NCBI GenBank assembly: GCA_016839555.1 | Contig: JAEOUA010000001.1 | Location: 246,043-310,042, forward strand | Direction of reading: 5' to 3' | Source: Promethearchaeota archaeon | Lineage (GTDB): Archaea > Asgardarchaeota > Lokiarchaeia > Sigyniarchaeales > SOKP01 | DNA: 64,000 nucleotides | Shown here: piece after piece, positions 1-64,000 of the stretch | How the letters are laid out: each line of letters opens with the position of its first letter | How positions within the stretch are numbered: position 1 is the first letter of the stretch | The notes under the pieces: generated by a model | Databases searched by the model: none | Told to the model about the DNA's origin: nothing | The model's input: only the letters and a program-made list of their open reading frames with translations | Position numbers and translations under genes: made by a program

Positions 1-589
1 GTTTTTTAGAACCCATTACTGCTCCAAAACCAGATCTTCCAGCAGCTCTCATTTTATCGTGAATTATACACGATATTAACGAAAGTCTTTCACCAGCAGG
101 ACCAATCGCAGCAATTTTTACATTTCTGTGCTTTTCAATTATCTTATCTTCCGTTTCATAAATATTTAATCCCCATAATTCATCTGCATCTAAGATTTGC
201 TTATCATTATTGATAATCGTAATATATTTAGGAGTTTCAGCTACCCCCTTAATTAATATCCCATCATAGCCACATTTCTTAATTTCTCTACCAAAATATC
301 CACCACAATTAGAATCGCCCCAAGTGCCCGTTAAAGGAGACTTTCCTGCAAGCATAACGCGTCCAGTTAGAGGAGCTATTGATCCCGTTAAAAGACCTGG
401 AAAATACCCAATTATGGCATCAGGACCTAGTGCATCCGTTTTTTTAGGCATATTTTCGTAAATTAATTTTACAGCAAGACCATAACCTCCCAAATATTGC
501 TGATATATCTCGTCTGGTAATTTTTCTTCTCTGAATGTTCCCTCCGATAAATCTATCCACAAAATTTTTCCATGATATGCATTAGGCAT
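1..589 (-). CDS. aor: Aldehyde:ferredoxin oxidoreductase (W/Mo AOR family), N-terminal part; runs off the window's left edge
   Basis: Manual translation from ATG at 589: MPNAYHGKILWIDLS...YLGGYGLA...GKSPLTGTWGDSNCGGYFGREIKKCGYDGILIKG, the typical AOR N-domain. Confidence 0.9.
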   Translation of the reverse strand, partial: MPNAYHGKILWIDLSEGTFREEKLPDEIYQQYLGGYGLAVKLIYENMPKKTDALGPDAIIGYFPGLLTGSIAPLTGRVMLAGKSPLTGTWGDSNCGGYFGREIKKCGYDGILIKGVAETPKYITIINNDKQILDADELWGLNIYETEDKIIEKHRNVKIAAIGPAGERLSLISCIIHDKMRAAGRSGFGAVMGSKK

Positions 590-768
590 TATTTTTATCT
601 AGTTTATTATATTATTATTAATTTATTATTTAGTCCATTTGCCTTAATAAAAGTTATGTTGAATGCCAATTCGGAATGAATTTAAATAAATGAGATAACA
701 TAAAATCTTTCTTATTTTTTAAAATTCTTTATAATACTAACTCTAACCACAAAAGTTAATTAAAAATA

Positions 769-1356
769 ATGATTAATCCATTTGGTATGGAAGACTTATT
801 TAATAAGCTTAAAAAACGCTTAAAAAACGCTGAAAGGATAGTTTTTATTGGAATTGGCGAAGTGAAGATGACTGATGATGCTGTGGGACCATATATAATA
901 ACGGAACTATTAGATAAAAAAAATGAAAGATTCCTTTTTATTAATGCGGGAATTGACCCATTAGCTAGAATTGACCAAATAATCGGATTTAAACCATCTC
1001 ATATAATTATTTTAGACACCTGTACTTTAAATAAGGAACCAGGAACAGTAGCGATAATTGAGCGTGAAAATATGACAGATCTGGTCCCAATTTCAACGCA
1101 TACCATACCTATTCATATTGTGATTGATTATATTATAGAAAAAATACCTAATGTTGATATTTTTATGCTGGGATTCGTTCCTGAAAGCATAGATGGATTT
1201 ACAATCTTGAAAATGTATGGGGAAGGAAAATATTCTATCCAAGAATTAAATGAAAATGAGGATCTACCCTTTTTCGGATTTCAATTAACGCCTACCCTTA
1301 AAAAAACCGCGAAACGAGTCATAGAAATAATTGAACAATTACTTCAAGTTATTTAA
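769..1356 (+). CDS. hycI: Hydrogenase maturation endopeptidase, HycI-like
   Basis: GIGE..MTDDAVGP, IIILD and ISTHTIPI motifs. Confidence 0.8.
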   Translation: MINPFGMEDLFNKLKKRLKNAERIVFIGIGEVKMTDDAVGPYIITELLDKKNERFLFINAGIDPLARIDQIIGFKPSHIIILDTCTLNKEPGTVAIIERENMTDLVPISTHTIPIHIVIDYIIEKIPNVDIFMLGFVPESIDGFTILKMYGEGKYSIQELNENEDLPFFGFQLTPTLKKTAKRVIEIIEQLLQVI

Positions 1357-1540
1357 ATTTTGATTAATATCTAACTATTTTCTATTTTATACCTTAATTG
1401 AACTGAGAAGGAAGTTCTTAGAAATTCAACTAATGATTAATTCTCGTATAAAACAAATTTCTTTTCTTAAATGGAATATTTTATTTGGTTCTTCTTTTAA
1501 CAATGATAAAAACTTTTTTACCTTTCTAACTTATTTTTAA

Positions 1541-2365
1541 TCATTTTCCTTTAAATTTAGGTGGTCGTTTTAATGCAAAAGCTCTTGTTGCTTCTCTGAA
1601 ATCATGAGTTTTTGTTATTGTTTGATTGTTTGTATTCTCCAAATCCAATATTTTAGTAAGAATATCTTTAAAATACGTGTGAATAGTTTTTTTCATTAGC
1701 TTTATAGCAACACTAGGACCTTTCGGAGGTATTAAACGTAATGCTTGTTCCCTTGCATATGGAATAAGTTGCTCTGCGGGAAGAACTTTATTTACTAACC
1801 CTAAAGTTTCAGCTTCCCTTGCGGTGATCTTATCACCAAGATAGAGTAATTCTTTTGCTTTTTGAAGACCTATTAATCGGGGTAGAATAAAATGTGTACC
1901 AAGAATCGGTAAAACGGCATTTCTTATATAATATAATCCCATCCATGCATCCTCGGACATATAAATTAAATCTCCTCCTAAAAGACAAATACTTACTGCA
2001 GAACCTATAGCAAGCCCGTTAATGGCAAATATGACAAGCTTGGAGAAGTCCCAAAATTTAAGAGCTATTTTTTTTTCTGCAACGTCTAAAAAATCAATCT
2101 CATTTTTGATTTCTGGTTTAATGTCTTGAAAACTTCCAAAATAATTTCCGGAAGAAAACGCATTAGCCTCTTCGCACCCAGTAAATATTAAAACATTAGC
2201 ATTTTTATCAAGTTCCATATCATTTAAAGCGGTTTCAATTTCTAAGAAAGTGATTTTTGACATTGCATTTTTTCTTTTTGGAATATTAAGAGTTATTGTA
2301 CAAATCCCATTTTCTTCTTTATTATATATTATTTCATTAAAATCTTCAATTTGCATAATATTCAA
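1541..2365 (-). CDS. Enoyl-CoA hydratase/isomerase (crotonase) family
   Basis: ITLN.PKRKNAM, AFSSG, FAINGLAIG, LPRLIGLQKAKELL, KRPPKFKGK. Confidence 0.9.
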   Translation of the reverse strand: MNIMQIEDFNEIIYNKEENGICTITLNIPKRKNAMSKITFLEIETALNDMELDKNANVLIFTGCEEANAFSSGNYFGSFQDIKPEIKNEIDFLDVAEKKIALKFWDFSKLVIFAINGLAIGSAVSICLLGGDLIYMSEDAWMGLYYIRNAVLPILGTHFILPRLIGLQKAKELLYLGDKITAREAETLGLVNKVLPAEQLIPYAREQALRLIPPKGPSVAIKLMKKTIHTYFKDILTKILDLENTNNQTITKTHDFREATRAFALKRPPKFKGK

Positions 2366-2601
2366 TTCAATTATTTAATTTTTGAAATAAATTAAGATTA
2401 TCTTTAGTATATTTATAACTTCTCTTTTTATCTATTATTAATTAAATCTTAAAAATTGAGGAAAATTGATTATCTTCAAAAAACAAAAAAAAATTTTGAT
2501 AAGACGATAAGAAATTAAAAAAAATACCAAATAAATTCTTTTTATTTTTAGGAAAGTAATTTTCTGGAATTCTACTTTGAATAATAAAGATTAAAAAAAA
2601 A

Positions 2602-2811
2602 TTAATCATCATTTTCTTCCAATTTTTCATTTTCTCCTAAAGTATTAATATAATCCACTATTAAATTTATAGTTTCATTTACTACTTTTTTTTCCTTTTC
2701 TTCTAATAATTGTTTGAACGCCTCTAAAAATTTTACTGCTTTCTCTGCATCATGTATTTTCCTAAGATAATTAGTTCCTTTTTTGTTTAGTGAGCCTCCC
2801 CATACAGTCAT
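2602..2811 (-). CDS. Small hypothetical protein
   Basis: 69-aa ORF co-oriented with the tusA/dsrE-like genes. Confidence 0.55.
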   Translation of the reverse strand: MTVWGGSLNKKGTNYLRKIHDAEKAVKFLEAFKQLLEEKEKKVVNETINLIVDYINTLGENEKLEENDD

Positions 2812-2885
2812 TTAAGAACAAAATCTATTTGATATGATTATATTTAATTAAGAAGATAAGATTTTTAAGAGTTTTTATCATAATC

Positions 2886-3113
2886 CTATTGCTTTTCGAT
2901 CTTTAAATAATAAGTTTTTCCTTGCGTTTTGAATTCTAAAACTTTATCCCCATGAGTTTCAACATACCTTTGAATATTTTCTCCTGCTTCTGGGAAATCT
3001 CCTTCAATTTCAAGAATATCTTTAGGATTCATTTGACTTAATTCTTTTTTTGTTTTTGCAACAGGCATTGGACAAACCAAGCCTGAGCAATCTAACTTTT
3101 TAGATTCCGGCAT
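2886..3113 (-). CDS. tusA: TusA/SirA sulfur carrier
   Basis: LDCSGLVCPMP motif. Confidence 0.9.
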   Translation of the reverse strand: MPESKKLDCSGLVCPMPVAKTKKELSQMNPKDILEIEGDFPEAGENIQRYVETHGDKVLEFKTQGKTYYLKIEKQ

Positions 3114-3127
3114 TTTTTCACCTCATT

Positions 3128-3496
3128 TCATGCAAAAAGTATCTTGTCTGCTTCCTTACACATTTCTAAGAAACCATGCATTGTTGTGGGGGTGCATCCC
3201 TCCATTAATTCATCTTCCTTCATTCCACGAGCTTTCATACATACACCACAGACTAAAACTTTTGCACCTTCTTCAATAACGTTTGCAAGCCACTGTCCCA
3301 CATTATCATAAGTTGTGGGGTCTTGATTTTTATGTCCTACCCATATTCCATCTTCAACGAGAAAAATATTTATCTTATGTCCATCCAACAGAGCAGTGTA
3401 AGCAAATCTGAGCATAGTATAGGGTCTCTCTGTGGTGTATTGTCCAGATCCGATGGCGATTGTGAATGTTAACTGTTTATCAGACAAATTTTTCAA
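3128..3496 (-). CDS. DsrE/TusD-family sulfur relay protein
   Basis: FLVEDG and VCGVCMKARG motifs; adjacent to tusA. Confidence 0.85.
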   Translation of the reverse strand: MKNLSDKQLTFTIAIGSGQYTTERPYTMLRFAYTALLDGHKINIFLVEDGIWVGHKNQDPTTYDNVGQWLANVIEEGAKVLVCGVCMKARGMKEDELMEGCTPTTMHGFLEMCKEADKILFA

Positions 3497-3660
3497 CCTA
3501 ATTCAATTTAATTGTTTATTATTAAGAAGGATAATATTAAATATTTATTAACCTTTTCGCTAATTTTTATTAATATAATCGATAAATAGCCAATAATTTA
3601 CAAAAATTGTTTTTTTAATGAAGAGAAATTTATTTAAATAATTACATTGAAGGATTTAAT

Positions 3661-4482
3661 ATGAAAGAAAAAGAACTGAAAAACAAAATAGCGATTATTA
3701 CTGGCGCTGCAGGAGGAATTGGAAAAGAAGTCGTCAAACTCTTTGACGAAAAAGGAATAAAATTAGTCTTGACAGATGTTAATTTAGAGCCTCTAAAAGA
3801 ATTAGAAAAGGAATTACACCAAGAGCCTCTCTTTATTTCTTGTGATATTAGAAACTTAGATGAAATTAAAGCTGTAATTTCAAAAGCAATTCAAACACAC
3901 GGGAAAATCGATATTTTGGTAAATACTGTTGGAATTATTATCCCCTCTCTTTTTGAAAATACTACTTATGAGGATATTCATAAACAAATTGATATAAATC
4001 TAATTGGCACTATTCAATTTACTAAAGAAATAATTCCTTTTATGAAGAAAGGTGGTGGAGGGAATATTGTAACTATCTCATCTTTAGCGGGAATCGTCCC
4101 TGAGACACATAGCTCAATTTATACAGCTAGCAAATTCGCATTACGAGGATTAAATTGGACTTTGAATTTGGAATTAGAAGATCATGATATTTTTGTTTCA
4201 ACAATTTTCCCCGATTCCGTCGACACTCCAATGCTCGAATATGAGGCTAAACATGGAGGTTCGCCTTTAACTTTCCTTCATGACCCAGTAGATCCTCAAA
4301 AAGTGGCGGAGGGAATTCTTAAAGCAATTTTAAAAAAGAAAGTGGAAGTATGTGTGCCGCATTCTGAGGGAATACTTTCAAAAATAATTATGTGTCTCCC
4401 AAGTCAAGTGAAGAGACTCTGGCCTAAATATGAAAAGAAGGGAGAAAAGAAACGAGAAGAATATCTAAAGAATTTAGATTAG
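3661..4482 (+). CDS. Short-chain dehydrogenase/reductase
   Basis: TGAAGGIG and YTASK motifs. Confidence 0.92.
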   Translation: MKEKELKNKIAIITGAAGGIGKEVVKLFDEKGIKLVLTDVNLEPLKELEKELHQEPLFISCDIRNLDEIKAVISKAIQTHGKIDILVNTVGIIIPSLFENTTYEDIHKQIDINLIGTIQFTKEIIPFMKKGGGGNIVTISSLAGIVPETHSSIYTASKFALRGLNWTLNLELEDHDIFVSTIFPDSVDTPMLEYEAKHGGSPLTFLHDPVDPQKVAEGILKAILKKKVEVCVPHSEGILSKIIMCLPSQVKRLWPKYEKKGEKKREEYLKNLD

Positions 4483-4483
4483 A

Positions 4484-4740
4484 CATTACAATTTTTTATT
4501 AATTTTATCGAGGCTAATAGTTGCTTTATAATCAGAAAGAGTAGAATCGAAAGAAAATCTGGCAGACGATAATAATTTTATTACATTTTTTTTAATCTTT
4601 TCTGAATACTCTGAATTAAGGAACTAACTACAGGGGAAATCAAAAACATAATAAAATGAATTAGTTTTTGAAGTTGGTTTTTTAGACACGAATTTTCCAA
4701 CGGTTTATGAACAAATGCTTCAAAAAGAGAAAATTTTTCT
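4484..4740 (-). pseudogene. Degenerate duplicate of the 3' end of gene 5566..6870
   Basis: 4501-4740 aligns without gaps to 5581-5820 (offset 1080 bp); contains an in-frame stop (TGG to TAG). Confidence 0.85.
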
Positions 4741-4758
4741 ATCTAAGTTCTTTTCAAG

Positions 4759-5562
4759 ATGATATTAATATATTTTAATAAATATTATAAAAATATCAAT
4801 ATGAAATCAGAAGTATATAAAAATATCAACAATATTAAGCTCCGAATGCGGATATTTGAGTCTAAAGATAGCGTATCAGAAGATTTAAAAGGAGCACTCA
4901 TATTTCTCCAAGGATCTGGAGGTGCACAATTTTTTCCTCAATGCAAGTACTTTGCAAAGAGAGGTATGGTAACTCTTACAGCACAATTTCGTGTGCCAAT
5001 CAGACATAAGAAATTTTGGCCATATTTTGAGAGTATTTCTGATGGAAAATCTGCCATTCGCTATATTAGAAGTAATGCTTCGAGATTTAATATTGATCCA
5101 AATAAAATTGCTGTTTCTGGTGCCTCTCAAGGCTCAATTTACGCATTAGGGTCCGCCTTAATCAAAGGTTTAGAATCTAAGGGTGAAGATCTTAATATTA
5201 GTTCAGAACCGAATGCTTTAATATTACTCAGTACGCCAATTCCATATTGGAAATTTATTATTGATTACATTCATAAACGAAGACCCAATGAAATAACCCC
5301 TATACATCACATTAAAGAAGAACTCCCTCCTACAATTCTCATTCATTCTATCGAAGATGCTATCGAAGATGTTAAGAAATTTACACGGAAAATGAAAGAT
5401 TTAGGTGATGATTGCGAATTATTTTCATTCGAAGGTAAAGAACATGGATTTATCAAGCGTGGAAGGTCTGATGATGGGAAGTATGACAATAACCCTTATG
5501 AAAAATCACTCGTTATAATAGATAAATTCCTTTCAAGATTAGGTTATCTTATTGTGGCGTAG
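4759..5562 (+). CDS. Alpha/beta hydrolase (esterase-like); probable start at 4801
   Basis: GASQG nucleophile elbow, IDPNKIAVSG, PPTILIHS.ED, HGF. Confidence 0.85.
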   Translation: MILIYFNKYYKNINMKSEVYKNINNIKLRMRIFESKDSVSEDLKGALIFLQGSGGAQFFPQCKYFAKRGMVTLTAQFRVPIRHKKFWPYFESISDGKSAIRYIRSNASRFNIDPNKIAVSGASQGSIYALGSALIKGLESKGEDLNISSEPNALILLSTPIPYWKFIIDYIHKRRPNEITPIHHIKEELPPTILIHSIEDAIEDVKKFTRKMKDLGDDCELFSFEGKEHGFIKRGRSDDGKYDNNPYEKSLVIIDKFLSRLGYLIVA

Positions 5563-5565
5563 ATA

Positions 5566-6870
5566 CTAAAATTTTTTTTTAATTTTATCAAAACTAATAT
5601 CCACTATATAATCAGAAAGAGTAGAATCAAAAGAAAATGTAGCAGAGGATAATACTTTTATCACATTTCTTTTAATCTTTTCTATATAATCTGAATTAAA
5701 GAACCAACTACGAGGGAAATCGAAAACATAATAAAATAAATTAAATTTAGAATTAGGATTCTTAGATAAAAATTTTCCAACAATCTGAGAACAAGCGCTC
5801 CAGAAAGAAAAAATATCACCTTGAACTAAAGTAGATTCATTTACAGGCTCTCGGCGAAACTCTTTCATAGATAAAATCATCATCAACGGCAAAGTGTATT
5901 TAAATTGAATTCTGGGGTGTTCATCTCCTAAAGAACTTTGAAATTGTTTCCAATCCGTTCCAATAAGAGCAAGACCTTCCTCAATTTTTGAATAATAAAA
6001 ATTTTCCGTTAAATATGGTTTCACAGTAATAAATTGAAAAATTCTTAAGGAGCATGCGATCCTCCATTTTAAATTCTGAGTATCTAATTGGAATAAAGAT
6101 TTTTCAAGATATTTCTTCTGTGATTCTTCTTTTTTAACTTTGAAGCAATGTGTAAATACCTCAGTTAAATTTGCACATATTTCATCATAATAATAGAAAT
6201 AATGATCATAAATCTGGGAGTAATTATATCCCCATATATCAACGAACGTAAAGACTTTTAATGTTTTAAATAAGATTTGAATATGATAATCAGAAATTGG
6301 TTTATTATCATCTTTTAAATCAGAATAGAGCGCGATACTTCCATAATAACTGCTCTCTCCCGTAAAAATTGTACCGATTAGTAAATGATGCTTAATTGAG
6401 ATTAAGATCAATTTTTTAATAATTTTAGAGAGATTAAAGCGGTCTAAAAAGTGGTGTTCTCTGATAAGTTTTTCTGATTCAATAGTATGCCACGTTCTAT
6501 TAAAGGGACGACTAAGATCATGATATAATAAAATAAGTGGAAAATAAAGAGGCTGGAATTCATATAATTCTTCCAATTGATTTCTTAAAATTATTATATT
6601 ATTTTTATTGATGTCTTTTTCAAATTGATTATTGATGATTGAAAAATAGTTATAAAGAGCGTGAAAAGTATGTCGTAAAGTTCTAAATGCCTCATATTTA
6701 TCTTGCTCTATCCCTTTTATCACAAAATCAAACCATTTTGGGAAGAGAATAGAGAGCTGTTTCACCTCTTCTGAATTAATTAGATCCGTCTCTGATATTT
6801 GCCAAATATTTAAGTTAGATTCTATAAAAATCTTTTCTAGTTTCTGATAGTAATTTTTTTCTAATTCCAT
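5566..6870 (-). CDS. Hypothetical protein with an HD-like domain
   Basis: RHTFHAL...LLYHDL...WH...KHHL...D pattern resembles HD phosphohydrolase domains. Confidence 0.55.
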   Translation of the reverse strand: MELEKNYYQKLEKIFIESNLNIWQISETDLINSEEVKQLSILFPKWFDFVIKGIEQDKYEAFRTLRHTFHALYNYFSIINNQFEKDINKNNIIILRNQLEELYEFQPLYFPLILLYHDLSRPFNRTWHTIESEKLIREHHFLDRFNLSKIIKKLILISIKHHLLIGTIFTGESSYYGSIALYSDLKDDNKPISDYHIQILFKTLKVFTFVDIWGYNYSQIYDHYFYYYDEICANLTEVFTHCFKVKKEESQKKYLEKSLFQLDTQNLKWRIACSLRIFQFITVKPYLTENFYYSKIEEGLALIGTDWKQFQSSLGDEHPRIQFKYTLPLMMILSMKEFRREPVNESTLVQGDIFSFWSACSQIVGKFLSKNPNSKFNLFYYVFDFPRSWFFNSDYIEKIKRNVIKVLSSATFSFDSTLSDYIVDISFDKIKKKF

Positions 6871-6885
6871 TATAAGCGTTTTAAA

Positions 6886-8118
6886 TTATAAAAAAATCCA
6901 TAAAAAAACTCCAACAATTATTCCTATAATTATAAGGAAAAAAACCCCTGCCCAAGAAAACAAGAAATTTCTTACATAATTAATTTTAAAATCTACCGCT
7001 TCATAAGGGCACAATTCAGCACAACAATAACAAAATATACATTTCTTTCTTTCCCAACTTGGAGTATTACCCTTCTTGATTATTTCTGGTGGAGTGATCG
7101 CATTACCAGGACAATTTTCCCAACAAGTAGAGCAAAGCCTGCATTTATTTGGATCAAATTTTATCGTAGCTCTGAACACCACATTTCCCATATAATCTGC
7201 TAACCATGATGGTAAAGGTACAGATACTGGATGCTTCCTTGGTATTTTAAATTTGCGAGAAACATCTTTTAAATTTTCCCCTAAGAATTGAATTTCCGAG
7301 ATATCAGAAGTCCCAAGATTTTTTTCTACTGCTTTCTCAATATATTTAACTTTTTGTGGATCGAGCCCAATAATTTTACATACAGCGGTATCTAAGGCCA
7401 CACCATCAAATCCCGCTATAATTAAATCCAACTTAACTATCTCTCCCTTGCTGGGACCTTTTCCTTCTTGACATAAATACCCATCAATTACAGTTAATTG
7501 TGGATTTGATACAGAATAAATATCGGCTAAAGCTGCAGAAAATGCATCTAAGGTTGAAAATCTCGCATGTGTTTTTGCTTTATTTCCCAAAATTAAAGTC
7601 CCAAACATATTTTTTATGCAGCAGGTTAATAATGTTTGCCAGTGGGTCTTTATTTTCGGAATATTGATAATTAAATCAGCTTCTTTTAATAATGGAGAAG
7701 AGACAAATTGCTCGAGGACTAAGGGATTTTTGACATCATATTTTATACGTTCTGTTTTTTCAAATGGAGTCCAATTTACATTTTCTTCTTGACATATCTT
7801 TTTTATTCCGCTCCCTTCAAATGCTTTTTCAGTAACTCCTGGTGATGATGTACCGCTTGATTCAGCAACGATAATATCATTCTGGTTATGATGCTTTATC
7901 CATTTTATCACCGCCCTAACTATTTCTGGATGAGTTGTTACTGCCCGCTCTGGCTCTTTACTCTTCAAAATATTAGGTTTAATTACAATCTTCATAGCAT
8001 TTTTATTAAATAATGATTCTGCATTTATTAAATCAAGAGCCTCAAAGACTGCACGTTCAATCTCATTGTTTTTAATCTTCACAATCGAGATCTTATTGTT
8101 TTTCATGGGAAAGTTCAC
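6886..8118 (-). CDS. DUF362 protein with two 4Fe-4S motifs and a C-terminal membrane anchor
   Basis: IKPN, TTHPE, PKIKTH, KNMFG; two CxxCxxCxxxCP motifs; hydrophobic C-terminus. Confidence 0.85.
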   Translation of the reverse strand: MNFPMKNNKISIVKIKNNEIERAVFEALDLINAESLFNKNAMKIVIKPNILKSKEPERAVTTHPEIVRAVIKWIKHHNQNDIIVAESSGTSSPGVTEKAFEGSGIKKICQEENVNWTPFEKTERIKYDVKNPLVLEQFVSSPLLKEADLIINIPKIKTHWQTLLTCCIKNMFGTLILGNKAKTHARFSTLDAFSAALADIYSVSNPQLTVIDGYLCQEGKGPSKGEIVKLDLIIAGFDGVALDTAVCKIIGLDPQKVKYIEKAVEKNLGTSDISEIQFLGENLKDVSRKFKIPRKHPVSVPLPSWLADYMGNVVFRATIKFDPNKCRLCSTCWENCPGNAITPPEIIKKGNTPSWERKKCIFCYCCAELCPYEAVDFKINYVRNFLFSWAGVFFLIIIGIIVGVFLWIFL

Positions 8119-8226
8119 ATTTTAAATATTAATTCATTTAAATAACAACTTTTAAAAAAAATTCTTTTTTTATTTTGGTATAATTTTATAATCTAAAAAA
8201 ATCAATTGATTAAAAAGGAGATACTT

Positions 8227-8409
8227 ATGAGTGTTAATATAAAAGAAAAAAGTGTAAAAATAATTGGAATCCTTATAGCTATTATTGGAGGTTTAATTGC
8301 TTTTATCGGTGGAATAAAAATAGGAAACGCTGTTGGAAACATATGGAATATTTTCGGGGGAATGGCTCTCGCAGCTATAGGAGGACATATCACCAACCTA
8401 ATTAAGTAA
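8227..8409 (+). CDS. Small two-TM membrane protein
   Basis: Gly-rich hydrophobic helices; AAGGAG precedes the ATG at 8227. Confidence 0.6.
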   Translation: MSVNIKEKSVKIIGILIAIIGGLIAFIGGIKIGNAVGNIWNIFGGMALAAIGGHITNLIK

Positions 8410-8666
8410 AATATCCTAAATTGCATCCTTTTTTTTATTTTAAATTTTTTATTAAGGATAATAGAAATAATTTATGAAATATAGACAAGAATTTAATATA
8501 TTCTCAAACTCACTTCTAAAATAAAAATAAGATTATTTAAGAAGAAAAATCAAGTACTAATTTATATAAAATAAGACCTTAGGTTTTTAATTATTATAAC
8601 TATGTTTAAAAATTAATTTAGATTTTTATGATTACATAAAAAACAATTCAATAGAGGTGGAATTAA

Positions 8667-9218
8667 ATGAAACAAATGACTCAACAAAATTTAATAAATG
8701 CCTTTGGTGGCGAAAGTATGGCTCATATGAGATACCTTCATTTTTCAAATACAGCCCAAAAAGAAGGGTATCCTAATGTAGCGAGGTTATTTAAGGCGAT
8801 TTCACATGCAGAATATATTCATGCTGGCGATCATTATAAGGAAATTAAACATTTAAACGGAGGTTTTGTAGCTAATAGTATGGGTGCTTTTGGACCAGGA
8901 GATACTTATAAAAATTTAGGTTTAGGTATCGATGGGGAGACTTTCGAAATAAATGAAATGTATCCCACTTATATTCAAACGGCTAAATTTCAAGAAGAAG
9001 GTGGAGCAGTCCGTACTTTTCAATGGTCTTTAAGCACAGAAAAAGAACATAAACGATTATTTGAAAAAGCAAAAACTGCTGTTGATAATAATAAAGATGT
9101 AGAATTAGTTGATGTCCAAGTATGTAGTGTTTGCGGTTATACTTTAGAAGGAGGAGCGCCTGATAAATGTCCAATTTGTGGTGCTAAGAAAGAAAAATTT
9201 GTAACCTTTGAAAAATAA
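8667..9218 (+). CDS. rbr: Rubrerythrin
   Basis: AFGGES, EYIHA, EKEH and C-terminal CSVCG...CPICG. Confidence 0.95.
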   Translation: MKQMTQQNLINAFGGESMAHMRYLHFSNTAQKEGYPNVARLFKAISHAEYIHAGDHYKEIKHLNGGFVANSMGAFGPGDTYKNLGLGIDGETFEINEMYPTYIQTAKFQEEGGAVRTFQWSLSTEKEHKRLFEKAKTAVDNNKDVELVDVQVCSVCGYTLEGGAPDKCPICGAKKEKFVTFEK

Positions 9219-9499
9219 CCAATAAACTTTTTATTTTTTATTTTAATAAATTTTGAAATCTATAAAATTCTGTTTATACTCAAAAGATTTTAATTAAACA
9301 AAAATCAACATGATCTTATTAAATACTTATAAATATCCCATAGTTCTTTTATATAATTCTTTAATAAAGAATAAAAATTTAAAAAAATAGGATATACAAA
9401 TCCTTATTGGTAAATATATACAAGTTAAAATCATTTTATGGATTTATAACTTGTAGATTTAACTTTTTATTTACCTAAAAAGAAACATACCCACAATAT

Positions 9500-9964
9500 T
9501 TAAGATTTTAATTTTATTCCATAATAGCTGCATAGTTCTTCATTATGCTTGGATGGAGAAACTGTCTCATATGTTTTTTCAATATTCCAATCTTCGTTAA
9601 TTAACCATGTTCTACGTTTAACTCTGCCTTGAGAAATTGCCCCAAAAGCTTTTGCTGCCTTTTTTTCTGGATCTGATAATAAAGTAAAAGGTAAATCATA
9701 TTTAGTTTGAAAATTTTTATGCGATTTCACGGAATCAGCACTTATCCCAATTATAGTTATATCTTTTTCCTCATACTCTTTAATTGAATCTCGGAAATTT
9801 GTCGCTTCTGTAGTACAACCTGGTGTGTTATCTTTGGGATAGAAGTATACTACTAATTTTTTTCCTTTATAATCATTGAGTTTTACTAAATCTCCATTTT
9901 GATTCAGCAATTCGATATCCTCTGGTGCCGGATCTCCTTTTTTTAACATATATTTTACCTCCAA
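9500..9964 (-). CDS. bcp: Peroxiredoxin, BCP/PrxQ type
   Basis: YFYPKDNTPGCTTEA motif. Confidence 0.95.
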   Translation of the reverse strand: MEVKYMLKKGDPAPEDIELLNQNGDLVKLNDYKGKKLVVYFYPKDNTPGCTTEATNFRDSIKEYEEKDITIIGISADSVKSHKNFQTKYDLPFTLLSDPEKKAAKAFGAISQGRVKRRTWLINEDWNIEKTYETVSPSKHNEELCSYYGIKLKS

Positions 9965-10218
9965 TTAATATTGTTCTTCTATTAATATTTGTTTTATTTC
10001 TGTGAGAAAAAAGATATTTAAAATTAAATATAATTTGGTTTTAAAATATACATAACTCCAGTTAGAGTCGTATATCAATAAATCTTTCTTTTTAATATTT
10101 TAATATTTTAAAAAATGGTGATTCTTACAAGATCTTAGGTTTCTAATTCTTATTCTTTTTTATTTAGTTTGCTATAATTTCCATAGCTTTTAAAATAATT
10201 ATTCTTTTTTACTTTATT

Positions 10219-10917
10219 ATGAACTTAAAAACAATATTAAAAAAACCATTTGAAAAACTTTCACTGCCCTATTGGGGGATTATTGCTATCATTATTCTTG
10301 CCATAGGTTCTTTAGTTCCTTCAATCGCTTATTCAGGAAAGGATGGAGAAGCTTATAGTTTTCTTAACCATGCAATCTCAGAGCTTGGAGAACTGGGAGT
10401 CTCTGAATTAGCAATTCTATTTAACATTTGTGTATTTTTTGGAGCTCTATTTACATTGATTTTCTTTATAGGATTATCTTTTTATATCAATAACATAATT
10501 TCCTCGATTGGGGGAATAATCGGAGTAATTTCATCACTAGGTGGGGTTTTTGTGGGGATCTTTCCCATGAATTACCTTGTTCCCCATTATATTGCTGCTA
10601 TGACTTTCTTTTTTGGAGGAATGCTTACCGTTGCCGTATTCTCAATCGCTATTCTTTTTGATAAAGAGAAAAAAATACATTGGATTTTCTCTCTTCTAGG
10701 GTTTATCGTGGTGGTATTTTTTGCTTTATTCTTGTTTTATCCATATGCTGAGACTTATCGTGTTAATCCTGCATTAAGTATTTTGTATAATCTCTTTTAT
10801 GATCGTCCCGCATTTTTATTGCCCTCCTTTTTCGAATGGATGACACTGATCACCATTATGATTTGGGTTGGATTACTTTCTATAGTATTTTTAATCAAAA
10901 AAGTTAATCTTATCTAA
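10219..10917 (+). CDS. DUF998-like membrane protein
   Basis: YSFLNHAISELG, VGIFP..., FEW; multiple TM helices. Confidence 0.75.
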   Translation: MNLKTILKKPFEKLSLPYWGIIAIIILAIGSLVPSIAYSGKDGEAYSFLNHAISELGELGVSELAILFNICVFFGALFTLIFFIGLSFYINNIISSIGGIIGVISSLGGVFVGIFPMNYLVPHYIAAMTFFFGGMLTVAVFSIAILFDKEKKIHWIFSLLGFIVVVFFALFLFYPYAETYRVNPALSILYNLFYDRPAFLLPSFFEWMTLITIMIWVGLLSIVFLIKKVNLI

Positions 10918-11055
10918 CTTTTTTTTATTTTTTAATCTGAACTGTTTTTACATTTTAAATATGCTAAAAGACCCAAAAAGAATCTAATTACCTGTAATAG
11001 TTAAAAAAAGAAAAAACAAAGGAAATATTAAAAAAATTTTAAAATAAGGATTTTA

Positions 11056-11310
11056 TTACACTCCGCCAGCTTGAGTGGCCATCACGGTAATTACATCCTT
11101 CTTTGGGTGAATCCCAACTTTAGAAAACTTTAAGTCGTCAGGCAATACTTTTCCCTTGAAGATAAATTGAATTGCGAGCACTGGATTTAGTTTATATTCT
11201 TGCTGGACAGTTTTTTTAATATCAGCAATATTCTGACTTGGATCCACTTCGATTTGCTTAATTGCTTGATCTGGAGGAACTCCAGTTAATCGAAACCTAT
11301 ATTGTGTCAT
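11056..11310 (-). CDS. Ubiquitin-like protein ending in GG plus one residue
   Basis: IEVDPSQNIADIK...QFIFKGKVL beta-grasp pattern; C-terminus AGGV. Confidence 0.8.
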   Translation of the reverse strand: MTQYRFRLTGVPPDQAIKQIEVDPSQNIADIKKTVQQEYKLNPVLAIQFIFKGKVLPDDLKFSKVGIHPKKDVITVMATQAGGV

Positions 11311-11435
11311 TTTTTATACCTCTTATGATCTTTAAATTTTAATATTTAGTTAAGAATAGAATATAGAGAAAATATTAAAATACTCTTGTGAACTGAAGTG
11401 AACTTAAGTATATACTAAAGTCAAATTACTAAGAT

Positions 11436-13478
11436 TTAATTCTCTGGCAATTTTTTTGTCTCAAGCATGTCAAGAAATTCTTTCTCATTTAAAATCTTAG
11501 TGCCTTCTTTCTTTGCTTCAGCTAATTTTGATCCAGGATTTTTTCCTACTACCAAAAAATCAGTTGCTGAGCTGACACTTGAGGTTGCTCTGCCGCCATA
11601 TTGTCTCACTTTCTCTGAAGCTTCATCGCGAGTATATTTTTCAAGTGCCCCCGTGAAAACAAATTTTTTTCCCTCTAAAAATTGCTCACGTTCTTCTTCC
11701 TCTATGCTCATCCTAACTCCATGGTCTTTTAATCGGTTTATTAATTCTTTATTTTTTTCTTCTTCGAAAAAGGAAACTACACTTTCAGCAATTTGAGGTC
11801 CAATCTCATCAATTTTTTCAAATTTTGCTTTTGATGCATTTATTATATTATCAATATTTTTAAAATTCTCTGCTAGTACTCTTGCTATGTGTTGACCTAC
11901 ATAAGGAATGCCAATTCCGTATAATACTCTTGGAAGCTCTCTGTCTTTACTTTCTTTAATATTATTTAACAAATTCATCGAAGATTTTTTTCCCATTCGT
12001 TCGATTTTTTTAAGCTCATTCAAATCCAATTCATAGAGATCCGCAACATTTTTAGCAAGCCCCTCTTCAACTAATTTATTAACTAACATTGTTCCCAAAC
12101 CATCAATATCCATTGCTTCTCTATCTCCCCAATGTTCAATCCTTTGCTTCACTTGAGCCGGACATTGAGCATTAACACACCTCCGAATAATATCGCTTCC
12201 TATTTTTTTGGCTGAGCTGCCACAAATTGGACATTTAGTGGGCATCTCAAATTTTCTCTCACTACCATCTCGCTTTTCTTTAATTACCTTAACGACTTGG
12301 GGTATTATTTCACCTGCTTTTTCTACTAAGACGGTATCTCCCACTCTTATATCCTTTCGCTGTATTTCATTTTCATTATGAAGTGATGCACGCGATACAG
12401 TTGTTCCAGATAATTGGATAGGATCTAAAATAGCGACGGGAGTTAATTTACCAGTTCTACCAACCATTATTTCAATATCTTGTATTTTGGTAGTTTTTCT
12501 GGTGGGAGGATATTTATACGCTATCGCCCATCGAGGGTGATGAGTAGTGTATCCTAAAATGTCATGTGCTTCTAAATTATTAACTTTAAGTACCATTCCA
12601 TCTATTTCATAGTCAAGTTGATCTTTTTTTTCTTGATATTCTTCTAAATAGGTAATTACATTATCTATACCTTTAAATACCTCAAATTTATTTATTTTTA
12701 ATCCAGCTTTTTTCATCTCTTCCAGAGTTTTTACATGAGTTGTAAAAGCACCATTTTCGTAATAACTTAAGGTATATATGAAGATATCTAAAGGGCGTTT
12801 TGCTACTATTTGTGGATCTTTGGTTCTCATTGTACCTGCAGTCGCATTTCTCGGATTAGCGAAAGGTTCTTGACCTTTTTTTATTCTCTCTTCATTCATT
12901 TCATCAAAAGCATTTCGAGGCATAAACACCTCACCTCGGAATTCAGCAGTATTTAATATTGAATCATCCGATAATCTTAGTGGAACTGATTTTATTGTTT
13001 TTACATTAGGGGTAATATCCTCACCTCTGGCACCATCCCCTCTGGTTGCTGCTCGTTTTAAGGATTTATTCTCGTAATAAAGCGCAACCCCTAATCCATC
13101 TATTTTAGTTTCAACTACATATTCAATTTCTTTGTCTTTCCACCTTTTTTTAACTCGTTCATCAAATTCTTTTAATTCTTCATAGTTATAAGCTTTATCT
13201 AAACTTAGCATTACTACTTTATGTTCTATGGTCTTAAACTCCTCGATCTCTTCACTTCCTATCCTTTGTGTTGGAGAATCTTCTGTTATAAATTGTGGAT
13301 AAGCCTCCTCTAATACTTCAAGCTCTCGTACTAATTGGTCATATTCATAATCGCTAATTTCAGGCTGATTATCCACAAAATATTTTCTATTATGATATCG
13401 AATTTCTTTTCGAAGTTCTTTTATTCGGCTTTCTGCCTTTTTTTTATCCTCTGGAATTTCAAAATCTTCGTTCGACAT
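11436..13478 (-). CDS. ligA: NAD+-dependent DNA ligase
   Basis: ISDYEYD, KIDG, TRGDG..GEDIT, FANPRN, PRWAIAYK, Zn finger, HhH and BRCT domains. Confidence 0.97.
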   Translation of the reverse strand: MSNEDFEIPEDKKKAESRIKELRKEIRYHNRKYFVDNQPEISDYEYDQLVRELEVLEEAYPQFITEDSPTQRIGSEEIEEFKTIEHKVVMLSLDKAYNYEELKEFDERVKKRWKDKEIEYVVETKIDGLGVALYYENKSLKRAATRGDGARGEDITPNVKTIKSVPLRLSDDSILNTAEFRGEVFMPRNAFDEMNEERIKKGQEPFANPRNATAGTMRTKDPQIVAKRPLDIFIYTLSYYENGAFTTHVKTLEEMKKAGLKINKFEVFKGIDNVITYLEEYQEKKDQLDYEIDGMVLKVNNLEAHDILGYTTHHPRWAIAYKYPPTRKTTKIQDIEIMVGRTGKLTPVAILDPIQLSGTTVSRASLHNENEIQRKDIRVGDTVLVEKAGEIIPQVVKVIKEKRDGSERKFEMPTKCPICGSSAKKIGSDIIRRCVNAQCPAQVKQRIEHWGDREAMDIDGLGTMLVNKLVEEGLAKNVADLYELDLNELKKIERMGKKSSMNLLNNIKESKDRELPRVLYGIGIPYVGQHIARVLAENFKNIDNIINASKAKFEKIDEIGPQIAESVVSFFEEEKNKELINRLKDHGVRMSIEEEEREQFLEGKKFVFTGALEKYTRDEASEKVRQYGGRATSSVSSATDFLVVGKNPGSKLAEAKKEGTKILNEKEFLDMLETKKLPEN

Positions 13479-13537
13479 CTTACCTTTTTTCGCTCTACAT
13501 TAAATATGAAAATTAAATATTTAAACTAAAGAATTCT

Positions 13538-13711
13538 TTAAAATCTAAAAGGTTCAGGTCCTTCACCGGGTTTAAATGGTTGAGGACCAGGCGGAGGGCT
13601 TGGAAACCTTTTTAATAATCTCTCAAGTTGAGCTATTCTTTTTTCTAAAGAATCCAGTCTCTCTTCTATTGTTTTAATTCTTTCTAACAAATTAGGATTT
13701 TGTATAGACAT
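13538..13711 (-). CDS. 57-aa coiled-coil protein with a Pro-rich tail (not in the ORF track)
   Basis: Manual translation: MSIQNPNLLERIKTIEERLDSLEKRIAQLERLLKRFPSPPPGPQPFKPGEGPEPFRF*. Confidence 0.65.
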   Translation of the reverse strand: MSIQNPNLLERIKTIEERLDSLEKRIAQLERLLKRFPSPPPGPQPFKPGEGPEPFRF

Positions 13712-13962
13712 TTTTATATTTTAAATATGTTTATATTAATGGTTTCAATTTAAACATATAGATTTGCGTTCATTTTAATTAATAAATGTAAATTATATAA
13801 ATTTATCGTCTTTTGGTTATAAATTTTAAAAGGATGCGCTCTGAATTAGGTTTCATAGTTATTCAGAAAAATTTTTGTTCGCAAAAACATTTAAGTTCGA
13901 ACTACCTTATATGTATTAATACAATCGTATAAGTTTTAATCATTTATTCTAAATATATTAAT

Positions 13963-15270
13963 ATGGAAAAATACAAAAAATCTGGGAATAGCGATACAAA
14001 GATTTCTAAAATCATACAAAATATGGAATATGATAAACGTATTTTATATGCCCTTGAGAATATAGGTCCTCAAAGATTTTCTGATTTAAATGAGATTTGT
14101 GAGATGAGTAAATCAAGTTTGTCAAAATACTTAAAACTTCATCTTCAAGAGCAAAATATTGAAAAAAAAATCCATAATAAAGCTCCCCATTACTTCTTAA
14201 CAGGAAAAGGAAGAGAAACACTCAATGAAGATCGTTCCAATTCAGAAGAGTATTTATTTTATATAAATGAGATTAAGAGTACCTATATCCAATCAACTGA
14301 CTTGATTGAATTTTACAGAAAAATAGGAATAGAGGAATCAATTCTTTTCCAAATTTTAGGAATAATTAATAAAATTGGCAATAAATTTTTTCAAATGAAT
14401 CAAAACCGGGAACTCTTTCTCGCTTTATTTTATATTTTTCTAAATTCGGTTTTAACTCGAGAATATAAATTTGAAATAAAGGAATTTTGTAAATATTATA
14501 ATGTAAAACAATTAAGAATTGATTTTCATGTGGATAAGATAATGTCTAGTAAATGCGGTTTTTTTATGTTTACTCGAGACGAGGATGTATTTTTTTTCCA
14601 TAGAGATGATATTTTGGGGACAGTCACATTACGATTAATAAAGAACCAATTAATAGAAGAAGTAAATCATATTAGCCTAAAAGGATATCGAGATATTTAT
14701 GATTTAGACCAAATGGCAGAAATTATTGCTAAACAATTAATTAGGATGGATTTAATTTGGGATAAAATTGTCGAACCGTTTGAAATGCTTATTGAGAAAA
14801 TGATTATCAAAATGGCTTTAGATATGGGTTTCTCAAAAACATTTTTAATGGATGTTGTTGTCCAGTCCGAAAAATTATCTAAATCTGAGGGAGGAATAAA
14901 TTCTTTAGTTAATATTATCAAAGGATCTGAAAAATATGAGGATTTAAATATTGTTTCCATCTCGGCATCGACTCAAAGAAAATTAGACGAAGTTCTTGAT
15001 AAAATAGAAGGATTTTGCCCAAATTGCGGTAAATCAATTTTAAAAAGAGATACAAAGAAAATATGTACCAGATGCAAAGAAAGATTCGAACCTCAAGAAC
15101 TATTAAAAAGCATAGATAAAGCTAATGAAGCAAGTTTGAAATATAAAAAACAAATATTAAAAGAAGAGGAATTAATTATTTGTCCTAATCCAGAATGTGA
15201 AGCAAAAGTCTCACCCAGTTGGGAATATTGTCCCGTTTGCCACTCTAAGATTAAAAAAGACAATCATTAA
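13963..15270 (+). CDS. Winged-HTH regulator with C-terminal double zinc ribbon
   Basis: N-terminal RFSDL...MSKSSLSKYL...YFLTGKG; CPNC/CTRC and CPNPEC/CPVC. Confidence 0.75.
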   Translation: MEKYKKSGNSDTKISKIIQNMEYDKRILYALENIGPQRFSDLNEICEMSKSSLSKYLKLHLQEQNIEKKIHNKAPHYFLTGKGRETLNEDRSNSEEYLFYINEIKSTYIQSTDLIEFYRKIGIEESILFQILGIINKIGNKFFQMNQNRELFLALFYIFLNSVLTREYKFEIKEFCKYYNVKQLRIDFHVDKIMSSKCGFFMFTRDEDVFFFHRDDILGTVTLRLIKNQLIEEVNHISLKGYRDIYDLDQMAEIIAKQLIRMDLIWDKIVEPFEMLIEKMIIKMALDMGFSKTFLMDVVVQSEKLSKSEGGINSLVNIIKGSEKYEDLNIVSISASTQRKLDEVLDKIEGFCPNCGKSILKRDTKKICTRCKERFEPQELLKSIDKANEASLKYKKQILKEEELIICPNPECEAKVSPSWEYCPVCHSKIKKDNH

Positions 15271-15480
15271 ACCTGATTAATTAATTTTATTTCCGGTTTT
15301 ATAGATTAAGGACCTGCTTATAATCTCTAAAGATTGCTTTTTATATTAATTTAAATTGTACCAATAAATTAAATAAACTATAAATTGAAGATTAAAAATT
15401 AAGCTCTGTTTATAATTATTTGAGAAGTATTAATGTAAAAACTTTCAAAATTAAAATTTAAAAATATATAATGATTTTTT

Positions 15481-17196
15481 ATGAGATCTGTTTTAAATAA
15501 AAAAGTTGCGGATATATTATTTGAGATTGCTGATTTACTTGAATTAAAGGGCGTTCAATTTAAACCACGAGCATATAGAAGAGCTGCACAAAATATAAAT
15601 AATTTTTCAGAAGATATTACAATCTTTTATGAAAATGAAAATTTAGAAGATATAGAAGGTGTTGGTAAGAGTATTGCCTTAAAAATAAAGGAAATTATAG
15701 AAACCGGCTCACTTAAATATTTAAAAGAGTTACGGCAAGAATTTCCTCAGGGTTTACAAGAAATGATGGATATCCAAGGATTAGGACCAAAATCCCTAAT
15801 GAAATTATATAATGAACTTAATATTCAAAATATAGATGAGCTAGAAAAGGCAGCTAAAAACCAAAAAATTCGGAGTATCGAGGGATTTGGAGAAAAGTCT
15901 GAGGAAAATATTCTAAAAAATATTGAAATGTATAAAAAATATCAAGAAAGGTTTTTATTGGGAGATATTTTACCTATTGCTGAAAATATTGAAAAAAAAT
16001 TAGCTAATCTTAAAGAAGTGAAACGAATTGATCTAGCAGGATCAATTCGCCGTAAAAAAGAAACTATTGGAGATGTGGATATTTTAATTATCTCACCTAA
16101 CCCCAATAAAGTAATGGATTTTTTCACAGAACTCGAGGAGGCAAAAAGAGTGGTCTCTAAAGGACATACACGGAGCACTATAATTACAGTAGAAAATTTA
16201 CAAGTTGATTTAAGAGTCGTTGAGAAAGAGAGCTATGGATCAGCTTTGCAATATTTTACGGGTTCAAAAGAACATAATATAAAACTTCGAAGCATAGCCT
16301 TAAAAAAGAACTGGAAATTGAGCGAATATGGATTAATAGATAAAGATTTAACAGAGACTATAGCAAGCGAAAACGAAGCAGATATTTATAAGGCTTTAGG
16401 ATTAGATTATATAGAACCCGAATTGAGAGAAGATCGAGGGGAAATTGAGGCAGCTCAGGAAGGAAAACTTCCTACTCTTATCAAATTGGATGATATAAAA
16501 GGAGATTTACATATGCATACCAAATGGAGTGAAGGTTCTAATACAATTGAGGAAATGGCTCAAGCAGCAAAAGAGATAGGATATCAATATATAGCTATAT
16601 GTGATCATGCTGAGACTTTACAAGTAGCAAGTGGACTTTCTTCTAAAGAGATTCGAGAACAAATGAATGAAATTGATGAAATTAATAAAAAAGTAGAAGG
16701 AATTACGATTTTATCAGGGATAGAAGCAAATATAGATGCTGAAGGAAAATTAGACGTAAAAAATGAGGTTTTAAAAGATTTAGATATTGTAGTTGCAAGT
16801 ATTCACTCGGGATTTAAAAACTCCGAAGAAATTATGACTACTCGCATTTTAAATGCTATGCATAATGATTATGTTAATATTATAGGGCATCCCACAGGAA
16901 GATTGCTTAATAAAAGAGAACCTTATGAGGTAAATTTATCTAAAATATTTGAAACTGCTGCTGATCTCGGAATATTTTTAGAATTGAATGCTTTTCCAGA
17001 TCGCTTAGACCTAAGCGATGTAAATTGCCGAGCGGCGAAAGATAATGATATATTGATCACTATTAATACCGATTCTCATCATAAAGATCATTTAAGATAT
17101 ATGAAATACGGAATAGCGACTGCCAGGAGAGGATGGCTTGAAAAAAAAGATGTCGCAAATACATTGATTTTAAAAGAATTAAAAAAATTACTCTAA
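15481..17196 (+). CDS. polX: DNA polymerase X with PHP domain
   Basis: AGSIRR, GDVD, YFTGSKEHN, GDLHMHT, HPTGR, DSH. Confidence 0.96.
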   Translation: MRSVLNKKVADILFEIADLLELKGVQFKPRAYRRAAQNINNFSEDITIFYENENLEDIEGVGKSIALKIKEIIETGSLKYLKELRQEFPQGLQEMMDIQGLGPKSLMKLYNELNIQNIDELEKAAKNQKIRSIEGFGEKSEENILKNIEMYKKYQERFLLGDILPIAENIEKKLANLKEVKRIDLAGSIRRKKETIGDVDILIISPNPNKVMDFFTELEEAKRVVSKGHTRSTIITVENLQVDLRVVEKESYGSALQYFTGSKEHNIKLRSIALKKNWKLSEYGLIDKDLTETIASENEADIYKALGLDYIEPELREDRGEIEAAQEGKLPTLIKLDDIKGDLHMHTKWSEGSNTIEEMAQAAKEIGYQYIAICDHAETLQVASGLSSKEIREQMNEIDEINKKVEGITILSGIEANIDAEGKLDVKNEVLKDLDIVVASIHSGFKNSEEIMTTRILNAMHNDYVNIIGHPTGRLLNKREPYEVNLSKIFETAADLGIFLELNAFPDRLDLSDVNCRAAKDNDILITINTDSHHKDHLRYMKYGIATARRGWLEKKDVANTLILKELKKLL

Positions 17197-17226
17197 ACAC
17201 AATTTCTGAGTTTATTATGAATAAAA

Positions 17227-17997
17227 TTAAGAGTTATTTTCAATCTTAATCCCAATTGGGCAATGATCTGATCCGATAATCTCTTCTAATCGATAACTAT
17301 CCTTTACCTTATCTTTTATTTCTTTATTTATTATAAAATAGTCGATTCTCCATCCAATATTTTTTTCTCTAGCATTATAGCGATAAGTCCAATAAGTATA
17401 TTTCCCCCCTTCTTGTTCAAATTCTCTGAACGTATCTACATATCCCTTCTTTAAAAATCTTGAAAACCATTCTCTTTCTTCAATGGTAAAACCTGCATTC
17501 TGTTGATTACCATCTGGATTTGCCAAATCCTTTTCCTTATGGGCAACATTAAAATCTCCCCCAATTATAACAGCTTTCTCTTCTCTTAATTGCTCGCAAA
17601 AATGAAGAAATTCTTTATTAAACCATATTTTAAAATCCAGTCTTTTTAAATTTCTTCCCGCATTAGGAAAATAAACATTAATAACATAATAATTTTGAAA
17701 TTCTAAAGTCATTAATCTCCCTTCATCATCGAACTTTTTAATTCCCAGTCCTTTTTGAACAGATAATGGTTCTTTTTTAGAAAAAGTTAATATTCCACTA
17801 TATCCTTTTTTATTTTTTGAAGAACACCAATAAACATCATATTCATCAACATCACTTAAATTATCTTTTGCGTCCTCTTTTGTAGTTTTAGTCTCTTGAA
17901 ATAGATATACATCCGCTTTTTGTTCTTTGATAAATTCTATTAATCCCTTCTGAACGCTTGCTTTAAGACCATTTATGTTCCATGATATTAGATTCAT
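17227..17997 (-). CDS. xth: Exodeoxyribonuclease III / AP endonuclease
   Basis: SWNING, QETK, GDFNVAH, GWRIDY, GSDHCP. Confidence 0.96.
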   Translation of the reverse strand: MNLISWNINGLKASVQKGLIEFIKEQKADVYLFQETKTTKEDAKDNLSDVDEYDVYWCSSKNKKGYSGILTFSKKEPLSVQKGLGIKKFDDEGRLMTLEFQNYYVINVYFPNAGRNLKRLDFKIWFNKEFLHFCEQLREEKAVIIGGDFNVAHKEKDLANPDGNQQNAGFTIEEREWFSRFLKKGYVDTFREFEQEGGKYTYWTYRYNAREKNIGWRIDYFIINKEIKDKVKDSYRLEEIIGSDHCPIGIKIENNS

Positions 17998-18073
17998 AAA
18001 TTAATATCCTTCTTTTATTATAATTTAAAAAAAGTCCTATAACTTATATAAATAGTTTTATGAACAAAACTAT

Positions 18074-18394
18074 CTATGAAAACCATAATAAGTCAGATCT
18101 CGGAGTTTTGGGTTCTTCTTCGATATTTGAAACACCACCAAACATATACAATTCAATATCCGATACTTTTAATCCATGCCTTAATGATACTATTGAGTGC
18201 ATTAATTCGTGCACCATTATTGAGCCCAGGATAATAAAACCATTAATTAATCCAATGATAATAAAATTTATTATATCAGAATTTCCAGTAACAGCGTAAT
18301 ACAATTGCGCGGCGTAAAAACCTACTAATCCAACAATTATTAACGTAGATAAATGTAATTTTAACTCAATTCCTTTAACTGTACCAATTTTCAT
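18074..18394 (-). pseudogene. Truncated site-2 protease (M50) fragment
   Basis: HELMH zinc motif and FGGVS present; stops before the expected AGP/NxxPxxxxDG region. Confidence 0.7.
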
Positions 18395-18991
18395 CTATAT
18401 AATTTCACCCAATTTTATATTTAAAAATATATAATCACTTTCCGAAAAATTCGAAAATTGATTACTAAATTAATTTATTCTTTTACAATTTCAAAAAAAA
18501 TTTTCAAATATTAATAAATATGGTCTAAAATTTATAGAATAAGTGAATAGTTCAATTATTTTTTAAAACTATAAAAGGATTCTTTTTTTTAATTTATTCA
18601 AAAAAATCCTTATACTAGAAATTTTGTTAAGAAAATTTTAATTCTTAATCCAACAATTTTTCGTTATAATAAATAGAATTTTTGACTTGAAATTAATTAT
18701 GCCTTATTTTTCCTTTAATATCTTATTTCAATTAAATGCGTGATTTTATTTTTAATAATTTAAAAAACTAATAATTAAAAAAATAGATTATATATTTAAG
18801 AATAAATAAAAATAAACCCCTAAATTTAAGAAAAAAGATACCCAAAGATCATATAAGAAAATATACTTAATTGTATATTGATAACAAAGATATTCATATT
18901 ATAAGAAGTGAATATAAAACACATATCTCAATATATAATAATATATATAATAATTAAATAAAAGGTAAAGATAAAATATTTTTGAATTCAA

Positions 18992-19327
18992 ATGGATAAT
19001 CTAACTGATGAAGTGGTTAATTTACTCAAAGTTTTATCAGATTACACGCGTCTGAATATTTTAGAATTATTAAAAGATAATAAAATGTATGCCAACTCGA
19101 TTCAAAAAAAACTTAAGAAGAGCCAGAGTACGATTAGTCAGCAATTAGGGATTCTCCTCAATGCGGATATTATTACATATGAGAAGAAAGGAAAAAAGAA
19201 TTTGTATTCAATAAAGAACCCTCAGATATTAAAAATATTAGCATCAGTTCAAAGATACATCCTTAACCAGAAGAAAGAAAAATTGAAAACTATTGCAGAT
19301 TTTGACATATACGATACGCTATTTTAA
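18992..19327 (+). CDS. ArsR-family regulator
   Basis: LKVLSDYTRLNIL...SQSTISQQL. Confidence 0.9.
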   Translation: MDNLTDEVVNLLKVLSDYTRLNILELLKDNKMYANSIQKKLKKSQSTISQQLGILLNADIITYEKKGKKNLYSIKNPQILKILASVQRYILNQKKEKLKTIADFDIYDTLF

Positions 19328-19396
19328 AATAAATAATTTATCTATTTCTATTTTTTATCTTTAATCAAACCATATGAAATATGTTCTTTTTAAATA

Positions 19397-20203
19397 TTAT
19401 ATCCCTTTATTAAATTCAAATTTGATTAGCTGGGATAATTCTATTAAACAGTCTTCAAGCAGGTTAACTCGTTTTATCCATTCTTCTTGAGATTGAAATT
19501 CTAAAAGCCATTGTTGATATCCTAAGGATTTAATTTCGTTCTCATACTGATCTGCTGTTTCCCATTCCAGTCCTTCTACTTCAATGTAATCGGCGGAACG
19601 CGCCCATTTCCAGAATAAAATTGGCCATGTTCCGTAGAAACCTGTTTTAGTGACATGTTCAATGGTAAGAATTTTTTCTGCTAACCTTTTATTAATTATA
19701 TAGCAGACTGAAATAATATCTTTAATCCCAGAAAAATCTAATATTTTGGATGCTATTTTATTTACAATACCCTCTGTATAGGTTTGAGTAGGAGGATGAG
19801 ATGCAAATGCCCTCTTTGTTCGCCCAATATGATAATATTCTTGATTTTCATATTTTAAAAAAAGTTGTTTTAGCTCATTTGGATAATTATCAAACCAATG
19901 TAAAAATCTGTCTAAATCAGAATAAAATATCCTCTCCCTAATAGGATTTTGTATTATATCAATCGAATTCTTTAAAGCTTCCTTATATGTATCTATTTGT
20001 CTCATAGATGGCGAGGAAATCAATTTAAAATCATTAGTTTCCAGTAAATCTATAATTTTTTTATTTGTTTCAGGAGTATAACAAATGATTTTTTGAATGA
20101 ATAAATTATGAATCTTAGGAAAAACTTTCTTTATCAGATTTTCTAACCGCTTGTTTGGATCATTTAAGGTTGATGCAAGAATGAATTGGTTTGAATTCGC
20201 CAT
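19397..20203 (-). CDS. Hypothetical protein
   Basis: 268-aa ORF downstream of nadA; family not recognised. Confidence 0.6.
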   Translation of the reverse strand: MANSNQFILASTLNDPNKRLENLIKKVFPKIHNLFIQKIICYTPETNKKIIDLLETNDFKLISSPSMRQIDTYKEALKNSIDIIQNPIRERIFYSDLDRFLHWFDNYPNELKQLFLKYENQEYYHIGRTKRAFASHPPTQTYTEGIVNKIASKILDFSGIKDIISVCYIINKRLAEKILTIEHVTKTGFYGTWPILFWKWARSADYIEVEGLEWETADQYENEIKSLGYQQWLLEFQSQEEWIKRVNLLEDCLIELSQLIKFEFNKGI

Positions 20204-20254
20204 ACTTATTCCTTCACATTTCAGTTATTTTTCATTAATATATGAAAATATTTA

Positions 20255-21232
20255 TTATTTGGAATATTGAAGCATTTTATTAATAGGATTTAACGCTCGT
20301 TGAGCAATCTCTTCGGGAACTTTCACCTCATATTCTACAAGCTTTTTAGATTTATTTTTATCTAGAAGTTTTAATATTTTTTCTATTGTTTGAAGCTTGT
20401 TTTTCTTCATATCTTTACATATGAGGTTTTGAGATGGTAAATAGAATTTATTATTGGGAAAATCTGCCGCTAATCTGTCAAGAAGCCCTTTTTCTGTTCC
20501 AATTATGAAGTCTTTATAATTCTTATAATTTTTTTTTACATAATTATACATCCCTGCTGTAGAGCCAATAAAATCGGCATAATCCCTCACTTCTTGAATA
20601 CATTCTGGATGAACTAACACTTTTGAGTTTGGATGAGCATTATGAGTGAATTTAACTTTATCTAACGTTAAATGTGAATGTACGTAACAATGCCCATCTC
20701 CCGGAATTTTAATAATCTTTACTCCTGATTTCTCTTCAGCATATTCCGCTAAATTATTATCTGGTCCAAATAACACTTCATTTACATTAAATTCTTCTTT
20801 AATTCTTTTCACAATGTAAACAGAATTAGAAGAGGTACAGCAAACATCTGATTCTGCCTTAACTGCCGCTGTAGTATTAACATATGTTACAACTGGAAGC
20901 TCGGGATATGCTCTTCTAAACTCTTTAACAATATTCGGATTTAAAAAATTAGCTAATGGACAACATGCTTCTTTCTCGGGAACCAATATATGTTTATCTT
21001 GGTTTAAAATAGAAGCAGTTTCAGCCATAAATAATACCCCAGCAAAGATGATATATTTTGTTTTTGTTTTTCTATTAGCTATTTGAGATAAACCCAGTGA
21101 ATCTCCTAAATAATCCGCGATTTCTTGGATTTCTATATCTTGATAATAATGAGCTAAAATTGTAACATCATTATTTTCTTTCAATCTAACTATATTTTTT
21201 TGTAATTCTTTAATAGACATGCTAAATTGCAT
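20255..21232 (-). CDS. nadA: Quinolinate synthase
   Basis: LAHYYQ, GDSL, FMAETA, YVNT, CTSSN, HPEC. Confidence 0.95.
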   Translation of the reverse strand: MQFSMSIKELQKNIVRLKENNDVTILAHYYQDIEIQEIADYLGDSLGLSQIANRKTKTKYIIFAGVLFMAETASILNQDKHILVPEKEACCPLANFLNPNIVKEFRRAYPELPVVTYVNTTAAVKAESDVCCTSSNSVYIVKRIKEEFNVNEVLFGPDNNLAEYAEEKSGVKIIKIPGDGHCYVHSHLTLDKVKFTHNAHPNSKVLVHPECIQEVRDYADFIGSTAGMYNYVKKNYKNYKDFIIGTEKGLLDRLAADFPNNKFYLPSQNLICKDMKKNKLQTIEKILKLLDKNKSKKLVEYEVKVPEEIAQRALNPINKMLQYSK

Positions 21233-21402
21233 CTTTTTTAAATGGTTTTAAATAGAAAAATAATTTGCTACTTTTTAAAGCATTCAATAATAATTTTAAC
21301 TTACTCAAACTAATTTAATTTCGATTAAAAATTTTATATTACTATATAATAAATTAAACTCGGATGATCTGGATCTAAATCTCCCAAAGAAATATTCCTT
21401 AA

Positions 21403-22620
21403 TTAAATAAGGTGATATTTTTCAGCAATTTCGAGGAACACTTGGGTAAAATATTTCACTTGATCCCAACTGAGATTAAATGTATTAAATTTTATCTCTT
21501 TTGAAATTCCTGGTAATAATCCCAGAATACCGCGCTCTTTAAATTCCTCTCTAAGGAAAAATCCTCTTCTTGAATGCGTTTCCGCCACTTTTTCAAAACA
21601 AGGCGTTTCTATATTTGTTAAAGGATGTTTTTTAGGTAATTTTCCTAATACTTTTAAATCTTTAATTTTTTGGATATTATCTATGACATAATTCGCTTTT
21701 TCAGCTTCTTGTTTCACATATTTTTCTTGAGTGCGTTTCACGATTGTTGGAAAACTTGCCATTAAAGTAATTAACGGGGCTCCATAAACTGGAGGACAGC
21801 CCATAAATGTACAAATTTTATTTGGAAATGACTTATTAGTGAGGTTTCCTTCGATTTTGGAATGAACCATCACATCATCATAATATTTATCTTTAAATCC
21901 TAACAGGCCAATAGGTCCTGAGGCGGCCATAGATTTATGCCCACTACAAGCTAAAAAATCAATGTGAGATTTATTACAATCAATTGGTAGAATCCCTCCT
22001 GAATAAGCAGCATTCAGTAAAAAAGGGATTTTAAATTCTTTACAAATTTCTCCTATTGGTTTAGGATTATTATAGTTTCCATATTTATAATCTACATGAG
22101 TTAAAACGACTAATAAGGGGAGTTCTCCTTCATCTTTTTGTAATTGCTCGATGGCGGCTCGAAAATCTTCACTCTTAAGCTCAAATTCGGGATAACCGGT
22201 ATTTGGAACTTCTTTTACTCGTAAATTATTAGTTTCAATCGCTAAATAAGTTGTATAATGCGATAAGCTGTCTATTATTACTGTTTTTCTCTTAGGAAAT
22301 TTTTCAGATAAAACCTTCATCGCAATCTGTTTAGATTTTCTGGCAGCTGCAGTAGGCATCACATTATCAATATTAAAATAAGTAGCCACATCCTTTAAGA
22401 AATCAACCACGGGAGGATTCTCAATTTTATCAATTCTTCCCTTAAGACAATTATCACAGAGACTATAACCGTCGCCATATGAAATTAATGATTTATATGC
22501 CTCTGGTGTTAAAATCCCACCTCTCTGAATGGGGTGGATATTAATAAATTCTTCATTTACCGTTCTGCTTAAATGAGCATATTTTTGTTTTAACTCATTA
22601 TTGTATTTTAAATCTGTCAA
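21403..22620 (-). CDS. pscS: O-phosphoseryl-tRNA:Cys-tRNA synthase (SepCysS)
   Basis: PIQRGGILT, GDGYSLCDNC, HYTT, SGHKSMAASGPIG. Confidence 0.92.
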   Translation of the reverse strand: MTDLKYNNELKQKYAHLSRTVNEEFINIHPIQRGGILTPEAYKSLISYGDGYSLCDNCLKGRIDKIENPPVVDFLKDVATYFNIDNVMPTAAARKSKQIAMKVLSEKFPKRKTVIIDSLSHYTTYLAIETNNLRVKEVPNTGYPEFELKSEDFRAAIEQLQKDEGELPLLVVLTHVDYKYGNYNNPKPIGEICKEFKIPFLLNAAYSGGILPIDCNKSHIDFLACSGHKSMAASGPIGLLGFKDKYYDDVMVHSKIEGNLTNKSFPNKICTFMGCPPVYGAPLITLMASFPTIVKRTQEKYVKQEAEKANYVIDNIQKIKDLKVLGKLPKKHPLTNIETPCFEKVAETHSRRGFFLREEFKERGILGLLPGISKEIKFNTFNLSWDQVKYFTQVFLEIAEKYHLI

Positions 22621-22767
22621 ATCTTTCCAAAAATGTTTCTAATAGTTATTATTTAAAATAATCCATAAGATTTTAAAATAATTTTTATAATGGATTAAAT
22701 ATAAAAATTTATTGAGTAAAATATCCAAAATTTATAAATTAAAAGAAAAAAAAATTATTAAATGGGA

Positions 22768-23547
22768 TTATTTTGGAAAAACTCTTCCATCAGGGTCGAT
22801 TACTTCATGTATTATTCTTAAATCTTCTTCTGTTGGTGGTGTAGTAGTTCCAATATCTTCTGAAATCTTAAATTTAAAACCGGTTGCTTTTATCACATCT
22901 TCAACCGTGATACCTGGATGAGTAGCAATTAATCTCATAACTTTAGTTTCGGGATCAAAATCAAATAAGCATAAATCAGTTATCACTTTAGAGGGACCCG
23001 TTCCCGGAGATAATCCTTCTTCTTCACGAGCATTGGGACCATATAAATACCCCGGTGTAGTAATAAAATCTACTTTTTCCACAAATCTTCTTGGGCTATG
23101 GCGATCCATGATTATTAACGTTTCCCATGCGAGTGATCCAAAGTCGTTTGCACCCCCTGAACCGGGAAATCTCACTTTGGGGATGTCATAATTATCACCA
23201 ATCATGGTTGAATTCAAATTTCCATATTTATCTATTTGGGCTCCGCCCAAAAAAGCATAGTCTATAAATCCTCTACGCATGGTATCCATTATATCTATTA
23301 GAGTAGTTGTGCATAATGCTTTATGGATCGTTCGTGAATCTCCTACAGATATAGGTAATGTTGGTAATTGTGGAGCAATTCCCCCTGCTTCAAAAAATAT
23401 TACTAAATTTGGAGCATGAGTCTGTTGTGCCAGCATCGCAGCTACTAAAGGCAATCCGGTTCCAACCGCAACGGATTTACCATCTCCTAATTGTCTTGCA
23501 GCAACCACCGCCATTAATTCTCTTAATGTGTAATTTTTTTTCGCCAT
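22768..23547 (-). CDS. CoA-transferase beta subunit (GctB-like)
   Basis: GTGLP, FEAG, GGAQID..GNLNST, PGSGGAND. Confidence 0.9.
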   Translation of the reverse strand: MAKKNYTLRELMAVVAARQLGDGKSVAVGTGLPLVAAMLAQQTHAPNLVIFFEAGGIAPQLPTLPISVGDSRTIHKALCTTTLIDIMDTMRRGFIDYAFLGGAQIDKYGNLNSTMIGDNYDIPKVRFPGSGGANDFGSLAWETLIIMDRHSPRRFVEKVDFITTPGYLYGPNAREEEGLSPGTGPSKVITDLCLFDFDPETKVMRLIATHPGITVEDVIKATGFKFKISEDIGTTTPPTEEDLRIIHEVIDPDGRVFPK

Positions 23548-23554
23548 TTTTTAC

Positions 23555-24568
23555 TCACCTCACAGGAGGTCTTAAAAATTCTAAATCTCTAAGATTATAT
23601 AGTCTCTTAGCTCCTATTTTTGTTAGATATTCATCAAAATCATTAAGACTATATACCCATTCATCTAACCATCTTTCTATAACTTGCGGATCATTATCCC
23701 TTCCTGCGGCTAAATAGTCTTCGGTAAATTGATGATCGAAATAATACTTATAAGGCATGTTTCCTGGGTGGGATCCCCACGGTTGTTCTATAACGGCATC
23801 AACCATATAGAAAGGAATTATAGTTTTTCCAGGGTCAGCTCTTATTTTTTCGTCACTAATCAATTCTTCACATGTTACTATCACTCTTTTAGAAGCTCTT
23901 GCTTGTAAATCATCCTTGACTATATGGCCATCAATTTGAACGTCTCCATACATATCTGCTTTATGAGCGTGTATAATACATACATCTGGGTTAAGTGAAG
24001 GGAGTAATAATACTTTCTCTCCTGTAAATGGACATTTTACTACCTTTCCTGGAGAATGCATCATTGTATCAGTACCTAACATTACTTTAACTGGAATAAA
24101 TGGAACACCCTGAGCGCCAGCTCTTATTCTATATGACATTGCCCCATTAGTATAATCTGCCTTTTTTACCTCTCCGCTTTCAAAAAGCCTTCTCTGAACC
24201 CCAGAAAGGCCTCTTAATTCGAATCCTACTACATATGCTATATCAACATTAGAAACACATCCTCCTGCCATTAATACATCTATATCTTGCACAGCAGTAT
24301 GTCCAGCTACAGATAAATTTTTAATTTTTTGTCTTACAATCTCATAAATTAATGCCATTGGAATCCTTATATGCCCAAATCCTCCAATAGCAATATAATC
24401 TCCATCTTTGACGAATTTTTTGATTGCATCTTTTATTCTCATGCGTTTATCGATTAAAGCACGAGGTTTATTTATTCTTGTCCAATTTCTTATTTCTGTA
24501 GGTGTATTTTTACAAAAGATCTCTCCTGTCCCTTCTTTCAGAATTTTCATTTCAGATATTTTTAACAC
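23555..24568 (-). CDS. CoA-transferase alpha subunit (GctA-like)
   Basis: DGDYIAIGGF, AGAQGVPF, PDV.IIH, PWGSHP. Confidence 0.9.
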   Translation of the reverse strand: MLKISEMKILKEGTGEIFCKNTPTEIRNWTRINKPRALIDKRMRIKDAIKKFVKDGDYIAIGGFGHIRIPMALIYEIVRQKIKNLSVAGHTAVQDIDVLMAGGCVSNVDIAYVVGFELRGLSGVQRRLFESGEVKKADYTNGAMSYRIRAGAQGVPFIPVKVMLGTDTMMHSPGKVVKCPFTGEKVLLLPSLNPDVCIIHAHKADMYGDVQIDGHIVKDDLQARASKRVIVTCEELISDEKIRADPGKTIIPFYMVDAVIEQPWGSHPGNMPYKYYFDHQFTEDYLAAGRDNDPQVIERWLDEWVYSLNDFDEYLTKIGAKRLYNLRDLEFLRPPVR

Positions 24569-24926
24569 CTTTTGTTTATGAATCTTTTCTAAGTATTAAA
24601 ATGAATAATTTCATTAATAAATTTATTTAAAACATTAATTATATTCATAAAGACAATATTTCTTGTCAATATGATAAAATTTTTTAACTTTATAAAAGAA
24701 TTGCTAAGTATTAATGAGATAAGGCATTTAATTATGATTAAATTCAAATACTACTTACTTGTAAGAATAAAAATGAATATTTTTTATTAGATTGCTTATA
24801 ATGAGAAAGATTTACTGTTTAATAACCATTTTCTCGTTATTTTTATTAAGTTTTTTGGAACTTTTAAAAAATATACAAATGGTATATTTAGGATATTATA
24901 TTTACTAAAACAAACTGATTTTAAAA

Positions 24927-25475
24927 ATGCCAATAATTATACCTAGTCCTAGGACGGGAAAAACACCTCAGATTCATGAAAATGTGTTTATTGCTCCTAA
25001 TGCTGTAATTATCGGGGATGTTCATTTAAAGGAGGGCGTAAATGTATGGTTCGGAGCCGTTTTAAGGGCTGAATGGGGCACAATCCAAGTAGGGAAGAAC
25101 ACAAGTATCCAAGAGCATGTAACAATTCATATAGAAGTAGGAAAATCAGCTATAATCGGCTCTGATTGCATTATTGGGCATCATGCGATGATTCATGGAC
25201 CTTGTGAGATTGCAGATGGCTGTTTGGTAGGAATTGGTTCACAAGTATTACATAATTCTAAATTAGGAGAAGGATGCGTACTAGCAGCAGGAGCAGTTTT
25301 GTTAAATAAAGAAATTCCACCTCGAAGTTTAGCAGTCGGTATACCCGCAACTGTTAAAAAAGAAGGAATTTATAGCGGAAAGTTGGAAGGATCAAAAACC
25401 TCAGGGGAATATGCTAAAAACGGGGCTTACTTTAAAAAGTACTTTCAAGATAATCCAGATTCAGTCAATATTTAA
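24927..25475 (+). CDS. Gamma carbonic anhydrase family (left-handed beta-helix)
   Basis: FIAPNAVIIGDV, VWFGAVLR, IGHHAMIHG. Confidence 0.9.
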   Translation: MPIIIPSPRTGKTPQIHENVFIAPNAVIIGDVHLKEGVNVWFGAVLRAEWGTIQVGKNTSIQEHVTIHIEVGKSAIIGSDCIIGHHAMIHGPCEIADGCLVGIGSQVLHNSKLGEGCVLAAGAVLLNKEIPPRSLAVGIPATVKKEGIYSGKLEGSKTSGEYAKNGAYFKKYFQDNPDSVNI

Positions 25476-25544
25476 TCTTTTTCTCTTTTTCCATCGCTTA
25501 AGCCCTTTATATTAAAAGTTTATAGTTGTTATATAACTTCTCTC

Positions 25545-26279
25545 TTAATGAGAGCAAATACACGCATCATTTTTTACCACATCGATTTTATTGAAACTCA
25601 TATCCAGGAGGTTAACCATTAGCAACTTGTTTTCCAAATTTGGCAGCCCTAACACTGTTTTAATTACTTCCAATGCTTCCATAGTACCTAGGATTCCCGG
25701 AGTAGCCCCAAGAACAGGTAAAGGAGATATACTAACTCGTTCAGTTACAGGTTCTGAAAATACACACTGATAGCACGCACTTGTTTTTGGGTCTACAGTA
25801 ATGATCTGACCATAGAAGTCCTTTATTCCCGCTATTACACAATGAATTCCTTTTTGGACCGCAATTCGATTGATTAAAAATTTTGTTTTCATATTATCGC
25901 TACAATCCACAATAAAATCCTTATTTTGGGCATATTTTTGCATAGATTCTTCGGTTACATAATCTTTGTGGGCGTAAATAGATACATTGGAATTTAATGC
26001 GGTTAATCTTTTTTCCGCTATTCGGACCTTATCTTTTTCTATATCTTCTTCCGTATAAAGTATTTGACGGTGTAGATTTGATAAGGAGATGGTATCATTA
26101 TCAATTATAGTAAGTTCTCCGATACCTGCTGCTACTAAATAAAATGCGCACGATGATCCGAGTCCACCGGCTCCAATTTGAAGGACTTTAGTTTGTGATA
26201 ATTTTTCTTGCCCCTCTTCTCCAATAGATTTCGAAATTATTTGTCTTGAATACCTTTCTTTTTCTTTTTCATTTAACAT
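25545..26279 (-). CDS. ThiF/MoeB (E1-like) adenylyltransferase
   Basis: RYSRQ, GAGGLG, SNLHRQ, CYQC. Confidence 0.92.
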   Translation of the reverse strand: MLNEKEKERYSRQIISKSIGEEGQEKLSQTKVLQIGAGGLGSSCAFYLVAAGIGELTIIDNDTISLSNLHRQILYTEEDIEKDKVRIAEKRLTALNSNVSIYAHKDYVTEESMQKYAQNKDFIVDCSDNMKTKFLINRIAVQKGIHCVIAGIKDFYGQIITVDPKTSACYQCVFSEPVTERVSISPLPVLGATPGILGTMEALEVIKTVLGLPNLENKLLMVNLLDMSFNKIDVVKNDACICSH

Positions 26280-26540
26280 TCTAAAAATTCCTTTTAATTC
26301 TTTAAATTATGGCATCTAATATAATCTATATGTTTTAAATTACTTTTGAATAAACTAAATCAATTAATAAATAGCGTTTATATTAATTTTATTTTAACGG
26401 TTTTTTCTGATTACTTTTAATTATTTGATATTATTTTTATTTAGAAGACAAGAATACCACTTTTCTTCTAAATAATGAATCTATTAAATTTATGGAATCT
26501 AATAAGAAGGAGAATTTACTATATTTTAAAATAGGTGGTA

Positions 26541-26744
26541 TTATTTGTTATTAAAAGCTTTTGTACCGTTAAAACTTCTTGTTCTAGTATTCCAAGAGGG
26601 ACTTCTTAATTTTGTGGTTCTACCAAACCCGCAGCTCGCACAATATCCTTTCCTTCTATGGAATGAATGGTTCCCACAACGTCGACAAGTAGTATGTGTT
26701 GCTGTTTTATTTTTCTTTCCTTTACTAGCGGTTCCTTTTCCCAT
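26541..26744 (-). CDS. rpl37e: 50S ribosomal protein L37e
   Basis: [18 protein letters not shown]...YCASCGFG. Confidence 0.95.
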
Positions 26745-26758
26745 ATTAAATCCCCCCT

Positions 26759-27079
26759 TTAATATCCCTCTTCATCTGGTTCTTCTTGATATCTAATCTT
26801 TCTTTTCCCTTCATCCTCATCAATATCTCCAGTAAATAGTAATTTCTCACGATCTTGTCCAATAAATATAATTGATGCTCCCCGAATCATGACAGTACCA
26901 AGGGCTTTGCTTCGTTTACCCCCTCTCCCAAAATAGATCTCTTTGGCATCTTCAACGATTAAATTCATATAGTTATCGAATTTTACTAATTTTCCCGTGA
27001 GGTAGGTATTCCATATTTTCAGTTTTATACGCACTTTTTCCTTTAAAATTGCCTTGCTCAATGTTCGAGAAATTGCCAC
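26759..27079 (-). CDS. Lsm/Sm-like RNA-binding protein
   Basis: G.L..FD.YMNLIV and IRG motifs; adjacent to rpl37e as in many archaea. Confidence 0.88.
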
Positions 27080-27594
27080 GTGTCAGAACCTTTTGTTTAT
27101 GATAAAAAAGATTAAACTTTGAAATGAGTTAGTATTACTAAATATTTGTGGTTTATTAATTTTACACTTTATGAGTTTGATGAGAAAGATTATTCTTTCT
27201 TGATTATATTGAATATTGATTCTTTTAAGCCTTTGAAGAAGCCACAGACTTTTTCGGCTATTGCTCGACATCTGCGCAAGTAATACAAGATATTTCTTTG
27301 CATCAATTAATCGGGTGTATAGTACTGGAAGGAACATTTTTAAATTTATTATGAAGATCATAAGTAAGTAATAAATTTTATATCACACTTATCCTCAAAA
27401 ATGATAAATGGATTCTCTTTAATTTGCTATTTACAAAACGTTTTAATTCTTTTAATCTATAAGAAAGCATATCATTAAAAATAATAAGATATAACCAAGT
27501 TAAATTATCATCATCTCTATGATTATTCATTATTTTTTTAAATTTTAAAAGATTTTATATTAAAGAACGCTTAAAATAGGATGGGGTAAAAAAA

Positions 27595-28632
27595 TTGAAA
27601 AAGATCGCAATTATAGACGCTTGTGTGGATACGCCCGAAGAAATCATACTTGCGGGAGACTTAGATGCTTATAGACTTTTTGGAGATCCTTCTATAGCCC
27701 CTACTACTGCGGATGAACATGTTCCTGCGTCTCACTGTGTATGGACACGAAATATTTTAGAGCAAGGATTAAGGGGCCTACCTAATGATATTGTAGGCTT
27801 GGTATCAACGCATGGATGTGACTGTACAAATCGTCAATTTGATATCTGGTTAGATACCGTTGATTTAGATTTTATGTATTTTTTGAATTCTCCATTGAAA
27901 AGAGACCAAACAGCGAAAGACTTTTTTATTCAAGATATGAAAGAGTTAATCAGACAATTAGAAGACCATTTTAATATTGAAATTACTGACCAAAAATTAA
28001 GAGAACAAATTGTATTAATGAATAAAATTCGCAGAAAACTCAAAGAACTCTCCGAATATAGAACTAAAATGATGTTGAAATTCTCAGAATTACATCAATT
28101 AATAAAATCGACCTTGACGACCGATAAAACTCACGCTTTACAAATGTTGAATGAAAAATTAGAGGAGCTAAAAACCAGGGAATCATTTTCGGATGAAAGT
28201 TTAAAGCATGTATTATTAACGGGATCCGTAATTGATGATAATTCATTCGTAAAAAATATTGAAAATGCCGGCTTTCATATTGTTATAGATGATATGTGTA
28301 TAGGAACGCATTATTTTTGGAATACAATGGATGAATCGGGCGATCCTCTGGAAGCGATCGCGAACTATCATTTTGAAAAACCCATTTATTCTACAAAAGT
28401 TCCCTCTCATCAAAGGTTTAAGTTCATAGAAAGCCTCATTGATAAATATCAAGTGGACGGAGTTATCAATATCGCGCAGAAATTTTGTGAATCAATTCTC
28501 TATGATCATCCTTTCCTGAGCGATAAATTTAGACAGAATAAGATGCCATATCTATTTGTAGAAAAAGAATATAATCGGGAAGCATACAAACAACTCTCAA
28601 CCAGGTTTGATGCGTTTGCCGAAATAATTTAA
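27595..28632 (+). CDS. 2-hydroxyacyl-CoA dehydratase / benzoyl-CoA reductase family subunit
   Basis: PEEIILA, HGCD, KFCE, TRFDAFAE. Confidence 0.85.
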   Translation: MKKIAIIDACVDTPEEIILAGDLDAYRLFGDPSIAPTTADEHVPASHCVWTRNILEQGLRGLPNDIVGLVSTHGCDCTNRQFDIWLDTVDLDFMYFLNSPLKRDQTAKDFFIQDMKELIRQLEDHFNIEITDQKLREQIVLMNKIRRKLKELSEYRTKMMLKFSELHQLIKSTLTTDKTHALQMLNEKLEELKTRESFSDESLKHVLLTGSVIDDNSFVKNIENAGFHIVIDDMCIGTHYFWNTMDESGDPLEAIANYHFEKPIYSTKVPSHQRFKFIESLIDKYQVDGVINIAQKFCESILYDHPFLSDKFRQNKMPYLFVEKEYNREAYKQLSTRFDAFAEII

Positions 28633-28642
28633 GTGGTGAAAT

Positions 28643-29902
28643 ATGACAACTCAAGAAGAACCAATACGACGAAAAGTATTGGATGCAACAATGGGCTTGA
28701 AAAATATTATGGGCCGTCACTATCTTGCTGTTGAGCAAGCTTATAGAGATGGTAAGCCAACTGCATGGGCAACCTCTGGGACTCCTGTAGAACTTTTATA
28801 TGCGATGGATGTACAACCCATGTTGCCAGAAAATTCGGCGACAATTTCAGCTGCCCAACATTTTTCTAAAGATTTCATTGAAACAGCTGAAGAGCAAGGA
28901 TTTTCCTATGATTTATGCTCGTATTTTAAAACCAATATTGGAGCTGTTGCAAACAAGGCTGATATGTTAAAGGGAGGTACCAGAAAACCTACTTTTATGC
29001 TTTCGAGTGATGTGATCTGTGATACTCACGTTGATTGGTTTCAAACGCAAGCGGAACGTATGAATGTTCCTCATTTTATTATTGATGTACCGCATATAGT
29101 TAGTAATACAAATCAGAGACAATACGAGTATTACAAAAAATATGTCAGCAAGCAACTTTGGGAATTTATGGAGTTTGTAGAAGAAATCACGGGGCATGAA
29201 ATAAATATGGAGAAAGCAAAAGAAGTGGCTAAAAACTCTTATGAATTAGGAATTCTCTGGCAAGATATCTTTGAACTTAGAAAGAATATCCCGTGTCCCG
29301 TCTCTACACGAGATACATTTGGGGGTCTTTTTCCCCTCTTTACAATGACCGGACTTAAAGCCCCAATCCGCCTTTATAAACGAATGTATAAAGAAGCTAA
29401 AGATAGAGTAGAGAATGGAATTGGTGCGTTGAGAGAGGAGAAATTTCGGCTTGCCTTCGAAGGAATCCCTTTCTGGTATAATCTAAAATTCTTTTCCAAA
29501 TTGGAGCAATGGGGAGCCATAATAGTATATGAAACTTATACTTATGCGTTCAGCAAATATGTGAATCCCAATATTACAAGAGACATGGTACTGAATCAAC
29601 CTATTGAAGCAATGTCAGAATTAATGCTTAAATTTTGGTATATTTATGATTTACAAACAAGAATAAAAAAATATAAGGAAATGGTTGATGATTGGAAAGT
29701 AGATGGGGTTTTGCTCCATAATAATATGTCATGTCGACCAAATTCATGTGGACTTTATGATTTAAAACGCCACTTACAAGAGGATTATGATATCCCATGC
29801 TTAATAATAGATTGTGATATGAATGATCCCAGAAAAATGAATGAGACGCAAATTGAAAATAAATTATCCAGCTTTTTCGAAATTTTGGAAGAACGAAAAT
29901 AA
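28643..29902 (+). CDS. 2-hydroxyacyl-CoA dehydratase family subunit
   Basis: PEN, DLCSY, ICD, DGVLLH..SCRP, DMNDPR. Confidence 0.87.
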   Translation: MTTQEEPIRRKVLDATMGLKNIMGRHYLAVEQAYRDGKPTAWATSGTPVELLYAMDVQPMLPENSATISAAQHFSKDFIETAEEQGFSYDLCSYFKTNIGAVANKADMLKGGTRKPTFMLSSDVICDTHVDWFQTQAERMNVPHFIIDVPHIVSNTNQRQYEYYKKYVSKQLWEFMEFVEEITGHEINMEKAKEVAKNSYELGILWQDIFELRKNIPCPVSTRDTFGGLFPLFTMTGLKAPIRLYKRMYKEAKDRVENGIGALREEKFRLAFEGIPFWYNLKFFSKLEQWGAIIVYETYTYAFSKYVNPNITRDMVLNQPIEAMSELMLKFWYIYDLQTRIKKYKEMVDDWKVDGVLLHNNMSCRPNSCGLYDLKRHLQEDYDIPCLIIDCDMNDPRKMNETQIENKLSSFFEILEERK

Positions 29903-30061
29903 TTTACTTTTTTCTTAAAATAATATTTTTTCTTCTTCTTACTTAATATCTTATCTATTTTTTATAATTTTGATTAAGACTAATTTTTGAATAAGATTTA
30001 CTAAGATAAAAAAATGAAATTTATGAGATAATTTATAAAAATCTCAGAACCTATATTATCT

Positions 30062-30514
30062 TTATATCAAAATATTCTTTCTATTACTATTCAAGGTTTT
30101 AATAAATGTATTTATCTCAGAATTGAAATCTTCCCATATTGTTGGTAAATTTTCTGCGAGTGGAATTAATTTTTCTTTTTCTAATTTAACGCCATAACCA
30201 TGAGTAAAAAAGTGGCGAAATGCGAGATATTCATTTAATTTATTTGAGAGTTCTTTACTAATTATATTTTTATCAACGGATAAATCTAATAAATCTTTAT
30301 GCCAAGATTTTGAGGAAGGAATAGATATCCCTTTAAATTTTAAAATTCTTTTAAGAGAATTTTCTATACCACTATATGTATTTTGGAGAAATGTAGCGAT
30401 AGCTGCTAATTCTATGATGGTCATTTCCCTCCGTTTCATTGCTTCTTCTAAAGCATCAAGAGTTGTTTCCATTTGCTCTTTTTCAGCTTCTATTTCATTG
30501 ATAAATCTATCCAT
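30062..30514 (-). CDS. HEPN-domain toxin (HepT-like)
   Basis: RHFFTHGY (Rx4H) motif; overlaps the MNT gene. Confidence 0.85.
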   Translation of the reverse strand: MDRFINEIEAEKEQMETTLDALEEAMKRREMTIIELAAIATFLQNTYSGIENSLKRILKFKGISIPSSKSWHKDLLDLSVDKNIISKELSNKLNEYLAFRHFFTHGYGVKLEKEKLIPLAENLPTIWEDFNSEINTFIKTLNSNRKNILI

Positions 30515-30773
30515 AAATTTTGATACTATTTTCTTTAATTAATTCATTAAATAAGGATTTATGTGATAAATCGATAAGATCTACAGGTTTTGGAAGATTT
30601 CTTATTAATTCCCCATAAAATTTAAAAAAAGAACTTGGTTTAATACCTTTCACAGCAAGATCTATATCGTTATAATCATGTTGATTTAAGGCAGACCCAA
30701 ATAAATAAACTGAAGAAACGGAATATTTTTTCGCATAATGGATAATAATTTCTTTTTCGGTTTCACTTATCAT
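30507..30773 (-). CDS. Minimal nucleotidyltransferase antitoxin (MNT)
   Basis: YLFGS...NDIDLAV...PVDLIDL. Confidence 0.88.
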   Translation of the reverse strand: MISETEKEIIIHYAKKYSVSSVYLFGSALNQHDYNDIDLAVKGIKPSSFFKFYGELIRNLPKPVDLIDLSHKSLFNELIKENSIKIYG

Positions 30774-30966
30774 ATTAGAAGAATTCTTTGTTGAAATTTA
30801 AAATCATGATAATAGAAATTTCTAATCTTATAAATAAATGATATATTTCTTAAAAAAATCTTTATCTCTTTTTAATGAATCATTTTTTTTTAAATTCCGA
30901 CCAATTTTCAAGTTTGTTTACTAATTCATCATTATCAAATTCTAAAGTATCAAAAAATTTTTAATT

Positions 30967-31079
30967 AAAGAAATGGTTAATGAGTGGAATGTGATATGAA
31001 CGATCCTCGAAAGATGAATGAAACGCAAATAGAAAATAAATTGAGTAGCTTTTTTGAGATATTAAAACAGCGAAAATAA
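30967..31079 (+). pseudogene. Degenerate duplicate of the 3' end of gene 28643..29902
   Basis: Encodes KEMVNEW, then after a deletion DMNDPRKMNETQIENKLSSFFEILKQRK*, matching the dehydratase C-terminus. Confidence 0.85.
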
Positions 31080-31083
31080 TGAG

Positions 31084-31524
31084 TTAAAATAGTTCTTTCA
31101 TCATCTTTTCAATTATCTCATTAAATGGCTCAAATTGGGATACTTCAGCATAACTTTTATGATGATATTGAGATTTAAATTCCATAAGAATCTTTTCTAA
31201 AAAAGGCTTTATCTCTTTTTCAGTTATTTTATCAAAACCCTTTTTTTTATCTAAAATCAAGTAAGCATAAATATCTAATTCTAAATTTTGCTTATTGATA
31301 ATTTTACTTTTATTAAACATAATAAACTTGGTTCCACTTTCAAAATATTCTACTAATGAATCAAATTTTTCTGCAAAAGCTAAGATACTCGATATATATG
31401 CAGATTTTGAAATATTATTTTTATCTCGAAGCTCTTCAGTAAGATTTTTATCAGAGATCTCCTCAAAACTCCTGCAAATTACCGGAATGCCTCCAATTAT
31501 GATTCCTATTTCACTGATTTTCAT
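31084..31524 (-). CDS. Probable longin-like domain protein
   Basis: IGIII.GIPV.CRSF start, central helix, and L..F...Y....F..F..II ending resemble longin folds. Confidence 0.5.
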   Translation of the reverse strand: MKISEIGIIIGGIPVICRSFEEISDKNLTEELRDKNNISKSAYISSILAFAEKFDSLVEYFESGTKFIMFNKSKIINKQNLELDIYAYLILDKKKGFDKITEKEIKPFLEKILMEFKSQYHHKSYAEVSQFEPFNEIIEKMMKELF

Positions 31525-31756
31525 TTTAAAAATTCGATTCCTAATTATAAATAGAATAATATAACATTTTATTTATTTATCTTTTGAAAAAAATACATTC
31601 CATTTTTGAATAAAGGTAAAAATTATCAAAATAAATAATTCAATTAAAAAATTTTGATTAAAAGTGGTTTTTTAGACAGTTTTTTATAGTTGTAACATAA
31701 AGAAACCATTTATTTGAAAGAAAATCTTAAATTTTATGTTTATAGTAATTATCTAA

Positions 31757-32104
31757 TTAGTTTGAGATCCGAATCTGAGAATTAGGAGTTACAATAAGAT
31801 AATTTTTCCCTAATCTTCCCATAGAGCCCCCGTATTCACTAATAAATGCTTTTATTTCATCAATTACTTCTTTAAACTCCAAAATCTTGATATTTCCGCC
31901 TTTTAAAATTTTATTAACATTTATTATCAATATTTTCCGGCTCCTCAAATGATTTTTGATATCATTGATTTGTTCTAAAGACCTTAATTCATATTTTTTA
32001 ATAAAAAAGTCTTTCATGACTGAATCAAATTCGCTTGAAAACCCAAGTGTCTTTTTGGGAGACTCTAATAATTCTTCATCGTCTTTTTTCCCAAATAATT
32101 TCAT
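31757..32104 (-). CDS. sepF: Cell division protein SepF (archaeal type)
   Basis: ILIINV...IDEIK....YGGSMGRLG.NYLIVTP. Confidence 0.75.
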   Translation of the reverse strand: MKLFGKKDDEELLESPKKTLGFSSEFDSVMKDFFIKKYELRSLEQINDIKNHLRSRKILIINVNKILKGGNIKILEFKEVIDEIKAFISEYGGSMGRLGKNYLIVTPNSQIRISN

Positions 32105-32472
32105 GATTATTTAATCTAAAAATATTGTAATTTTATGTGCTAATATTTTAACTATTTCGATTTTATTTAAATTATCATTATATTTGGATGATACATTAAT
32201 AATATGTCTGTATTATTCGACTACTACCATTTTCTTTTTAATCAAGCACGTTTTATTTTAATTCTGGAATAAGCCTTTTATTCAAATATACTCTTTTTGC
32301 TATTATTCTTTCTCCGATTAATACAGATTTTATGAATTATTACTTCTAAATTATAAATAGCTTGAAACATAATTATTTAATATCAATAATCATATTAAAA
32401 ATAATAAAATTAATTAGAAAAAAATTGATTAGAGAAAAATAGATAAAAATAAAATAGGTAAAAGATTACAAT

Positions 32473-32934
32473 ATGAGCGAAAAAATTGTAGAAAAAACGA
32501 GGGGCCTAGTTAAAGCAGATTTCAGCTTTTGGGTTGGACTCTTCATGGATAAATTCTATGAAGGTTTTGAGCAAAAAAAGATATTAGCCAATAAATGTCA
32601 TAAATGTGGCATGGTTTTTGTCCCACCCAGAAAAATCTGTGGTAAATGTAGAGTGAAGCTTCCCCTAGATGAAAATTGGATGGAATTAGGCGATAAAGGA
32701 ACTTTAATTAATTATACACGGACACCCTATAAGGTCACAGATAGAAGAGGAAGAAAAGCAAGGAGCTTAAATGATATTGGAATGGTGAAAATTGATGGAA
32801 GTGATACTGCAATAATATATCCTCTACTTGATTTCGAAAAGGATGAAATAAAGATCGGTATGGAAGTGAAGATTAAATGGATAGACGAACCAAAAGGCGG
32901 ACCTTCGGATATAGAAGGGTTCGTAAAGGTGTGA
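32473..32934 (+). CDS. DUF35 Zn-ribbon/OB-fold protein
   Basis: KCHKCG.VFVPPRKICGKC; IGMEV. Confidence 0.9.
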   Translation: MSEKIVEKTRGLVKADFSFWVGLFMDKFYEGFEQKKILANKCHKCGMVFVPPRKICGKCRVKLPLDENWMELGDKGTLINYTRTPYKVTDRRGRKARSLNDIGMVKIDGSDTAIIYPLLDFEKDEIKIGMEVKIKWIDEPKGGPSDIEGFVKV

Positions 32935-32949
32935 GGTGGTGGGAAAAAA

Positions 32950-34092
32950 ATGGATAAAGTAGGAATAGTAGGATATAATCAAGTAAAATTGTATACAAAT
33001 GCGAATTATGGGCGTTATGAGATGATTTTTGAAGCCGTAAGGGGCGCTATTGATAGTGCTGGATTAAAGAAAAAAGATATTTCGACGGTTGTTTCAGCCA
33101 CGAATGATTATTACGACGGAAGGACCATCTCAAACTGTTTTACAGTAGAGGTTGGAGGAGCATATTTGGCTGATGAGAGTAAAGTGGAAATGGACGGAGC
33201 ACATGCCATGTTATATGGATTACTGAGAGTTTTATCGGGTAATCATAAACTGGCTGTTGTATGGGGTGGAAGTATGCCTTCGTGTTATCCATATCATTCT
33301 GCAAGGTTATATGAAACAGATCCCACGTGGGAAAGACCAAATGGCTATGTGAACGATATAACCGCGAGCGGCTTTCAAATGAGAGCCTATATGGATAAAT
33401 ATGGGATAAGCCGAGAGGATATTGCGAAGGTTGCCGTAAAAAATAGACGAAATGCAGCTAAAAACCCACTTGCTGTAGAAGAATCACAGAATCCTAACAT
33501 TACTGTTTCGGAAGTCTTGGAGTCGGATATATATGCCGATCCAGTGACTGAATTAATGGCTGCCCCTCCTTGTGATGGAGTTGCGGCTCTTTTATTGGCA
33601 CCAGAAAAGCAAGCGTTAAAGATTACTGATAAACCCGTTTGGATAAAGGGAGTAGGATGGAATCAAGAAACATATTATCTTGGAGAGCGAGACCTCTCGA
33701 CTAGTAATTCTATGGAGAAAGCCGCTAAAATGGCATATGATATGGCAGGAATCAATGATCCAAGAAATCAGATTGATTTGGCGGAATTATCTGAATTGTA
33801 TGCCCACGAAGAATTGATCTTCACTGAAGCATTAGGATTAACTGAGAAAGGGAAAGGCTCAGAATTGAATACTGAAATCGGCGGAGAATTCCCAATTAAT
33901 GCTTCTGGTGGAGCTTTAGGAGGAGATGCCCCTTGTGCGACTGGATTGATTAGAATCATAGAGGCAGTGAAGCAAATAAGAGGAGAAGCTGGGCAGCATC
34001 AAATTAATAATGTGAACCGCGCAATCGCCACAGGGCAAATTGGAATGTGTGCCCAAAATAATATAGTATACATATTGGAGAGTGGTGCATAA
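32950..34092 (+). CDS. Thiolase-like (SCP2 type) protein
   Basis: VKNRRNAAKNP, DGVAALLL, INASGG. Confidence 0.88.
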   Translation: MDKVGIVGYNQVKLYTNANYGRYEMIFEAVRGAIDSAGLKKKDISTVVSATNDYYDGRTISNCFTVEVGGAYLADESKVEMDGAHAMLYGLLRVLSGNHKLAVVWGGSMPSCYPYHSARLYETDPTWERPNGYVNDITASGFQMRAYMDKYGISREDIAKVAVKNRRNAAKNPLAVEESQNPNITVSEVLESDIYADPVTELMAAPPCDGVAALLLAPEKQALKITDKPVWIKGVGWNQETYYLGERDLSTSNSMEKAAKMAYDMAGINDPRNQIDLAELSELYAHEELIFTEALGLTEKGKGSELNTEIGGEFPINASGGALGGDAPCATGLIRIIEAVKQIRGEAGQHQINNVNRAIATGQIGMCAQNNIVYILESGA

Positions 34093-34093
34093 A

Positions 34094-35341
34094 ATGGGAA
34101 GACAAGTAGCTATTGCTTCTGCTGGTTTTTCTGAGCATGCCTCAAAACGTTCTGATGTAAGCATGCCGGAATTAGTTAACGAAGCCATAGAAGATTGTTT
34201 AGCAAAAGTTCCAAGTGTAGAATTAAGTGATATAGACGCGTTCGTGAATGGAAACATGCCAGCATTCGAAGGCTCAAATATCCCCGAATTATGGATGACT
34301 GACTGGTTGGGAGCGAGAGATAAACCCTTAATGCGAGTTACTACGGGAGGAACGACAGGTGGTTCTGTTGCTATTTCGGGATATTATACAGTAACTGCTG
34401 AGCTTCCTGGAATAGACACGGTATTGGCAGTTGCATTCGAACACCAGAGCCAAGGAGACACGAGCGTAGGACTTGCAAGTGTTGCGTATGGAGAAATATC
34501 CATTCTTAATAGTTTGGGTGTCCCTTATGATCAATTAAACCGATTATTATCTGCGGGAGCAGCAATAGGAGTTGCTGCCTATCAAGCAACTACATATATG
34601 AACAAATGTAAAATAACTGAAGAAGATCTAGCAAGAGTGGTAGTTCAAAATCGGAGAAATGCTGCTAAGACATGGTGGGCACACTTAAAGATGCCCAATC
34701 TCACGATTGAAGATGTTTTGGATACACCGTATGTACAATATCCTTTACGTTATGGAATGGTTTGTCCTGCTTCCGATGGAGCTGTTGCTATGCTTTTCAC
34801 GACTGAAGAAAAGGCAAAAGATATGTGCGATATTCCAGTATATGTAAATGGAGTGGCAAGTGTAGCTAATGAGACTGCTGTATTAGGATATGATGGAGGT
34901 GGTTCGGCACAACTCGATCCTTCTGCACAAATAGGTGCTATGAAATCAGCAGAATTAGCCTATAGTCAAGCGGGAATCTCATTACCCAGGAAAGAAATTG
35001 ATTATGCTGAGGTTTATGCTCCATTCCCGAATCAAGAACTTATGTGGGTGGAGAAATTAGGGTTATTCGAAGAAACAACTGCTCCTGAAATGTATAAAAC
35101 TGGGGTTACCGCACGAGAAGGAGAACTTCCGGTCAATTGCTCTGGTGGCGTAAACTCTACCAATGCTATTGGAGCATCTGCGATGGAAAGACCTGCAGTA
35201 TCGGCACTTCAAATAATGGGAAAAGCAGGCAATCAAGTTCCTAAAACTGTTCATACCTCTATAGGGAGTGGTTGGGGTGGAAGTTTAAATTTTATAACTC
35301 TAATGGCGATGTCCGATGAACCTCAGAGGAAATGGAAATAA
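34094..35341 (+). CDS. Thiolase-like (SCP2 type) protein; start at ATG 34094 or GTG 34082
   Basis: NRRNAA, SDGAVA, PVNCSGG. Confidence 0.88.
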   Translation: MGRQVAIASAGFSEHASKRSDVSMPELVNEAIEDCLAKVPSVELSDIDAFVNGNMPAFEGSNIPELWMTDWLGARDKPLMRVTTGGTTGGSVAISGYYTVTAELPGIDTVLAVAFEHQSQGDTSVGLASVAYGEISILNSLGVPYDQLNRLLSAGAAIGVAAYQATTYMNKCKITEEDLARVVVQNRRNAAKTWWAHLKMPNLTIEDVLDTPYVQYPLRYGMVCPASDGAVAMLFTTEEKAKDMCDIPVYVNGVASVANETAVLGYDGGGSAQLDPSAQIGAMKSAELAYSQAGISLPRKEIDYAEVYAPFPNQELMWVEKLGLFEETTAPEMYKTGVTAREGELPVNCSGGVNSTNAIGASAMERPAVSALQIMGKAGNQVPKTVHTSIGSGWGGSLNFITLMAMSDEPQRKWK

Positions 35342-35359
35342 AAAAAAGGAGGAAAAAAA

Positions 35360-35884
35360 ATGTCAAAACAAACTCAAAGAAAATCTATGGAATATGTAAA
35401 GAAGGAATATAAAAGAACAAGAACAACGCCCGCAAGCTGGTATTTATCCAGTTATGATTATAAATACAATATTACTCACATGCAACCTTTTCTAAGAAAG
35501 TTGAAAGAGAAAAAACTTGTTGCAAATAAATGTTCTGGTTGCAATCGAGTCTTTTATCCCCCTCGCTTAGTATGTGGAGAGTGTCTCGTCAAACCAGATC
35601 GATGGGTTGATATTAGAGATACCGCGTCTGTAGCTACCTATGCAATTGCATATTTAAAGGATGAGCATGGAGGGGTCGAAGAAAAACCTATGGTGTTGGT
35701 TCACCATGATGGAAGTGACACCTCTTCAATAGCCATGTTAGCTCCAGGGGTTAATGTTAAAGATACTTATATTGGTATGCCAATAAAAGCCCATTGGAAA
35801 GAGAATCCCGAAGGGGGATTAATGGATATTGAATATTATGATAAAGTGGAAGACGACGCAGAGGATATTGATATAAAAGAGTAA
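35360..35884 (+). CDS. DUF35 Zn-ribbon/OB-fold protein
   Basis: KCSGCNRVFYPPRLVCGEC; IGMPI. Confidence 0.9.
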   Translation: MSKQTQRKSMEYVKKEYKRTRTTPASWYLSSYDYKYNITHMQPFLRKLKEKKLVANKCSGCNRVFYPPRLVCGECLVKPDRWVDIRDTASVATYAIAYLKDEHGGVEEKPMVLVHHDGSDTSSIAMLAPGVNVKDTYIGMPIKAHWKENPEGGLMDIEYYDKVEDDAEDIDIKE

Positions 35885-36028
35885 TTTAAATTTTAATATT
35901 TTACTTTTTTTCTTTAAATTCTTTTTTTTTGTTTTATCACTCTTTCATTATCCCATTTATGGAACAAAATGTATTAATTTTAATAAAAAATTAAAGAATT
36001 TTTTTTTAATCTTACTATTTATGAATAT

Positions 36029-36562
36029 ATGGAAAAAAAATCGCTTGATTTTATCGAATTTATAACCTCTCGTAAAAGTACGAGAAATTTTATTTTCGAA
36101 GAAATAAAAAAGGAGACTCTTGAAAATATCTTGGAGTGCGGGCGGTGGGCTCCCTCGGGGCTTAACAATCAGCCATGGCGCGTATGTGTAGCAGAACATC
36201 CCTTATTAAAAAAGATGCTGGCGGACACTACAGAATATGGAGGGATCCTTGAAAGTGCCTATTATAATCTTGTAATATTTCTTGAATTAGATAAAACCTA
36301 TAATCGTGTAAAAGATCTTCAAGCAATTGGAGCTTTTATGGAAAATATTTTATTAGGTGCACATGCACTGGGACTAGGTGCCGTATGGATTGGAGAAATC
36401 CTAAATAATAAGGAAAAGGTAAATGAAATCTTTAAATTGAGTGCAGATAAATATGAACTAATGGGTGTTATCGCCTTAGGAAAAATTGACAAGCAAATGG
36501 AAGCAAAAAAAGAAAAGGAAAGAACGAGAAGATTTCTTGATGATTTTGTTGAGTGGTATTAA
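36029..36562 (+). CDS. Nitroreductase family
   Basis: RKSTR, APSGLNNQPW, LGLGAVWIG. Confidence 0.92.
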   Translation: MEKKSLDFIEFITSRKSTRNFIFEEIKKETLENILECGRWAPSGLNNQPWRVCVAEHPLLKKMLADTTEYGGILESAYYNLVIFLELDKTYNRVKDLQAIGAFMENILLGAHALGLGAVWIGEILNNKEKVNEIFKLSADKYELMGVIALGKIDKQMEAKKEKERTRRFLDDFVEWY

Positions 36563-36779
36563 AATAAAAGTTGATTTTTATATTTAACCTATTATTTCTC
36601 CATTATCTAAAATATATTGTAAATTCTTATTCAAATTAAGCATTAAAAAAAAATATAATTAAAATGAAAAATCCCATAACCCTATATTGATTTGCAATCA
36701 TACAATCTTATATAGTTAATTATATTTACACAACCAATATAAGAATATATTAAAAAAAGAATAACGAAAAGTTTATACT

Positions 36780-38060
36780 ATGGCTCATCCATATCATGCA
36801 GAAAAAGAAGAACACAGAAAATATTTGGCACAATATGATATAGATCCCCGGAAAGCGATGTTCACAATTATATTGTCTATTCTTGTTGATGTTTTTGGTT
36901 ATTCTATGGTACTTCCTTTATTACCGACGATAGCAAAAACATTTGGCGCGTCTGATTTCTTTGTCGGAATATTAATTTCATCTAATGCATTAACTGCCCT
37001 TATTTTTGGACCAATTTGGGGGAGATTGAGTGATAGATATGGCAGAAAACCAATTCTTGTAATTTCTCAAGCAGGAACAGGCGTCTCTTTTTTATTTTTA
37101 GCCTTATCACCACAAGTTTATATGATCCTCTTCGCAAGAATCTTAGATGGGGTATTTGGAGGACAAATACCCGTAATTAGAGCTTATATCGCAGATATTA
37201 CCACTCCAAGGTTCCGCTCTCAGGAAATGAGTAAAATAATGGTTGGACATACGGGTGGCATGATTTTTGGGCCAATCATTGGTGGATTCTTAGGTAGTAT
37301 AAATTGGAGATATCCCTCATTCTTGGCGAGTGCATTATCAATCCTCGCAATTACACTTACTCTAACAATATTAATAGAAAGTTTACCTAAAGAAAGAATT
37401 GCTGATATGAAAGATCATTATGAAATGATGGAAAAAACTACTGGAAATAAAAGGAGTATTTGGAATAAAGAAGTTTTTATGCGATTAGTTCAAATTTTTC
37501 TGGTATTTATGATTAATAATATGCTTACAAGCTCTTTTCCCCTAATCCTAGATAAGAGATTTGGCGCTGAACCGTTTGTTATTGGCACCATAATGAGCAT
37601 TGCTGGCATAGTTATAATGATTTATGCTGGATTAATTTTAAAACCAGCGATAAGAAGAATTGGTGAAAAATGGATGTTAATATTTAGCTTTTTCCTTATG
37701 ATTATCAACTTCTTAATATTTCCCTATCTCTACGAGCTCTGGACGGCATATTTATTCGTTATACCTTTTGCGATAGGCATGGCTAGCCTTCCCCCGCTTA
37801 TTCAAAGTAATTTGTCAAGAGCTGTAGATCCACATAAACAAGGTGCGGTTTCTGGGTTTGCCACAAATTTTCAATCATTTGCTCAAATATTGGCACCTTT
37901 ACTTTCTACCTTTTATTTACAAATAGGTGGCTGGGCATTCTCTTCAGTTTACTTTAATTCTTATCAATTAATTGGATTTTCTGCTGTATTATTTGGTATC
38001 ATTCTAACAACTATAGGATTAGTAGATATTAAAAACCATCCACACCTTTATGAAGAGTAA
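36780..38060 (+). CDS. MFS transporter (TetA-like)
   Basis: GRLSDRYGRKP motif A; multiple TM helices. Confidence 0.92.
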   Translation: MAHPYHAEKEEHRKYLAQYDIDPRKAMFTIILSILVDVFGYSMVLPLLPTIAKTFGASDFFVGILISSNALTALIFGPIWGRLSDRYGRKPILVISQAGTGVSFLFLALSPQVYMILFARILDGVFGGQIPVIRAYIADITTPRFRSQEMSKIMVGHTGGMIFGPIIGGFLGSINWRYPSFLASALSILAITLTLTILIESLPKERIADMKDHYEMMEKTTGNKRSIWNKEVFMRLVQIFLVFMINNMLTSSFPLILDKRFGAEPFVIGTIMSIAGIVIMIYAGLILKPAIRRIGEKWMLIFSFFLMIINFLIFPYLYELWTAYLFVIPFAIGMASLPPLIQSNLSRAVDPHKQGAVSGFATNFQSFAQILAPLLSTFYLQIGGWAFSSVYFNSYQLIGFSAVLFGIILTTIGLVDIKNHPHLYEE

Positions 38061-38148
38061 TTAAATGTAAATTTTATTTATATTCTACCTAAAGCTCTTT
38101 TTGAACTGATTTAATAAAACAGAAACATTTACTTATTAATTAAATCTG

Positions 38149-38680
38149 TTATTGTTTTGAATCTTTTATACCATTTTTCAAATATTTATTTAATATTGTG
38201 AAAATCCCATTAATCCTCGGCTTCTTGACTGAGAATACCGCATTTATTTTTTGCCAAAACAAGTAAACATGCGCTGAATGTTGCATCTGAAAAGGATTTA
38301 AACTGTAACTTTTATTAAGATCCATATCTTCAGAATTAATATTTGTGAAATATATAGGATCATCTTTAAAAAAACTCAAAAAAATAATTACAAAGTTCTT
38401 CGGATTTTTTATCATTTATAAATTCTACACAGTATGCAAGGTCATGGGAGATAATGTATTTACATAGTTTTAGAGCCTTTCTGTATTCAATCTGGAATAA
38501 TTTCTCACCGATTTTAAAAAAATCCAAAGATGCAAGCATAATATTAAGTATTGATATTTGATCTGATTTAATGTGATAAATATCACTAATATCAAATATC
38601 TTGCACTTAATATCGAGATTTTCTAACTTATTTTGGATTTTATTGCAGAATATCATTCCCTCTTTAGACTCTGATATCAT
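38149..38680 (-). pseudogene. Hypothetical gene apparently split by a frameshift in a T7 run
   Basis: GAG TTT TTT TAA; removing one T joins ORF 38366..38680 to the frame of 38149..38415 (EFFKDDPIYF...). Confidence 0.5.
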
Positions 38681-38811
38681 TATAAAGGGTAAAACATGGA
38701 GAATAATATTGATTTTTAATGATAAAGTTTATTCATTCCTTCTATAAAAAGCTTATCCAATTTCTTTTGAATATCTCAATATTTTAAATAATAATTTATT
38801 CTGATAAAGGA

Positions 38812-39453
38812 TTAAAGAAATATAAATTCAATAATGAATTTAAAGATATCTCCAAGCCAATAGTATAAATCCAACCAGAAATTATAGGTCAATCCCAGAA
38901 AAAGCAGCGCATATAGAGTTCCAAATGCAAATCCCGCAATTACATCTAACGGATAATGCATTCCTAAAATTAATCTACATATAGCCATAATAATATCCAA
39001 ATAAATGAAAATAATTAATATGGTCCAGCTATTGAATACAAAGGCAAAAATATATCCAAATAATAAGAAAAAGGTGACGTGTCCAGAAGGAAATGAACAA
39101 TTCTCTTTTATTAATTCATCTTCTTGCTTTACTCCATTTTGTTTTAACGTTATGTAAGGTCTATTGCGTTTAACTATTACATGCTTTATTAAAACATGAA
39201 TAATTACACTCTGCTGAAAGCCACCTGTTATTAATAAAAACAAAAAATAATCTTTTGTAATAAACCCATAAATTCCTAAAAGCAACCAAATGACAAACCA
39301 GAAAAATAGGCTCCCAAAAAAAGAATATATTTTTGCAAATAAAATAAATCTTTTTTTCCTCAAATATTCACTGCTGTAAAGATCTAAGAAGACTTGAAAG
39401 TCCCATTCTTCAATTTTTTTAATAAAAATCTTAAGAGAAGTTTCTACCGTCAA
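38812..39453 (-). CDS. PAP2-family phosphatase
   Basis: K....RNRP, SFPSGH, R..LGMHYPLDV. Confidence 0.92.
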   Translation of the reverse strand: MTVETSLKIFIKKIEEWDFQVFLDLYSSEYLRKKRFILFAKIYSFFGSLFFWFVIWLLLGIYGFITKDYFLFLLITGGFQQSVIIHVLIKHVIVKRNRPYITLKQNGVKQEDELIKENCSFPSGHVTFFLLFGYIFAFVFNSWTILIIFIYLDIIMAICRLILGMHYPLDVIAGFAFGTLYALLFLGLTYNFWLDLYYWLGDIFKFIIEFIFL

Positions 39454-39647
39454 TCTACTTTAAACTATTATTTTTATAAAAATCCTTTGCTTGTTTATGA
39501 CAAAATTTTAGTATTTATATATATTATCCGACTATTACTCATATTGCTTATATTGATATAATTTTGATACCTCTTAAGAGAAAATCCTTATAAATGAATA
39601 TTTCTTATCTTTTAAACAATTTTTTGATAATATTTTATTGATGAGTT

Positions 39648-40022
39648 ATGAATTTTGATAAAACTAAGTTTGGTGAAATCTGGGTTGATGGTGAGAAATA
39701 TCCTCATGATATCTATTTTTTTCCAGATGGAACACTGAAAAAGCGAGATAAATCTCACTCACCACGAATTGGAGGTCATAGATCACTTTCAGAGTGGGAA
39801 TTAGGGCAAATTTTAGCAAGTAAACCCGAAATTATCATTATTGGAATGGGACAATCAGGAGTGCTTCCTTTTACCGAGGGTACAGAAGAAATGTTAGCTT
39901 CTATTAAAAATAAGAAAAATATTCAAATCATTAAAAGAAATACTCCAGATATACTTAAGAAAGCAAATGAAGTATTGAAATCAGGTAAAAAAGTTGCGGG
40001 AATTATCCATACAACCTGTTAG
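39648..40022 (+). CDS. Mth938-like domain protein
   Basis: FGEI.VDG..Y..DI, IIIGMGQSG, IHTTC. Confidence 0.85.
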   Translation: MNFDKTKFGEIWVDGEKYPHDIYFFPDGTLKKRDKSHSPRIGGHRSLSEWELGQILASKPEIIIIGMGQSGVLPFTEGTEEMLASIKNKKNIQIIKRNTPDILKKANEVLKSGKKVAGIIHTTC

Positions 40023-40322
40023 ATTTTTATTACGGATTTTATTTATAGATTGTAATTATATTTTTAATAAAAACTAATAGAAATCCTGATATTTGTGTAA
40101 TTATAAACAAATTGACTATTTACACTAATAATCGAATTAAGACTTTTTATGAATTTTTATTATTATTATTTTTTATTTGTTGAATCTACATAGTTTTTTA
40201 GATATTTAAGGCTTCTATGATTAAATTTTTAGTAATAAATAATTTTTTCAATTGTTGGTCTTACATAGTTTTATAAATAAAAAAAATTTTGGTTAGTATA
40301 ATAATTAATAGAGGTAATATAA

Positions 40323-40856
40323 ATGAGTGAAAAAAATGCATTTTCTGAAGAAAGTTTGAGAGAAATAGCAGAGGAAAAATTCAAATTTCGTCTCTCGGTT
40401 CGGATTCATCTATGGGCATATATATGTGTAAATGGATTTTTAGTTTTACTTAATCTACTTACATCTCCGTTTTATTTGTGGTCTCTCTATCCCATCCTAG
40501 GATGGGGGGTTGGATTGGCCGAACATGCTACTGCTTATATACTTTACGCGAAAGGAGTATATCCGATGAGTAAAAGAGCTGTATATTTTCATGTTGTCGC
40601 ATATGTATGCGTAATGGTATTGTTATTCTTTATCAATATCAATATAATGGGCTATGCCTTTAATATACCTACATGGGCATTCATTCCGGTGATTGCATGG
40701 GGTAGTGCTGTTGCTATTCATGGAATTGTATATAGAATTTATTTTGCTAAAATTATAACTGAAGAAGGAGAAGTCAAAAGTAGAAAGGATATTGCAATAG
40801 AAAAAGAAATGGAAAAATTGAAAAAGGAAAGAGAAAACGAGGAGGATTTTTATTAG
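40323..40856 (+). CDS. Tandem 2TM-domain membrane protein
   Basis: Two H...Y..V....IN....W...P...WG..H repeats. Confidence 0.75.
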   Translation: MSEKNAFSEESLREIAEEKFKFRLSVRIHLWAYICVNGFLVLLNLLTSPFYLWSLYPILGWGVGLAEHATAYILYAKGVYPMSKRAVYFHVVAYVCVMVLLFFININIMGYAFNIPTWAFIPVIAWGSAVAIHGIVYRIYFAKIITEEGEVKSRKDIAIEKEMEKLKKERENEEDFY

Positions 40857-40870
40857 TTGGGTGATGCTAA

Positions 40871-41494
40871 ATGTGGCTTAATAAATTTTTAGACCTAGAG
40901 GATGATATTGAGCAATTAAGATCCAAAATAGAGGAGAATATCTTTAAAAAAATCAAAAAAACTCAATTAACACCATTACAATTTACGGTATTGGAAACAA
41001 TTTTTAACGCTCATACTATATCTGGGTATGATTTAATTAAACTCCTAAATAAGCAATTCGCAAAAACATGGAAAGCAAGTTCAGGTACCATCTACCCTAT
41101 TCTCTCGAAATTAGAAAAAAATGGCTATTTGACCTCAAAGCAAGTAAAAAGCCCCATAGGACCTCTGAGGACAGTTTATTCATTAACCGATGCTGGAAAA
41201 CAAATAATCAAAACAAAAGTAAACAAAAACTTCCAAGAACAATTAAATTATATTGAAAACTTCGTAACAGAACTCTCTCTAATCTATATAAAATCCTTTC
41301 CCAAAGAAGTAGCAGAGCAAAAAACAGAAGAGGTTAAATCTTTATTAAAGCAAATAATAGACAATATCATTGAAAGAATTCCAGTAAATATGAAATTTCC
41401 GAGCTATTGTCCTCAATGCGGTTCAAAACTCGATAAGCAAGGTATTAAATTTTGTGCTTATTGTGGAGCTGACTTAAAAGGAAGAGTTTCTTAA
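40871..41494 (+). CDS. PadR regulator with C-terminal zinc ribbon
   Basis: GYDL, SSGTIYPIL.KLE, YSLTDAG; CPQC...FCAYCG. Confidence 0.9.
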   Translation: MWLNKFLDLEDDIEQLRSKIEENIFKKIKKTQLTPLQFTVLETIFNAHTISGYDLIKLLNKQFAKTWKASSGTIYPILSKLEKNGYLTSKQVKSPIGPLRTVYSLTDAGKQIIKTKVNKNFQEQLNYIENFVTELSLIYIKSFPKEVAEQKTEEVKSLLKQIIDNIIERIPVNMKFPSYCPQCGSKLDKQGIKFCAYCGADLKGRVS

Positions 41495-41718
41495 TCCTAT
41501 TCTTTTTATTTTATTTTAATTATATTTTAAATTTTGATTATTTCTAAAATTATAATTAGTCTAAGATTTTTTAGAAATCATAACTTCTTAATTCTTTATT
41601 CGTGAAAGATTCATTTCCCGATGGAATGTCTATATCTAAATAATATAAGGAAAAAAAAAAAATAAAGCTTAATTCTTGTCTCTTGAATAAAGAAATTAGA
41701 TCAAAGTAAGTCTATCTT

Positions 41719-42276
41719 TTAATAGATTACTCCCAAAATGAGATTCGTTATTATCATAAAGACAAAAGTTCCTATTCGTATTATCCCTGCATACCTTAAA
41801 TAGGGATCATCATTTTTTTTACCATGAAGAATTATAAGGACCATGGGGATGATTAAAATACTATCCATCACAAGCGTTTGAATAAAACTTAATAATGATG
41901 TAAAGTCTAAGAAGCTAATGGTAATATTAAAGGATAAGTTAAAAATATATTCAATAATTAAAAATATTGATGCAATGAGGAGATAACGTCCAAAAAGATA
42001 ATAATTCTTCAAAGAATACGCCAATAAAAATAGAACTGCAGCTAATAAAACACTTGATACTATTATAGCGCTTATAATACTACCCGAAGCATAAAAAAAC
42101 AGCAAATCCTCTATAAAAGGTGTAGCGACTCCAATTCCACCATAACATATCAATAAATAAGGACTTTTAATAGTTTTATTTTCTTTTTCTGATCCGGCAA
42201 TAATAACACAGATAAAATATGCCAAACTTAAAATAAATCTAGCATTCTGGAAATAAAATGTTAAATTTAAGATCAT
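41719..42276 (-). CDS. Hypothetical membrane protein
   Basis: Multiple hydrophobic helices. Confidence 0.6.
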   Translation of the reverse strand: MILNLTFYFQNARFILSLAYFICVIIAGSEKENKTIKSPYLLICYGGIGVATPFIEDLLFFYASGSIISAIIVSSVLLAAVLFLLAYSLKNYYLFGRYLLIASIFLIIEYIFNLSFNITISFLDFTSLLSFIQTLVMDSILIIPMVLIILHGKKNDDPYLRYAGIIRIGTFVFMIITNLILGVIY

Positions 42277-42419
42277 ATTTACCCTATTTCAATTTATTTC
42301 ATTATAGTATATAAATTAGATTAAAAAAAGTTTTTCAGTATTCTACACCTAAAAATAATTTAAAAGAGTTAAAAACTATAAATTATAATTTTTTAAAAAT
42401 AGTGTAATTTTTTGAGATT

Positions 42420-42764
42420 ATGTGTGTTCAGTATATAGAGGATTATAGTTTTGGAGAAATCACGATTGCTGGTAATGCATATAGCAACGATCTTATCATT
42501 TTAGGAAAAGAAATTATTCAAAATTGGTGGAGGAAAAAAGGACATACCCTTTTAAAACAGGATTTGAAAAAAATAATCGAGTATCAGCCTACTCTACTGA
42601 TAGTTGGAAAAGGCTATTATGGAAGAATGAATGTACCAGCGGATCTTATTAAAGACTTAAATTTTAAAATTCGATCATATAAGACCGCTGAAGCAATAAG
42701 ACGATATAATAAAGCTCTAGAAAAAAATAAGCGAATAGCTGGAGCTTTTCATTTGACTTGTTAA
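42420..42764 (+). CDS. Mth938-like domain protein
   Basis: YSFGEI, WWRKKGH, VGKGYYG, FHLTC. Confidence 0.85.
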   Translation: MCVQYIEDYSFGEITIAGNAYSNDLIILGKEIIQNWWRKKGHTLLKQDLKKIIEYQPTLLIVGKGYYGRMNVPADLIKDLNFKIRSYKTAEAIRRYNKALEKNKRIAGAFHLTC

Positions 42765-42800
42765 TGTCTATAAAGTTTTTAAATTTTATATGATATTTAT

Positions 42801-43253
42801 TTAATCACATTTTAAAAATGCTTCTTTTCCTAATTGGATAAATAATTCACCGATTTCAAACAGAGTGAGTGGTTGGATTAAGAGCGCCATTTGATGCCGT
42901 ATTTCTTCTTTATCAAGTCCCGCTGATATCAATTTTTTGATATCTTCTACATAATCATCCATATTCAGAAATAATATTTCAATCTTAGCAACACCTGTTA
43001 ATTCTTCTATATCTTTATCCAAATGTTCTTCTACCCTATTCAAGAGCTTTAATTTTAATTCAGGGGCTAATTTATATTCCTTAATTAATCGATTCATTTC
43101 CTGTATAATAATATTTAATGATAAATTCCAATCAGCATTTTCTTTGTATTTTGGAATTAATATATCGCTAATAATAATCTCGAATAATGTTTTTGGTGCT
43201 TCTTCATCAAATTCAAGCTCTAACCCCGTGCTCATTTTTAATTTTTGAACCAT
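42801..43253 (-). CDS. Hypothetical protein
   Basis: 150-aa helical ORF. Confidence 0.6.
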   Translation of the reverse strand: MVQKLKMSTGLELEFDEEAPKTLFEIIISDILIPKYKENADWNLSLNIIIQEMNRLIKEYKLAPELKLKLLNRVEEHLDKDIEELTGVAKIEILFLNMDDYVEDIKKLISAGLDKEEIRHQMALLIQPLTLFEIGELFIQLGKEAFLKCD

Positions 43254-43352
43254 TTTTTCTTATTCACTCAAAAATTATTATTTACTTTTCTGTTATTAAA
43301 ATTATATTAAAATTGAGATTAAAAATATTTTCGATATATTATTTTGTTGAAG

Positions 43353-44483
43353 TTAGTAATAAAATTTTTCAAGCTTCGAAGTCAGATTCTCATATCCATT
43401 TTTTTTAACAACAAGTAAATCTTCTGTTCGTGCGCCTCCTAATCCTTGGATATATAATCCAGGCTCTATAGTAATGCACATCCCTTTTTTTAATATATCC
43501 TCAGAAATGCTTGAAATATATGGTTCCTCATGCACCTCAATTCCTACTCCATGCCCTAAACTATGAATAAATCTTTCCCCCCATTCTTTATTTTCATTTT
43601 TAAAAAATTCTCGTACAATAGAATCCAATTCTGAGGCTTTTTTTCCGCCCTTTACCTCATCTAATGCTTTTTTCTGACCTTCATTAACTAAATTAATTAG
43701 TTCTGCTTTTTTTGAAAAATTTTGAGCATTTTTTCCATCAAATATAAAGCTTCGTGTCATATCCGAACAATATCCATCATAAATTGCGCCAATATCAACG
43801 ATAATTATGTCACCTTTTCTAATCTTCTTTTCGGAAGTTTTGCCATGAGGAAAGGCTGAGCGATTCCCTGATGCAACAATAGTCTTAAAAGCGATTCCAT
43901 CGGCACCCTCCTTTCTCATTGCATATTCTGCCATTGCCGCCAGCTCTTTCTCCGTCATCTCTTCCTCAATTCTTTCAAATATAGTATTAAACCCAATTAT
44001 TCCTAATTCAGCAGCTTTTTTGATCTTCTGAATTTCTTTTTCAGTTTTTATTAATCTTGCATCAAGTAAGATCTCAGAGGCCCCGATTAATTTAATTTTC
44101 TTAAATTTTTCTTTAAATTGCTCAAATAACTTTACATTGATAAAATCATCTTCAAATCCAAGTTTATTTAATTTTAATTGTTTAATAGTCTTTTCAATAA
44201 CATTTTCCTCGGCTTTAGCAATTTTAATAATTTCAATCTCATTTTTTAGCGTTGTATTTTGCTCAATTTGAGCTTTCGTTTCATCATACTCTAAGGCATT
44301 AACAAATACTAATATTTGGGAATAGTGTTTTGATTTCTCCATATTAAGGATTAATATGGTAGTCTCACTCTCTATATCAAATCCTAAGATATAGAGGATA
44401 TTTTGGGGCTTTCTGATTAATAGGGCATCAATCGAGTCAAAAAGATGATGATTTTTTATGCGCTGTATTTTTTTATTGCTCAT
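43353..44483 (-). CDS. Xaa-Pro aminopeptidase (M24B)
   Basis: D.G..YDGYCSDMTR, HSLGHGVG..VHE, TIEPGLY, GARTED. Confidence 0.95.
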   Translation of the reverse strand: MSNKKIQRIKNHHLFDSIDALLIRKPQNILYILGFDIESETTILILNMEKSKHYSQILVFVNALEYDETKAQIEQNTTLKNEIEIIKIAKAEENVIEKTIKQLKLNKLGFEDDFINVKLFEQFKEKFKKIKLIGASEILLDARLIKTEKEIQKIKKAAELGIIGFNTIFERIEEEMTEKELAAMAEYAMRKEGADGIAFKTIVASGNRSAFPHGKTSEKKIRKGDIIIVDIGAIYDGYCSDMTRSFIFDGKNAQNFSKKAELINLVNEGQKKALDEVKGGKKASELDSIVREFFKNENKEWGERFIHSLGHGVGIEVHEEPYISSISEDILKKGMCITIEPGLYIQGLGGARTEDLLVVKKNGYENLTSKLEKFYY

Positions 44484-45069
44484 TTATAAAAGCCTAAAAA
44501 TAATATTTTCTTGGTTGTTCAAAATTAAACCTATATCTTATTAAAATATTTTCTATTATTATTAGAAACAGTATCTATGGTTCTTTCAATTTTACTTTTA
44601 ATATATATTGAAATTTATCTTATTATATTTACTTACTTCTAAGAAAGAAAAGAAAAAGAAAGAAATCGAGGGCTATGATTCTGTAAATGAAAAAAAGAGG
44701 AGACGTTTATCTAATAACAGGGTTAAGGGTTGAGGTATTAAGCCGATTTACATCGACGTAGGTATAAGAATATATTTCCATCATAGGCTCCGATTCCTCT
44801 TATATTAATAAATAGTTATAATCATATTTAAAGTTTTTCCTAGGAAAAAAGGGAAAAACAATTCTATAAGAATAAATCTTTCGCGCTTAACTTGAACTTG
44901 AAGTTTGCTTCCATTTTGGGATCCTTTTATTTTAATATAAATAATGCCTCTTCTCTACAAGTCTATAAATTTCAAATAGTCTTCTAAGAGTAGGATTAGC
45001 TATCTACACGCAAAATAGAAAATCCCAAAAAATTTTTTTATTTAAATATTCGTAATAGCTAAAGATTTT

Positions 45070-45567
45070 ATGAACCAATTAACTGCCATCGTAAAAAAGT
45101 CCATTGCTCTGAAGAAAGACTATGGAAATGTTCAATTAGATCCTCACCTTATTGCCAAATTGGATCTTGCGATTGGGGAATACTTAGAAATTATAAATGC
45201 GACAAATGGGAGAGTGTCCGTGGGGAAATTAACGGAAAGCGATTTGTTCAATGTTGGGAAGGGGTTTATTATTATGAATTGGTTTCTAAGGAGAAATTTG
45301 CTGGTGGGGATCGGGGAAATGGTATTGCTTCGTAAGATCGTTCCCAAAATAGCCAAAAGGGTAGAATTTATGGGGCTTAATAAGCCAATTCAGTTAAAAA
45401 ATGCTCATAGTCTTCAAAAGAGGCTCTCTCCGTATGCCTTTTCCGTGGGGGATGTGTTTAGTTTTGGCTTGAATGGAAGTGTGATCTCTCTGGTGGTAAA
45501 ACATTTTAGTCCTGAAGGATCTCCAATTCGGATCGATTCCACAACAGAAATTGTATGCAGTAAATAA
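45070..45567 (+). CDS. Stand-alone Cdc48/VAT N-domain-like protein without an ATPase domain
   Basis: DYGNVQLDP..IAKLDL.IGEYLEI; I.MN..LRRNL.V.IGE.V; C-terminal P....RI...TEI. Confidence 0.65.
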   Translation: MNQLTAIVKKSIALKKDYGNVQLDPHLIAKLDLAIGEYLEIINATNGRVSVGKLTESDLFNVGKGFIIMNWFLRRNLLVGIGEMVLLRKIVPKIAKRVEFMGLNKPIQLKNAHSLQKRLSPYAFSVGDVFSFGLNGSVISLVVKHFSPEGSPIRIDSTTEIVCSK

Positions 45568-45781
45568 CTGATTCCTAATTTGTTTATACTTCCACGATCT
45601 TATCAAAATGCACATAATACACTTGCGTTCCATTTACCCTTAAGGAATGAATATTCTCTGTTCTATTGGGGAGATCGCTCTCATGGGTTGAGACATACTC
45701 AATGATCTTCGGTTTATCTTCAGAGATAAGGTATCTATATTTAATATTTACATCGTGATAATAATCAATAAAAAAGAGAGT

Positions 45782-46102
45782 TTAAATAAGGTTATGCTGG
45801 TATATATTTATCAATTCAGAATATTTGATGGTCGAATCGTCTTCTTGTAGTTTTCGAGAAATGGCTAGCATATCGGAATAGGTTTTTGAGTCTATTTCTA
45901 TTAAGCGATCTTCAATCAATTCAGGATCTTTTTTGCATTTTTCGAAACAATGGCAGCATAAAATTTCAACAGATGAATTATGCCACATTTTCTCAAGTAA
46001 TTCTCTCGGCGTGTTCTTGTTTCGTGAAAGATACTCTGGAAAATACAACATATTCTTACATCTGTAGCACTTTCTAGGGGTAAATTGTGGTTGCATTATC
46101 AT
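45782..46102 (-). CDS. Small Zn-binding hypothetical protein
   Basis: CYRC and CCHC motifs. Confidence 0.55.
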   Translation of the reverse strand: MIMQPQFTPRKCYRCKNMLYFPEYLSRNKNTPRELLEKMWHNSSVEILCCHCFEKCKKDPELIEDRLIEIDSKTYSDMLAISRKLQEDDSTIKYSELINIYQHNLI

Positions 46103-46230
46103 TTTATTTTTCTCTTGGATTATCTAATATTTGGATTTTTCTCATAATAAATATGAATACTCTTTTCAATTAATAAAATTTTAAGTTGTATAAAAATCTA
46201 AAAAGAAAACAGTTCCAAAGGAAGTAGATC

Positions 46231-49200
46231 TTGGTAATTCCATTAAGTTGGGATTGTTGCTATCTATATATTCTTTTTATTAACCGATGCTCCGTAATTG
46301 CCTCGGTAGCATCGCAGAACCCTCTAGTAGGAATGGGATTATATACCATGCTACATATCGTTCGGGGATTGGATCAGACCATGCAACAACAAGAGCTTTT
46401 AAAGAGTGCTTTCCACTCGTCCTTGTATATGGGAGAAATTCCCCTCTCAAGAAAACTTCCCGGTGATCAATACGACATTTGGGAGGAACTCAGCCTCCAA
46501 CTGCCCACCCACTGGAACAATATCCCAGCTCTCAAAACAGTTTACGCGCCCGTGCAAAGTATCTCAGAATATTTCACCTACAATGGCTATATCGTTACCT
46601 CAAAAGGCTTCACAACTGCCACTAAAGGCTTCAATATCTATACGGGCGTTTTGGATATTGAAGGGGATACTTCAGAACATCTCTCGATCGAGCTAAATGA
46701 ATTTTTAACATTATACTTATTAAATACTAAGCTATATCCTACTAATAATATTCCCTACTTAGAGCAAATTGCTTGGCGTTTATCCAAAACTGATCCCTCC
46801 TTGGAGCACCCCTTCGATAGGATTGTACCTCAGTTCATTTCAGGCGCCCCCAGCTTCGTGTTCGCTTCGTCTGAAGGATCATTGGTATTACCCGACTTCT
46901 ACGAGGAATATCCCCTCATGGGTCGCGTTTCCACAACCATAGATCCAAATTATTGGATCTATAAGGGTATAGGAATTTACTCTACATATACCGATGATCA
47001 ACTCGATGCACTGCGAATCTTTCGGCTCATTCCAGAAGATTCCATTCATCCCCTTAAATCCAATATTGCTTGCATTGAAGTTCGCCTTAATCTTTATGAG
47101 GAAGACAAAAGCCCGTTAATAATGACCCTATTTCCTCAAGATTATTCCTATGATCCAAGCACTAGACAGGTCACTATTAATAAAAACGTATTTGAGAGGA
47201 TAAAAAGCATTATAAGAGATTGTTTTGAGCCTTATAGTGGGCAAGAAAAGAGGGGATATTTTGAGTATAAGATCAATATAGAAACGGGACGCTCTATTTA
47301 TGATCCCAACGACGATCTTTCGGATGCTCAAGCGCAGAAGATCGCCCTCATGCAAGCCGTGCAGCTTTACATGCTTCAATATTATAACGAGTTTACACAG
47401 GGTGCCGCCCGCGCGCAAATCGACTTCGAGACGGTCTATACCGTGACCCTCACCACCATCAGCACCGCAATTACCCTAGCTGTCGGTATTGCCGCTTCCT
47501 CTGCATTTGCGGCTGAAGAGGTTATAAGTTCAAGTATTCAACAAGTAGTTCCCGCAGCGACTCGGGGTAGTCTCATTGCTGCTCAAGTCGTTCTTTCGGT
47601 CGCCTCTGAAAATCTAGAAGAGCTCTTCTTGGATCCCCTCATCGAGAGCGTCGTCACGGACTTAGTGAAAGACCTCGGTGGCGATGAGAAGGCACAAGTA
47701 ATTGCAAGTGTCCTCGCAGAATCCATCAGAGAAGGGTTAATGGGTACGGTTGCTGACTTCTCCCATATTAACATTATGAATAATCTTCAAAATCTGGTAT
47801 TTAACCACTATCAAGAGGCAATCATGTCCACCGCATCCGAACTTGCAACCCTGCACGCCTTCAGTGAATATCAACAACTCCTTGCCGAGCAACCAGGCTA
47901 CACCCTCGGGCCCATCCCGCTGTCCGCATTATCCACCTTGACTCTCTTTATCCCCTCTATGATAGCTGAATCCTTCTATATTCGGCAAGATGCCACTTCG
48001 GGCGAGGTGTTACACTTTCTCAGGGGGCTCACCGACTTCGGCATCAAAGGAGACTTCCTCAGATCCATCATACGAAATATGCATACCGCCGACAGCACCG
48101 CAGAAATAATCGGAACGCAGGAGATCGCCCCCGGCATCACCGCAGAGGTGTCTAATCCTGTCCTGCTCGCTCTTAAAAACGTCCTCGAAGATATTGCCTC
48201 TTCCCGATTAGCCTCCATACAAGATAAGAAGCCGTGCTCGCAGGAAGATATCAATGTTCTTAGAGAACAGTTTCTATCGGGAGAGATTGGTATAGAATTC
48301 ACCTTCATGTATGATGGCGGCGGAATTGATTATGGAGGAGATATGGGGATTCCTTTTGGAATAGATTTGCAAAATAACAAAAGAATTAAAAAGGTAAATA
48401 CACAGTCCCAGACCCATGAAAAAACCATGATAACATCAATTTTCAATTATCAAAAAACCTTAGATGAATGGTTGGGAGAGAATAATCATATTGAAGAAAT
48501 ACTACTGAGGAATTTAGAAGAAATAGCTAAGAGTAAAACAACTAATGATCAAAAAAAACATTATGCATTGTTAGTTGAAGGTTTTGATTCAAGATTCTCG
48601 TTGAAAGTGGCGAAAAGAATAGAGATTGATGAGCTTGCCTCAATTTTTGAACAGCAAGATGGTCCAAAATTTAAAGAATTCTTTGAGGTATTAAATCAAA
48701 TGCAAAATCCATTTGGAGCAAGAGTAGAAGAATTTATTCAAAAAAGAGATGAGAGCGGTAAGAAGCTCAGGTATAAAGATGCAAGACTTTTCATGGATGA
48801 TACTTTACTGGAAAGCATTAAAGAAGATATTCTTCAAAACCTTATACGAGCCACAGGAAAAAGCAAATACTTTTTTGAGGAGATAAATCCAAAAACGTTT
48901 GAGAAATTTGTCAAATATTACCAAGAAAATGATAAAGAATTTTATGAGAATTACTTACAAGAAGGCTTTTCTGATATGCTATTAAAGTATTTTGTCAATT
49001 TTGAAGTCCCTTTTCTTATCTGGTCTCAATATTTAGAACAGGATCAGACCAAATTAACGGAGTTAAAAGATTTTTATATGCAAAATTGGGATAAGGATGC
49101 TAAAAATTTGCAGAGAATTATTTGGGGGGTGCTGTTAGACTGCTATCATCCCCTCTTAGGTCAAAAGATTAAGATTGCCGATTGGGTTTCCTTAGACCTC

Positions 49201-49569
49201 CATCATTGGATGACCGCCTCCGGACACGAAAATAAATATTCTTGTCTACTTTTTTCGGTATTCCCTCTTCCTAGCGACCTTCGACTTGGAGAACCAATCC
49301 ATCTTCAATTAACGGGGCAAATAGAAAATAATCCCACAATAATGGGTACCCATTGGGAAAATCAAATAAGTGATGTGATTACAGCAGTTCTTAAGGGAGA
49401 TGTTCCATCCTCTACCATCTGGAAAGATGAAGAATATAATCAAAAATTTGATCAATACCAAAAATTGAATGAGAATGCAAGAAAAACAATAATTTGGTTA
49501 TTTTTATACTCTCATAGTGATTTAATAATAAGATTTAATCTAGAAAAAATAGATTTCTATTTTAAATAG
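46231..49569 (+). CDS. Putative polymorphic toxin: GC-rich N-region with hydrophobic helices, junction motif, then HNH-like (HHW) tip; true start uncertain
   Basis: KVNTQSQTHEKT at about aa 721; tip DCYHPLLG...LHHW...HENKY is homologous to 52938..54356; followed by an LRR gene. Confidence 0.7.
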   Translation: MVIPLSWDCCYLYILFINRCSVIASVASQNPLVGMGLYTMLHIVRGLDQTMQQQELLKSAFHSSLYMGEIPLSRKLPGDQYDIWEELSLQLPTHWNNIPALKTVYAPVQSISEYFTYNGYIVTSKGFTTATKGFNIYTGVLDIEGDTSEHLSIELNEFLTLYLLNTKLYPTNNIPYLEQIAWRLSKTDPSLEHPFDRIVPQFISGAPSFVFASSEGSLVLPDFYEEYPLMGRVSTTIDPNYWIYKGIGIYSTYTDDQLDALRIFRLIPEDSIHPLKSNIACIEVRLNLYEEDKSPLIMTLFPQDYSYDPSTRQVTINKNVFERIKSIIRDCFEPYSGQEKRGYFEYKINIETGRSIYDPNDDLSDAQAQKIALMQAVQLYMLQYYNEFTQGAARAQIDFETVYTVTLTTISTAITLAVGIAASSAFAAEEVISSSIQQVVPAATRGSLIAAQVVLSVASENLEELFLDPLIESVVTDLVKDLGGDEKAQVIASVLAESIREGLMGTVADFSHINIMNNLQNLVFNHYQEAIMSTASELATLHAFSEYQQLLAEQPGYTLGPIPLSALSTLTLFIPSMIAESFYIRQDATSGEVLHFLRGLTDFGIKGDFLRSIIRNMHTADSTAEIIGTQEIAPGITAEVSNPVLLALKNVLEDIASSRLASIQDKKPCSQEDINVLREQFLSGEIGIEFTFMYDGGGIDYGGDMGIPFGIDLQNNKRIKKVNTQSQTHEKTMITSIFNYQKTLDEWLGENNHIEEILLRNLEEIAKSKTTNDQKKHYALLVEGFDSRFSLKVAKRIEIDELASIFEQQDGPKFKEFFEVLNQMQNPFGARVEEFIQKRDESGKKLRYKDARLFMDDTLLESIKEDILQNLIRATGKSKYFFEEINPKTFEKFVKYYQENDKEFYENYLQEGFSDMLLKYFVNFEVPFLIWSQYLEQDQTKLTELKDFYMQNWDKDAKNLQRIIWGVLLDCYHPLLGQKIKIADWVSLDLHHWMTASGHENKYSCLLFSVFPLPSDLRLGEPIHLQLTGQIENNPTIMGTHWENQISDVITAVLKGDVPSSTIWKDEEYNQKFDQYQKLNENARKTIIWLFLYSHSDLIIRFNLEKIDFYFK
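48389..48428 (+). repeat. Junction repeat J1 (aaaaggtaaatacacagtcccagacccatgaaaaaaccat)
   Basis: Read directly; identical to the reverse complement of 59536-59575. Confidence 0.95.
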
Positions 49570-49607
49570 AGTAATATAAAAAGAACAATTTAAATATATT
49601 AAAAGAA

Positions 49608-50465
49608 ATGAATGAAAATAGATATATTAAATTGAAAAAAGATGGTGTTCTTGAAGAAGAAATTCAAGTTATTAAATTACTTGAAAAGGATGTTGAGAAT
49701 CCAATTTATATAAAAAACATTCAAAATCATAGAATTACGAGTATATCTATGAATGAGTGTGGAATAAGTCAAATTTCCTCTAAGATAAAAAATTTAAGAA
49801 ATTTAGAATATTTATTTATAAGTGAGCCTAAACTTAAAAAAATTCCAGATACAATAGAACATCTAACTAAACTAAATCAATTAAGAATAAATAAAAGCTT
49901 GATTCAAGAATTACCTATTTCTTTAAAAAATTTAACCAATCTAAAAGAAATAGGGATAGCTAGAAGTAGATTAAAAAACTTTCCAAATCAAATATGTAGA
50001 ATAAAGGGATTAGAAGCAATTTCTTTAAGTGGAAATCAAATTACATCACTTCCACAATGTATTAGACAGTTAACACAATTAAAAGGATTAATAATGGATA
50101 ATAATAAGTTAAAAAAACTTCCCGATTCTATTTGTCAGCTCAAAAACCTCCGAACTTTATCGTTAAAGAATAACCAATTAGAAGAATTACCTAAAGATAT
50201 TGGCAATCTAATGATGGGGCATAAGATAGAGTTAGGTAATAACAAATTACACTCTTTACCAGATTCCTTCAAACATCTCGGAGAATTACTATCTATTAAA
50301 CTAAATGATAATCTATTTGAAGAAGTCCCACCCGTTTTAGAGGAAATGAAAATATTTTCTCTTGACCTATCGGGAAATCCTATTAAAACGTTCCCTAAAG
50401 AGATTGGAAATATCTCCTTGATTGACGAGAAAGGGCTCTATATGGTGCAGGAAGATAAAATTTAA
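49608..50465 (+). CDS. Leucine-rich repeat protein, putative immunity protein
   Basis: Tandem LxxLxLxxNxLxxLP repeats; directly downstream of an HHW tip. Confidence 0.85.
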   Translation: MNENRYIKLKKDGVLEEEIQVIKLLEKDVENPIYIKNIQNHRITSISMNECGISQISSKIKNLRNLEYLFISEPKLKKIPDTIEHLTKLNQLRINKSLIQELPISLKNLTNLKEIGIARSRLKNFPNQICRIKGLEAISLSGNQITSLPQCIRQLTQLKGLIMDNNKLKKLPDSICQLKNLRTLSLKNNQLEELPKDIGNLMMGHKIELGNNKLHSLPDSFKHLGELLSIKLNDNLFEEVPPVLEEMKIFSLDLSGNPIKTFPKEIGNISLIDEKGLYMVQEDKI

Positions 50466-50492
50466 AAATATATTACTTAGCAAAGTCGCATC

Positions 50493-50594
50493 CAAAATTG
50501 TATAGGTATGATTATGCATATTGGGAGATGAGCCCTTTCCTCACGAATCAATCTTTTTCATCTTGCATCAAATGAGAACAGATTAGTGAAGAAA
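50493..50594 (+). repeat. Dispersed repeat family B, copy 1 (partial)
   Basis: caaaattg...tgggagatgagccctttcctcacgaatcaatctttttcatcttgcatcaaat...gattag resembles 55948-56045. Confidence 0.7.
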
Positions 50595-50795
50595 TTTATT
50601 ATTAATAGATAGTTTGGTTTAAATCATTTAGATTTTCTTTTTTTGATTTGAGGACAACTATCCATTAATACCGAAACATAAATAATTTAATAAAAATCTG
50701 AATAAAATAAAATTTTTGATTTTAAGGTTTTTCTATTTTAAAAAGAATTAAAGGATAAATCTTTTGGATATTTGGTCAATTTTATTTAATATAAT

Positions 50796-51710
50796 TTAGA
50801 TCCACCAATAATTTTGAACTATCTTTAATTGTATATAATTTTGTATTATAAAGCAAATGTAATTTCTCTCTCCTACAACAAAGTCGCAATAGGGAATAGC
50901 AAAAGAAAAACTCGCTATATCAGGAATATCGTTTATAATATAGGGGCGATTAGGTATTTTCTCAATCCCATTATGCAGACAGATATTAGTATATAAAAGT
51001 GGAAATTTTTTTAAGAAATCAATTAATTCTTCGTTTTTAATGTTTTTTATTATGAATTCCTTAGGATCTACATTAAACTCTTTGCACCAATGGACTATTC
51101 TTGGAAAAAAAGTCTCAATTAAATATTTATACATTCTAATTTTACCTCTATAAGTCTTATCTTTGTATTTCCAATTGATATTACTAATTCTCTCCATTTC
51201 TTTTACGACAGGTTCGTAATTATCTTTTGGACTATGATCATCTAGGAGAACTTTTAGTATTGTATCTTGAGCAGAGAAAACTTCTTTTATTTTAGTTTCA
51301 TACTTTTTTTTCTCTTCACCTTTTAATGAAGTTTTTGGAAGCGTACCATCATGAATTAAGTAATGGGCACCAATTCCAATAGCAGACTCTTGAATGCTAC
51401 GGAATGGAATTTGTAAGTAATTTTTAATAAAGTTGATTATTTCCAAATTAATAGTATAATTATAAGGAATGAAACAATAACCTTTTGAAACATCTGCCAT
51501 AAATCTAGCCAGTTTATCTCTTCTATTTCTATTTGATATTTTTTTAAGTTCAACCACATTAGTTAAATTAATTGGAACTACTAAAATGTTTTTCTTTATA
51601 AGGAATTTTATCTTTTCTAAAAGCTCACTATAAAGTTCATTTGTTTTTTTCTTTTAATACATTTGACTTAAGTAAATCCAAATATTTTGATCCAAATAAA
51701 GATACTTCAT
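50796..51710 (-). pseudogene. PIN-like protein interrupted by an in-frame TAA at codon 19
   Basis: MKYLYLDQNIWIYLSQMY* continues in frame into ORF 50796..51557 (...NDIPD....AIPYCD..VGE). Confidence 0.7.
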
Positions 51711-52035
51711 TAGGTTTTTATTCTGTTTCTTTTAAATTAGTTAACCTTTCTATATGAGATTTATTCAAATAACCTAAAAAAAAATCTATATTTATTTAAA
51801 TAACTGGATTTAATTATAAATGAGAGTCTGAAGGATTATTGTATTTTTGAAACAAACAAAAAATTTTATAAAAATAAAACCTCAATTTATATCTGTAAGT
51901 GATATAGAAGTCTACATTATTAATTGAAAATATAAATAATCATGAAATTTTGTCTTTGAAAGTTAATTCTAGAAATCATTGAAAAGAAGAACCAAAGAGA
52001 GAAGTAGATTGCTGATATGAAAAGTGATTAAAACT

Positions 52036-52872
52036 TTATTTTTTATATTTATAGATTCCTTTTTTTATTGCTTTTGCTTTTCCAACCTTTCTAGGAAATT
52101 TTTTAATGGGATTACCAAAAATATATAAGTAAGCAAATTGATGCTTTTTTAAATGGTCAGGGAATTCGGTTAACTTATTATTACTCACATCTAACCCCAT
52201 TAAAAATTTTATATTTGAGAAAGACTCTGGTATGGATTTTAAAAGGTTGTTACTTAGATTAATTTCAAGAAGATTATTCATATCACCAAAATTCTTAGGT
52301 AGGTGAGTTAATTGATTAAATGAAAGTGAAAGTCTCTTTAACTTTTTTAGATTACACAATGAATCTGGAAGGGTTTTTATTTGATTTTTTTGAATATAAA
52401 ATATTTCTAAATCCTTTAAGTTTTCAATACATTCAGGAAGATTCCTAATTTGATTGCTACCTAAATGTAATGAATTCAAATTTTCAAGCTGACAGATCTC
52501 CTCAGGGAATTTTTCTAAATTACTACTACCAATAACAACCTCATATAATTTTCCTAAATTTTCAAAAGTTTGAGGAATATTCTTTATAGAACTCTTATAT
52601 ATAGAAAATCTTCTCAAATTTGAAAGATTTCCTATAGTAGTAGGTAAGGATGTTAGGAATTCATCACTTATTGTTAAATATTCTAATTTCTTAAGATTAT
52701 CAATATTCTCAGGAATATTCTTTATTCCCGAATCAAAAGCATCTATTCTAATTATTCGATTATCCTCGTTTACATCAATAAAAACATTCTTTATGATTTT
52801 AGCTTCTAAATCATCTATAAACTCTCTTTCATTAGAAAGAAGCTCACTTATATCTTCTATTTGTCTTGTCAA
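52036..52872 (-). CDS. Leucine-rich repeat protein, putative immunity protein (paralogue of 49608)
   Basis: LRR array; shares LEYL.IS, FP..IC, LPDS.C.LK.L and GNPIK.FP with 49608..50465. Confidence 0.85.
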   Translation of the reverse strand: MTRQIEDISELLSNEREFIDDLEAKIIKNVFIDVNEDNRIIRIDAFDSGIKNIPENIDNLKKLEYLTISDEFLTSLPTTIGNLSNLRRFSIYKSSIKNIPQTFENLGKLYEVVIGSSNLEKFPEEICQLENLNSLHLGSNQIRNLPECIENLKDLEIFYIQKNQIKTLPDSLCNLKKLKRLSLSFNQLTHLPKNFGDMNNLLEINLSNNLLKSIPESFSNIKFLMGLDVSNNKLTEFPDHLKKHQFAYLYIFGNPIKKFPRKVGKAKAIKKGIYKYKK

Positions 52873-52937
52873 AACCTTATATCTACTTTTATTTTTTTAT
52901 TTATTTGTATATTTAAAAATCTATATCATTTAATTAA

Positions 52938-54356
52938 CTATGTTAGTAATAATTTAATCATTTCAAATATTTTTCTATTTTGTCTAAAATATCTCTCAAA
53001 CATATCTTTATTTTCCAAATTCCAATATTCTGGTGCATTTCCCTCAAGAACACTTGCTATAATTTCCATAAATTCCTGATCAAATAATGCCGCTAATCTA
53101 CGAGAATTCCGAATATGTTGTGTCATAAAATTATGCCCAATATCTCCGCTAATCTCTCCTGTTATAGGATCTTCAAACTGAGAGTTTCCCTCTGCGGGAA
53201 TAGCAATTAATGAGATAAAATTGTTCATATACTTGTTTTCATGTCCATAAAAAGTTTTCCAATGATGAAGAGGAAATCGTAGCCAATCTTTTAAGTCTAT
53301 TTTTTCTCCTGTAAATGGATGCTGGCAATCAAATACGACAGCCCAAAAGAATCTTTGGAATAACTGGGCAGATTCGTCATTTTTCCATCTTGCATAATGT
53401 TTTTTTGAAACTCTCTCACTTGTGGAGACTTCTGCTATATATTCTAGAAACATCAATTCATAATCCACAAAATAATCTAATAATGCTTCATAGAAAGAGT
53501 TTCCATTAATGTATTTCTCCTTAAATTTTGGCAGAGTTTCTCTTAAATTCTTATAAGTAGTACCTTTCAAATCATCATTAGTCAAAGATTTAAGTTCTTC
53601 AAGGATACTTGATCCAATGTCATTTAGCTCATTCTTATCTAATTTCATAAGAGACTCAATCTTGTTGGTAATATATTGGCGGACATTGATATTTTGCTCT
53701 TTAGGATGAGCAATGCCTAAGCGTAAGGCAAATATTGACTCTTCACTAAGCTCATATAACTGAAATAATTCTCTTAATTGAGCAAGAGAAGCTAATTCAT
53801 ATCCATTTATGAATAAACCATAATCTTGTGGTTTCCCAAATTTGACATTAAATTCTGAAAACGCATTCTGAACGATTTCCGCTATGCTTGTGGTAGATGT
53901 AATTTTTATTGGTCTTCTATCTATTTTTCCATAAGTATTAGGATTTCCAATGAAGCGCTCAATCGTGATTTCTTCGACTCTTTCAGCTGGTTTAGTGCCC
54001 CATAAATACCAACGGGAAGCTAAAGTATACCCCAATTCTTCTAAAGCACTCCTAACAGCACTAATTGAATCTAACTTCCAAATATCTCCGTTTTCGTCAA
54101 AAATATATTTTTTATCAATAGGTAAAAAATCATATAAAACTTCTACAATTTCTTTAGTAAATTTAATAGGTTTGTTTTTATCTAAGTTTTGATTAGGATT
54201 AATTTCACTATATTCCAATCCCATTATATCTTGGATGATTTGAATAGTTCGTGTATCAATAGATTCTTGATCAGATTTCATTATTGCTTTGATTTTTTCG
54301 ACAATGGTTTTTTCATGGGCCTCGGACTGTGTATTTAACTTTTTGAAGCAGAACAC
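52938..54356 (-). CDS. Orphan toxin cassette: junction motif, ubiquitin-like domain, HNH-like (HHW) tip
   Basis: Begins KLNTQSEAHEKT; tip DCQHPFTGEKI...LHHW...HENKY; followed by an LRR gene. Confidence 0.7.
   Translation of the reverse strand: MFCFKKLNTQSEAHEKTIVEKIKAIMKSDQESIDTRTIQIIQDIMGLEYSEINPNQNLDKNKPIKFTKEIVEVLYDFLPIDKKYIFDENGDIWKLDSISAVRSALEELGYTLASRWYLWGTKPAERVEEITIERFIGNPNTYGKIDRRPIKITSTTSIAEIVQNAFSEFNVKFGKPQDYGLFINGYELASLAQLRELFQLYELSEESIFALRLGIAHPKEQNINVRQYITNKIESLMKLDKNELNDIGSSILEELKSLTNDDLKGTTYKNLRETLPKFKEKYINGNSFYEALLDYFVDYELMFLEYIAEVSTSERVSKKHYARWKNDESAQLFQRFFWAVVFDCQHPFTGEKIDLKDWLRFPLHHWKTFYGHENKYMNNFISLIAIPAEGNSQFEDPITGEISGDIGHNFMTQHIRNSRRLAALFDQEFMEIIASVLEGNAPEYWNLENKDMFERYFRQNRKIFEMIKLLLT
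54304..54343 (-). repeat. Junction repeat J2 (inverted; 37/40 identical to J1)
   Basis: Reverse complement aaaagttaaatacacagtccgaggcccatgaaaaaaccat. Confidence 0.93.
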
Positions 54357-54463
54357 ACGAAATTTCGGACAAAATACAAATTACACCAGAGCTAATCTAA
54401 GATATGTATAAAAAGAGAGAAAATTAAATACTAGGAGTTAATTATATATAATAAGGAAGAAAA

Positions 54464-54697
54464 ATGAAAACTGAAACATTTGATAAGAAGCAAAAAGAAG
54501 AACACCTCACTGATTTGAAAATAGAAGAACCTAAGGAGCTTTATATCTATACCAAAACTACTGACGATTTAATTTTAAAATCAAAAGCAGAGATGGATAT
54601 GTTAATTGAGAAGTTAAAAAATACGAAGTACGACAAACAATTGGCAGACTTTTATTCTACATATTCACATGAGTTTGAAGATCAAACGGATCTCTAA
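54464..54697 (+). CDS. Small hypothetical protein
   Basis: 77-aa ORF with purine-rich sequence upstream. Confidence 0.5.
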   Translation: MKTETFDKKQKEEHLTDLKIEEPKELYIYTKTTDDLILKSKAEMDMLIEKLKNTKYDKQLADFYSTYSHEFEDQTDL

Positions 54698-55011
54698 TAT
54701 GTTCTTAAATTATGTGTTTCAAATTTACAGAAATCGAACTATAATTCCATAGTATTTTTCTTTACAAGGATATTATTTATTAATTCTTAAAGATTTTCCA
54801 ACCTTAAAGCATTATTTATGAAATCAAATCCAATTCTTTAATAGAAATGGGCTAGTCTTTCAAAAATCATATAGAATCAACGATTAAATTTTAATAAAAA
54901 GTTATTAAAATTATCTAAAAATTATTTTTTTATAAATATCCCCTGTTTTTTTATAATTACAATTATATACTAGTAGTACCTTTTGTTATTTGAAGGAAGG
55001 AGAATAATTTT

Positions 55012-55236
55012 ATGGTTCAAGAAATAAATAAGAAAAAATATTGGTTTGATGAACAAAACTTATTAAAACCCATAGATTGGGATTATGTTCATACGCTTTC
55101 AAATAGAGTGCAGAACGCATTAGAACTTTATATGAGAGGAGATGTATCTATTGGGAGAGCAGCAGAAATAGCTCGATTACCTTATAGAGAATTTGATCGT
55201 ATTCGGGCAATAGCACGGATTCCAATTCATCATTAG
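55012..55236 (+). CDS. UPF0175-like HTH antitoxin
   Basis: ALELY.RG.VSIGRAAEIA motif; upstream of a PIN gene. Confidence 0.8.
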   Translation: MVQEINKKKYWFDEQNLLKPIDWDYVHTLSNRVQNALELYMRGDVSIGRAAEIARLPYREFDRIRAIARIPIHH

Positions 55237-55242
55237 TGTTAA

Positions 55243-55785
55243 ATGGAAATGATTGTTATTTCTGATACTGCCCCAATCATCTTTTTTGGAAAGGTCAATA
55301 AGCTAAATCTTCTAAAAGATCTTTATCAAACAATTTATTTACCAATTGAGGTTTGGGCAGAATTAATATATCCATTAACACAAAATGATGATGATATTCC
55401 TGAAGACATTAATTTGGAATTAGAAGCTAAAGAAAAAGGTTGGATAATTGTAAAAAATCCAGAGAAAGAGGAATCACTTGAATTAGCATTAAATCTTTCC
55501 CATGATTTAGGCTTAGGGGAGTCGTATGCAATTGCTCTAAGTGTTGAGCTTAATGCTGATTTACTTTTAATTAATGACAAAAAAGCAAGAGATGTAGCAA
55601 TCAATTTAGGAATCAAAACAAAATGGACAACTGAAGTTCTTGTTGATGCGGTGTCTAAAAATTTTATTACAGATTTTGAAGATTTTAAGCAAATATTTAA
55701 TGACATGATAGAGAATGGTTTATGGATTGAAAAAGATTATTATAAGAAACTAATAAAAGATGTTGAAAATAAGTTTTATAAATAA
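55243..55785 (+). CDS. DUF3368/VapC-like PIN toxin
   Basis: ISDTAPII, V..E, LGLGES.AI.L, LLINDKKAR. Confidence 0.85.
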   Translation: MEMIVISDTAPIIFFGKVNKLNLLKDLYQTIYLPIEVWAELIYPLTQNDDDIPEDINLELEAKEKGWIIVKNPEKEESLELALNLSHDLGLGESYAIALSVELNADLLLINDKKARDVAINLGIKTKWTTEVLVDAVSKNFITDFEDFKQIFNDMIENGLWIEKDYYKKLIKDVENKFYK

Positions 55786-55880
55786 ATTTTATTAGTAACT
55801 TCTTCAAGATTATTTAATATTTTTCATATGTCAAATTTTGTGTGTAAATAACTTATAAAAGAAACCAAAATATCTGCACG

Positions 55881-56049
55881 AAGCTTTTCATCACGTGTCT
55901 TCAGATTATGTGAAGAAATATGAGAATATCATAAATAAATTTGTGCACAAAATTGCATGGAGAAGAGTATGCAAGATGGGAGACGACTCCTTTCCTTACG
56001 AATGGAATCTTTTTGTCTTGCATTAAATATAATCAGATTAGATGAGAAA
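55881..56049 (+). repeat. Dispersed repeat family B, copy 2
   Basis: Two 28-bp blocks (55908-55935 and 55956-55983) are identical to the inverted copy at 62363-62533. Confidence 0.88.
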
Positions 56050-56205
56050 GCTATAGATAATATAATAATTAGATTTTCTAAATATAAAAAATATAAATCT
56101 TTATCTGCTTAGGAAGAAGAATCTTCTTCTTAATCCTTATTTAAAAATTCATTTAAGATATTTAGAAGTAATCAATTAGTTTAAAAAGCTCAATAGGAAC
56201 ATTAT

Positions 56206-56514
56206 TTATGTTAATCCTTTTTTTTCTAATAAGCGTCTTTTAAAATGTCTATCTTTTCTATTAAGCTCTTTTCTGAATTCTCTATTTTTTTGCTTAAATA
56301 ATCTTTCTCGTTCCATAGCATATTCATCACGTGTATAATAAATGTTAGTTTTGAGTCTAGAAAATAATTGTTTATCTTTTTGACTAATTGAAGAATCATA
56401 TAATTTACTTGAAATCTTTTCTAAATCTGCTAATAGAGATTCAATCGTTTTGATCTTTGCTGTAAGTTTTTCTACTATTTCTTCTCTATTGTCAATATTC
56501 TCGCTATTTTCCAT
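56206..56514 (-). CDS. Coiled-coil hypothetical protein
   Basis: Charged heptad pattern. Confidence 0.55.
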   Translation of the reverse strand: MENSENIDNREEIVEKLTAKIKTIESLLADLEKISSKLYDSSISQKDKQLFSRLKTNIYYTRDEYAMERERLFKQKNREFRKELNRKDRHFKRRLLEKKGLT

Positions 56515-56587
56515 TTTTATTGATAATATAAGGCAATTTTATTATAAGATGTTAGAAAAATATAATTTCCTATAATAATAAAGGTTT

Positions 56588-57262
56588 TTAAATTTCTCTT
56601 TGTGCTCTCTCATCTTTGCGTTTCATAACACTTTCTCGATATGTTACTCTCGAATCATCCAAATCTTTAAGCTTTATATCAATATAATTAATATATTTTC
56701 CCTTTATAGCTAGAGAATTACGAATTACTTCCAGACTCGCTATTAATCTATATATTGAAGGACACTTCCCTTTATAAGTTTTCTCCTCATCTGTATCATA
56801 TATTTTAATCGTACAGAGAAAATCGAAAGAACCTGTAAATATTCTTGGTAAATTAACTAATCTATTAATATCCTTTATTTCTTCAAGAATAATTCTATAA
56901 TATTCTTCTAAAGACAATTCCGAATTTATTTGAAAATCGCTGGGGAATCTAATAAGCAAATTAATATTATTTATTTTAAGATCCTTATATTTTGCATACA
57001 TTCTTATATATTGTAGTTCAGTAATGAGTTTGTAAAATGATGTACAAGAAAATTGAAAAGTATAATCGGAGCTGCTTCCCTTTAATTTAGAACTGAAAAT
57101 ACCTAATAATTTTCTATTTAAATGGATAATATAAAAATCTTCTGGAGTCTTTTTATCAAATGAAATATCTAACAAACCAGTCACTTTACCCTTAAATATT
57201 TTGCGATTCTTTTTTAATTCGTTTATTTCCTCAATTTCTTGTCTATAATTTTTTGGTTCCAT
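56588..57262 (-). CDS. Hypothetical protein with an internal duplication
   Basis: CTSFYKLITELQYIR versus CPSIYRLIASLEVIR. Confidence 0.6.
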   Translation of the reverse strand: MEPKNYRQEIEEINELKKNRKIFKGKVTGLLDISFDKKTPEDFYIIHLNRKLLGIFSSKLKGSSSDYTFQFSCTSFYKLITELQYIRMYAKYKDLKINNINLLIRFPSDFQINSELSLEEYYRIILEEIKDINRLVNLPRIFTGSFDFLCTIKIYDTDEEKTYKGKCPSIYRLIASLEVIRNSLAIKGKYINYIDIKLKDLDDSRVTYRESVMKRKDERAQREI

Positions 57263-57282
57263 CTAAACCAATGATTATCTGA

Positions 57283-57753
57283 TTATTTTTCATTAATCGG
57301 AAGCCAAGCTATTAAATCTAATCCCGCGGCTTGAAAAATTATCTCATCCCCTTTATTTATTTCAATACCTTGTCTTTCGAAATCGCTTTGTGTTATTAAA
57401 AAGATCATTCCATCATATTCAATAGCAAATTTCTCTTTCTTTAATTTAAAACCATTACATTGGTTCCACTTTTCAGGTATATTGTATTTTCCTAGATATT
57501 TTGCTTTTATAATTGGATTTTTTATATTTTCTTTATCATTATATTTATTTATCGAATTTATTTTATTCATATAAGAGATCCAAATCAAAAGATCAACTAT
57601 TTTTCCAATATAAGCTCTAAGATCAAAAGGTTTTTCATCCCTAATCCAAACCAATCTCTCATTTTCAAGTTTCGCTAAGATCGAAAAGCTAAAAATTTTA
57701 TCCTCATAGGGATCATAACCACTCCTTTCTATTTCTATAATTTTAACTTTCAT
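57283..57753 (-). CDS. Putative immunity protein, family I (C-terminal GD.I.F...LDL.AW)
   Basis: Paralogue of 58154 and 61635; its ATG overlaps the stop codon of the upstream orphan tip. Confidence 0.7.
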   Translation of the reverse strand: MKVKIIEIERSGYDPYEDKIFSFSILAKLENERLVWIRDEKPFDLRAYIGKIVDLLIWISYMNKINSINKYNDKENIKNPIIKAKYLGKYNIPEKWNQCNGFKLKKEKFAIEYDGMIFLITQSDFERQGIEINKGDEIIFQAAGLDLIAWLPINEK

Positions 57754-58157
57754 ACTTCTTTAATACCTAAATATCGAATTTTTTGGTATAAATTTTCAAT
57801 TTCATCAATAAAATATAGTCTTAATTCAATAATATTTCCTTTTTCATTAATTTTTATTCCTAAATATTCAATGGTATCTAAATGTTTAAATCTGTATACT
57901 TGAAATCCCAATTCATCATCTAGTACAAAGTAATTATCTTTAATAATCTTATATGCAAACTCAGCAACTTGATATGGCTTTTTTATATTCCATTTCTCAA
58001 AATCAATCTTATATTTTTGGAATGAATGAATGAATCCAAATCCCTTTTCTACTCCATATATTAATAAATATGGATTATTATACCCCTCTCTAGTAGTAAA
58101 GATGACTTCTCGATAGTCCTTGCAGCTTAAAAATTTGAATAAGAATAAATATTTTAT
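57750..58157 (-). pseudogene. Start-less orphan toxin tip (RNase-like class), 135 codons; not in the ORF track
   Basis: Manual translation ...EKGFGFIHSFQKYKIDFEKWNIKKPYQVAEFAYKIIKDNY...YLGIKINEKGNII...KEV*, homologous to the tips of 58602 and 60001. Confidence 0.75.
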
Positions 58158-58594
58158 TCAAGAGGACGCCAAGCAATTAAATCAAGTCGACCCTCAGAAA
58201 AGGTAATTATATCTCCATCATTTAAGTCTTTTGGCGTTTTCAAAAAATCTAATAATATGATCCCATTTACCGTTTGAACAGCAGGATAAGTTTTTGATAT
58301 TTGTCTTTTATCATAGTTCCACCAGCTCTCAGGAATTTGATAATTTTCTATAAACCTACCAGTAAAAATTGGTTTCGATCTGTCATGTCCTTTAGTAAAA
58401 TCAACCGAATTTATATTTATAGTACCAAGGGCGAGTATTAAGCAATCAATTATTGTATTAATTTTAATATTGGGATTGAAATGATCAAATAATTCTACTT
58501 CCATTCCATTATCTAATTGTGCTATAATTAAATAATCGCTTTTTTGATCCATATATACTGTACTAGGCCATAAATCTTTAATAAATGCTCTCAA
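58154..58594 (-). CDS. Putative immunity protein, family I
   Basis: Ends GDIITFSEGRLDLIAWRPLE; starts 8 bp after the toxin cassette stop. Confidence 0.7.
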   Translation of the reverse strand: MRAFIKDLWPSTVYMDQKSDYLIIAQLDNGMEVELFDHFNPNIKINTIIDCLILALGTININSVDFTKGHDRSKPIFTGRFIENYQIPESWWNYDKRQISKTYPAVQTVNGIILLDFLKTPKDLNDGDIITFSEGRLDLIAWRPLE

Positions 58595-58601
58595 TATTTG
58601 C

Positions 58602-59744
58602 TCACTCCTTTTTTATTTTGTTTTGTCCAAATCGGTGTGCCGTTATAATGAATCCATTAGTTCCTATTCCAATTAATAGATATTGTACCTCTTCCTTAAT
58701 TCTCAATTCATAGAGGTAAGTATGTCCTTGTTCAATCGTGAATTTATAATCAATCTCTTCTTGTGTCTCTAAAATTTCTAAGATATTGTCTATTCTTTTT
58801 TGAGGAGTATTCCAATCAACACCCCAATCTTCAAATTGATTTTCATAATGTTTTCCATCAATTTTCAGCATTCCTACCCCTTTATCTTCAATAGAATCAT
58901 AATAACCCAACTCAATCCACATTACTTGTTTTGTACCATGTTTTCTTATAACTCCAAGGACTTCATCAATATTAAATTTAACTGGCATCTCATGAATAAC
59001 ATTTTTTCCAGCATCATCCATTTTCTGTATAATCTTTCCTTCAATATCCTTAAGCATCTGTAAACGCTCATCTGTAGCATATGTATCTGATTTCCATTTA
59101 TCAATACTTGGATTATTTGGCATCCCAAATGCTTCTCTTGCAGTAATTTTTCCTTGTTTCACAAGCTCCATCAATCGTAATGTTTTCTTTTTTGATAAGC
59201 ATACCTTTCCAATGATATCATTCTTGGAAACAAGTTCACTATCAACCTTCTGATTGGTGTCGGGATTCAACCCTATGGTGATAAAAAATTCGTTCCCTTT
59301 AGCGTCAAAAATGTGATTTTCAATCATGTGAATTATAATCGTCCCATCACTCCGTTTAAAAACGATAATGTCTCCTATGTTATATCTGGTAAATCTCCTT
59401 ACTTTCTTAGCCCCTACAATTTCACCATCATAGAATAATTGATTCATTGAAGGACCCTTATATATAAACGCTTCATAGTTTCTTTGTAATCTTGAATCGG
59501 TTATTTTTTGGAAAATTACTTTAATTTTCTCAACGATGGTTTTTTCATGGGTCTGGGACTGTGTATTTACCTTTTCAAGACCCGATTGCGGGGGCTCAAG
59601 CCTCCAGTAGCTTATCCCAAGAATAGTCTTAATCCCATAAATACATTCAAGCTCATTATAGAGGTAATCCTTGGAGAATAAACCCTTGCTGCGGATGCTA
59701 AATAGTCTATGAGAGTGGATTGTTTGTGAATTGGGACATTGACT
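58602..59744 (-). CDS. Orphan toxin cassette: junction motif, S26 signal-peptidase-like domain, RNase-like tip (open frame extends upstream of ATG 59447)
   Basis: Frame is open from 59744: ...LEKVNTQSQTHEKTIVEKIK...YKGPSMNQLFYDGEIV...GDIIVFK...IIHMI...; tip KGVGMLKIDGKH..QFEDWG...GFIITAH. Confidence 0.7.
   Translation of the reverse strand, partial: SQCPNSQTIHSHRLFSIRSKGLFSKDYLYNELECIYGIKTILGISYWRLEPPQSGLEKVNTQSQTHEKTIVEKIKVIFQKITDSRLQRNYEAFIYKGPSMNQLFYDGEIVGAKKVRRFTRYNIGDIIVFKRSDGTIIIHMIENHIFDAKGNEFFITIGLNPDTNQKVDSELVSKNDIIGKVCLSKKKTLRLMELVKQGKITAREAFGMPNNPSIDKWKSDTYATDERLQMLKDIEGKIIQKMDDAGKNVIHEMPVKFNIDEVLGVIRKHGTKQVMWIELGYYDSIEDKGVGMLKIDGKHYENQFEDWGVDWNTPQKRIDNILEILETQEEIDYKFTIEQGHTYLYELRIKEEVQYLLIGIGTNGFIITAHRFGQNKIKKE
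59536..59575 (-). repeat. Junction repeat J3 (inverted; 40/40 identical to J1)
   Basis: atggttttttcatgggtctgggactgtgtatttacctttt on the + strand. Confidence 0.95.
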
Positions 59745-60000
59745 TCACCAGCCGTCTGCAGCTATTAAGGTCGTGATTCCAGGCTTCGGCTCAATAGATA
59801 TTTGAGGAGAGATGATGCTCGCGAGTCTCTGGGATATTTCTAAGCTTAGCAAGGATTCGGAAAGCTCTTTTAAATATATCACGATAATAATTCTCTTCCC
59901 TAATATTTTCTATTCTCTAAACCTTTTTTATTCCATTTGCTAAGCGGAGCTCCTACTCAATTAGGAGCTTCCTTCGAATAAGAACAAATACGCCCTAAAG

Positions 60001-61623
60001 ATGGGAATTAAAAAAGGAAAAGCGACAATGGAGCGATCAATAATACTAAAGAAGAATATAATGGTAAATACACAGTTCGAGACCGATGAAAAAACCACTA
60101 AAGAAAAAATTAAGGATTTTATTAATAAAGATAAGATAAAGAATTTCTTGAAATATGCAATTCCAATAGGCACGGCAGCAACATTATCTGTAGTTCTTCC
60201 TTATGTGGGTGCACCCATGTTATTAGCTCAAGCGGTTAGTTTAGCTACTTCAACATTAGGTATAACCCTTATATATAAAAATGCCAAAATAGATTCTCGT
60301 AATAGTAAACATTTAACACTTTCGCAATATAAAAAAAATAATATTGATGAAATATCAAATTGCTATAAAGGAGATTATTTAAAATATATTAAAGAAGTTG
60401 ATTTGGCTTTTAGTACAATTAACATGAAATCAAAAGAATTGAGAAATTATCTCAAGAACCCTGATTTTTATGGAATAATCTATGAAATATATAATAGAAA
60501 AACAGGATTCATACACATTGAAAAAAGTAGGATCAAGGAATCCCCATCAGCTCATTTGACTCGATTAAAAAATGAAATTAGACAAAAAGAAAAAGAGGGA
60601 GTTAGATTAACACCTTTTGAAAGAGATTTCATAAATAATCCAGGAAATTATGAAATAAGACGTCTTCAATTATGTTTTAATAAAGAACAATATGAATATA
60701 ATGAAATATTTTGGAAATTAATTAACAATGCTAGATTGGGCGGAGTAGGTTATGACCTTGGAATAAATGGTTGGTATGACACCTCAATCTTGAATAGAGA
60801 ATATAATGGTGTCTCGGAAACGGATTTAACACTTGATATATTGAGCGGAATGAGTGAAAGAGCATTAAGAAGAAAATATGGCTCTGAAGACCTTACTGCA
60901 ATGTTAATGGAGTTTTATGACGTTGGAAACCTAGAAGAAGCTCAAAAATTGTTTATTCAACCTATTATAAAGAAATTAGTAGAACGATTTTATGGTATTC
61001 AAAAAGCTTTAGATGTTTTAAAGGAACATAATATTAATTTTGCTCCTAGTGAATTCTGGCTTAATGATTTTTGTAAGAAAATCTATGGTAAAACCTATAA
61101 TCAACTCTTAGATGAATTAAGTCCGATATATGAAAGATATATGGGTGATCAAAAGGGTAGATTAGTGGATCTAAAGATTTATTTAAGAGAAAAAGGAGTT
61201 GAGCTTTCTTGTGATGATAATGAAATCAAGGCTATCATTAAAGGACCTAAAATAGAGGGATGTGATTTATATTATATAACCCTAGGGCATCAGAATTATG
61301 AAAAAGGACAAGAGACTGATGGATTTGGAATTGAACATTGGGTTTATAAACATTTAACTATAAAACAATTTATAGGGGAAGGAATACAAAATCCAGAAGA
61401 ACTGGTTAATTTTGCATTGAAGACACTAGATAATAATTATAATTATAAATATAAAATTCGAGATAATGGTAGAATATCGATACTATATCTAGTAGAAAAT
61501 AATATAGGTAACCCTTACTTTATTAAATTTATTATTTCAGAAGATAGAGGATTAATTACCGCAATTCATATGACTTATAATGAAGGGAGAAATGAATATA
61601 ATAATCCCGAATTAATAACATGA
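60001..61623 (+). CDS. Toxin cassette: junction motif, hydrophobic segment, GIY-YIG-like domain, RNase-like tip
   Basis: VNTQFETDEKT; YGIIYEIYNRKTGFIHI...E.FW...GYD; tip DGFGIEHWVYKH...F...GI.NP...RGLITAIH. Confidence 0.68.
   Translation: MGIKKGKATMERSIILKKNIMVNTQFETDEKTTKEKIKDFINKDKIKNFLKYAIPIGTAATLSVVLPYVGAPMLLAQAVSLATSTLGITLIYKNAKIDSRNSKHLTLSQYKKNNIDEISNCYKGDYLKYIKEVDLAFSTINMKSKELRNYLKNPDFYGIIYEIYNRKTGFIHIEKSRIKESPSAHLTRLKNEIRQKEKEGVRLTPFERDFINNPGNYEIRRLQLCFNKEQYEYNEIFWKLINNARLGGVGYDLGINGWYDTSILNREYNGVSETDLTLDILSGMSERALRRKYGSEDLTAMLMEFYDVGNLEEAQKLFIQPIIKKLVERFYGIQKALDVLKEHNINFAPSEFWLNDFCKKIYGKTYNQLLDELSPIYERYMGDQKGRLVDLKIYLREKGVELSCDDNEIKAIIKGPKIEGCDLYYITLGHQNYEKGQETDGFGIEHWVYKHLTIKQFIGEGIQNPEELVNFALKTLDNNYNYKYKIRDNGRISILYLVENNIGNPYFIKFIISEDRGLITAIHMTYNEGRNEYNNPELIT
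60063..60098 (+). repeat. Junction repeat J4 (direct; 32/36 identical to J1)
   Basis: ggtaaatacacagttcgagaccgatgaaaaaaccac. Confidence 0.88.
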
Positions 61624-61634
61624 GGTAAACCTAA

Positions 61635-64000: not shown

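What the first reader, a model, noticed from the sequence alone, without database searches (positions are those of the whole stretch)
48950..53480. HNH-like (HHW) toxin tips each paired with an LRR protein
Seen: two homologous tips (QRIIWGVLLDCYHPLLGQKI...LHHWMTASGHENKY...IHLQL and QRFFWAVVFDCQHPFTGEKI...LHHWKTFYGHENKY...GHNFM) are each followed within about 40-70 bp by a 278-285 aa LRR paralogue, and the two pairs converge. Inference: the HH...N...H spacing resembles His-Me finger nucleases, and the LRRs are cognate immunity proteins, analogous to the LRR ribonuclease inhibitor. This would give a conflict-related function to some Asgard LRR proteins, with possible relevance to the origin of eukaryotic LRR-based recognition.
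Basis: partly seen in the sequence, partly recalled or inferred. Interest (0 to 1): 0.85.

Follow-up and report, generated by a model that had tools for sequence, protein, structure and literature searches.

The report
Asgard nuclease toxin tips, LRR antidotes
A Loki-type Asgard archaeon carries two swappable DNA-cutting toxin ends, each followed by its own leucine-rich-repeat gene that most likely acts as the antidote, and both sit between inverted copies of a short DNA site that could swap which end is used.

Summary
Observation confirmed. Two homologous tips (31% identical; H991-H992-N1001-H1024 and H364-H365-N374-H408) are followed after 38 and 65 bp by 285- and 278-aa LRR genes, and the pairs converge. 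Both tip models match HNH nucleases best (top 12 and top 17 structural hits; Z only up to 5.7-5.9). In Loki-type relatives, 17 of 17 intact core tips with readable downstream DNA are followed by one LRR clade. Tip and LRR similarities correlate, orphan LRRs occur beside SUFU immunity genes, and a predicted tip A-LRR A complex passes (0.89 against best control 0.62). ORF A is the last ~1,100 aa of a >4,099-aa giant carrier. A ~41-bp site occurs four times, only in this island, in frame with four tips; inverting the segment between the first two would fuse tip B to the carrier, which can explain the convergence. A related 18-mer occurs in 72 of 134 family genomes. Nuclease activity, protection and inversion are not shown. 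The LRRs are 23-residue repeats, not ribonuclease-inhibitor type; nothing here links them to eukaryotic LRR origins. This scan had already noted the giant carrier family, this tip-LRR pair in another genome, and a shufflon-like reading of this island.

The parts
46231..48385 (+). Carrier part of ORF A (aa 1-~719): 5'-truncated end of a giant polymorphic-toxin carrier, with hydrophobic helices near aa 400-430; GC 0.45
   Evidence: ORF A aligns over aa 21-1112 with aa 3005-4098 of the >4099-aa L039 protein (E 2e-63); region shared with three other carriers in this genome that end in other tips; GC and GC3; hydropathy
48386..48428 (+). Junction site A (~41 bp, read as KVNTQS..HEKT inside ORF A); candidate crossover site
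   Evidence: GC falls from 0.446 to 0.321 and GC3 from 0.465 to 0.284 across it
48976..49569 (+). Tip A: divergent HNH (beta-beta-alpha-metal) nuclease domain, H991, H992, N1001, H1024, with C-terminal helices
   Evidence: alignment A2; model pLDDT 92.7; top 12 VIA hits all HNH proteins, Z 3.4-4.7
49608..50465 (+). LRR-A, 285 aa, 23-residue repeats with a family-specific N-cap; predicted cognate immunity protein of tip A
50796..51557 (-). 253-aa ORF of unknown function between the two pairs (passenger)
   Evidence: no Pfam, PADLOC or NCBIfam hit
52036..52872 (-). LRR-B, 278 aa; predicted cognate immunity protein of tip B
   Evidence: a tip-less orthologue (62%) is kept by a same-genus genome
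52938..53483 (-). Tip B: HNH nuclease domain, H364, H365, N374, H408
   Evidence: model pLDDT 88.4; top 17 VIA hits all HNH/EndoVII fold, best Z 5.7, rmsd 3.4 over 92 residues to Cap5
53739..53927 (-). Possible ubiquitin-like (beta-grasp) module upstream of tip B (lead only)
   Evidence: weak Pfam RA E 0.005, FERM_f0, TUG-UBL1; atlas ubiquitin-family rows at 0.84
54304..54344 (-). Junction site B, inverted relative to site A, at the very start of the tip-B frame (14 open codons upstream, 466 downstream)
   Evidence: 93% complementary to site A over 41 nt; frame and in-silico inversion
59536..59578 (-). Junction site C, in frame with a third, unrelated tip cassette (ORF 58602-59447)
   Evidence: 98% complementary to site A over 43 nt
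60057..60097 (+). Junction site D, in frame with a fourth tip cassette (ORF 60001-61623)
   Evidence: 88% identical to site A over 41 nt

Best explanation
These are two C-terminal toxin-immunity cassettes of the giant polymorphic-toxin family of Loki-type Asgard archaea. Each tip is a divergent HNH nuclease. By analogy with known HNH enzymes, the second His of LHHW is the general base and the first His and the His of the following helix bind the metal (inferred). Delivered on a large exported carrier into a neighbouring cell, the tip would cut nucleic acid, most likely DNA (inferred). The downstream cytoplasmic LRR wraps the tip with its concave face, over the His-bearing helix and the C-terminal helices, and protects the producer and its kin (modelled, not measured). 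Tips are exchanged at a short conserved DNA site in the carrier frame. Tip A is now fused to the carrier remnant and tip B is a spare in the opposite orientation, so recombination between the inverted sites would swap them, as in a shufflon (geometry shown, event not shown). Shown: ORFs, linkage, family, fold ranking, LRR clade, site and frames. Inferred: catalysis, secretion, killing, neutralisation, recombination.
For: Fold; His-His, Asn-Lys and the later His are conserved in 38, 38, 34, 38 and 35 of 39 rows. Linkage: 17 of 17 intact core tips, found without regard to LRRs, have a 234-301-aa LRR 35-154 bp downstream. Those LRRs plus four orphans form one clade apart from 16 other LRRs (SH-aLRT 99). 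Tip and LRR identities correlate (Mantel rho 0.67, p 1e-4) and the tip-A group appears in both trees. Five distant HH tips carry non-LRR partners instead. A tip gene with a premature stop has no intact LRR after it, and a His-less tip copy has none. Three orphan LRRs lie beside SUFU genes, a known immunity family (PMC3482391). A same-genus genome keeps tip-less orthologues of LRR-A (47%) and LRR-B (62%). Complex model of tip A with LRR-A: median 0.89 against best control 0.62; this mark was reached by 58 of 80 solved and 2 of 110 mismatched pairs; runs agree in at least 0% of contacts (one of three runs scored 0.01); partner pLDDT at least 85. Polymorphic layout: the same carrier region ends in other nuclease-like tips; L013 shows giant, tip, LRR, a deaminase-like fragment and repeated pre-toxin cassettes. 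Site: 4 copies in the genome, all in this island, 0.28 expected by chance in the window; in-silico inversions give open frames of 1187 and 1043 aa; the same downstream modules occur fused or detached exactly at the related site in other genomes.
Against: Structural scores are modest (Z under 6; no Foldseek match at E<=0.001; no Pfam HNH hit). The LRR control scored 0.62 with an unrelated protein, so this LRR is sticky in the model, and close cousins pass the test too, so cognate specificity is not shown. Tip and LRR trees are only partly congruent (G128 and G042 differ), and co-inherited cassettes give correlated distances without binding. ORF A lacks the ~3,000 N-terminal residues of the giant and a clear signal peptide, so this copy may not be exported. 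The only tyrosine recombinase found in this 92%-complete genome is one XerA-like gene on another contig. In other genera the related site lies mostly between ordinary accessory genes and mostly in direct orientation, so it is not toxin-specific.
Confidence: 0.75

Rival explanations
1. Intracellular toxin-antitoxin or addiction cassette. The HNH domain and LRR are a toxin and inhibitor, but they act inside the cell to stabilise a mobile cassette array or abort virus infection, and the truncated carrier here is never exported.
For: ORFs A and B lack the giant N-terminus. Cassettes sit in site-flanked arrays, in some relatives next to a tyrosine recombinase. A PIN/UPF0175 pair lies in the same island. 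The nearest folds are defence nucleases Cap5, PtuB and McrA.
Against: The same tip and LRR end intact giants of over 4,000 aa (L039, L013). Carriers have hydrophobic pre-toxin helices and interchangeable tips. Orphan LRRs group with SUFU immunity genes. No PADLOC hit.
Confidence: 0.12
2. The LRR is a chaperone, export adaptor or substrate-targeting partner that travels with the tip, not an inhibitor.
For: The predicted interface does not include the His-His pair itself. LRRs are general binding scaffolds. Trees are only partly congruent.
Against: A chaperone is useless without its client, yet tip-less LRRs are kept intact in three genomes, some beside SUFU. The position right after the tip is the immunity slot, and other tips have other partners there.
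Confidence: 0.07
3. The tip is not a nuclease: it is a helical domain with a His-rich metal or nucleic-acid binding loop that only resembles HNH.
For: Z under 6, no sequence-profile match to HNH families.
Against: Three searches rank HNH proteins first with almost no other folds between them. Invariant His-His and a later His lie on strand 1 and the helix of a beta-beta-alpha unit. Distant members show the canonical short spacing.
Confidence: 0.06
4. On the convergence only: the repeat is a dispersed MITE-like or integron-like target site. Cassettes were inserted at it in either orientation, or joined by ordinary homologous recombination, and the present layout is frozen rather than an active inversion switch. 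This is compatible with the toxin-immunity reading.
For: The related site has 1-10 exact copies per genome, mostly intergenic and in direct orientation. No dedicated recombinase in this assembly.
Against: All four copies in this genome are in one island, in frame with four tips, in both orientations, and one carrier is placed to receive them.
Confidence: 0.55

Closest known systems
Bacterial polymorphic toxin systems with HNH/EndoVII tips (Tox-LHH, Tox-AHH, Tox-WHH, Tox-ColE7) and downstream immunity genes (Zhang et al. 2012, PMC3482391)
   Same: Large carrier, variable C-terminal nuclease, immunity gene directly downstream, orphan cassettes and orphan immunity genes; HH..N..H core.
   Different: Archaeal carrier of another family; the tip matches no Pfam toxin model; HNH tips in that survey pair with SUKH, SuFu, ankyrin and numbered Imm families in the passages read, not LRR.
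Imm-LRR (Zhang et al. 2012, Table 3)
   Same: LRR proteins predicted as immunity proteins next to polymorphic toxins and in poly-immunity loci.
   Different: Listed only for bacteria and only as 'next to T5SS toxins', with no toxin family assigned. Here one LRR clade is tied to one HNH tip family in Asgard archaea. Homology to the bacterial Imm-LRR set was not tested.
Shufflon of IncI plasmids (pilV, sfx sites, Rci; PMC9045228)
   Same: Invertible segments between facing sites, each with two convergent ORFs that supply alternative C-termini to one constant N-terminus; conserved right arm and variable left flank.
   Different: Segments here are 6-11 kb and carry their own partner genes; no adjacent recombinase in this genome; inversion not observed; the site is widespread outside toxin loci.
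rAID-1 immunity arrays of Bacteroidales (bioRxiv 10.1101/471110) and archaeal integrons (PMC9668308)
   Same: Tyrosine recombinase with repeated intergenic sites and arrays of accessory or immunity genes; a recombinase and regulator abut the site in L015 and L101.
   Different: Here the site also lies in frame inside toxin carriers and joins tips to them; the recombinase scores far below the integron-integrase cut-off (51 of 265 bits).
Vertebrate ribonuclease inhibitor (own knowledge: 28/29-residue LRRs binding RNase A)
   Same: An LRR concave face binding a nuclease.
   Different: Different LRR class (23-aa period; nearest solved LRRD1, Leptospira LIC12759, SHOC2) and a different nuclease fold: analogy, not homology.

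Membership tests
HNH / His-Me finger nucleases | beta-beta-alpha core fold | tested here: met
   Models show strand 87-90, strand 108-111, helix 122-131; top 12 and top 17 VIA hits are all HNH/EndoVII proteins, Z 3.4-5.7, rmsd 3-4.7. Scores are modest.
HNH / His-Me finger nucleases | Conserved catalytic His on strand 1 and metal-binding His/Asn on the helix | tested here: met
   H991/H992 in 38 of 39 rows, H1024 in 35 of 39, N1001 in 34 of 39; positions fit the model's strand and helix. Side-chain geometry could not be measured.
HNH / His-Me finger nucleases | Sequence match to a curated HNH family | tested here: not met
   No Pfam, NCBIfam, PADLOC or PDB sequence hit: not a member of an existing named family model.
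HNH / His-Me finger nucleases | Metal-dependent nuclease activity | not testable with these tools
   Needs an assay.
Polymorphic toxin system | Shared N-terminal carrier with different C-terminal toxin domains | tested here: met
   Carrier region shared with C11 and C7 ORFs ending in PD-(D/E)xK-like tips (by motif) and with L013, L024, L039.
Polymorphic toxin system | Tip-specific gene directly downstream; orphan cassettes and orphan immunity genes | tested here: met
   17 of 17; other partners after distant tips; orphans.
Polymorphic toxin system | Export or delivery determinant on the toxin-bearing protein | tested here: inconclusive
   ORF A is 5'-truncated with no clear signal; the giants L039 and L013 run off their contigs.
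Polymorphic toxin system | Killing of non-kin and neutralisation by the immunity protein | not testable with these tools
   Only a complex model.
Ribonuclease-inhibitor-like LRR | 28/29-residue repeats | tested here: not met
   Period 23 aa; nearest solved structures are 23-residue LRR proteins.
Shufflon | Inverted conserved sites flanking two convergent, in-frame alternative C-termini | tested here: met
Shufflon | Adjacent dedicated tyrosine recombinase | tested here: not met
   One PF00589 gene in the genome, on contig C10; genome 92% complete. Relatives have a recombinase next to the site.
Shufflon | Both orientations present in a population | tested here: inconclusive
   Only assembled contigs were available; they break inside the repeat and the listed joints are no longer than the repeat.
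Integron | IntI integrase and attC-type sites | tested here: inconclusive
   The linked recombinase scores 51 bits against a 265-bit cut-off; attC structure was not tested.

The most novel reading that the evidence does not exclude
Loki-type Asgard archaea run a site-specific cassette system, with one short conserved recombination site and a linked tyrosine recombinase, that swaps toxin tips in frame onto giant surface carriers and captures immunity-only cassettes. LRR solenoids with a variable concave face serve repeatedly as cognate antidotes, making an archaeal LRR-based self/non-self system, and the present locus is an active inversion switch among four tips.
Probability: 0.3. Interest if true: 0.85.

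Novelty: new variant of a known kind. Interest (0 to 1): 0.7.

Why it matters
It gives a specific, testable job to one clade of the many Asgard LRR proteins and defines a small two-gene assay (tip of ~200 aa plus LRR of ~280 aa) for archaeal kin discrimination. I found no paper on polymorphic toxins with LRR immunity in Asgard archaea in the library searched, but the main archaeal survey (Makarova et al. 2019) could not be read. A nuclease bound by an LRR would be an independent parallel to the ribonuclease inhibitor. The in-frame junction site suggests how tips are exchanged and is common across a whole Loki family. The claim about eukaryotic LRR origins is not supported by anything tested here.

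Tried and rejected
Sequence searches of the tips against Pfam, NCBIfam, PADLOC and PDB found nothing significant; Foldseek gave no E<=0.001 match; the ESM Atlas feature search was uninformative. A k-mer search for longer relatives found one protein and one for the LRR N-cap none at E<=1e-20. Local duplication of one pair was rejected: A and B are not sisters in either tree. Strict exclusivity of the LRR clade to tips was rejected: five tip-less members exist in three genomes, one of them broken. Laying four metagenome runs showed no usable evidence for or against inversion: contigs break inside the repeat, and the joints at 59573/48387 and others are 35-45 letters long at one depth (10.3), probably another locus or strain with the same repeats. 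No RNA holder was listed. Makarova et al. 2019 (mBio, PMC6509191) is not held. Three tip loci end too close to a contig edge to score (G154:C278, L017, L041). The LRR remnant after the broken tip in L006 is a by-eye match of a few residues and is weak. No eukaryote-wide LRR tree was built.
Full report
Observation. The window holds ORF A (46231-49569, +, 1112 aa), an LRR gene 38 bp later (49608-50465, 285 aa), a 253-aa ORF, and on the other strand ORF B (52938-54356, 472 aa) with an LRR gene 65 bp later (52036-52872, 278 aa). The tips are homologous (E 3e-25) and occur nowhere else in the genome. The LRRs are each other's closest paralogues among 21 LRR ORFs. Same-family genomes that carry the tip are named Promethearchaeota, so the Asgard assignment holds.

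The tip. No family model matches it. Relatives number about 40 in a 1.8-billion-protein library and lie in 10 of 134 genomes of one family and in none of 265 other genomes of the phylum. In 39 aligned rows His-His is kept in 38, Asn-Lys in 34 and 38, and a later His in 35. The tip A model (pLDDT 92.7) places them on a strand-loop-strand-helix unit. Against 48,161 solved chains, the top 12 matches for tip A and the top 17 for the tip B core are all HNH/EndoVII proteins: Cap5, retron and Septu PtuB, McrA, Cas9 HNH, IscB, T4 Endo VII. Best Z is 4.7 and 5.7 (5.9 in the second look), so the case rests on the uniform ranking plus the conserved residues, not on one strong score. I put an HNH-fold nuclease at about 0.9. 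Activity and substrate are inferred.

Linkage to the LRR. Tips were collected without regard to neighbours. All 17 intact core tips with readable downstream DNA are followed within 35-154 bp by a 234-301-aa LRR. These LRRs form one clade (SH-aLRT 99) apart from 16 other LRRs. Tip and LRR identities correlate (rho 0.67), and tip A's group is recovered in both trees, while A and B are not sisters; congruence is partial, and co-inheritance alone can give such a correlation. The exceptions fit immunity. A tip gene with a premature stop has no intact LRR behind it. A copy lacking all histidines has none. Five more distant HH tips have short non-LRR partners. A search with the LRR N-cap gave a clean score gap and five further members without tips: three lie beside SUFU genes, a family named as immunity proteins in PMC3482391, and two, in a genome of the same genus, are orthologues of LRR-A (47%) and LRR-B (62%).

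Binding. A complex of tip A and LRR-A scored 0.89 (median of three; one run 0.01) against a best control of 0.62; 58 of 80 solved and 2 of 110 mismatched pairs reach that mark; runs agree in at least 0% of contacts; partner pLDDT at least 85. The concave face of the LRR contacts the helix carrying H1024 and the C-terminal helices, not the His-His pair. These interface positions are more variable than the rest (LRR 0.35 against 0.46 for other polar positions; tip 0.35 against 0.53), as expected for diverging pairs but also for surfaces in general. Specificity was not tested. I put immunity at about 0.8.

The carrier. ORF A aligns along its whole length with the last 1,100 residues of a protein of over 4,099 aa that ends in the same tip and LRR. 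L013 shows the classical layout: giant, tip, LRR, a deaminase-like fragment, then repeated pre-toxin cassettes with other tips. Three or four other carriers in this genome share the pre-toxin region and end in PD-(D/E)xK-like tips, judged by motif. ORF A itself lacks the N-terminal body and a clear export signal, so this copy may be a spare or a remnant. Earlier follow-ups in this scan describe intact 12,900-14,800-aa membrane-anchored members in other genomes; I did not check those sequences.

Why the pairs converge. A ~41-bp site occurs at 48386(+), 54344(-), 59578(-) and 60057(+), four times in the genome and only here (0.28 expected in the window). It lies in frame at residue 720 of ORF A, where GC drops from 0.45 to 0.32 and GC3 from 0.47 to 0.28, and at the start of three other tip frames. 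Inverting the DNA between sites A and B yields an open 1187-aa frame ending in tip B; sites A and C yield 1043 aa ending in a third tip. This is the geometry of plasmid shufflons, whose segments each hold two convergent ORFs (PMC9045228). A note of this scan had already called the island shufflon-like, which I read before running the repeat search. The 18-mer pattern has exact matches in 72 of 134 family genomes, 1-10 per genome, against one control match. It stands before or inside 8 of 14 other tip carriers examined, with the same modules found fused or detached at it. In two loci a tyrosine recombinase and regulator abut it, and one orphan LRR-SUFU cassette starts 220 bp after a copy. However, most copies elsewhere are intergenic, in direct orientation and flank ordinary accessory genes; this genome shows only one XerA-like recombinase; and the available contigs cannot show inversion. 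Crossover at this site is likely (about 0.7); an active switch in this genome is uncertain (about 0.3).

Comparison with what is known. It works like a bacterial polymorphic toxin-immunity system and meets the genomic criteria; delivery and killing are untested. LRR immunity proteins were predicted in 2012 for bacterial type V toxins without an assigned toxin family. The LRRs have a 23-residue period and resemble LRRD1, Leptospira LRRs and SHOC2, a class common in bacteria and eukaryotes, so the ribonuclease-inhibitor parallel is functional only. The narrow, patchy range of the tip argues against reading this pair as an ancestor of eukaryotic LRR recognition. Searches of the held literature found no description of this system in Asgard archaea, with the main archaeal survey unavailable.

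Verdict. Real, and a new variant of a known kind: an unnamed HNH tip family with a dedicated LRR partner clade in one Loki family, on site-bounded cassettes. Interest 0.7.

Noticed in passing
window 57283-62069: A second tip class (ORFs 58602-59447 and 60001-61623, RNase-like by motif only) each followed by a 144-156-aa partner of one family; ORF 58602 starts with a signal-peptidase-like domain (TIGR02228 E 8e-11, below cut-off). They share sites C and D with the HHW cassettes.
   Followed up: partly
G000:C11:3981-10291 (L082); L024:471-8125; L101:1552-4197 and 10361-15998: Other tip classes (RecB-like PD-(D/E)xK, deaminase-like, RNase-like, by motif) are also directly followed by LRR genes of other clades, so LRRs seem to have been recruited as partners several times.
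   Followed up: partly
L036:468-1709; L017:4284-5621; L013:8961-13334; window 53739-53927: Ubiquitin-like modules lie just before several tips; in L036 the module (Pfam ubiquitin E 1.5e-4, below cut-off) ends in Gly-Gly-Gly directly ahead of the toxin part, a possible protease release site.
   Followed up: partly
L018:7460-10555; L081:52-1455; L043:4371-6029; L042:4911-6806: S24/S26 peptidase-like domains precede the tip in several carriers (weak Pfam hits): candidate self-cleaving release domain.
   Followed up: no
L086-L105 (20 loci from family genomes): The junction site is the conserved half of a dispersed ~80-bp element that flanks arrays of accessory genes such as acetyltransferases and hydrolases, with a tyrosine recombinase and NikA-like regulator beside it in some loci: an integron-like or rAID-like system worth its own study.
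   Followed up: partly
window 50493-50607, 55881-56062, 62365-62534: A second repeat family of 115-134 nt (71-81% alike, both orientations) lies after LRR-A and around the island; possibly a decayed mobile element.
   Followed up: no
L075:1-80 and L076:4142-4218: Both tip-less LRR orthologues in genome G153 are preceded by the same ~78-nt sequence at their contig ends; L075 may keep the last ~25 codons of a tip-A-like gene.
   Followed up: partly
L044:1-5591: An intact tip, its LRR, a second LRR of another class and then a histidine-less copy of the tip: a possible decoy or dead paralogue.
   Followed up: no
window 55012-55785: UPF0175 plus PIN/DUF3368 gene pair, a likely toxin-antitoxin module, inside the island.
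   Followed up: no
G000:C11:2798-3766 and 3981-9089: A 322-aa ORF with an N-terminal hydrophobic segment precedes a 1702-aa carrier; perhaps a split, internally deleted giant gene.
   Followed up: no

Follow-up and report, generated by a model that had tools for sequence, protein, structure and literature searches.

Can a signal peptidase-like domain act, inside a toxin cassette, as the protease that frees the toxin tip? The question is raised by a locus of a SOKP01-lineage Promethearchaeota archaeon, found in the 64,000-nucleotide stretch of DNA that we analyzed as a whole (here, the window; all coordinates refer to it). Bacterial polymorphic toxins have been mapped well; descriptions of archaeal ones are rare. 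The annotated open reading frame (ORF) of the locus lies on the minus strand (58602..59447) and encodes 281 aa from an ATG start. Upstream of this ATG, the frame stays open to a TGA at 59745-59747, as seen in the minus-strand translation of 58602-59900. The initial annotation had extended the frame in the same way, and our retranslation returned the same sequence (...AFIYKGPSMNQLFYDGEIVGAKKVRRFTRYNIGDIIVFKRSDGTIIIHMIENHIFDAKGNEFFITIGLNPDTNQKVDSELVSKNDIIGKV...). We also considered an alternative genetic code, but translation table 4 did not generally lengthen the genes of the window, and the TGA at 59745 was therefore taken as a stop. Within this frame we delimit cassette B (58602..59570, minus strand; 322 codons plus stop), which consists of a junction, an S26-like module and a toxin tip.

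The cassette B frame encodes an S26B (Sec11/SipW/archaeal) signal peptidase-like domain, which begins upstream of the annotated ATG and whose similarity to the family is well above chance. The NCBIfam model TIGR02228 (archaeal signal peptidase I) matched the 380-aa frame with an E value of 1.2e-11 (44.7 bits) and the 175-aa module with an E value of 1.8e-12 (47.4 bits), both scores falling short of the curated equivalog cutoff of 51.85 bits. The genome's own membrane-anchored signal peptidase scored 51.4 bits with the same model, and 55.4 bits with neighboring stretches. The expectation that S26 and S24 profiles would recognize the domain was thus borne out by TIGR02228 and not by the Pfam models: Peptidase_S24 (PF00717) matched the cassette B sequence weakly (E = 0.026; 14.7 bits against a mark of 23.3), and Pfam S26 gave no match to it. 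Among the 56 aligned family members, 54 matched TIGR02228 and 51 matched SipW. A profile of the family alignment, which takes in 13 canonical enzymes, matched human SEC11C (E = 2.4e-16) and SEC11A (E = 3.5e-14), with the Ser, the His and the GDNN..D aligned.

When the module was searched as a single sequence against solved structures, nothing meaningful was retrieved (best E = 0.36). The AlphaFold2 model of the module had a pLDDT of 90.2, and in a comparison with 48,161 chains its top ten matches were all S24/S26 structures (Z = 9.7 to 7.2). These included SipA (Z = 9.7) and SEC11C (Z = 9.3; 130 residues aligned), followed by LepB, lambda cI and LexA (Z = 8.8 each). The top Foldseek matches were SpsB, LexA and SEC11A/C, with E values of 1.6e-3 and weaker. 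Profile and fold together place the S26B-like catalytic core at module residues 32 to 126 (59193..59477, minus strand). Residues 2 to 31 (59478..59567, minus strand) are predicted to form a long charged helix in place of the canonical membrane anchor. As read from the sequence and the model, no hydrophobic segment flanks the module on either side, whereas the genome's own enzyme has both anchors. The module is a soluble derivative of a signal peptidase of the S26B type (Ser-His-Asp).

The alignment identifies three putative catalytic residues, all encoded on the minus strand. Ser41 (GPSM; codon 59448-59450) is the putative nucleophile, and Ser41-Met42 aligns with the SPSM of the genome's canonical enzyme and the SGSM of SEC11. 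His81 (IIHM; codon 59328-59330) occupies the general-base position of the endoplasmic reticulum (ER)/archaeal-type enzymes; this residue, and not a Lys, aligns with the VHR of the genome's canonical enzyme and with SEC11. Asp110 (..NQKVD; codon 59241-59243) aligns with the conserved Asp that follows the GDN box. The catalytic Ser and His positions are thus retained, as first noted, and with the later Asp they align with the canonical enzyme of the same genome. The motif template of the initial annotation was too generous in two places: its IxHR is IIHM, with the His kept and the Arg lost, and its TKGDN is TIGLN, with the Asn kept and the Asp of GDN lost. In the 49 toxin-type rows of the alignment, which were sorted as such by the absence of the GDN-box Asp, the Ser was found in all 33 rows covering the site, the His in 48/48 and the triad Asp in 48/49. 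Asn102 and Asp110 are each kept in 48 of these rows, and the position of the GDN-box Asp, a Leu in cassette B, is V, L, I, M, T, F or E across the set.

The surroundings of the module agree with the earlier description of a toxin cassette. The main polymorphic toxin gene (46231..49569, plus strand; 1,112 aa as listed, true start uncertain) has an N-terminal region homologous to that of long relatives and without any Pfam family, a junction at residue ~717 and a tip that we call HHW after its HHW..GHENKY motif. Downstream of this tip lies a leucine-rich repeat (LRR) protein gene, a candidate for immunity (49608..50465, plus strand), and in a relative, too, an LRR gene comes after a tip of the same family. 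The ~40-nt junction KVNTQSQTHEKT occurs in four copies within 14 kb, one in the interior of the main gene and the others at the heads of three cassettes. The copy at cassette B (59536..59578, minus strand) is 98% identical over 43 nt to positions 48386-48428 of the main gene. Cassette A (52938..54356, minus strand; junction at 54283-54343) carries an HHW tip like that of the main gene and is followed by another LRR gene (52036..52872). Cassette C (60001..61623, plus strand) has an ATG GTA AAT.. junction at 60062 and terminates in a CT-B-like tip, with an immunity-like gene after it (61635..62069).

The variable tip of cassette B, CT-B (58605..59123, minus strand), is homologous to a CdiA-CT toxin of bacteria that has an RNase fold. 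A BECR-fold domain makes up the last ~120 residues of the tip (58605-58964), and the tip profile matched the structure named Toxin CdiA (7m5f_C) with an E value of 3.8e-10. The structural comparison with the same chain gave a Foldseek E value of 6.6e-6 and a Z score of 13.1 over 117 of 119 residues. Directly downstream is a gene for a 146-aa candidate immunity protein (58154..58594, minus strand), which has no Pfam family and, counting the window's own copy, 14 database proteins at E ≤ 0.001. Next to it, an open frame (57753..58157, minus strand) holds a truncated CT-B-like toxin remnant, matched at E = 5.9e-9 by a tip profile built without that remnant, and then comes a 156-aa paralog of the candidate immunity gene (57283..57753, minus strand; 32% identity, E = 1e-10). 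Each CT-B-like tip is followed by a paralogous small gene and each HHW tip by an LRR gene. When the CT-B tip was docked with this 146-aa protein, the score was 0.01 against a mark of 0.32, a value that says nothing either way about binding. The locus shows the features of a polymorphic toxin system: a conserved N-terminal part, a repeated junction, variable tips of which one is related to a known toxin, spare cassettes and paralogous downstream genes.

We found 49 toxin-type relatives of the module, and all the named genomes among them belong to Promethearchaeota. (The profile scan of genome contigs used a narrower alignment, the first one being too diverse.) The relatives keep the triad and lack membrane anchors. 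The module lies inside long toxins (P0023, 1,135 aa; P0046, 860 aa; P0067, 810 aa; P0075, 1,031 aa) and inside open frames of 1,036 and 1,283 aa. The main gene and P0023 share homologous N-terminal regions (E = 1e-18), and N-terminal regions of this type carry different tips across the relatives. In one relative (L021), such a region is joined to the junction, the module and a CT-B-like tip. In all cases the module is flanked by the junction on one side and a variable tip on the other. It is never the final domain: all relatives of sufficient length have a variable tip after it. The HHW tip occurs without the module in the main gene and cassette A and with it in P0075. As the same tip family is found both with and without the module, the module is optional, and tip release therefore cannot in general depend on it.

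Cassette B is inverted relative to the main gene, and we read it as a silent, promoterless spare module. Its head reads AAG GTA AAT..., with AAG at the would-be start position, and no in-frame ATG, GTG or TTG occurs between the TGA at 59745-59747 and 59447. The codon for Ser41 lies directly 5' of the annotated ATG (59445-59447). Translation from this ATG would yield a product without the nucleophile, and since there is no start codon upstream of Ser41, the copy is probably not expressed as it stands. A frameshifted start at an out-of-frame ATG in CATGAAAAAACC was considered as well; the string is common to all junction copies and is plainly internal coding sequence of the main gene, so this candidate was dropped. 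Several observations indicate that the sequence upstream of the annotated ATG is coding. The alignment with the relative P0002 starts at module residue 13, cassettes A and B differ mostly by synonymous changes in TIVEKIK.I, and of the 8 positions from 59448 upward that vary in the metagenome contigs, 6 are third codon positions. The 41 codons upstream of the ATG, including that of the invariant Ser, are conserved as protein in relatives and paralogs. Gene calls that start spare cassettes at the Met next to the catalytic Ser, and so conceal the active site, are probably a recurrent annotation artifact.

Farther upstream, and in frame with cassette B, is a G+C-rich stretch (59579..59900; up to 44% against ~27%) for which no relatives were detectable. 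An RNA gene was considered here and rejected: the stretch contains no tRNA and has no Rfam match at the gathering score, and an Rfam search at E values up to 10 gave chance-level rows only. The fold z-scores were -0.38, 0.66 and 0.12. No second copy was found elsewhere in the genome, and among 41 further family genomes, 4 had marginal matches of 25 to 56 nt. The Logan contigs (four DNA runs from two studies) break at the junction repeat, with ends at 48418 and 59546, and gave no sign of recombination between the main gene and cassette B. The sole joint that goes back, from 59573 to 48387, extends over 35 letters on the shorter side, lies within the repeat and is uninformative on inversion. As for expression, four runs were listed, with no RNA run among them.

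Conservation of the module ends at a distinct motif. In the model, the catalytic core is followed by a helix (residues 127 to 138) and a strand (residues 144 to 148) that together span 59124..59192 (minus strand) and end in A147-F148-G149. In the relatives, a conserved (A/V)-x-(G/A)↓M motif is found exactly at the end of conservation. The P3 residue is A in 32, V in 10, I in 2 and T in 1 of 45 sequences, P1 is G in 30, A in 11, R in 1 and L in 1 of 43, and P1' is Met in 28/43. Column entropy increases beyond module residue 151, and model confidence is 96 at residues 141 to 150 before dropping to 70 and 56. As a sequence pattern, the motif agrees with the -3/-1 rule for signal peptidases, and the putative cleavage site lies on the minus strand after Gly149 (codon 59124-59126) and before Met150. 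The strand at residues 144 to 148 may be no more than part of the fold, and the small P3 and P1 residues could be conserved for packing alone. The junction motif (V-N-S/S-E-S) would fit a -3/-1 site as well.

How could these parts work together? We lean slightly toward the reading in which the module is an active S26B-type peptidase that cuts its own chain and frees the tip, with cassette B as a spare copy expressed only after recombination at the junction. Complete toxins of this family consist of an N-terminal region of ~450 to 720 aa with hydrophobic segments, the junction KVN[ST][EQ]S, the optional module and a variable tip, with a presumed immunity gene downstream. The module would cut after (A/V)-x-(G/A), in cassette B after A147-F148-G149 and before M150, and this cut, ~25 residues past the catalytic core, would release the tip. 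Cassette B itself would be expressed only once recombination at the shared ~40-nt junction had built a toxin of ~1,040 aa, organized like the toxins of the relatives. The suggestion that an S26 domain serves as the release protease is plausible, and better founded than at first, in view of its position, triad and boundary motif; the optional nature of the module, the replaced Asp of the GDN box, the score short of the curated cutoff and the missing start of cassette B speak against it. We are more tentative about the full form of the proposal, which seems to us possible but on balance doubtful: that in Asgard archaea a Sec11-type peptidase has become a soluble, single-turnover release module for interchangeable tips, with its own A-x-G↓M site, the first cis-autoprotease of the S26 family and a new class of releasing peptidase, and that tips are switched by inversion or gene conversion at the 40-nt junction shared with silent inverted cassettes.

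Conservation of the triad requires activity and not cleavage in cis, which leaves room for an active peptidase that does not release itself. Its substrates could be other proteins, cut in trans, such as those of the target cell or of the route by which the producer exports the toxin; or it could cut the upstream junction motif. The junction KVN[ST][EQ]S also has small residues at -3/-1 spacing, and the same tip family can do without the module. We nevertheless regard this explanation as unlikely: the module is never the last domain, a variable tip always coming after it in relatives long enough to judge, and a tightly conserved motif stands exactly where conservation ends. Cutting at the junction is further opposed by the finding that cassettes lacking the module conserve the junction just as well, and by its predicted helical structure.

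Somewhat less probable still is that the annotation is correct and that a 281-aa protein is made from the ATG at 59447, its nucleophile-less S26 fold serving as a scaffold or adaptor for the tip, a kind of role that noncatalytic homologs of signal peptidases have in other systems. The absence of any in-frame start between the upstream stop and 59447 favors this view, 14 of the 49 toxin-type database proteins are also called from the same Met, and the best structural match, SipA, is a signal peptidase homolog in a nonpeptidase role. Yet the 41 upstream codons are conserved as protein, the invariant Ser included, and they begin exactly at a junction 98% identical to that of the main gene. As gene callers must pick the first Met in a start-less cassette, the 14 calls more likely reflect the same artifact. 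Finally, the best family matches are signal peptidase I models, as would be expected of an ordinary housekeeping paralog that adjoins toxin genes by chance. We consider this highly improbable: unlike the genome's own enzyme, the module lacks flanking hydrophobic anchors, its frame continues into a CdiA-CT-like tip and its relatives are embedded in toxins of 810 to 1,283 aa. The score under the curated cutoff points the same way, and the architecture already contradicts such a role.

An anchor-less, conserved Sec11/SipW relative in Promethearchaeota toxins would represent a new processing module for polymorphic toxins, and it would show that the closest prokaryotic relatives of eukaryotes use a CdiA-CT-like RNase tip in contact-dependent or secreted warfare. 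As a small, soluble S26B enzyme that carries its own substrate, it would also help in mechanistic work on ER-type signal peptidases. A 2019 mBio survey of archaeal polymorphic toxins may bear on how new the module is. In the searchable literature, we found no S26-type release peptidase described and no paper on an Asgard toxin domain together with its immunity protein; the only match combining a signal peptidase-like protein, a toxin and self-cleavage was the SipA paper.

Among known systems, the module is closest to the ER/archaeal/SipW signal peptidases (MEROPS S26B; human SEC11A/C, PDB 7p2p/7p2q), with which it shares homologous sequence (E = 1e-12). Like SEC11, it has the same fold (Z = 9.3 over 130 residues), a Ser in an SM motif, a His base and an Asp after the GDN box. 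It differs from the canonical enzymes in having a charged helix instead of N- and C-terminal anchors and G[VLIM]N instead of GDN in most members. The module is also followed by a helix, a strand and the conserved A-x-G↓M, and it is fused inside toxins, whereas the canonical enzyme stands alone. The self-cleaving S24 proteins LexA, UmuD and lambda cI share the superfold (Z = 8.8 to 7.2) and cut their own chains at a small-residue site, as is proposed for the module. Their catalytic dyad is Ser-Lys, and the Ala-Gly bond that they cut precedes the core. In the module, the base position holds a His, the candidate site is C-terminal and the Pfam S24 match reaches only E = 0.026. SipA of Streptococcus pyogenes (PDB 4n31), a signal peptidase-like pilus assembly factor that is not known to have the catalytic residues, matches the module best in structure (Z = 9.7 over 90 residues, rmsd 2.8) and is likewise an S26 fold recruited to a new task. 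The titles of the structure entry and of a SipA paper (PMC4049620) describe a signal peptidase homolog with a nonpeptidase role; in contrast to it, the module family keeps the full triad.

In function, the nearest counterparts would be the releasing peptidases of bacterial polymorphic toxins, for which the searched text of the survey by Zhang et al. (2012, PMC3482391) gives HINT, ZU5, PrsW, caspase-like and MCF1-SHE domains; the terms signal peptidase, S26, S24 and LexA are absent from that text. Like these peptidases, the module is placed after the trafficking part or junction and before the variable tip. Its occurrence is optional and sporadic, and the loci that carry it also contain spare cassettes and candidate immunity genes. 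It differs from them in fold and catalytic type, and its hosts are archaeal. The organization of the locus resembles that of CdiA/Rhs loci with orphan CT-immunity modules, in which a short conserved junction likewise demarcates the variable tips and displaced, start-less tip and immunity modules lie downstream; the cassette B tip is itself homologous to the CdiA-CT of 7m5f_C. What sets the present locus apart is an unrelated N-terminal region, two spare cassettes inverted relative to the main gene and an Asgard host.

Searching the DNA upstream of the cassette B open reading frame (ORF) against the genome revealed a repeat of ~40 to 60 nt at four sites in the window, which is the final 64 kb of a 310-kb contig. 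One copy lies on the plus strand within the main gene (48386-48428, in the 1112-aa ORF 46231..49569; 98% identity to the cassette B copy). The others are at the head of cassette A (ORF 52938..54356, minus strand), at the head of the cassette B frame (59536-59578, minus strand), and near the head of cassette C (ORF 60001..61623, plus strand). Read as protein, the repeat gives KK-VNTQSQTHEKT. In the main gene this junction falls at residue ~717, where it separates a long N-terminal region containing hydrophobic stretches from a ~385-aa tip. The initial annotation had placed an S26-like domain inside a toxin cassette, and the junction copies in the main gene and three cassettes, together with the CdiA-CT-homologous tip, agree with this placement. 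Of the small-subunit (SSU) rRNA models, the archaeal one matches the genome and the bacterial one does not; the setting is an archaeal polymorphic toxin locus. The archaeal SSU model matched contig C5 of the same genome (603237-603905) in three pieces covering model positions 4 to 658 only; possible reasons are an interrupted, masked, or incompletely assembled gene.

The module of cassette B can be firmly identified as a signal-peptidase-like domain. TIGR02228, the NCBIfam model of archaeal signal peptidase I, matched the 380-aa frame (E = 1.2e-11; 44.7 bits) and the 175-aa module (E = 1.8e-12; 47.4 bits), with SipW and bacterial SPase I ranking next. The module scores below the curated cut-off of 51.85 bits and is therefore a relative, not an equivalog, of archaeal signal peptidase I; for comparison, the 205-aa membrane-anchored enzyme that the genome encodes on contig C5, which is hydrophobic at each terminus, scored 51.4 bits. 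The check proposed in the initial annotation was a search with S26/S24 models: Pfam S24 reached only E = 0.026 and Pfam S26 gave no match to the module sequence, and it was TIGR02228 that bore out the domain. The family alignment had 56 members, including 13 canonical ones; 54 matched TIGR02228 and 51 matched SipW. Their profile matched human SEC11C (E = 2.4e-16) and SEC11A (E = 3.5e-14), aided by its canonical rows, with the Ser, His, and GDNN..D boxes lined up. An AlphaFold2 model of module residues 1 to 175 (mean pLDDT, 90.2; pTM, 0.80) gave SpsB, LexA, and SEC11A/C as top Foldseek matches (E = 1.6e-3 and weaker). In a full structural comparison against 48,161 chains, the ten best matches were all S24/S26 proteins, as the claim of an S26B-like domain would have it; Z scores were 9.7 for SipA, 9.3 for SEC11C (130 residues), 8.8 each for LepB, lambda cI, and LexA, and 8.2 for UmuD', followed by Tudor and BAH barrels from 6.2 downward.

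We numbered residues from the junction Val (58605-59570, minus strand). Ser41-Met42, His81, Gly100-Leu101-Asn102, and Asp110 aligned with SPSM, VHR, GDN, and ..PD of the genome's canonical enzyme, so the catalytic Ser and His positions are retained as originally claimed. Sorting by the residue beneath the Asp of GDN gave 49 toxin-type rows (the window's own included) and 16 canonical-looking rows, although this rule is rough: the database proteins P0050 and P0055 have GDN yet are otherwise toxin-type, and P0063 appears anchored. All 33 toxin-type rows that cover the nucleophile position have Ser there, with Met next in 29. Of the rows not covering it, 2 start later and 14 start exactly at the following Met. 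His occupies the His81 position in 48/48 toxin-type rows, and Asn102 and Asp110 are each kept in 48/49.

The annotated ORF of cassette B (58602..59447, minus strand; 281 aa; database protein P0001) starts at an ATG immediately 3' of the Ser codon of GPSM (59448-59450, minus strand). Upon translation, the frame was open for 99 further codons upstream, to a TGA at 59745-59747, with no in-frame ATG, GTG, or TTG between that TGA and the ATG at 59447; the residues originally reported upstream of the annotated ATG were all found in this extension. The start position at the junction is AAG in cassettes A and B, as in the copy within the main gene. The cassette C junction reads ATG GTA AAT, and other cassettes of relatives have a start codon at the junction or just before it. 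Lacking a start codon and having AAG at the junction, cassette B therefore resembles the 3' portion of a toxin gene that has been displaced, and is most simply read as a spare, silent module. Three observations indicate present or recent coding in the 41 codons 5' of the annotated ATG. Relatives align across these codons, P0002 from module residue 13 onward. Cassettes A and B show five consecutive synonymous third-position differences across TIVEKIK.I. Related metagenome contigs, possibly from other organisms, vary at third codon positions in 13 of the 23 listed variants in 59159-59532 (at least 3 more exist) and in 6 of the 8 listed at or above 59448, a bias that we regard as a weak hint of upstream coding.

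As in the window, the gene calls of 14 among the 49 toxin-type relatives begin at the Met directly after the catalytic Ser (P0004, P0011, P0013, P0016, P0019, P0027, P0030, P0034, P0036, P0039, P0041, P0049, P0065, and P0074). Judging from the protein records alone, such calls are probably an error that gene callers make repeatedly on cassettes lacking a start codon. The stretch between the divergent cassettes B and C (59579-59900) reaches 44% G+C against ~27% for the genome and is in frame with cassette B except for one TGA. It showed no Rfam match, unusual fold energy, or second copy in the genome, nor conservation among 41 other genomes of the family.

With the 322-aa junction-to-stop frame as query, an exhaustive HMMER search of 1.84 billion representatives returned 70 proteins at E <= 1e-3. 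Local re-scoring found the module in 64 of 71 kept proteins; the remaining 7 match the tip only. The module lies deep inside several long proteins (P0023, 1135 aa, at 657-778; P0046, 860 aa; P0067, 810 aa; P0022, 723 aa, cut), and P0023 is homologous to the main gene in its N-terminal part (E = 1e-18). A pattern scan with one genome per species confirmed 6 loci from 21 pattern matches, all in Promethearchaeota archaeon MAGs. One encodes a 1031-aa protein with an N-region, KVNSES, the module, ..GAFG|L.., and an 'HHW' tip, with an LRR gene next; this tip resembles that of the main gene, where it stands without a module. Among 201 sampled genomes of the phylum, 9 matched at E <= 1e-8. Seven of these, the window's own included, belong to its family (41 genomes sampled), and the matches in the other two resemble anchored enzymes. 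The matches lie in open frames of up to 1036 and 1283 aa; the longer one, at locus L021 of a relative, reads N-region, KVNSAS, module, ..EGLG|M.., and a CT-B-like tip. This order is what cassette B joined to the main gene would give. Cassettes A and B lie on the opposite strand from the main gene, and recombination between inverted junction copies would invert ~11 kb and link cassette B to the N-terminal region encoded by the main gene.

The tip of cassette B, CT-B, is a toxin of a known kind, a CdiA-CT homologue. A profile of CT-B and ten relatives matched PDB 7m5f chain C ('Toxin CdiA') at E = 3.8e-10, with the motifs G-L-x-H-I..H..QF and NG[FY][IV] lined up. The CT-B model (pLDDT, 78.5) matched the same chain by Foldseek (E = 6.6e-6) and with a Z score of 13.1 over 117 of 119 residues, ahead of other CdiA-CT domains, colicin D, BrnT, MqsR, and RelE (Z scores, 6.6 to 4.3); we take the fold to be the BECR RNase fold. 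Lys replaces the first His of G-L-x-H-I..H in cassette B (58605-59093) and in the relatives nearest to it (P0007); CT-B may be a variant or weakened enzyme. The 146-aa gene immediately downstream has no Pfam family; its paralogues lie at 57283..57753 and at 61635..62069, the latter after cassette C, whose end is also CT-B-like. A 135-codon open frame between the 146-aa gene and 57283..57753 matched a tip profile made without it (E = 5.9e-9) and is thus a toxin remnant. In P0003, a 247-aa metagenome protein, the end of a CT-B-like tip reads into an immunity-like protein without a stop, so that a single called protein holds both.

The cassette A tip is homologous to that of the main gene (HHW..GHENKY), and an LRR gene stands 3' of both and of the same tip family in one relative; the LRR proteins would be the immunity partners of these tips. 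The family (..HHW..G[HQ]..NKY; 46231-49569, 52938-54356, and 3997-7092 of L014, a relative's locus) is without a Pfam family and always has an LRR gene next. After the cassette B array come two further minus-strand genes with no family match (56588-57262, 224 aa; 56206-56514, 102 aa). A PIN-domain gene (weak Pfam match) and a HepT-like gene near the locus (55243-55785 and 54400-54700; 30062-30514) suggest small toxin-antitoxin pairs.

The module is always positioned between the junction and the variable tip, its catalytic triad is complete, and the conserved sequence of the toxin-type rows stops at one sharply defined motif (residues 147 to 150). Residue 147 (P3) is A in 32 rows, V in 10, I in 2, and T in 1 (n = 45); residue 149 (P1) is G in 30, A in 11, R in 1, and L in 1 (n = 43); and Met occupies residue 150 (P1') in 28 of 43. 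Columns 147 and 149 have entropies of 1.1 to 1.2 bits, against ~3 bits or more for those from 151 onward. Model confidence is 96 over residues 141 to 150 and then 70 and 56. Type I signal peptidases are classically specific for a small residue at -1 and a small or aliphatic one at -3. The motif fits this rule, and we therefore propose that the module would cut its own chain after Gly149, which would free the toxin tip, a plausible mechanism. At least one tip family also occurs without the module, which rules it out as a general means of release for these toxins.

The module shares with ER/archaeal-type enzymes a His, not Lys, as the base. Unlike canonical enzymes, its family lacks the hydrophobic anchor (residues 2 to 31 form a charged predicted helix), has G[VLIM]N in place of GDN, and carries an extra helix (127-138) and strand (144-148). 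It is a divergent, anchor-less S26B offshoot and, in function, probably not a signal peptidase. Among release peptidases, a 2012 polymorphic toxin survey lists HINT, ZU5, PrsW, caspase-like, and MCF1-SHE, and the available part of its text makes no mention of signal peptidase, S26, S24, or LexA (PMC3482391). Further searches of the available full texts returned nothing on such a module. In its proposed working, the module resembles the peptidases that free the tips of bacterial polymorphic toxins, but its own peptidase family is a different one.
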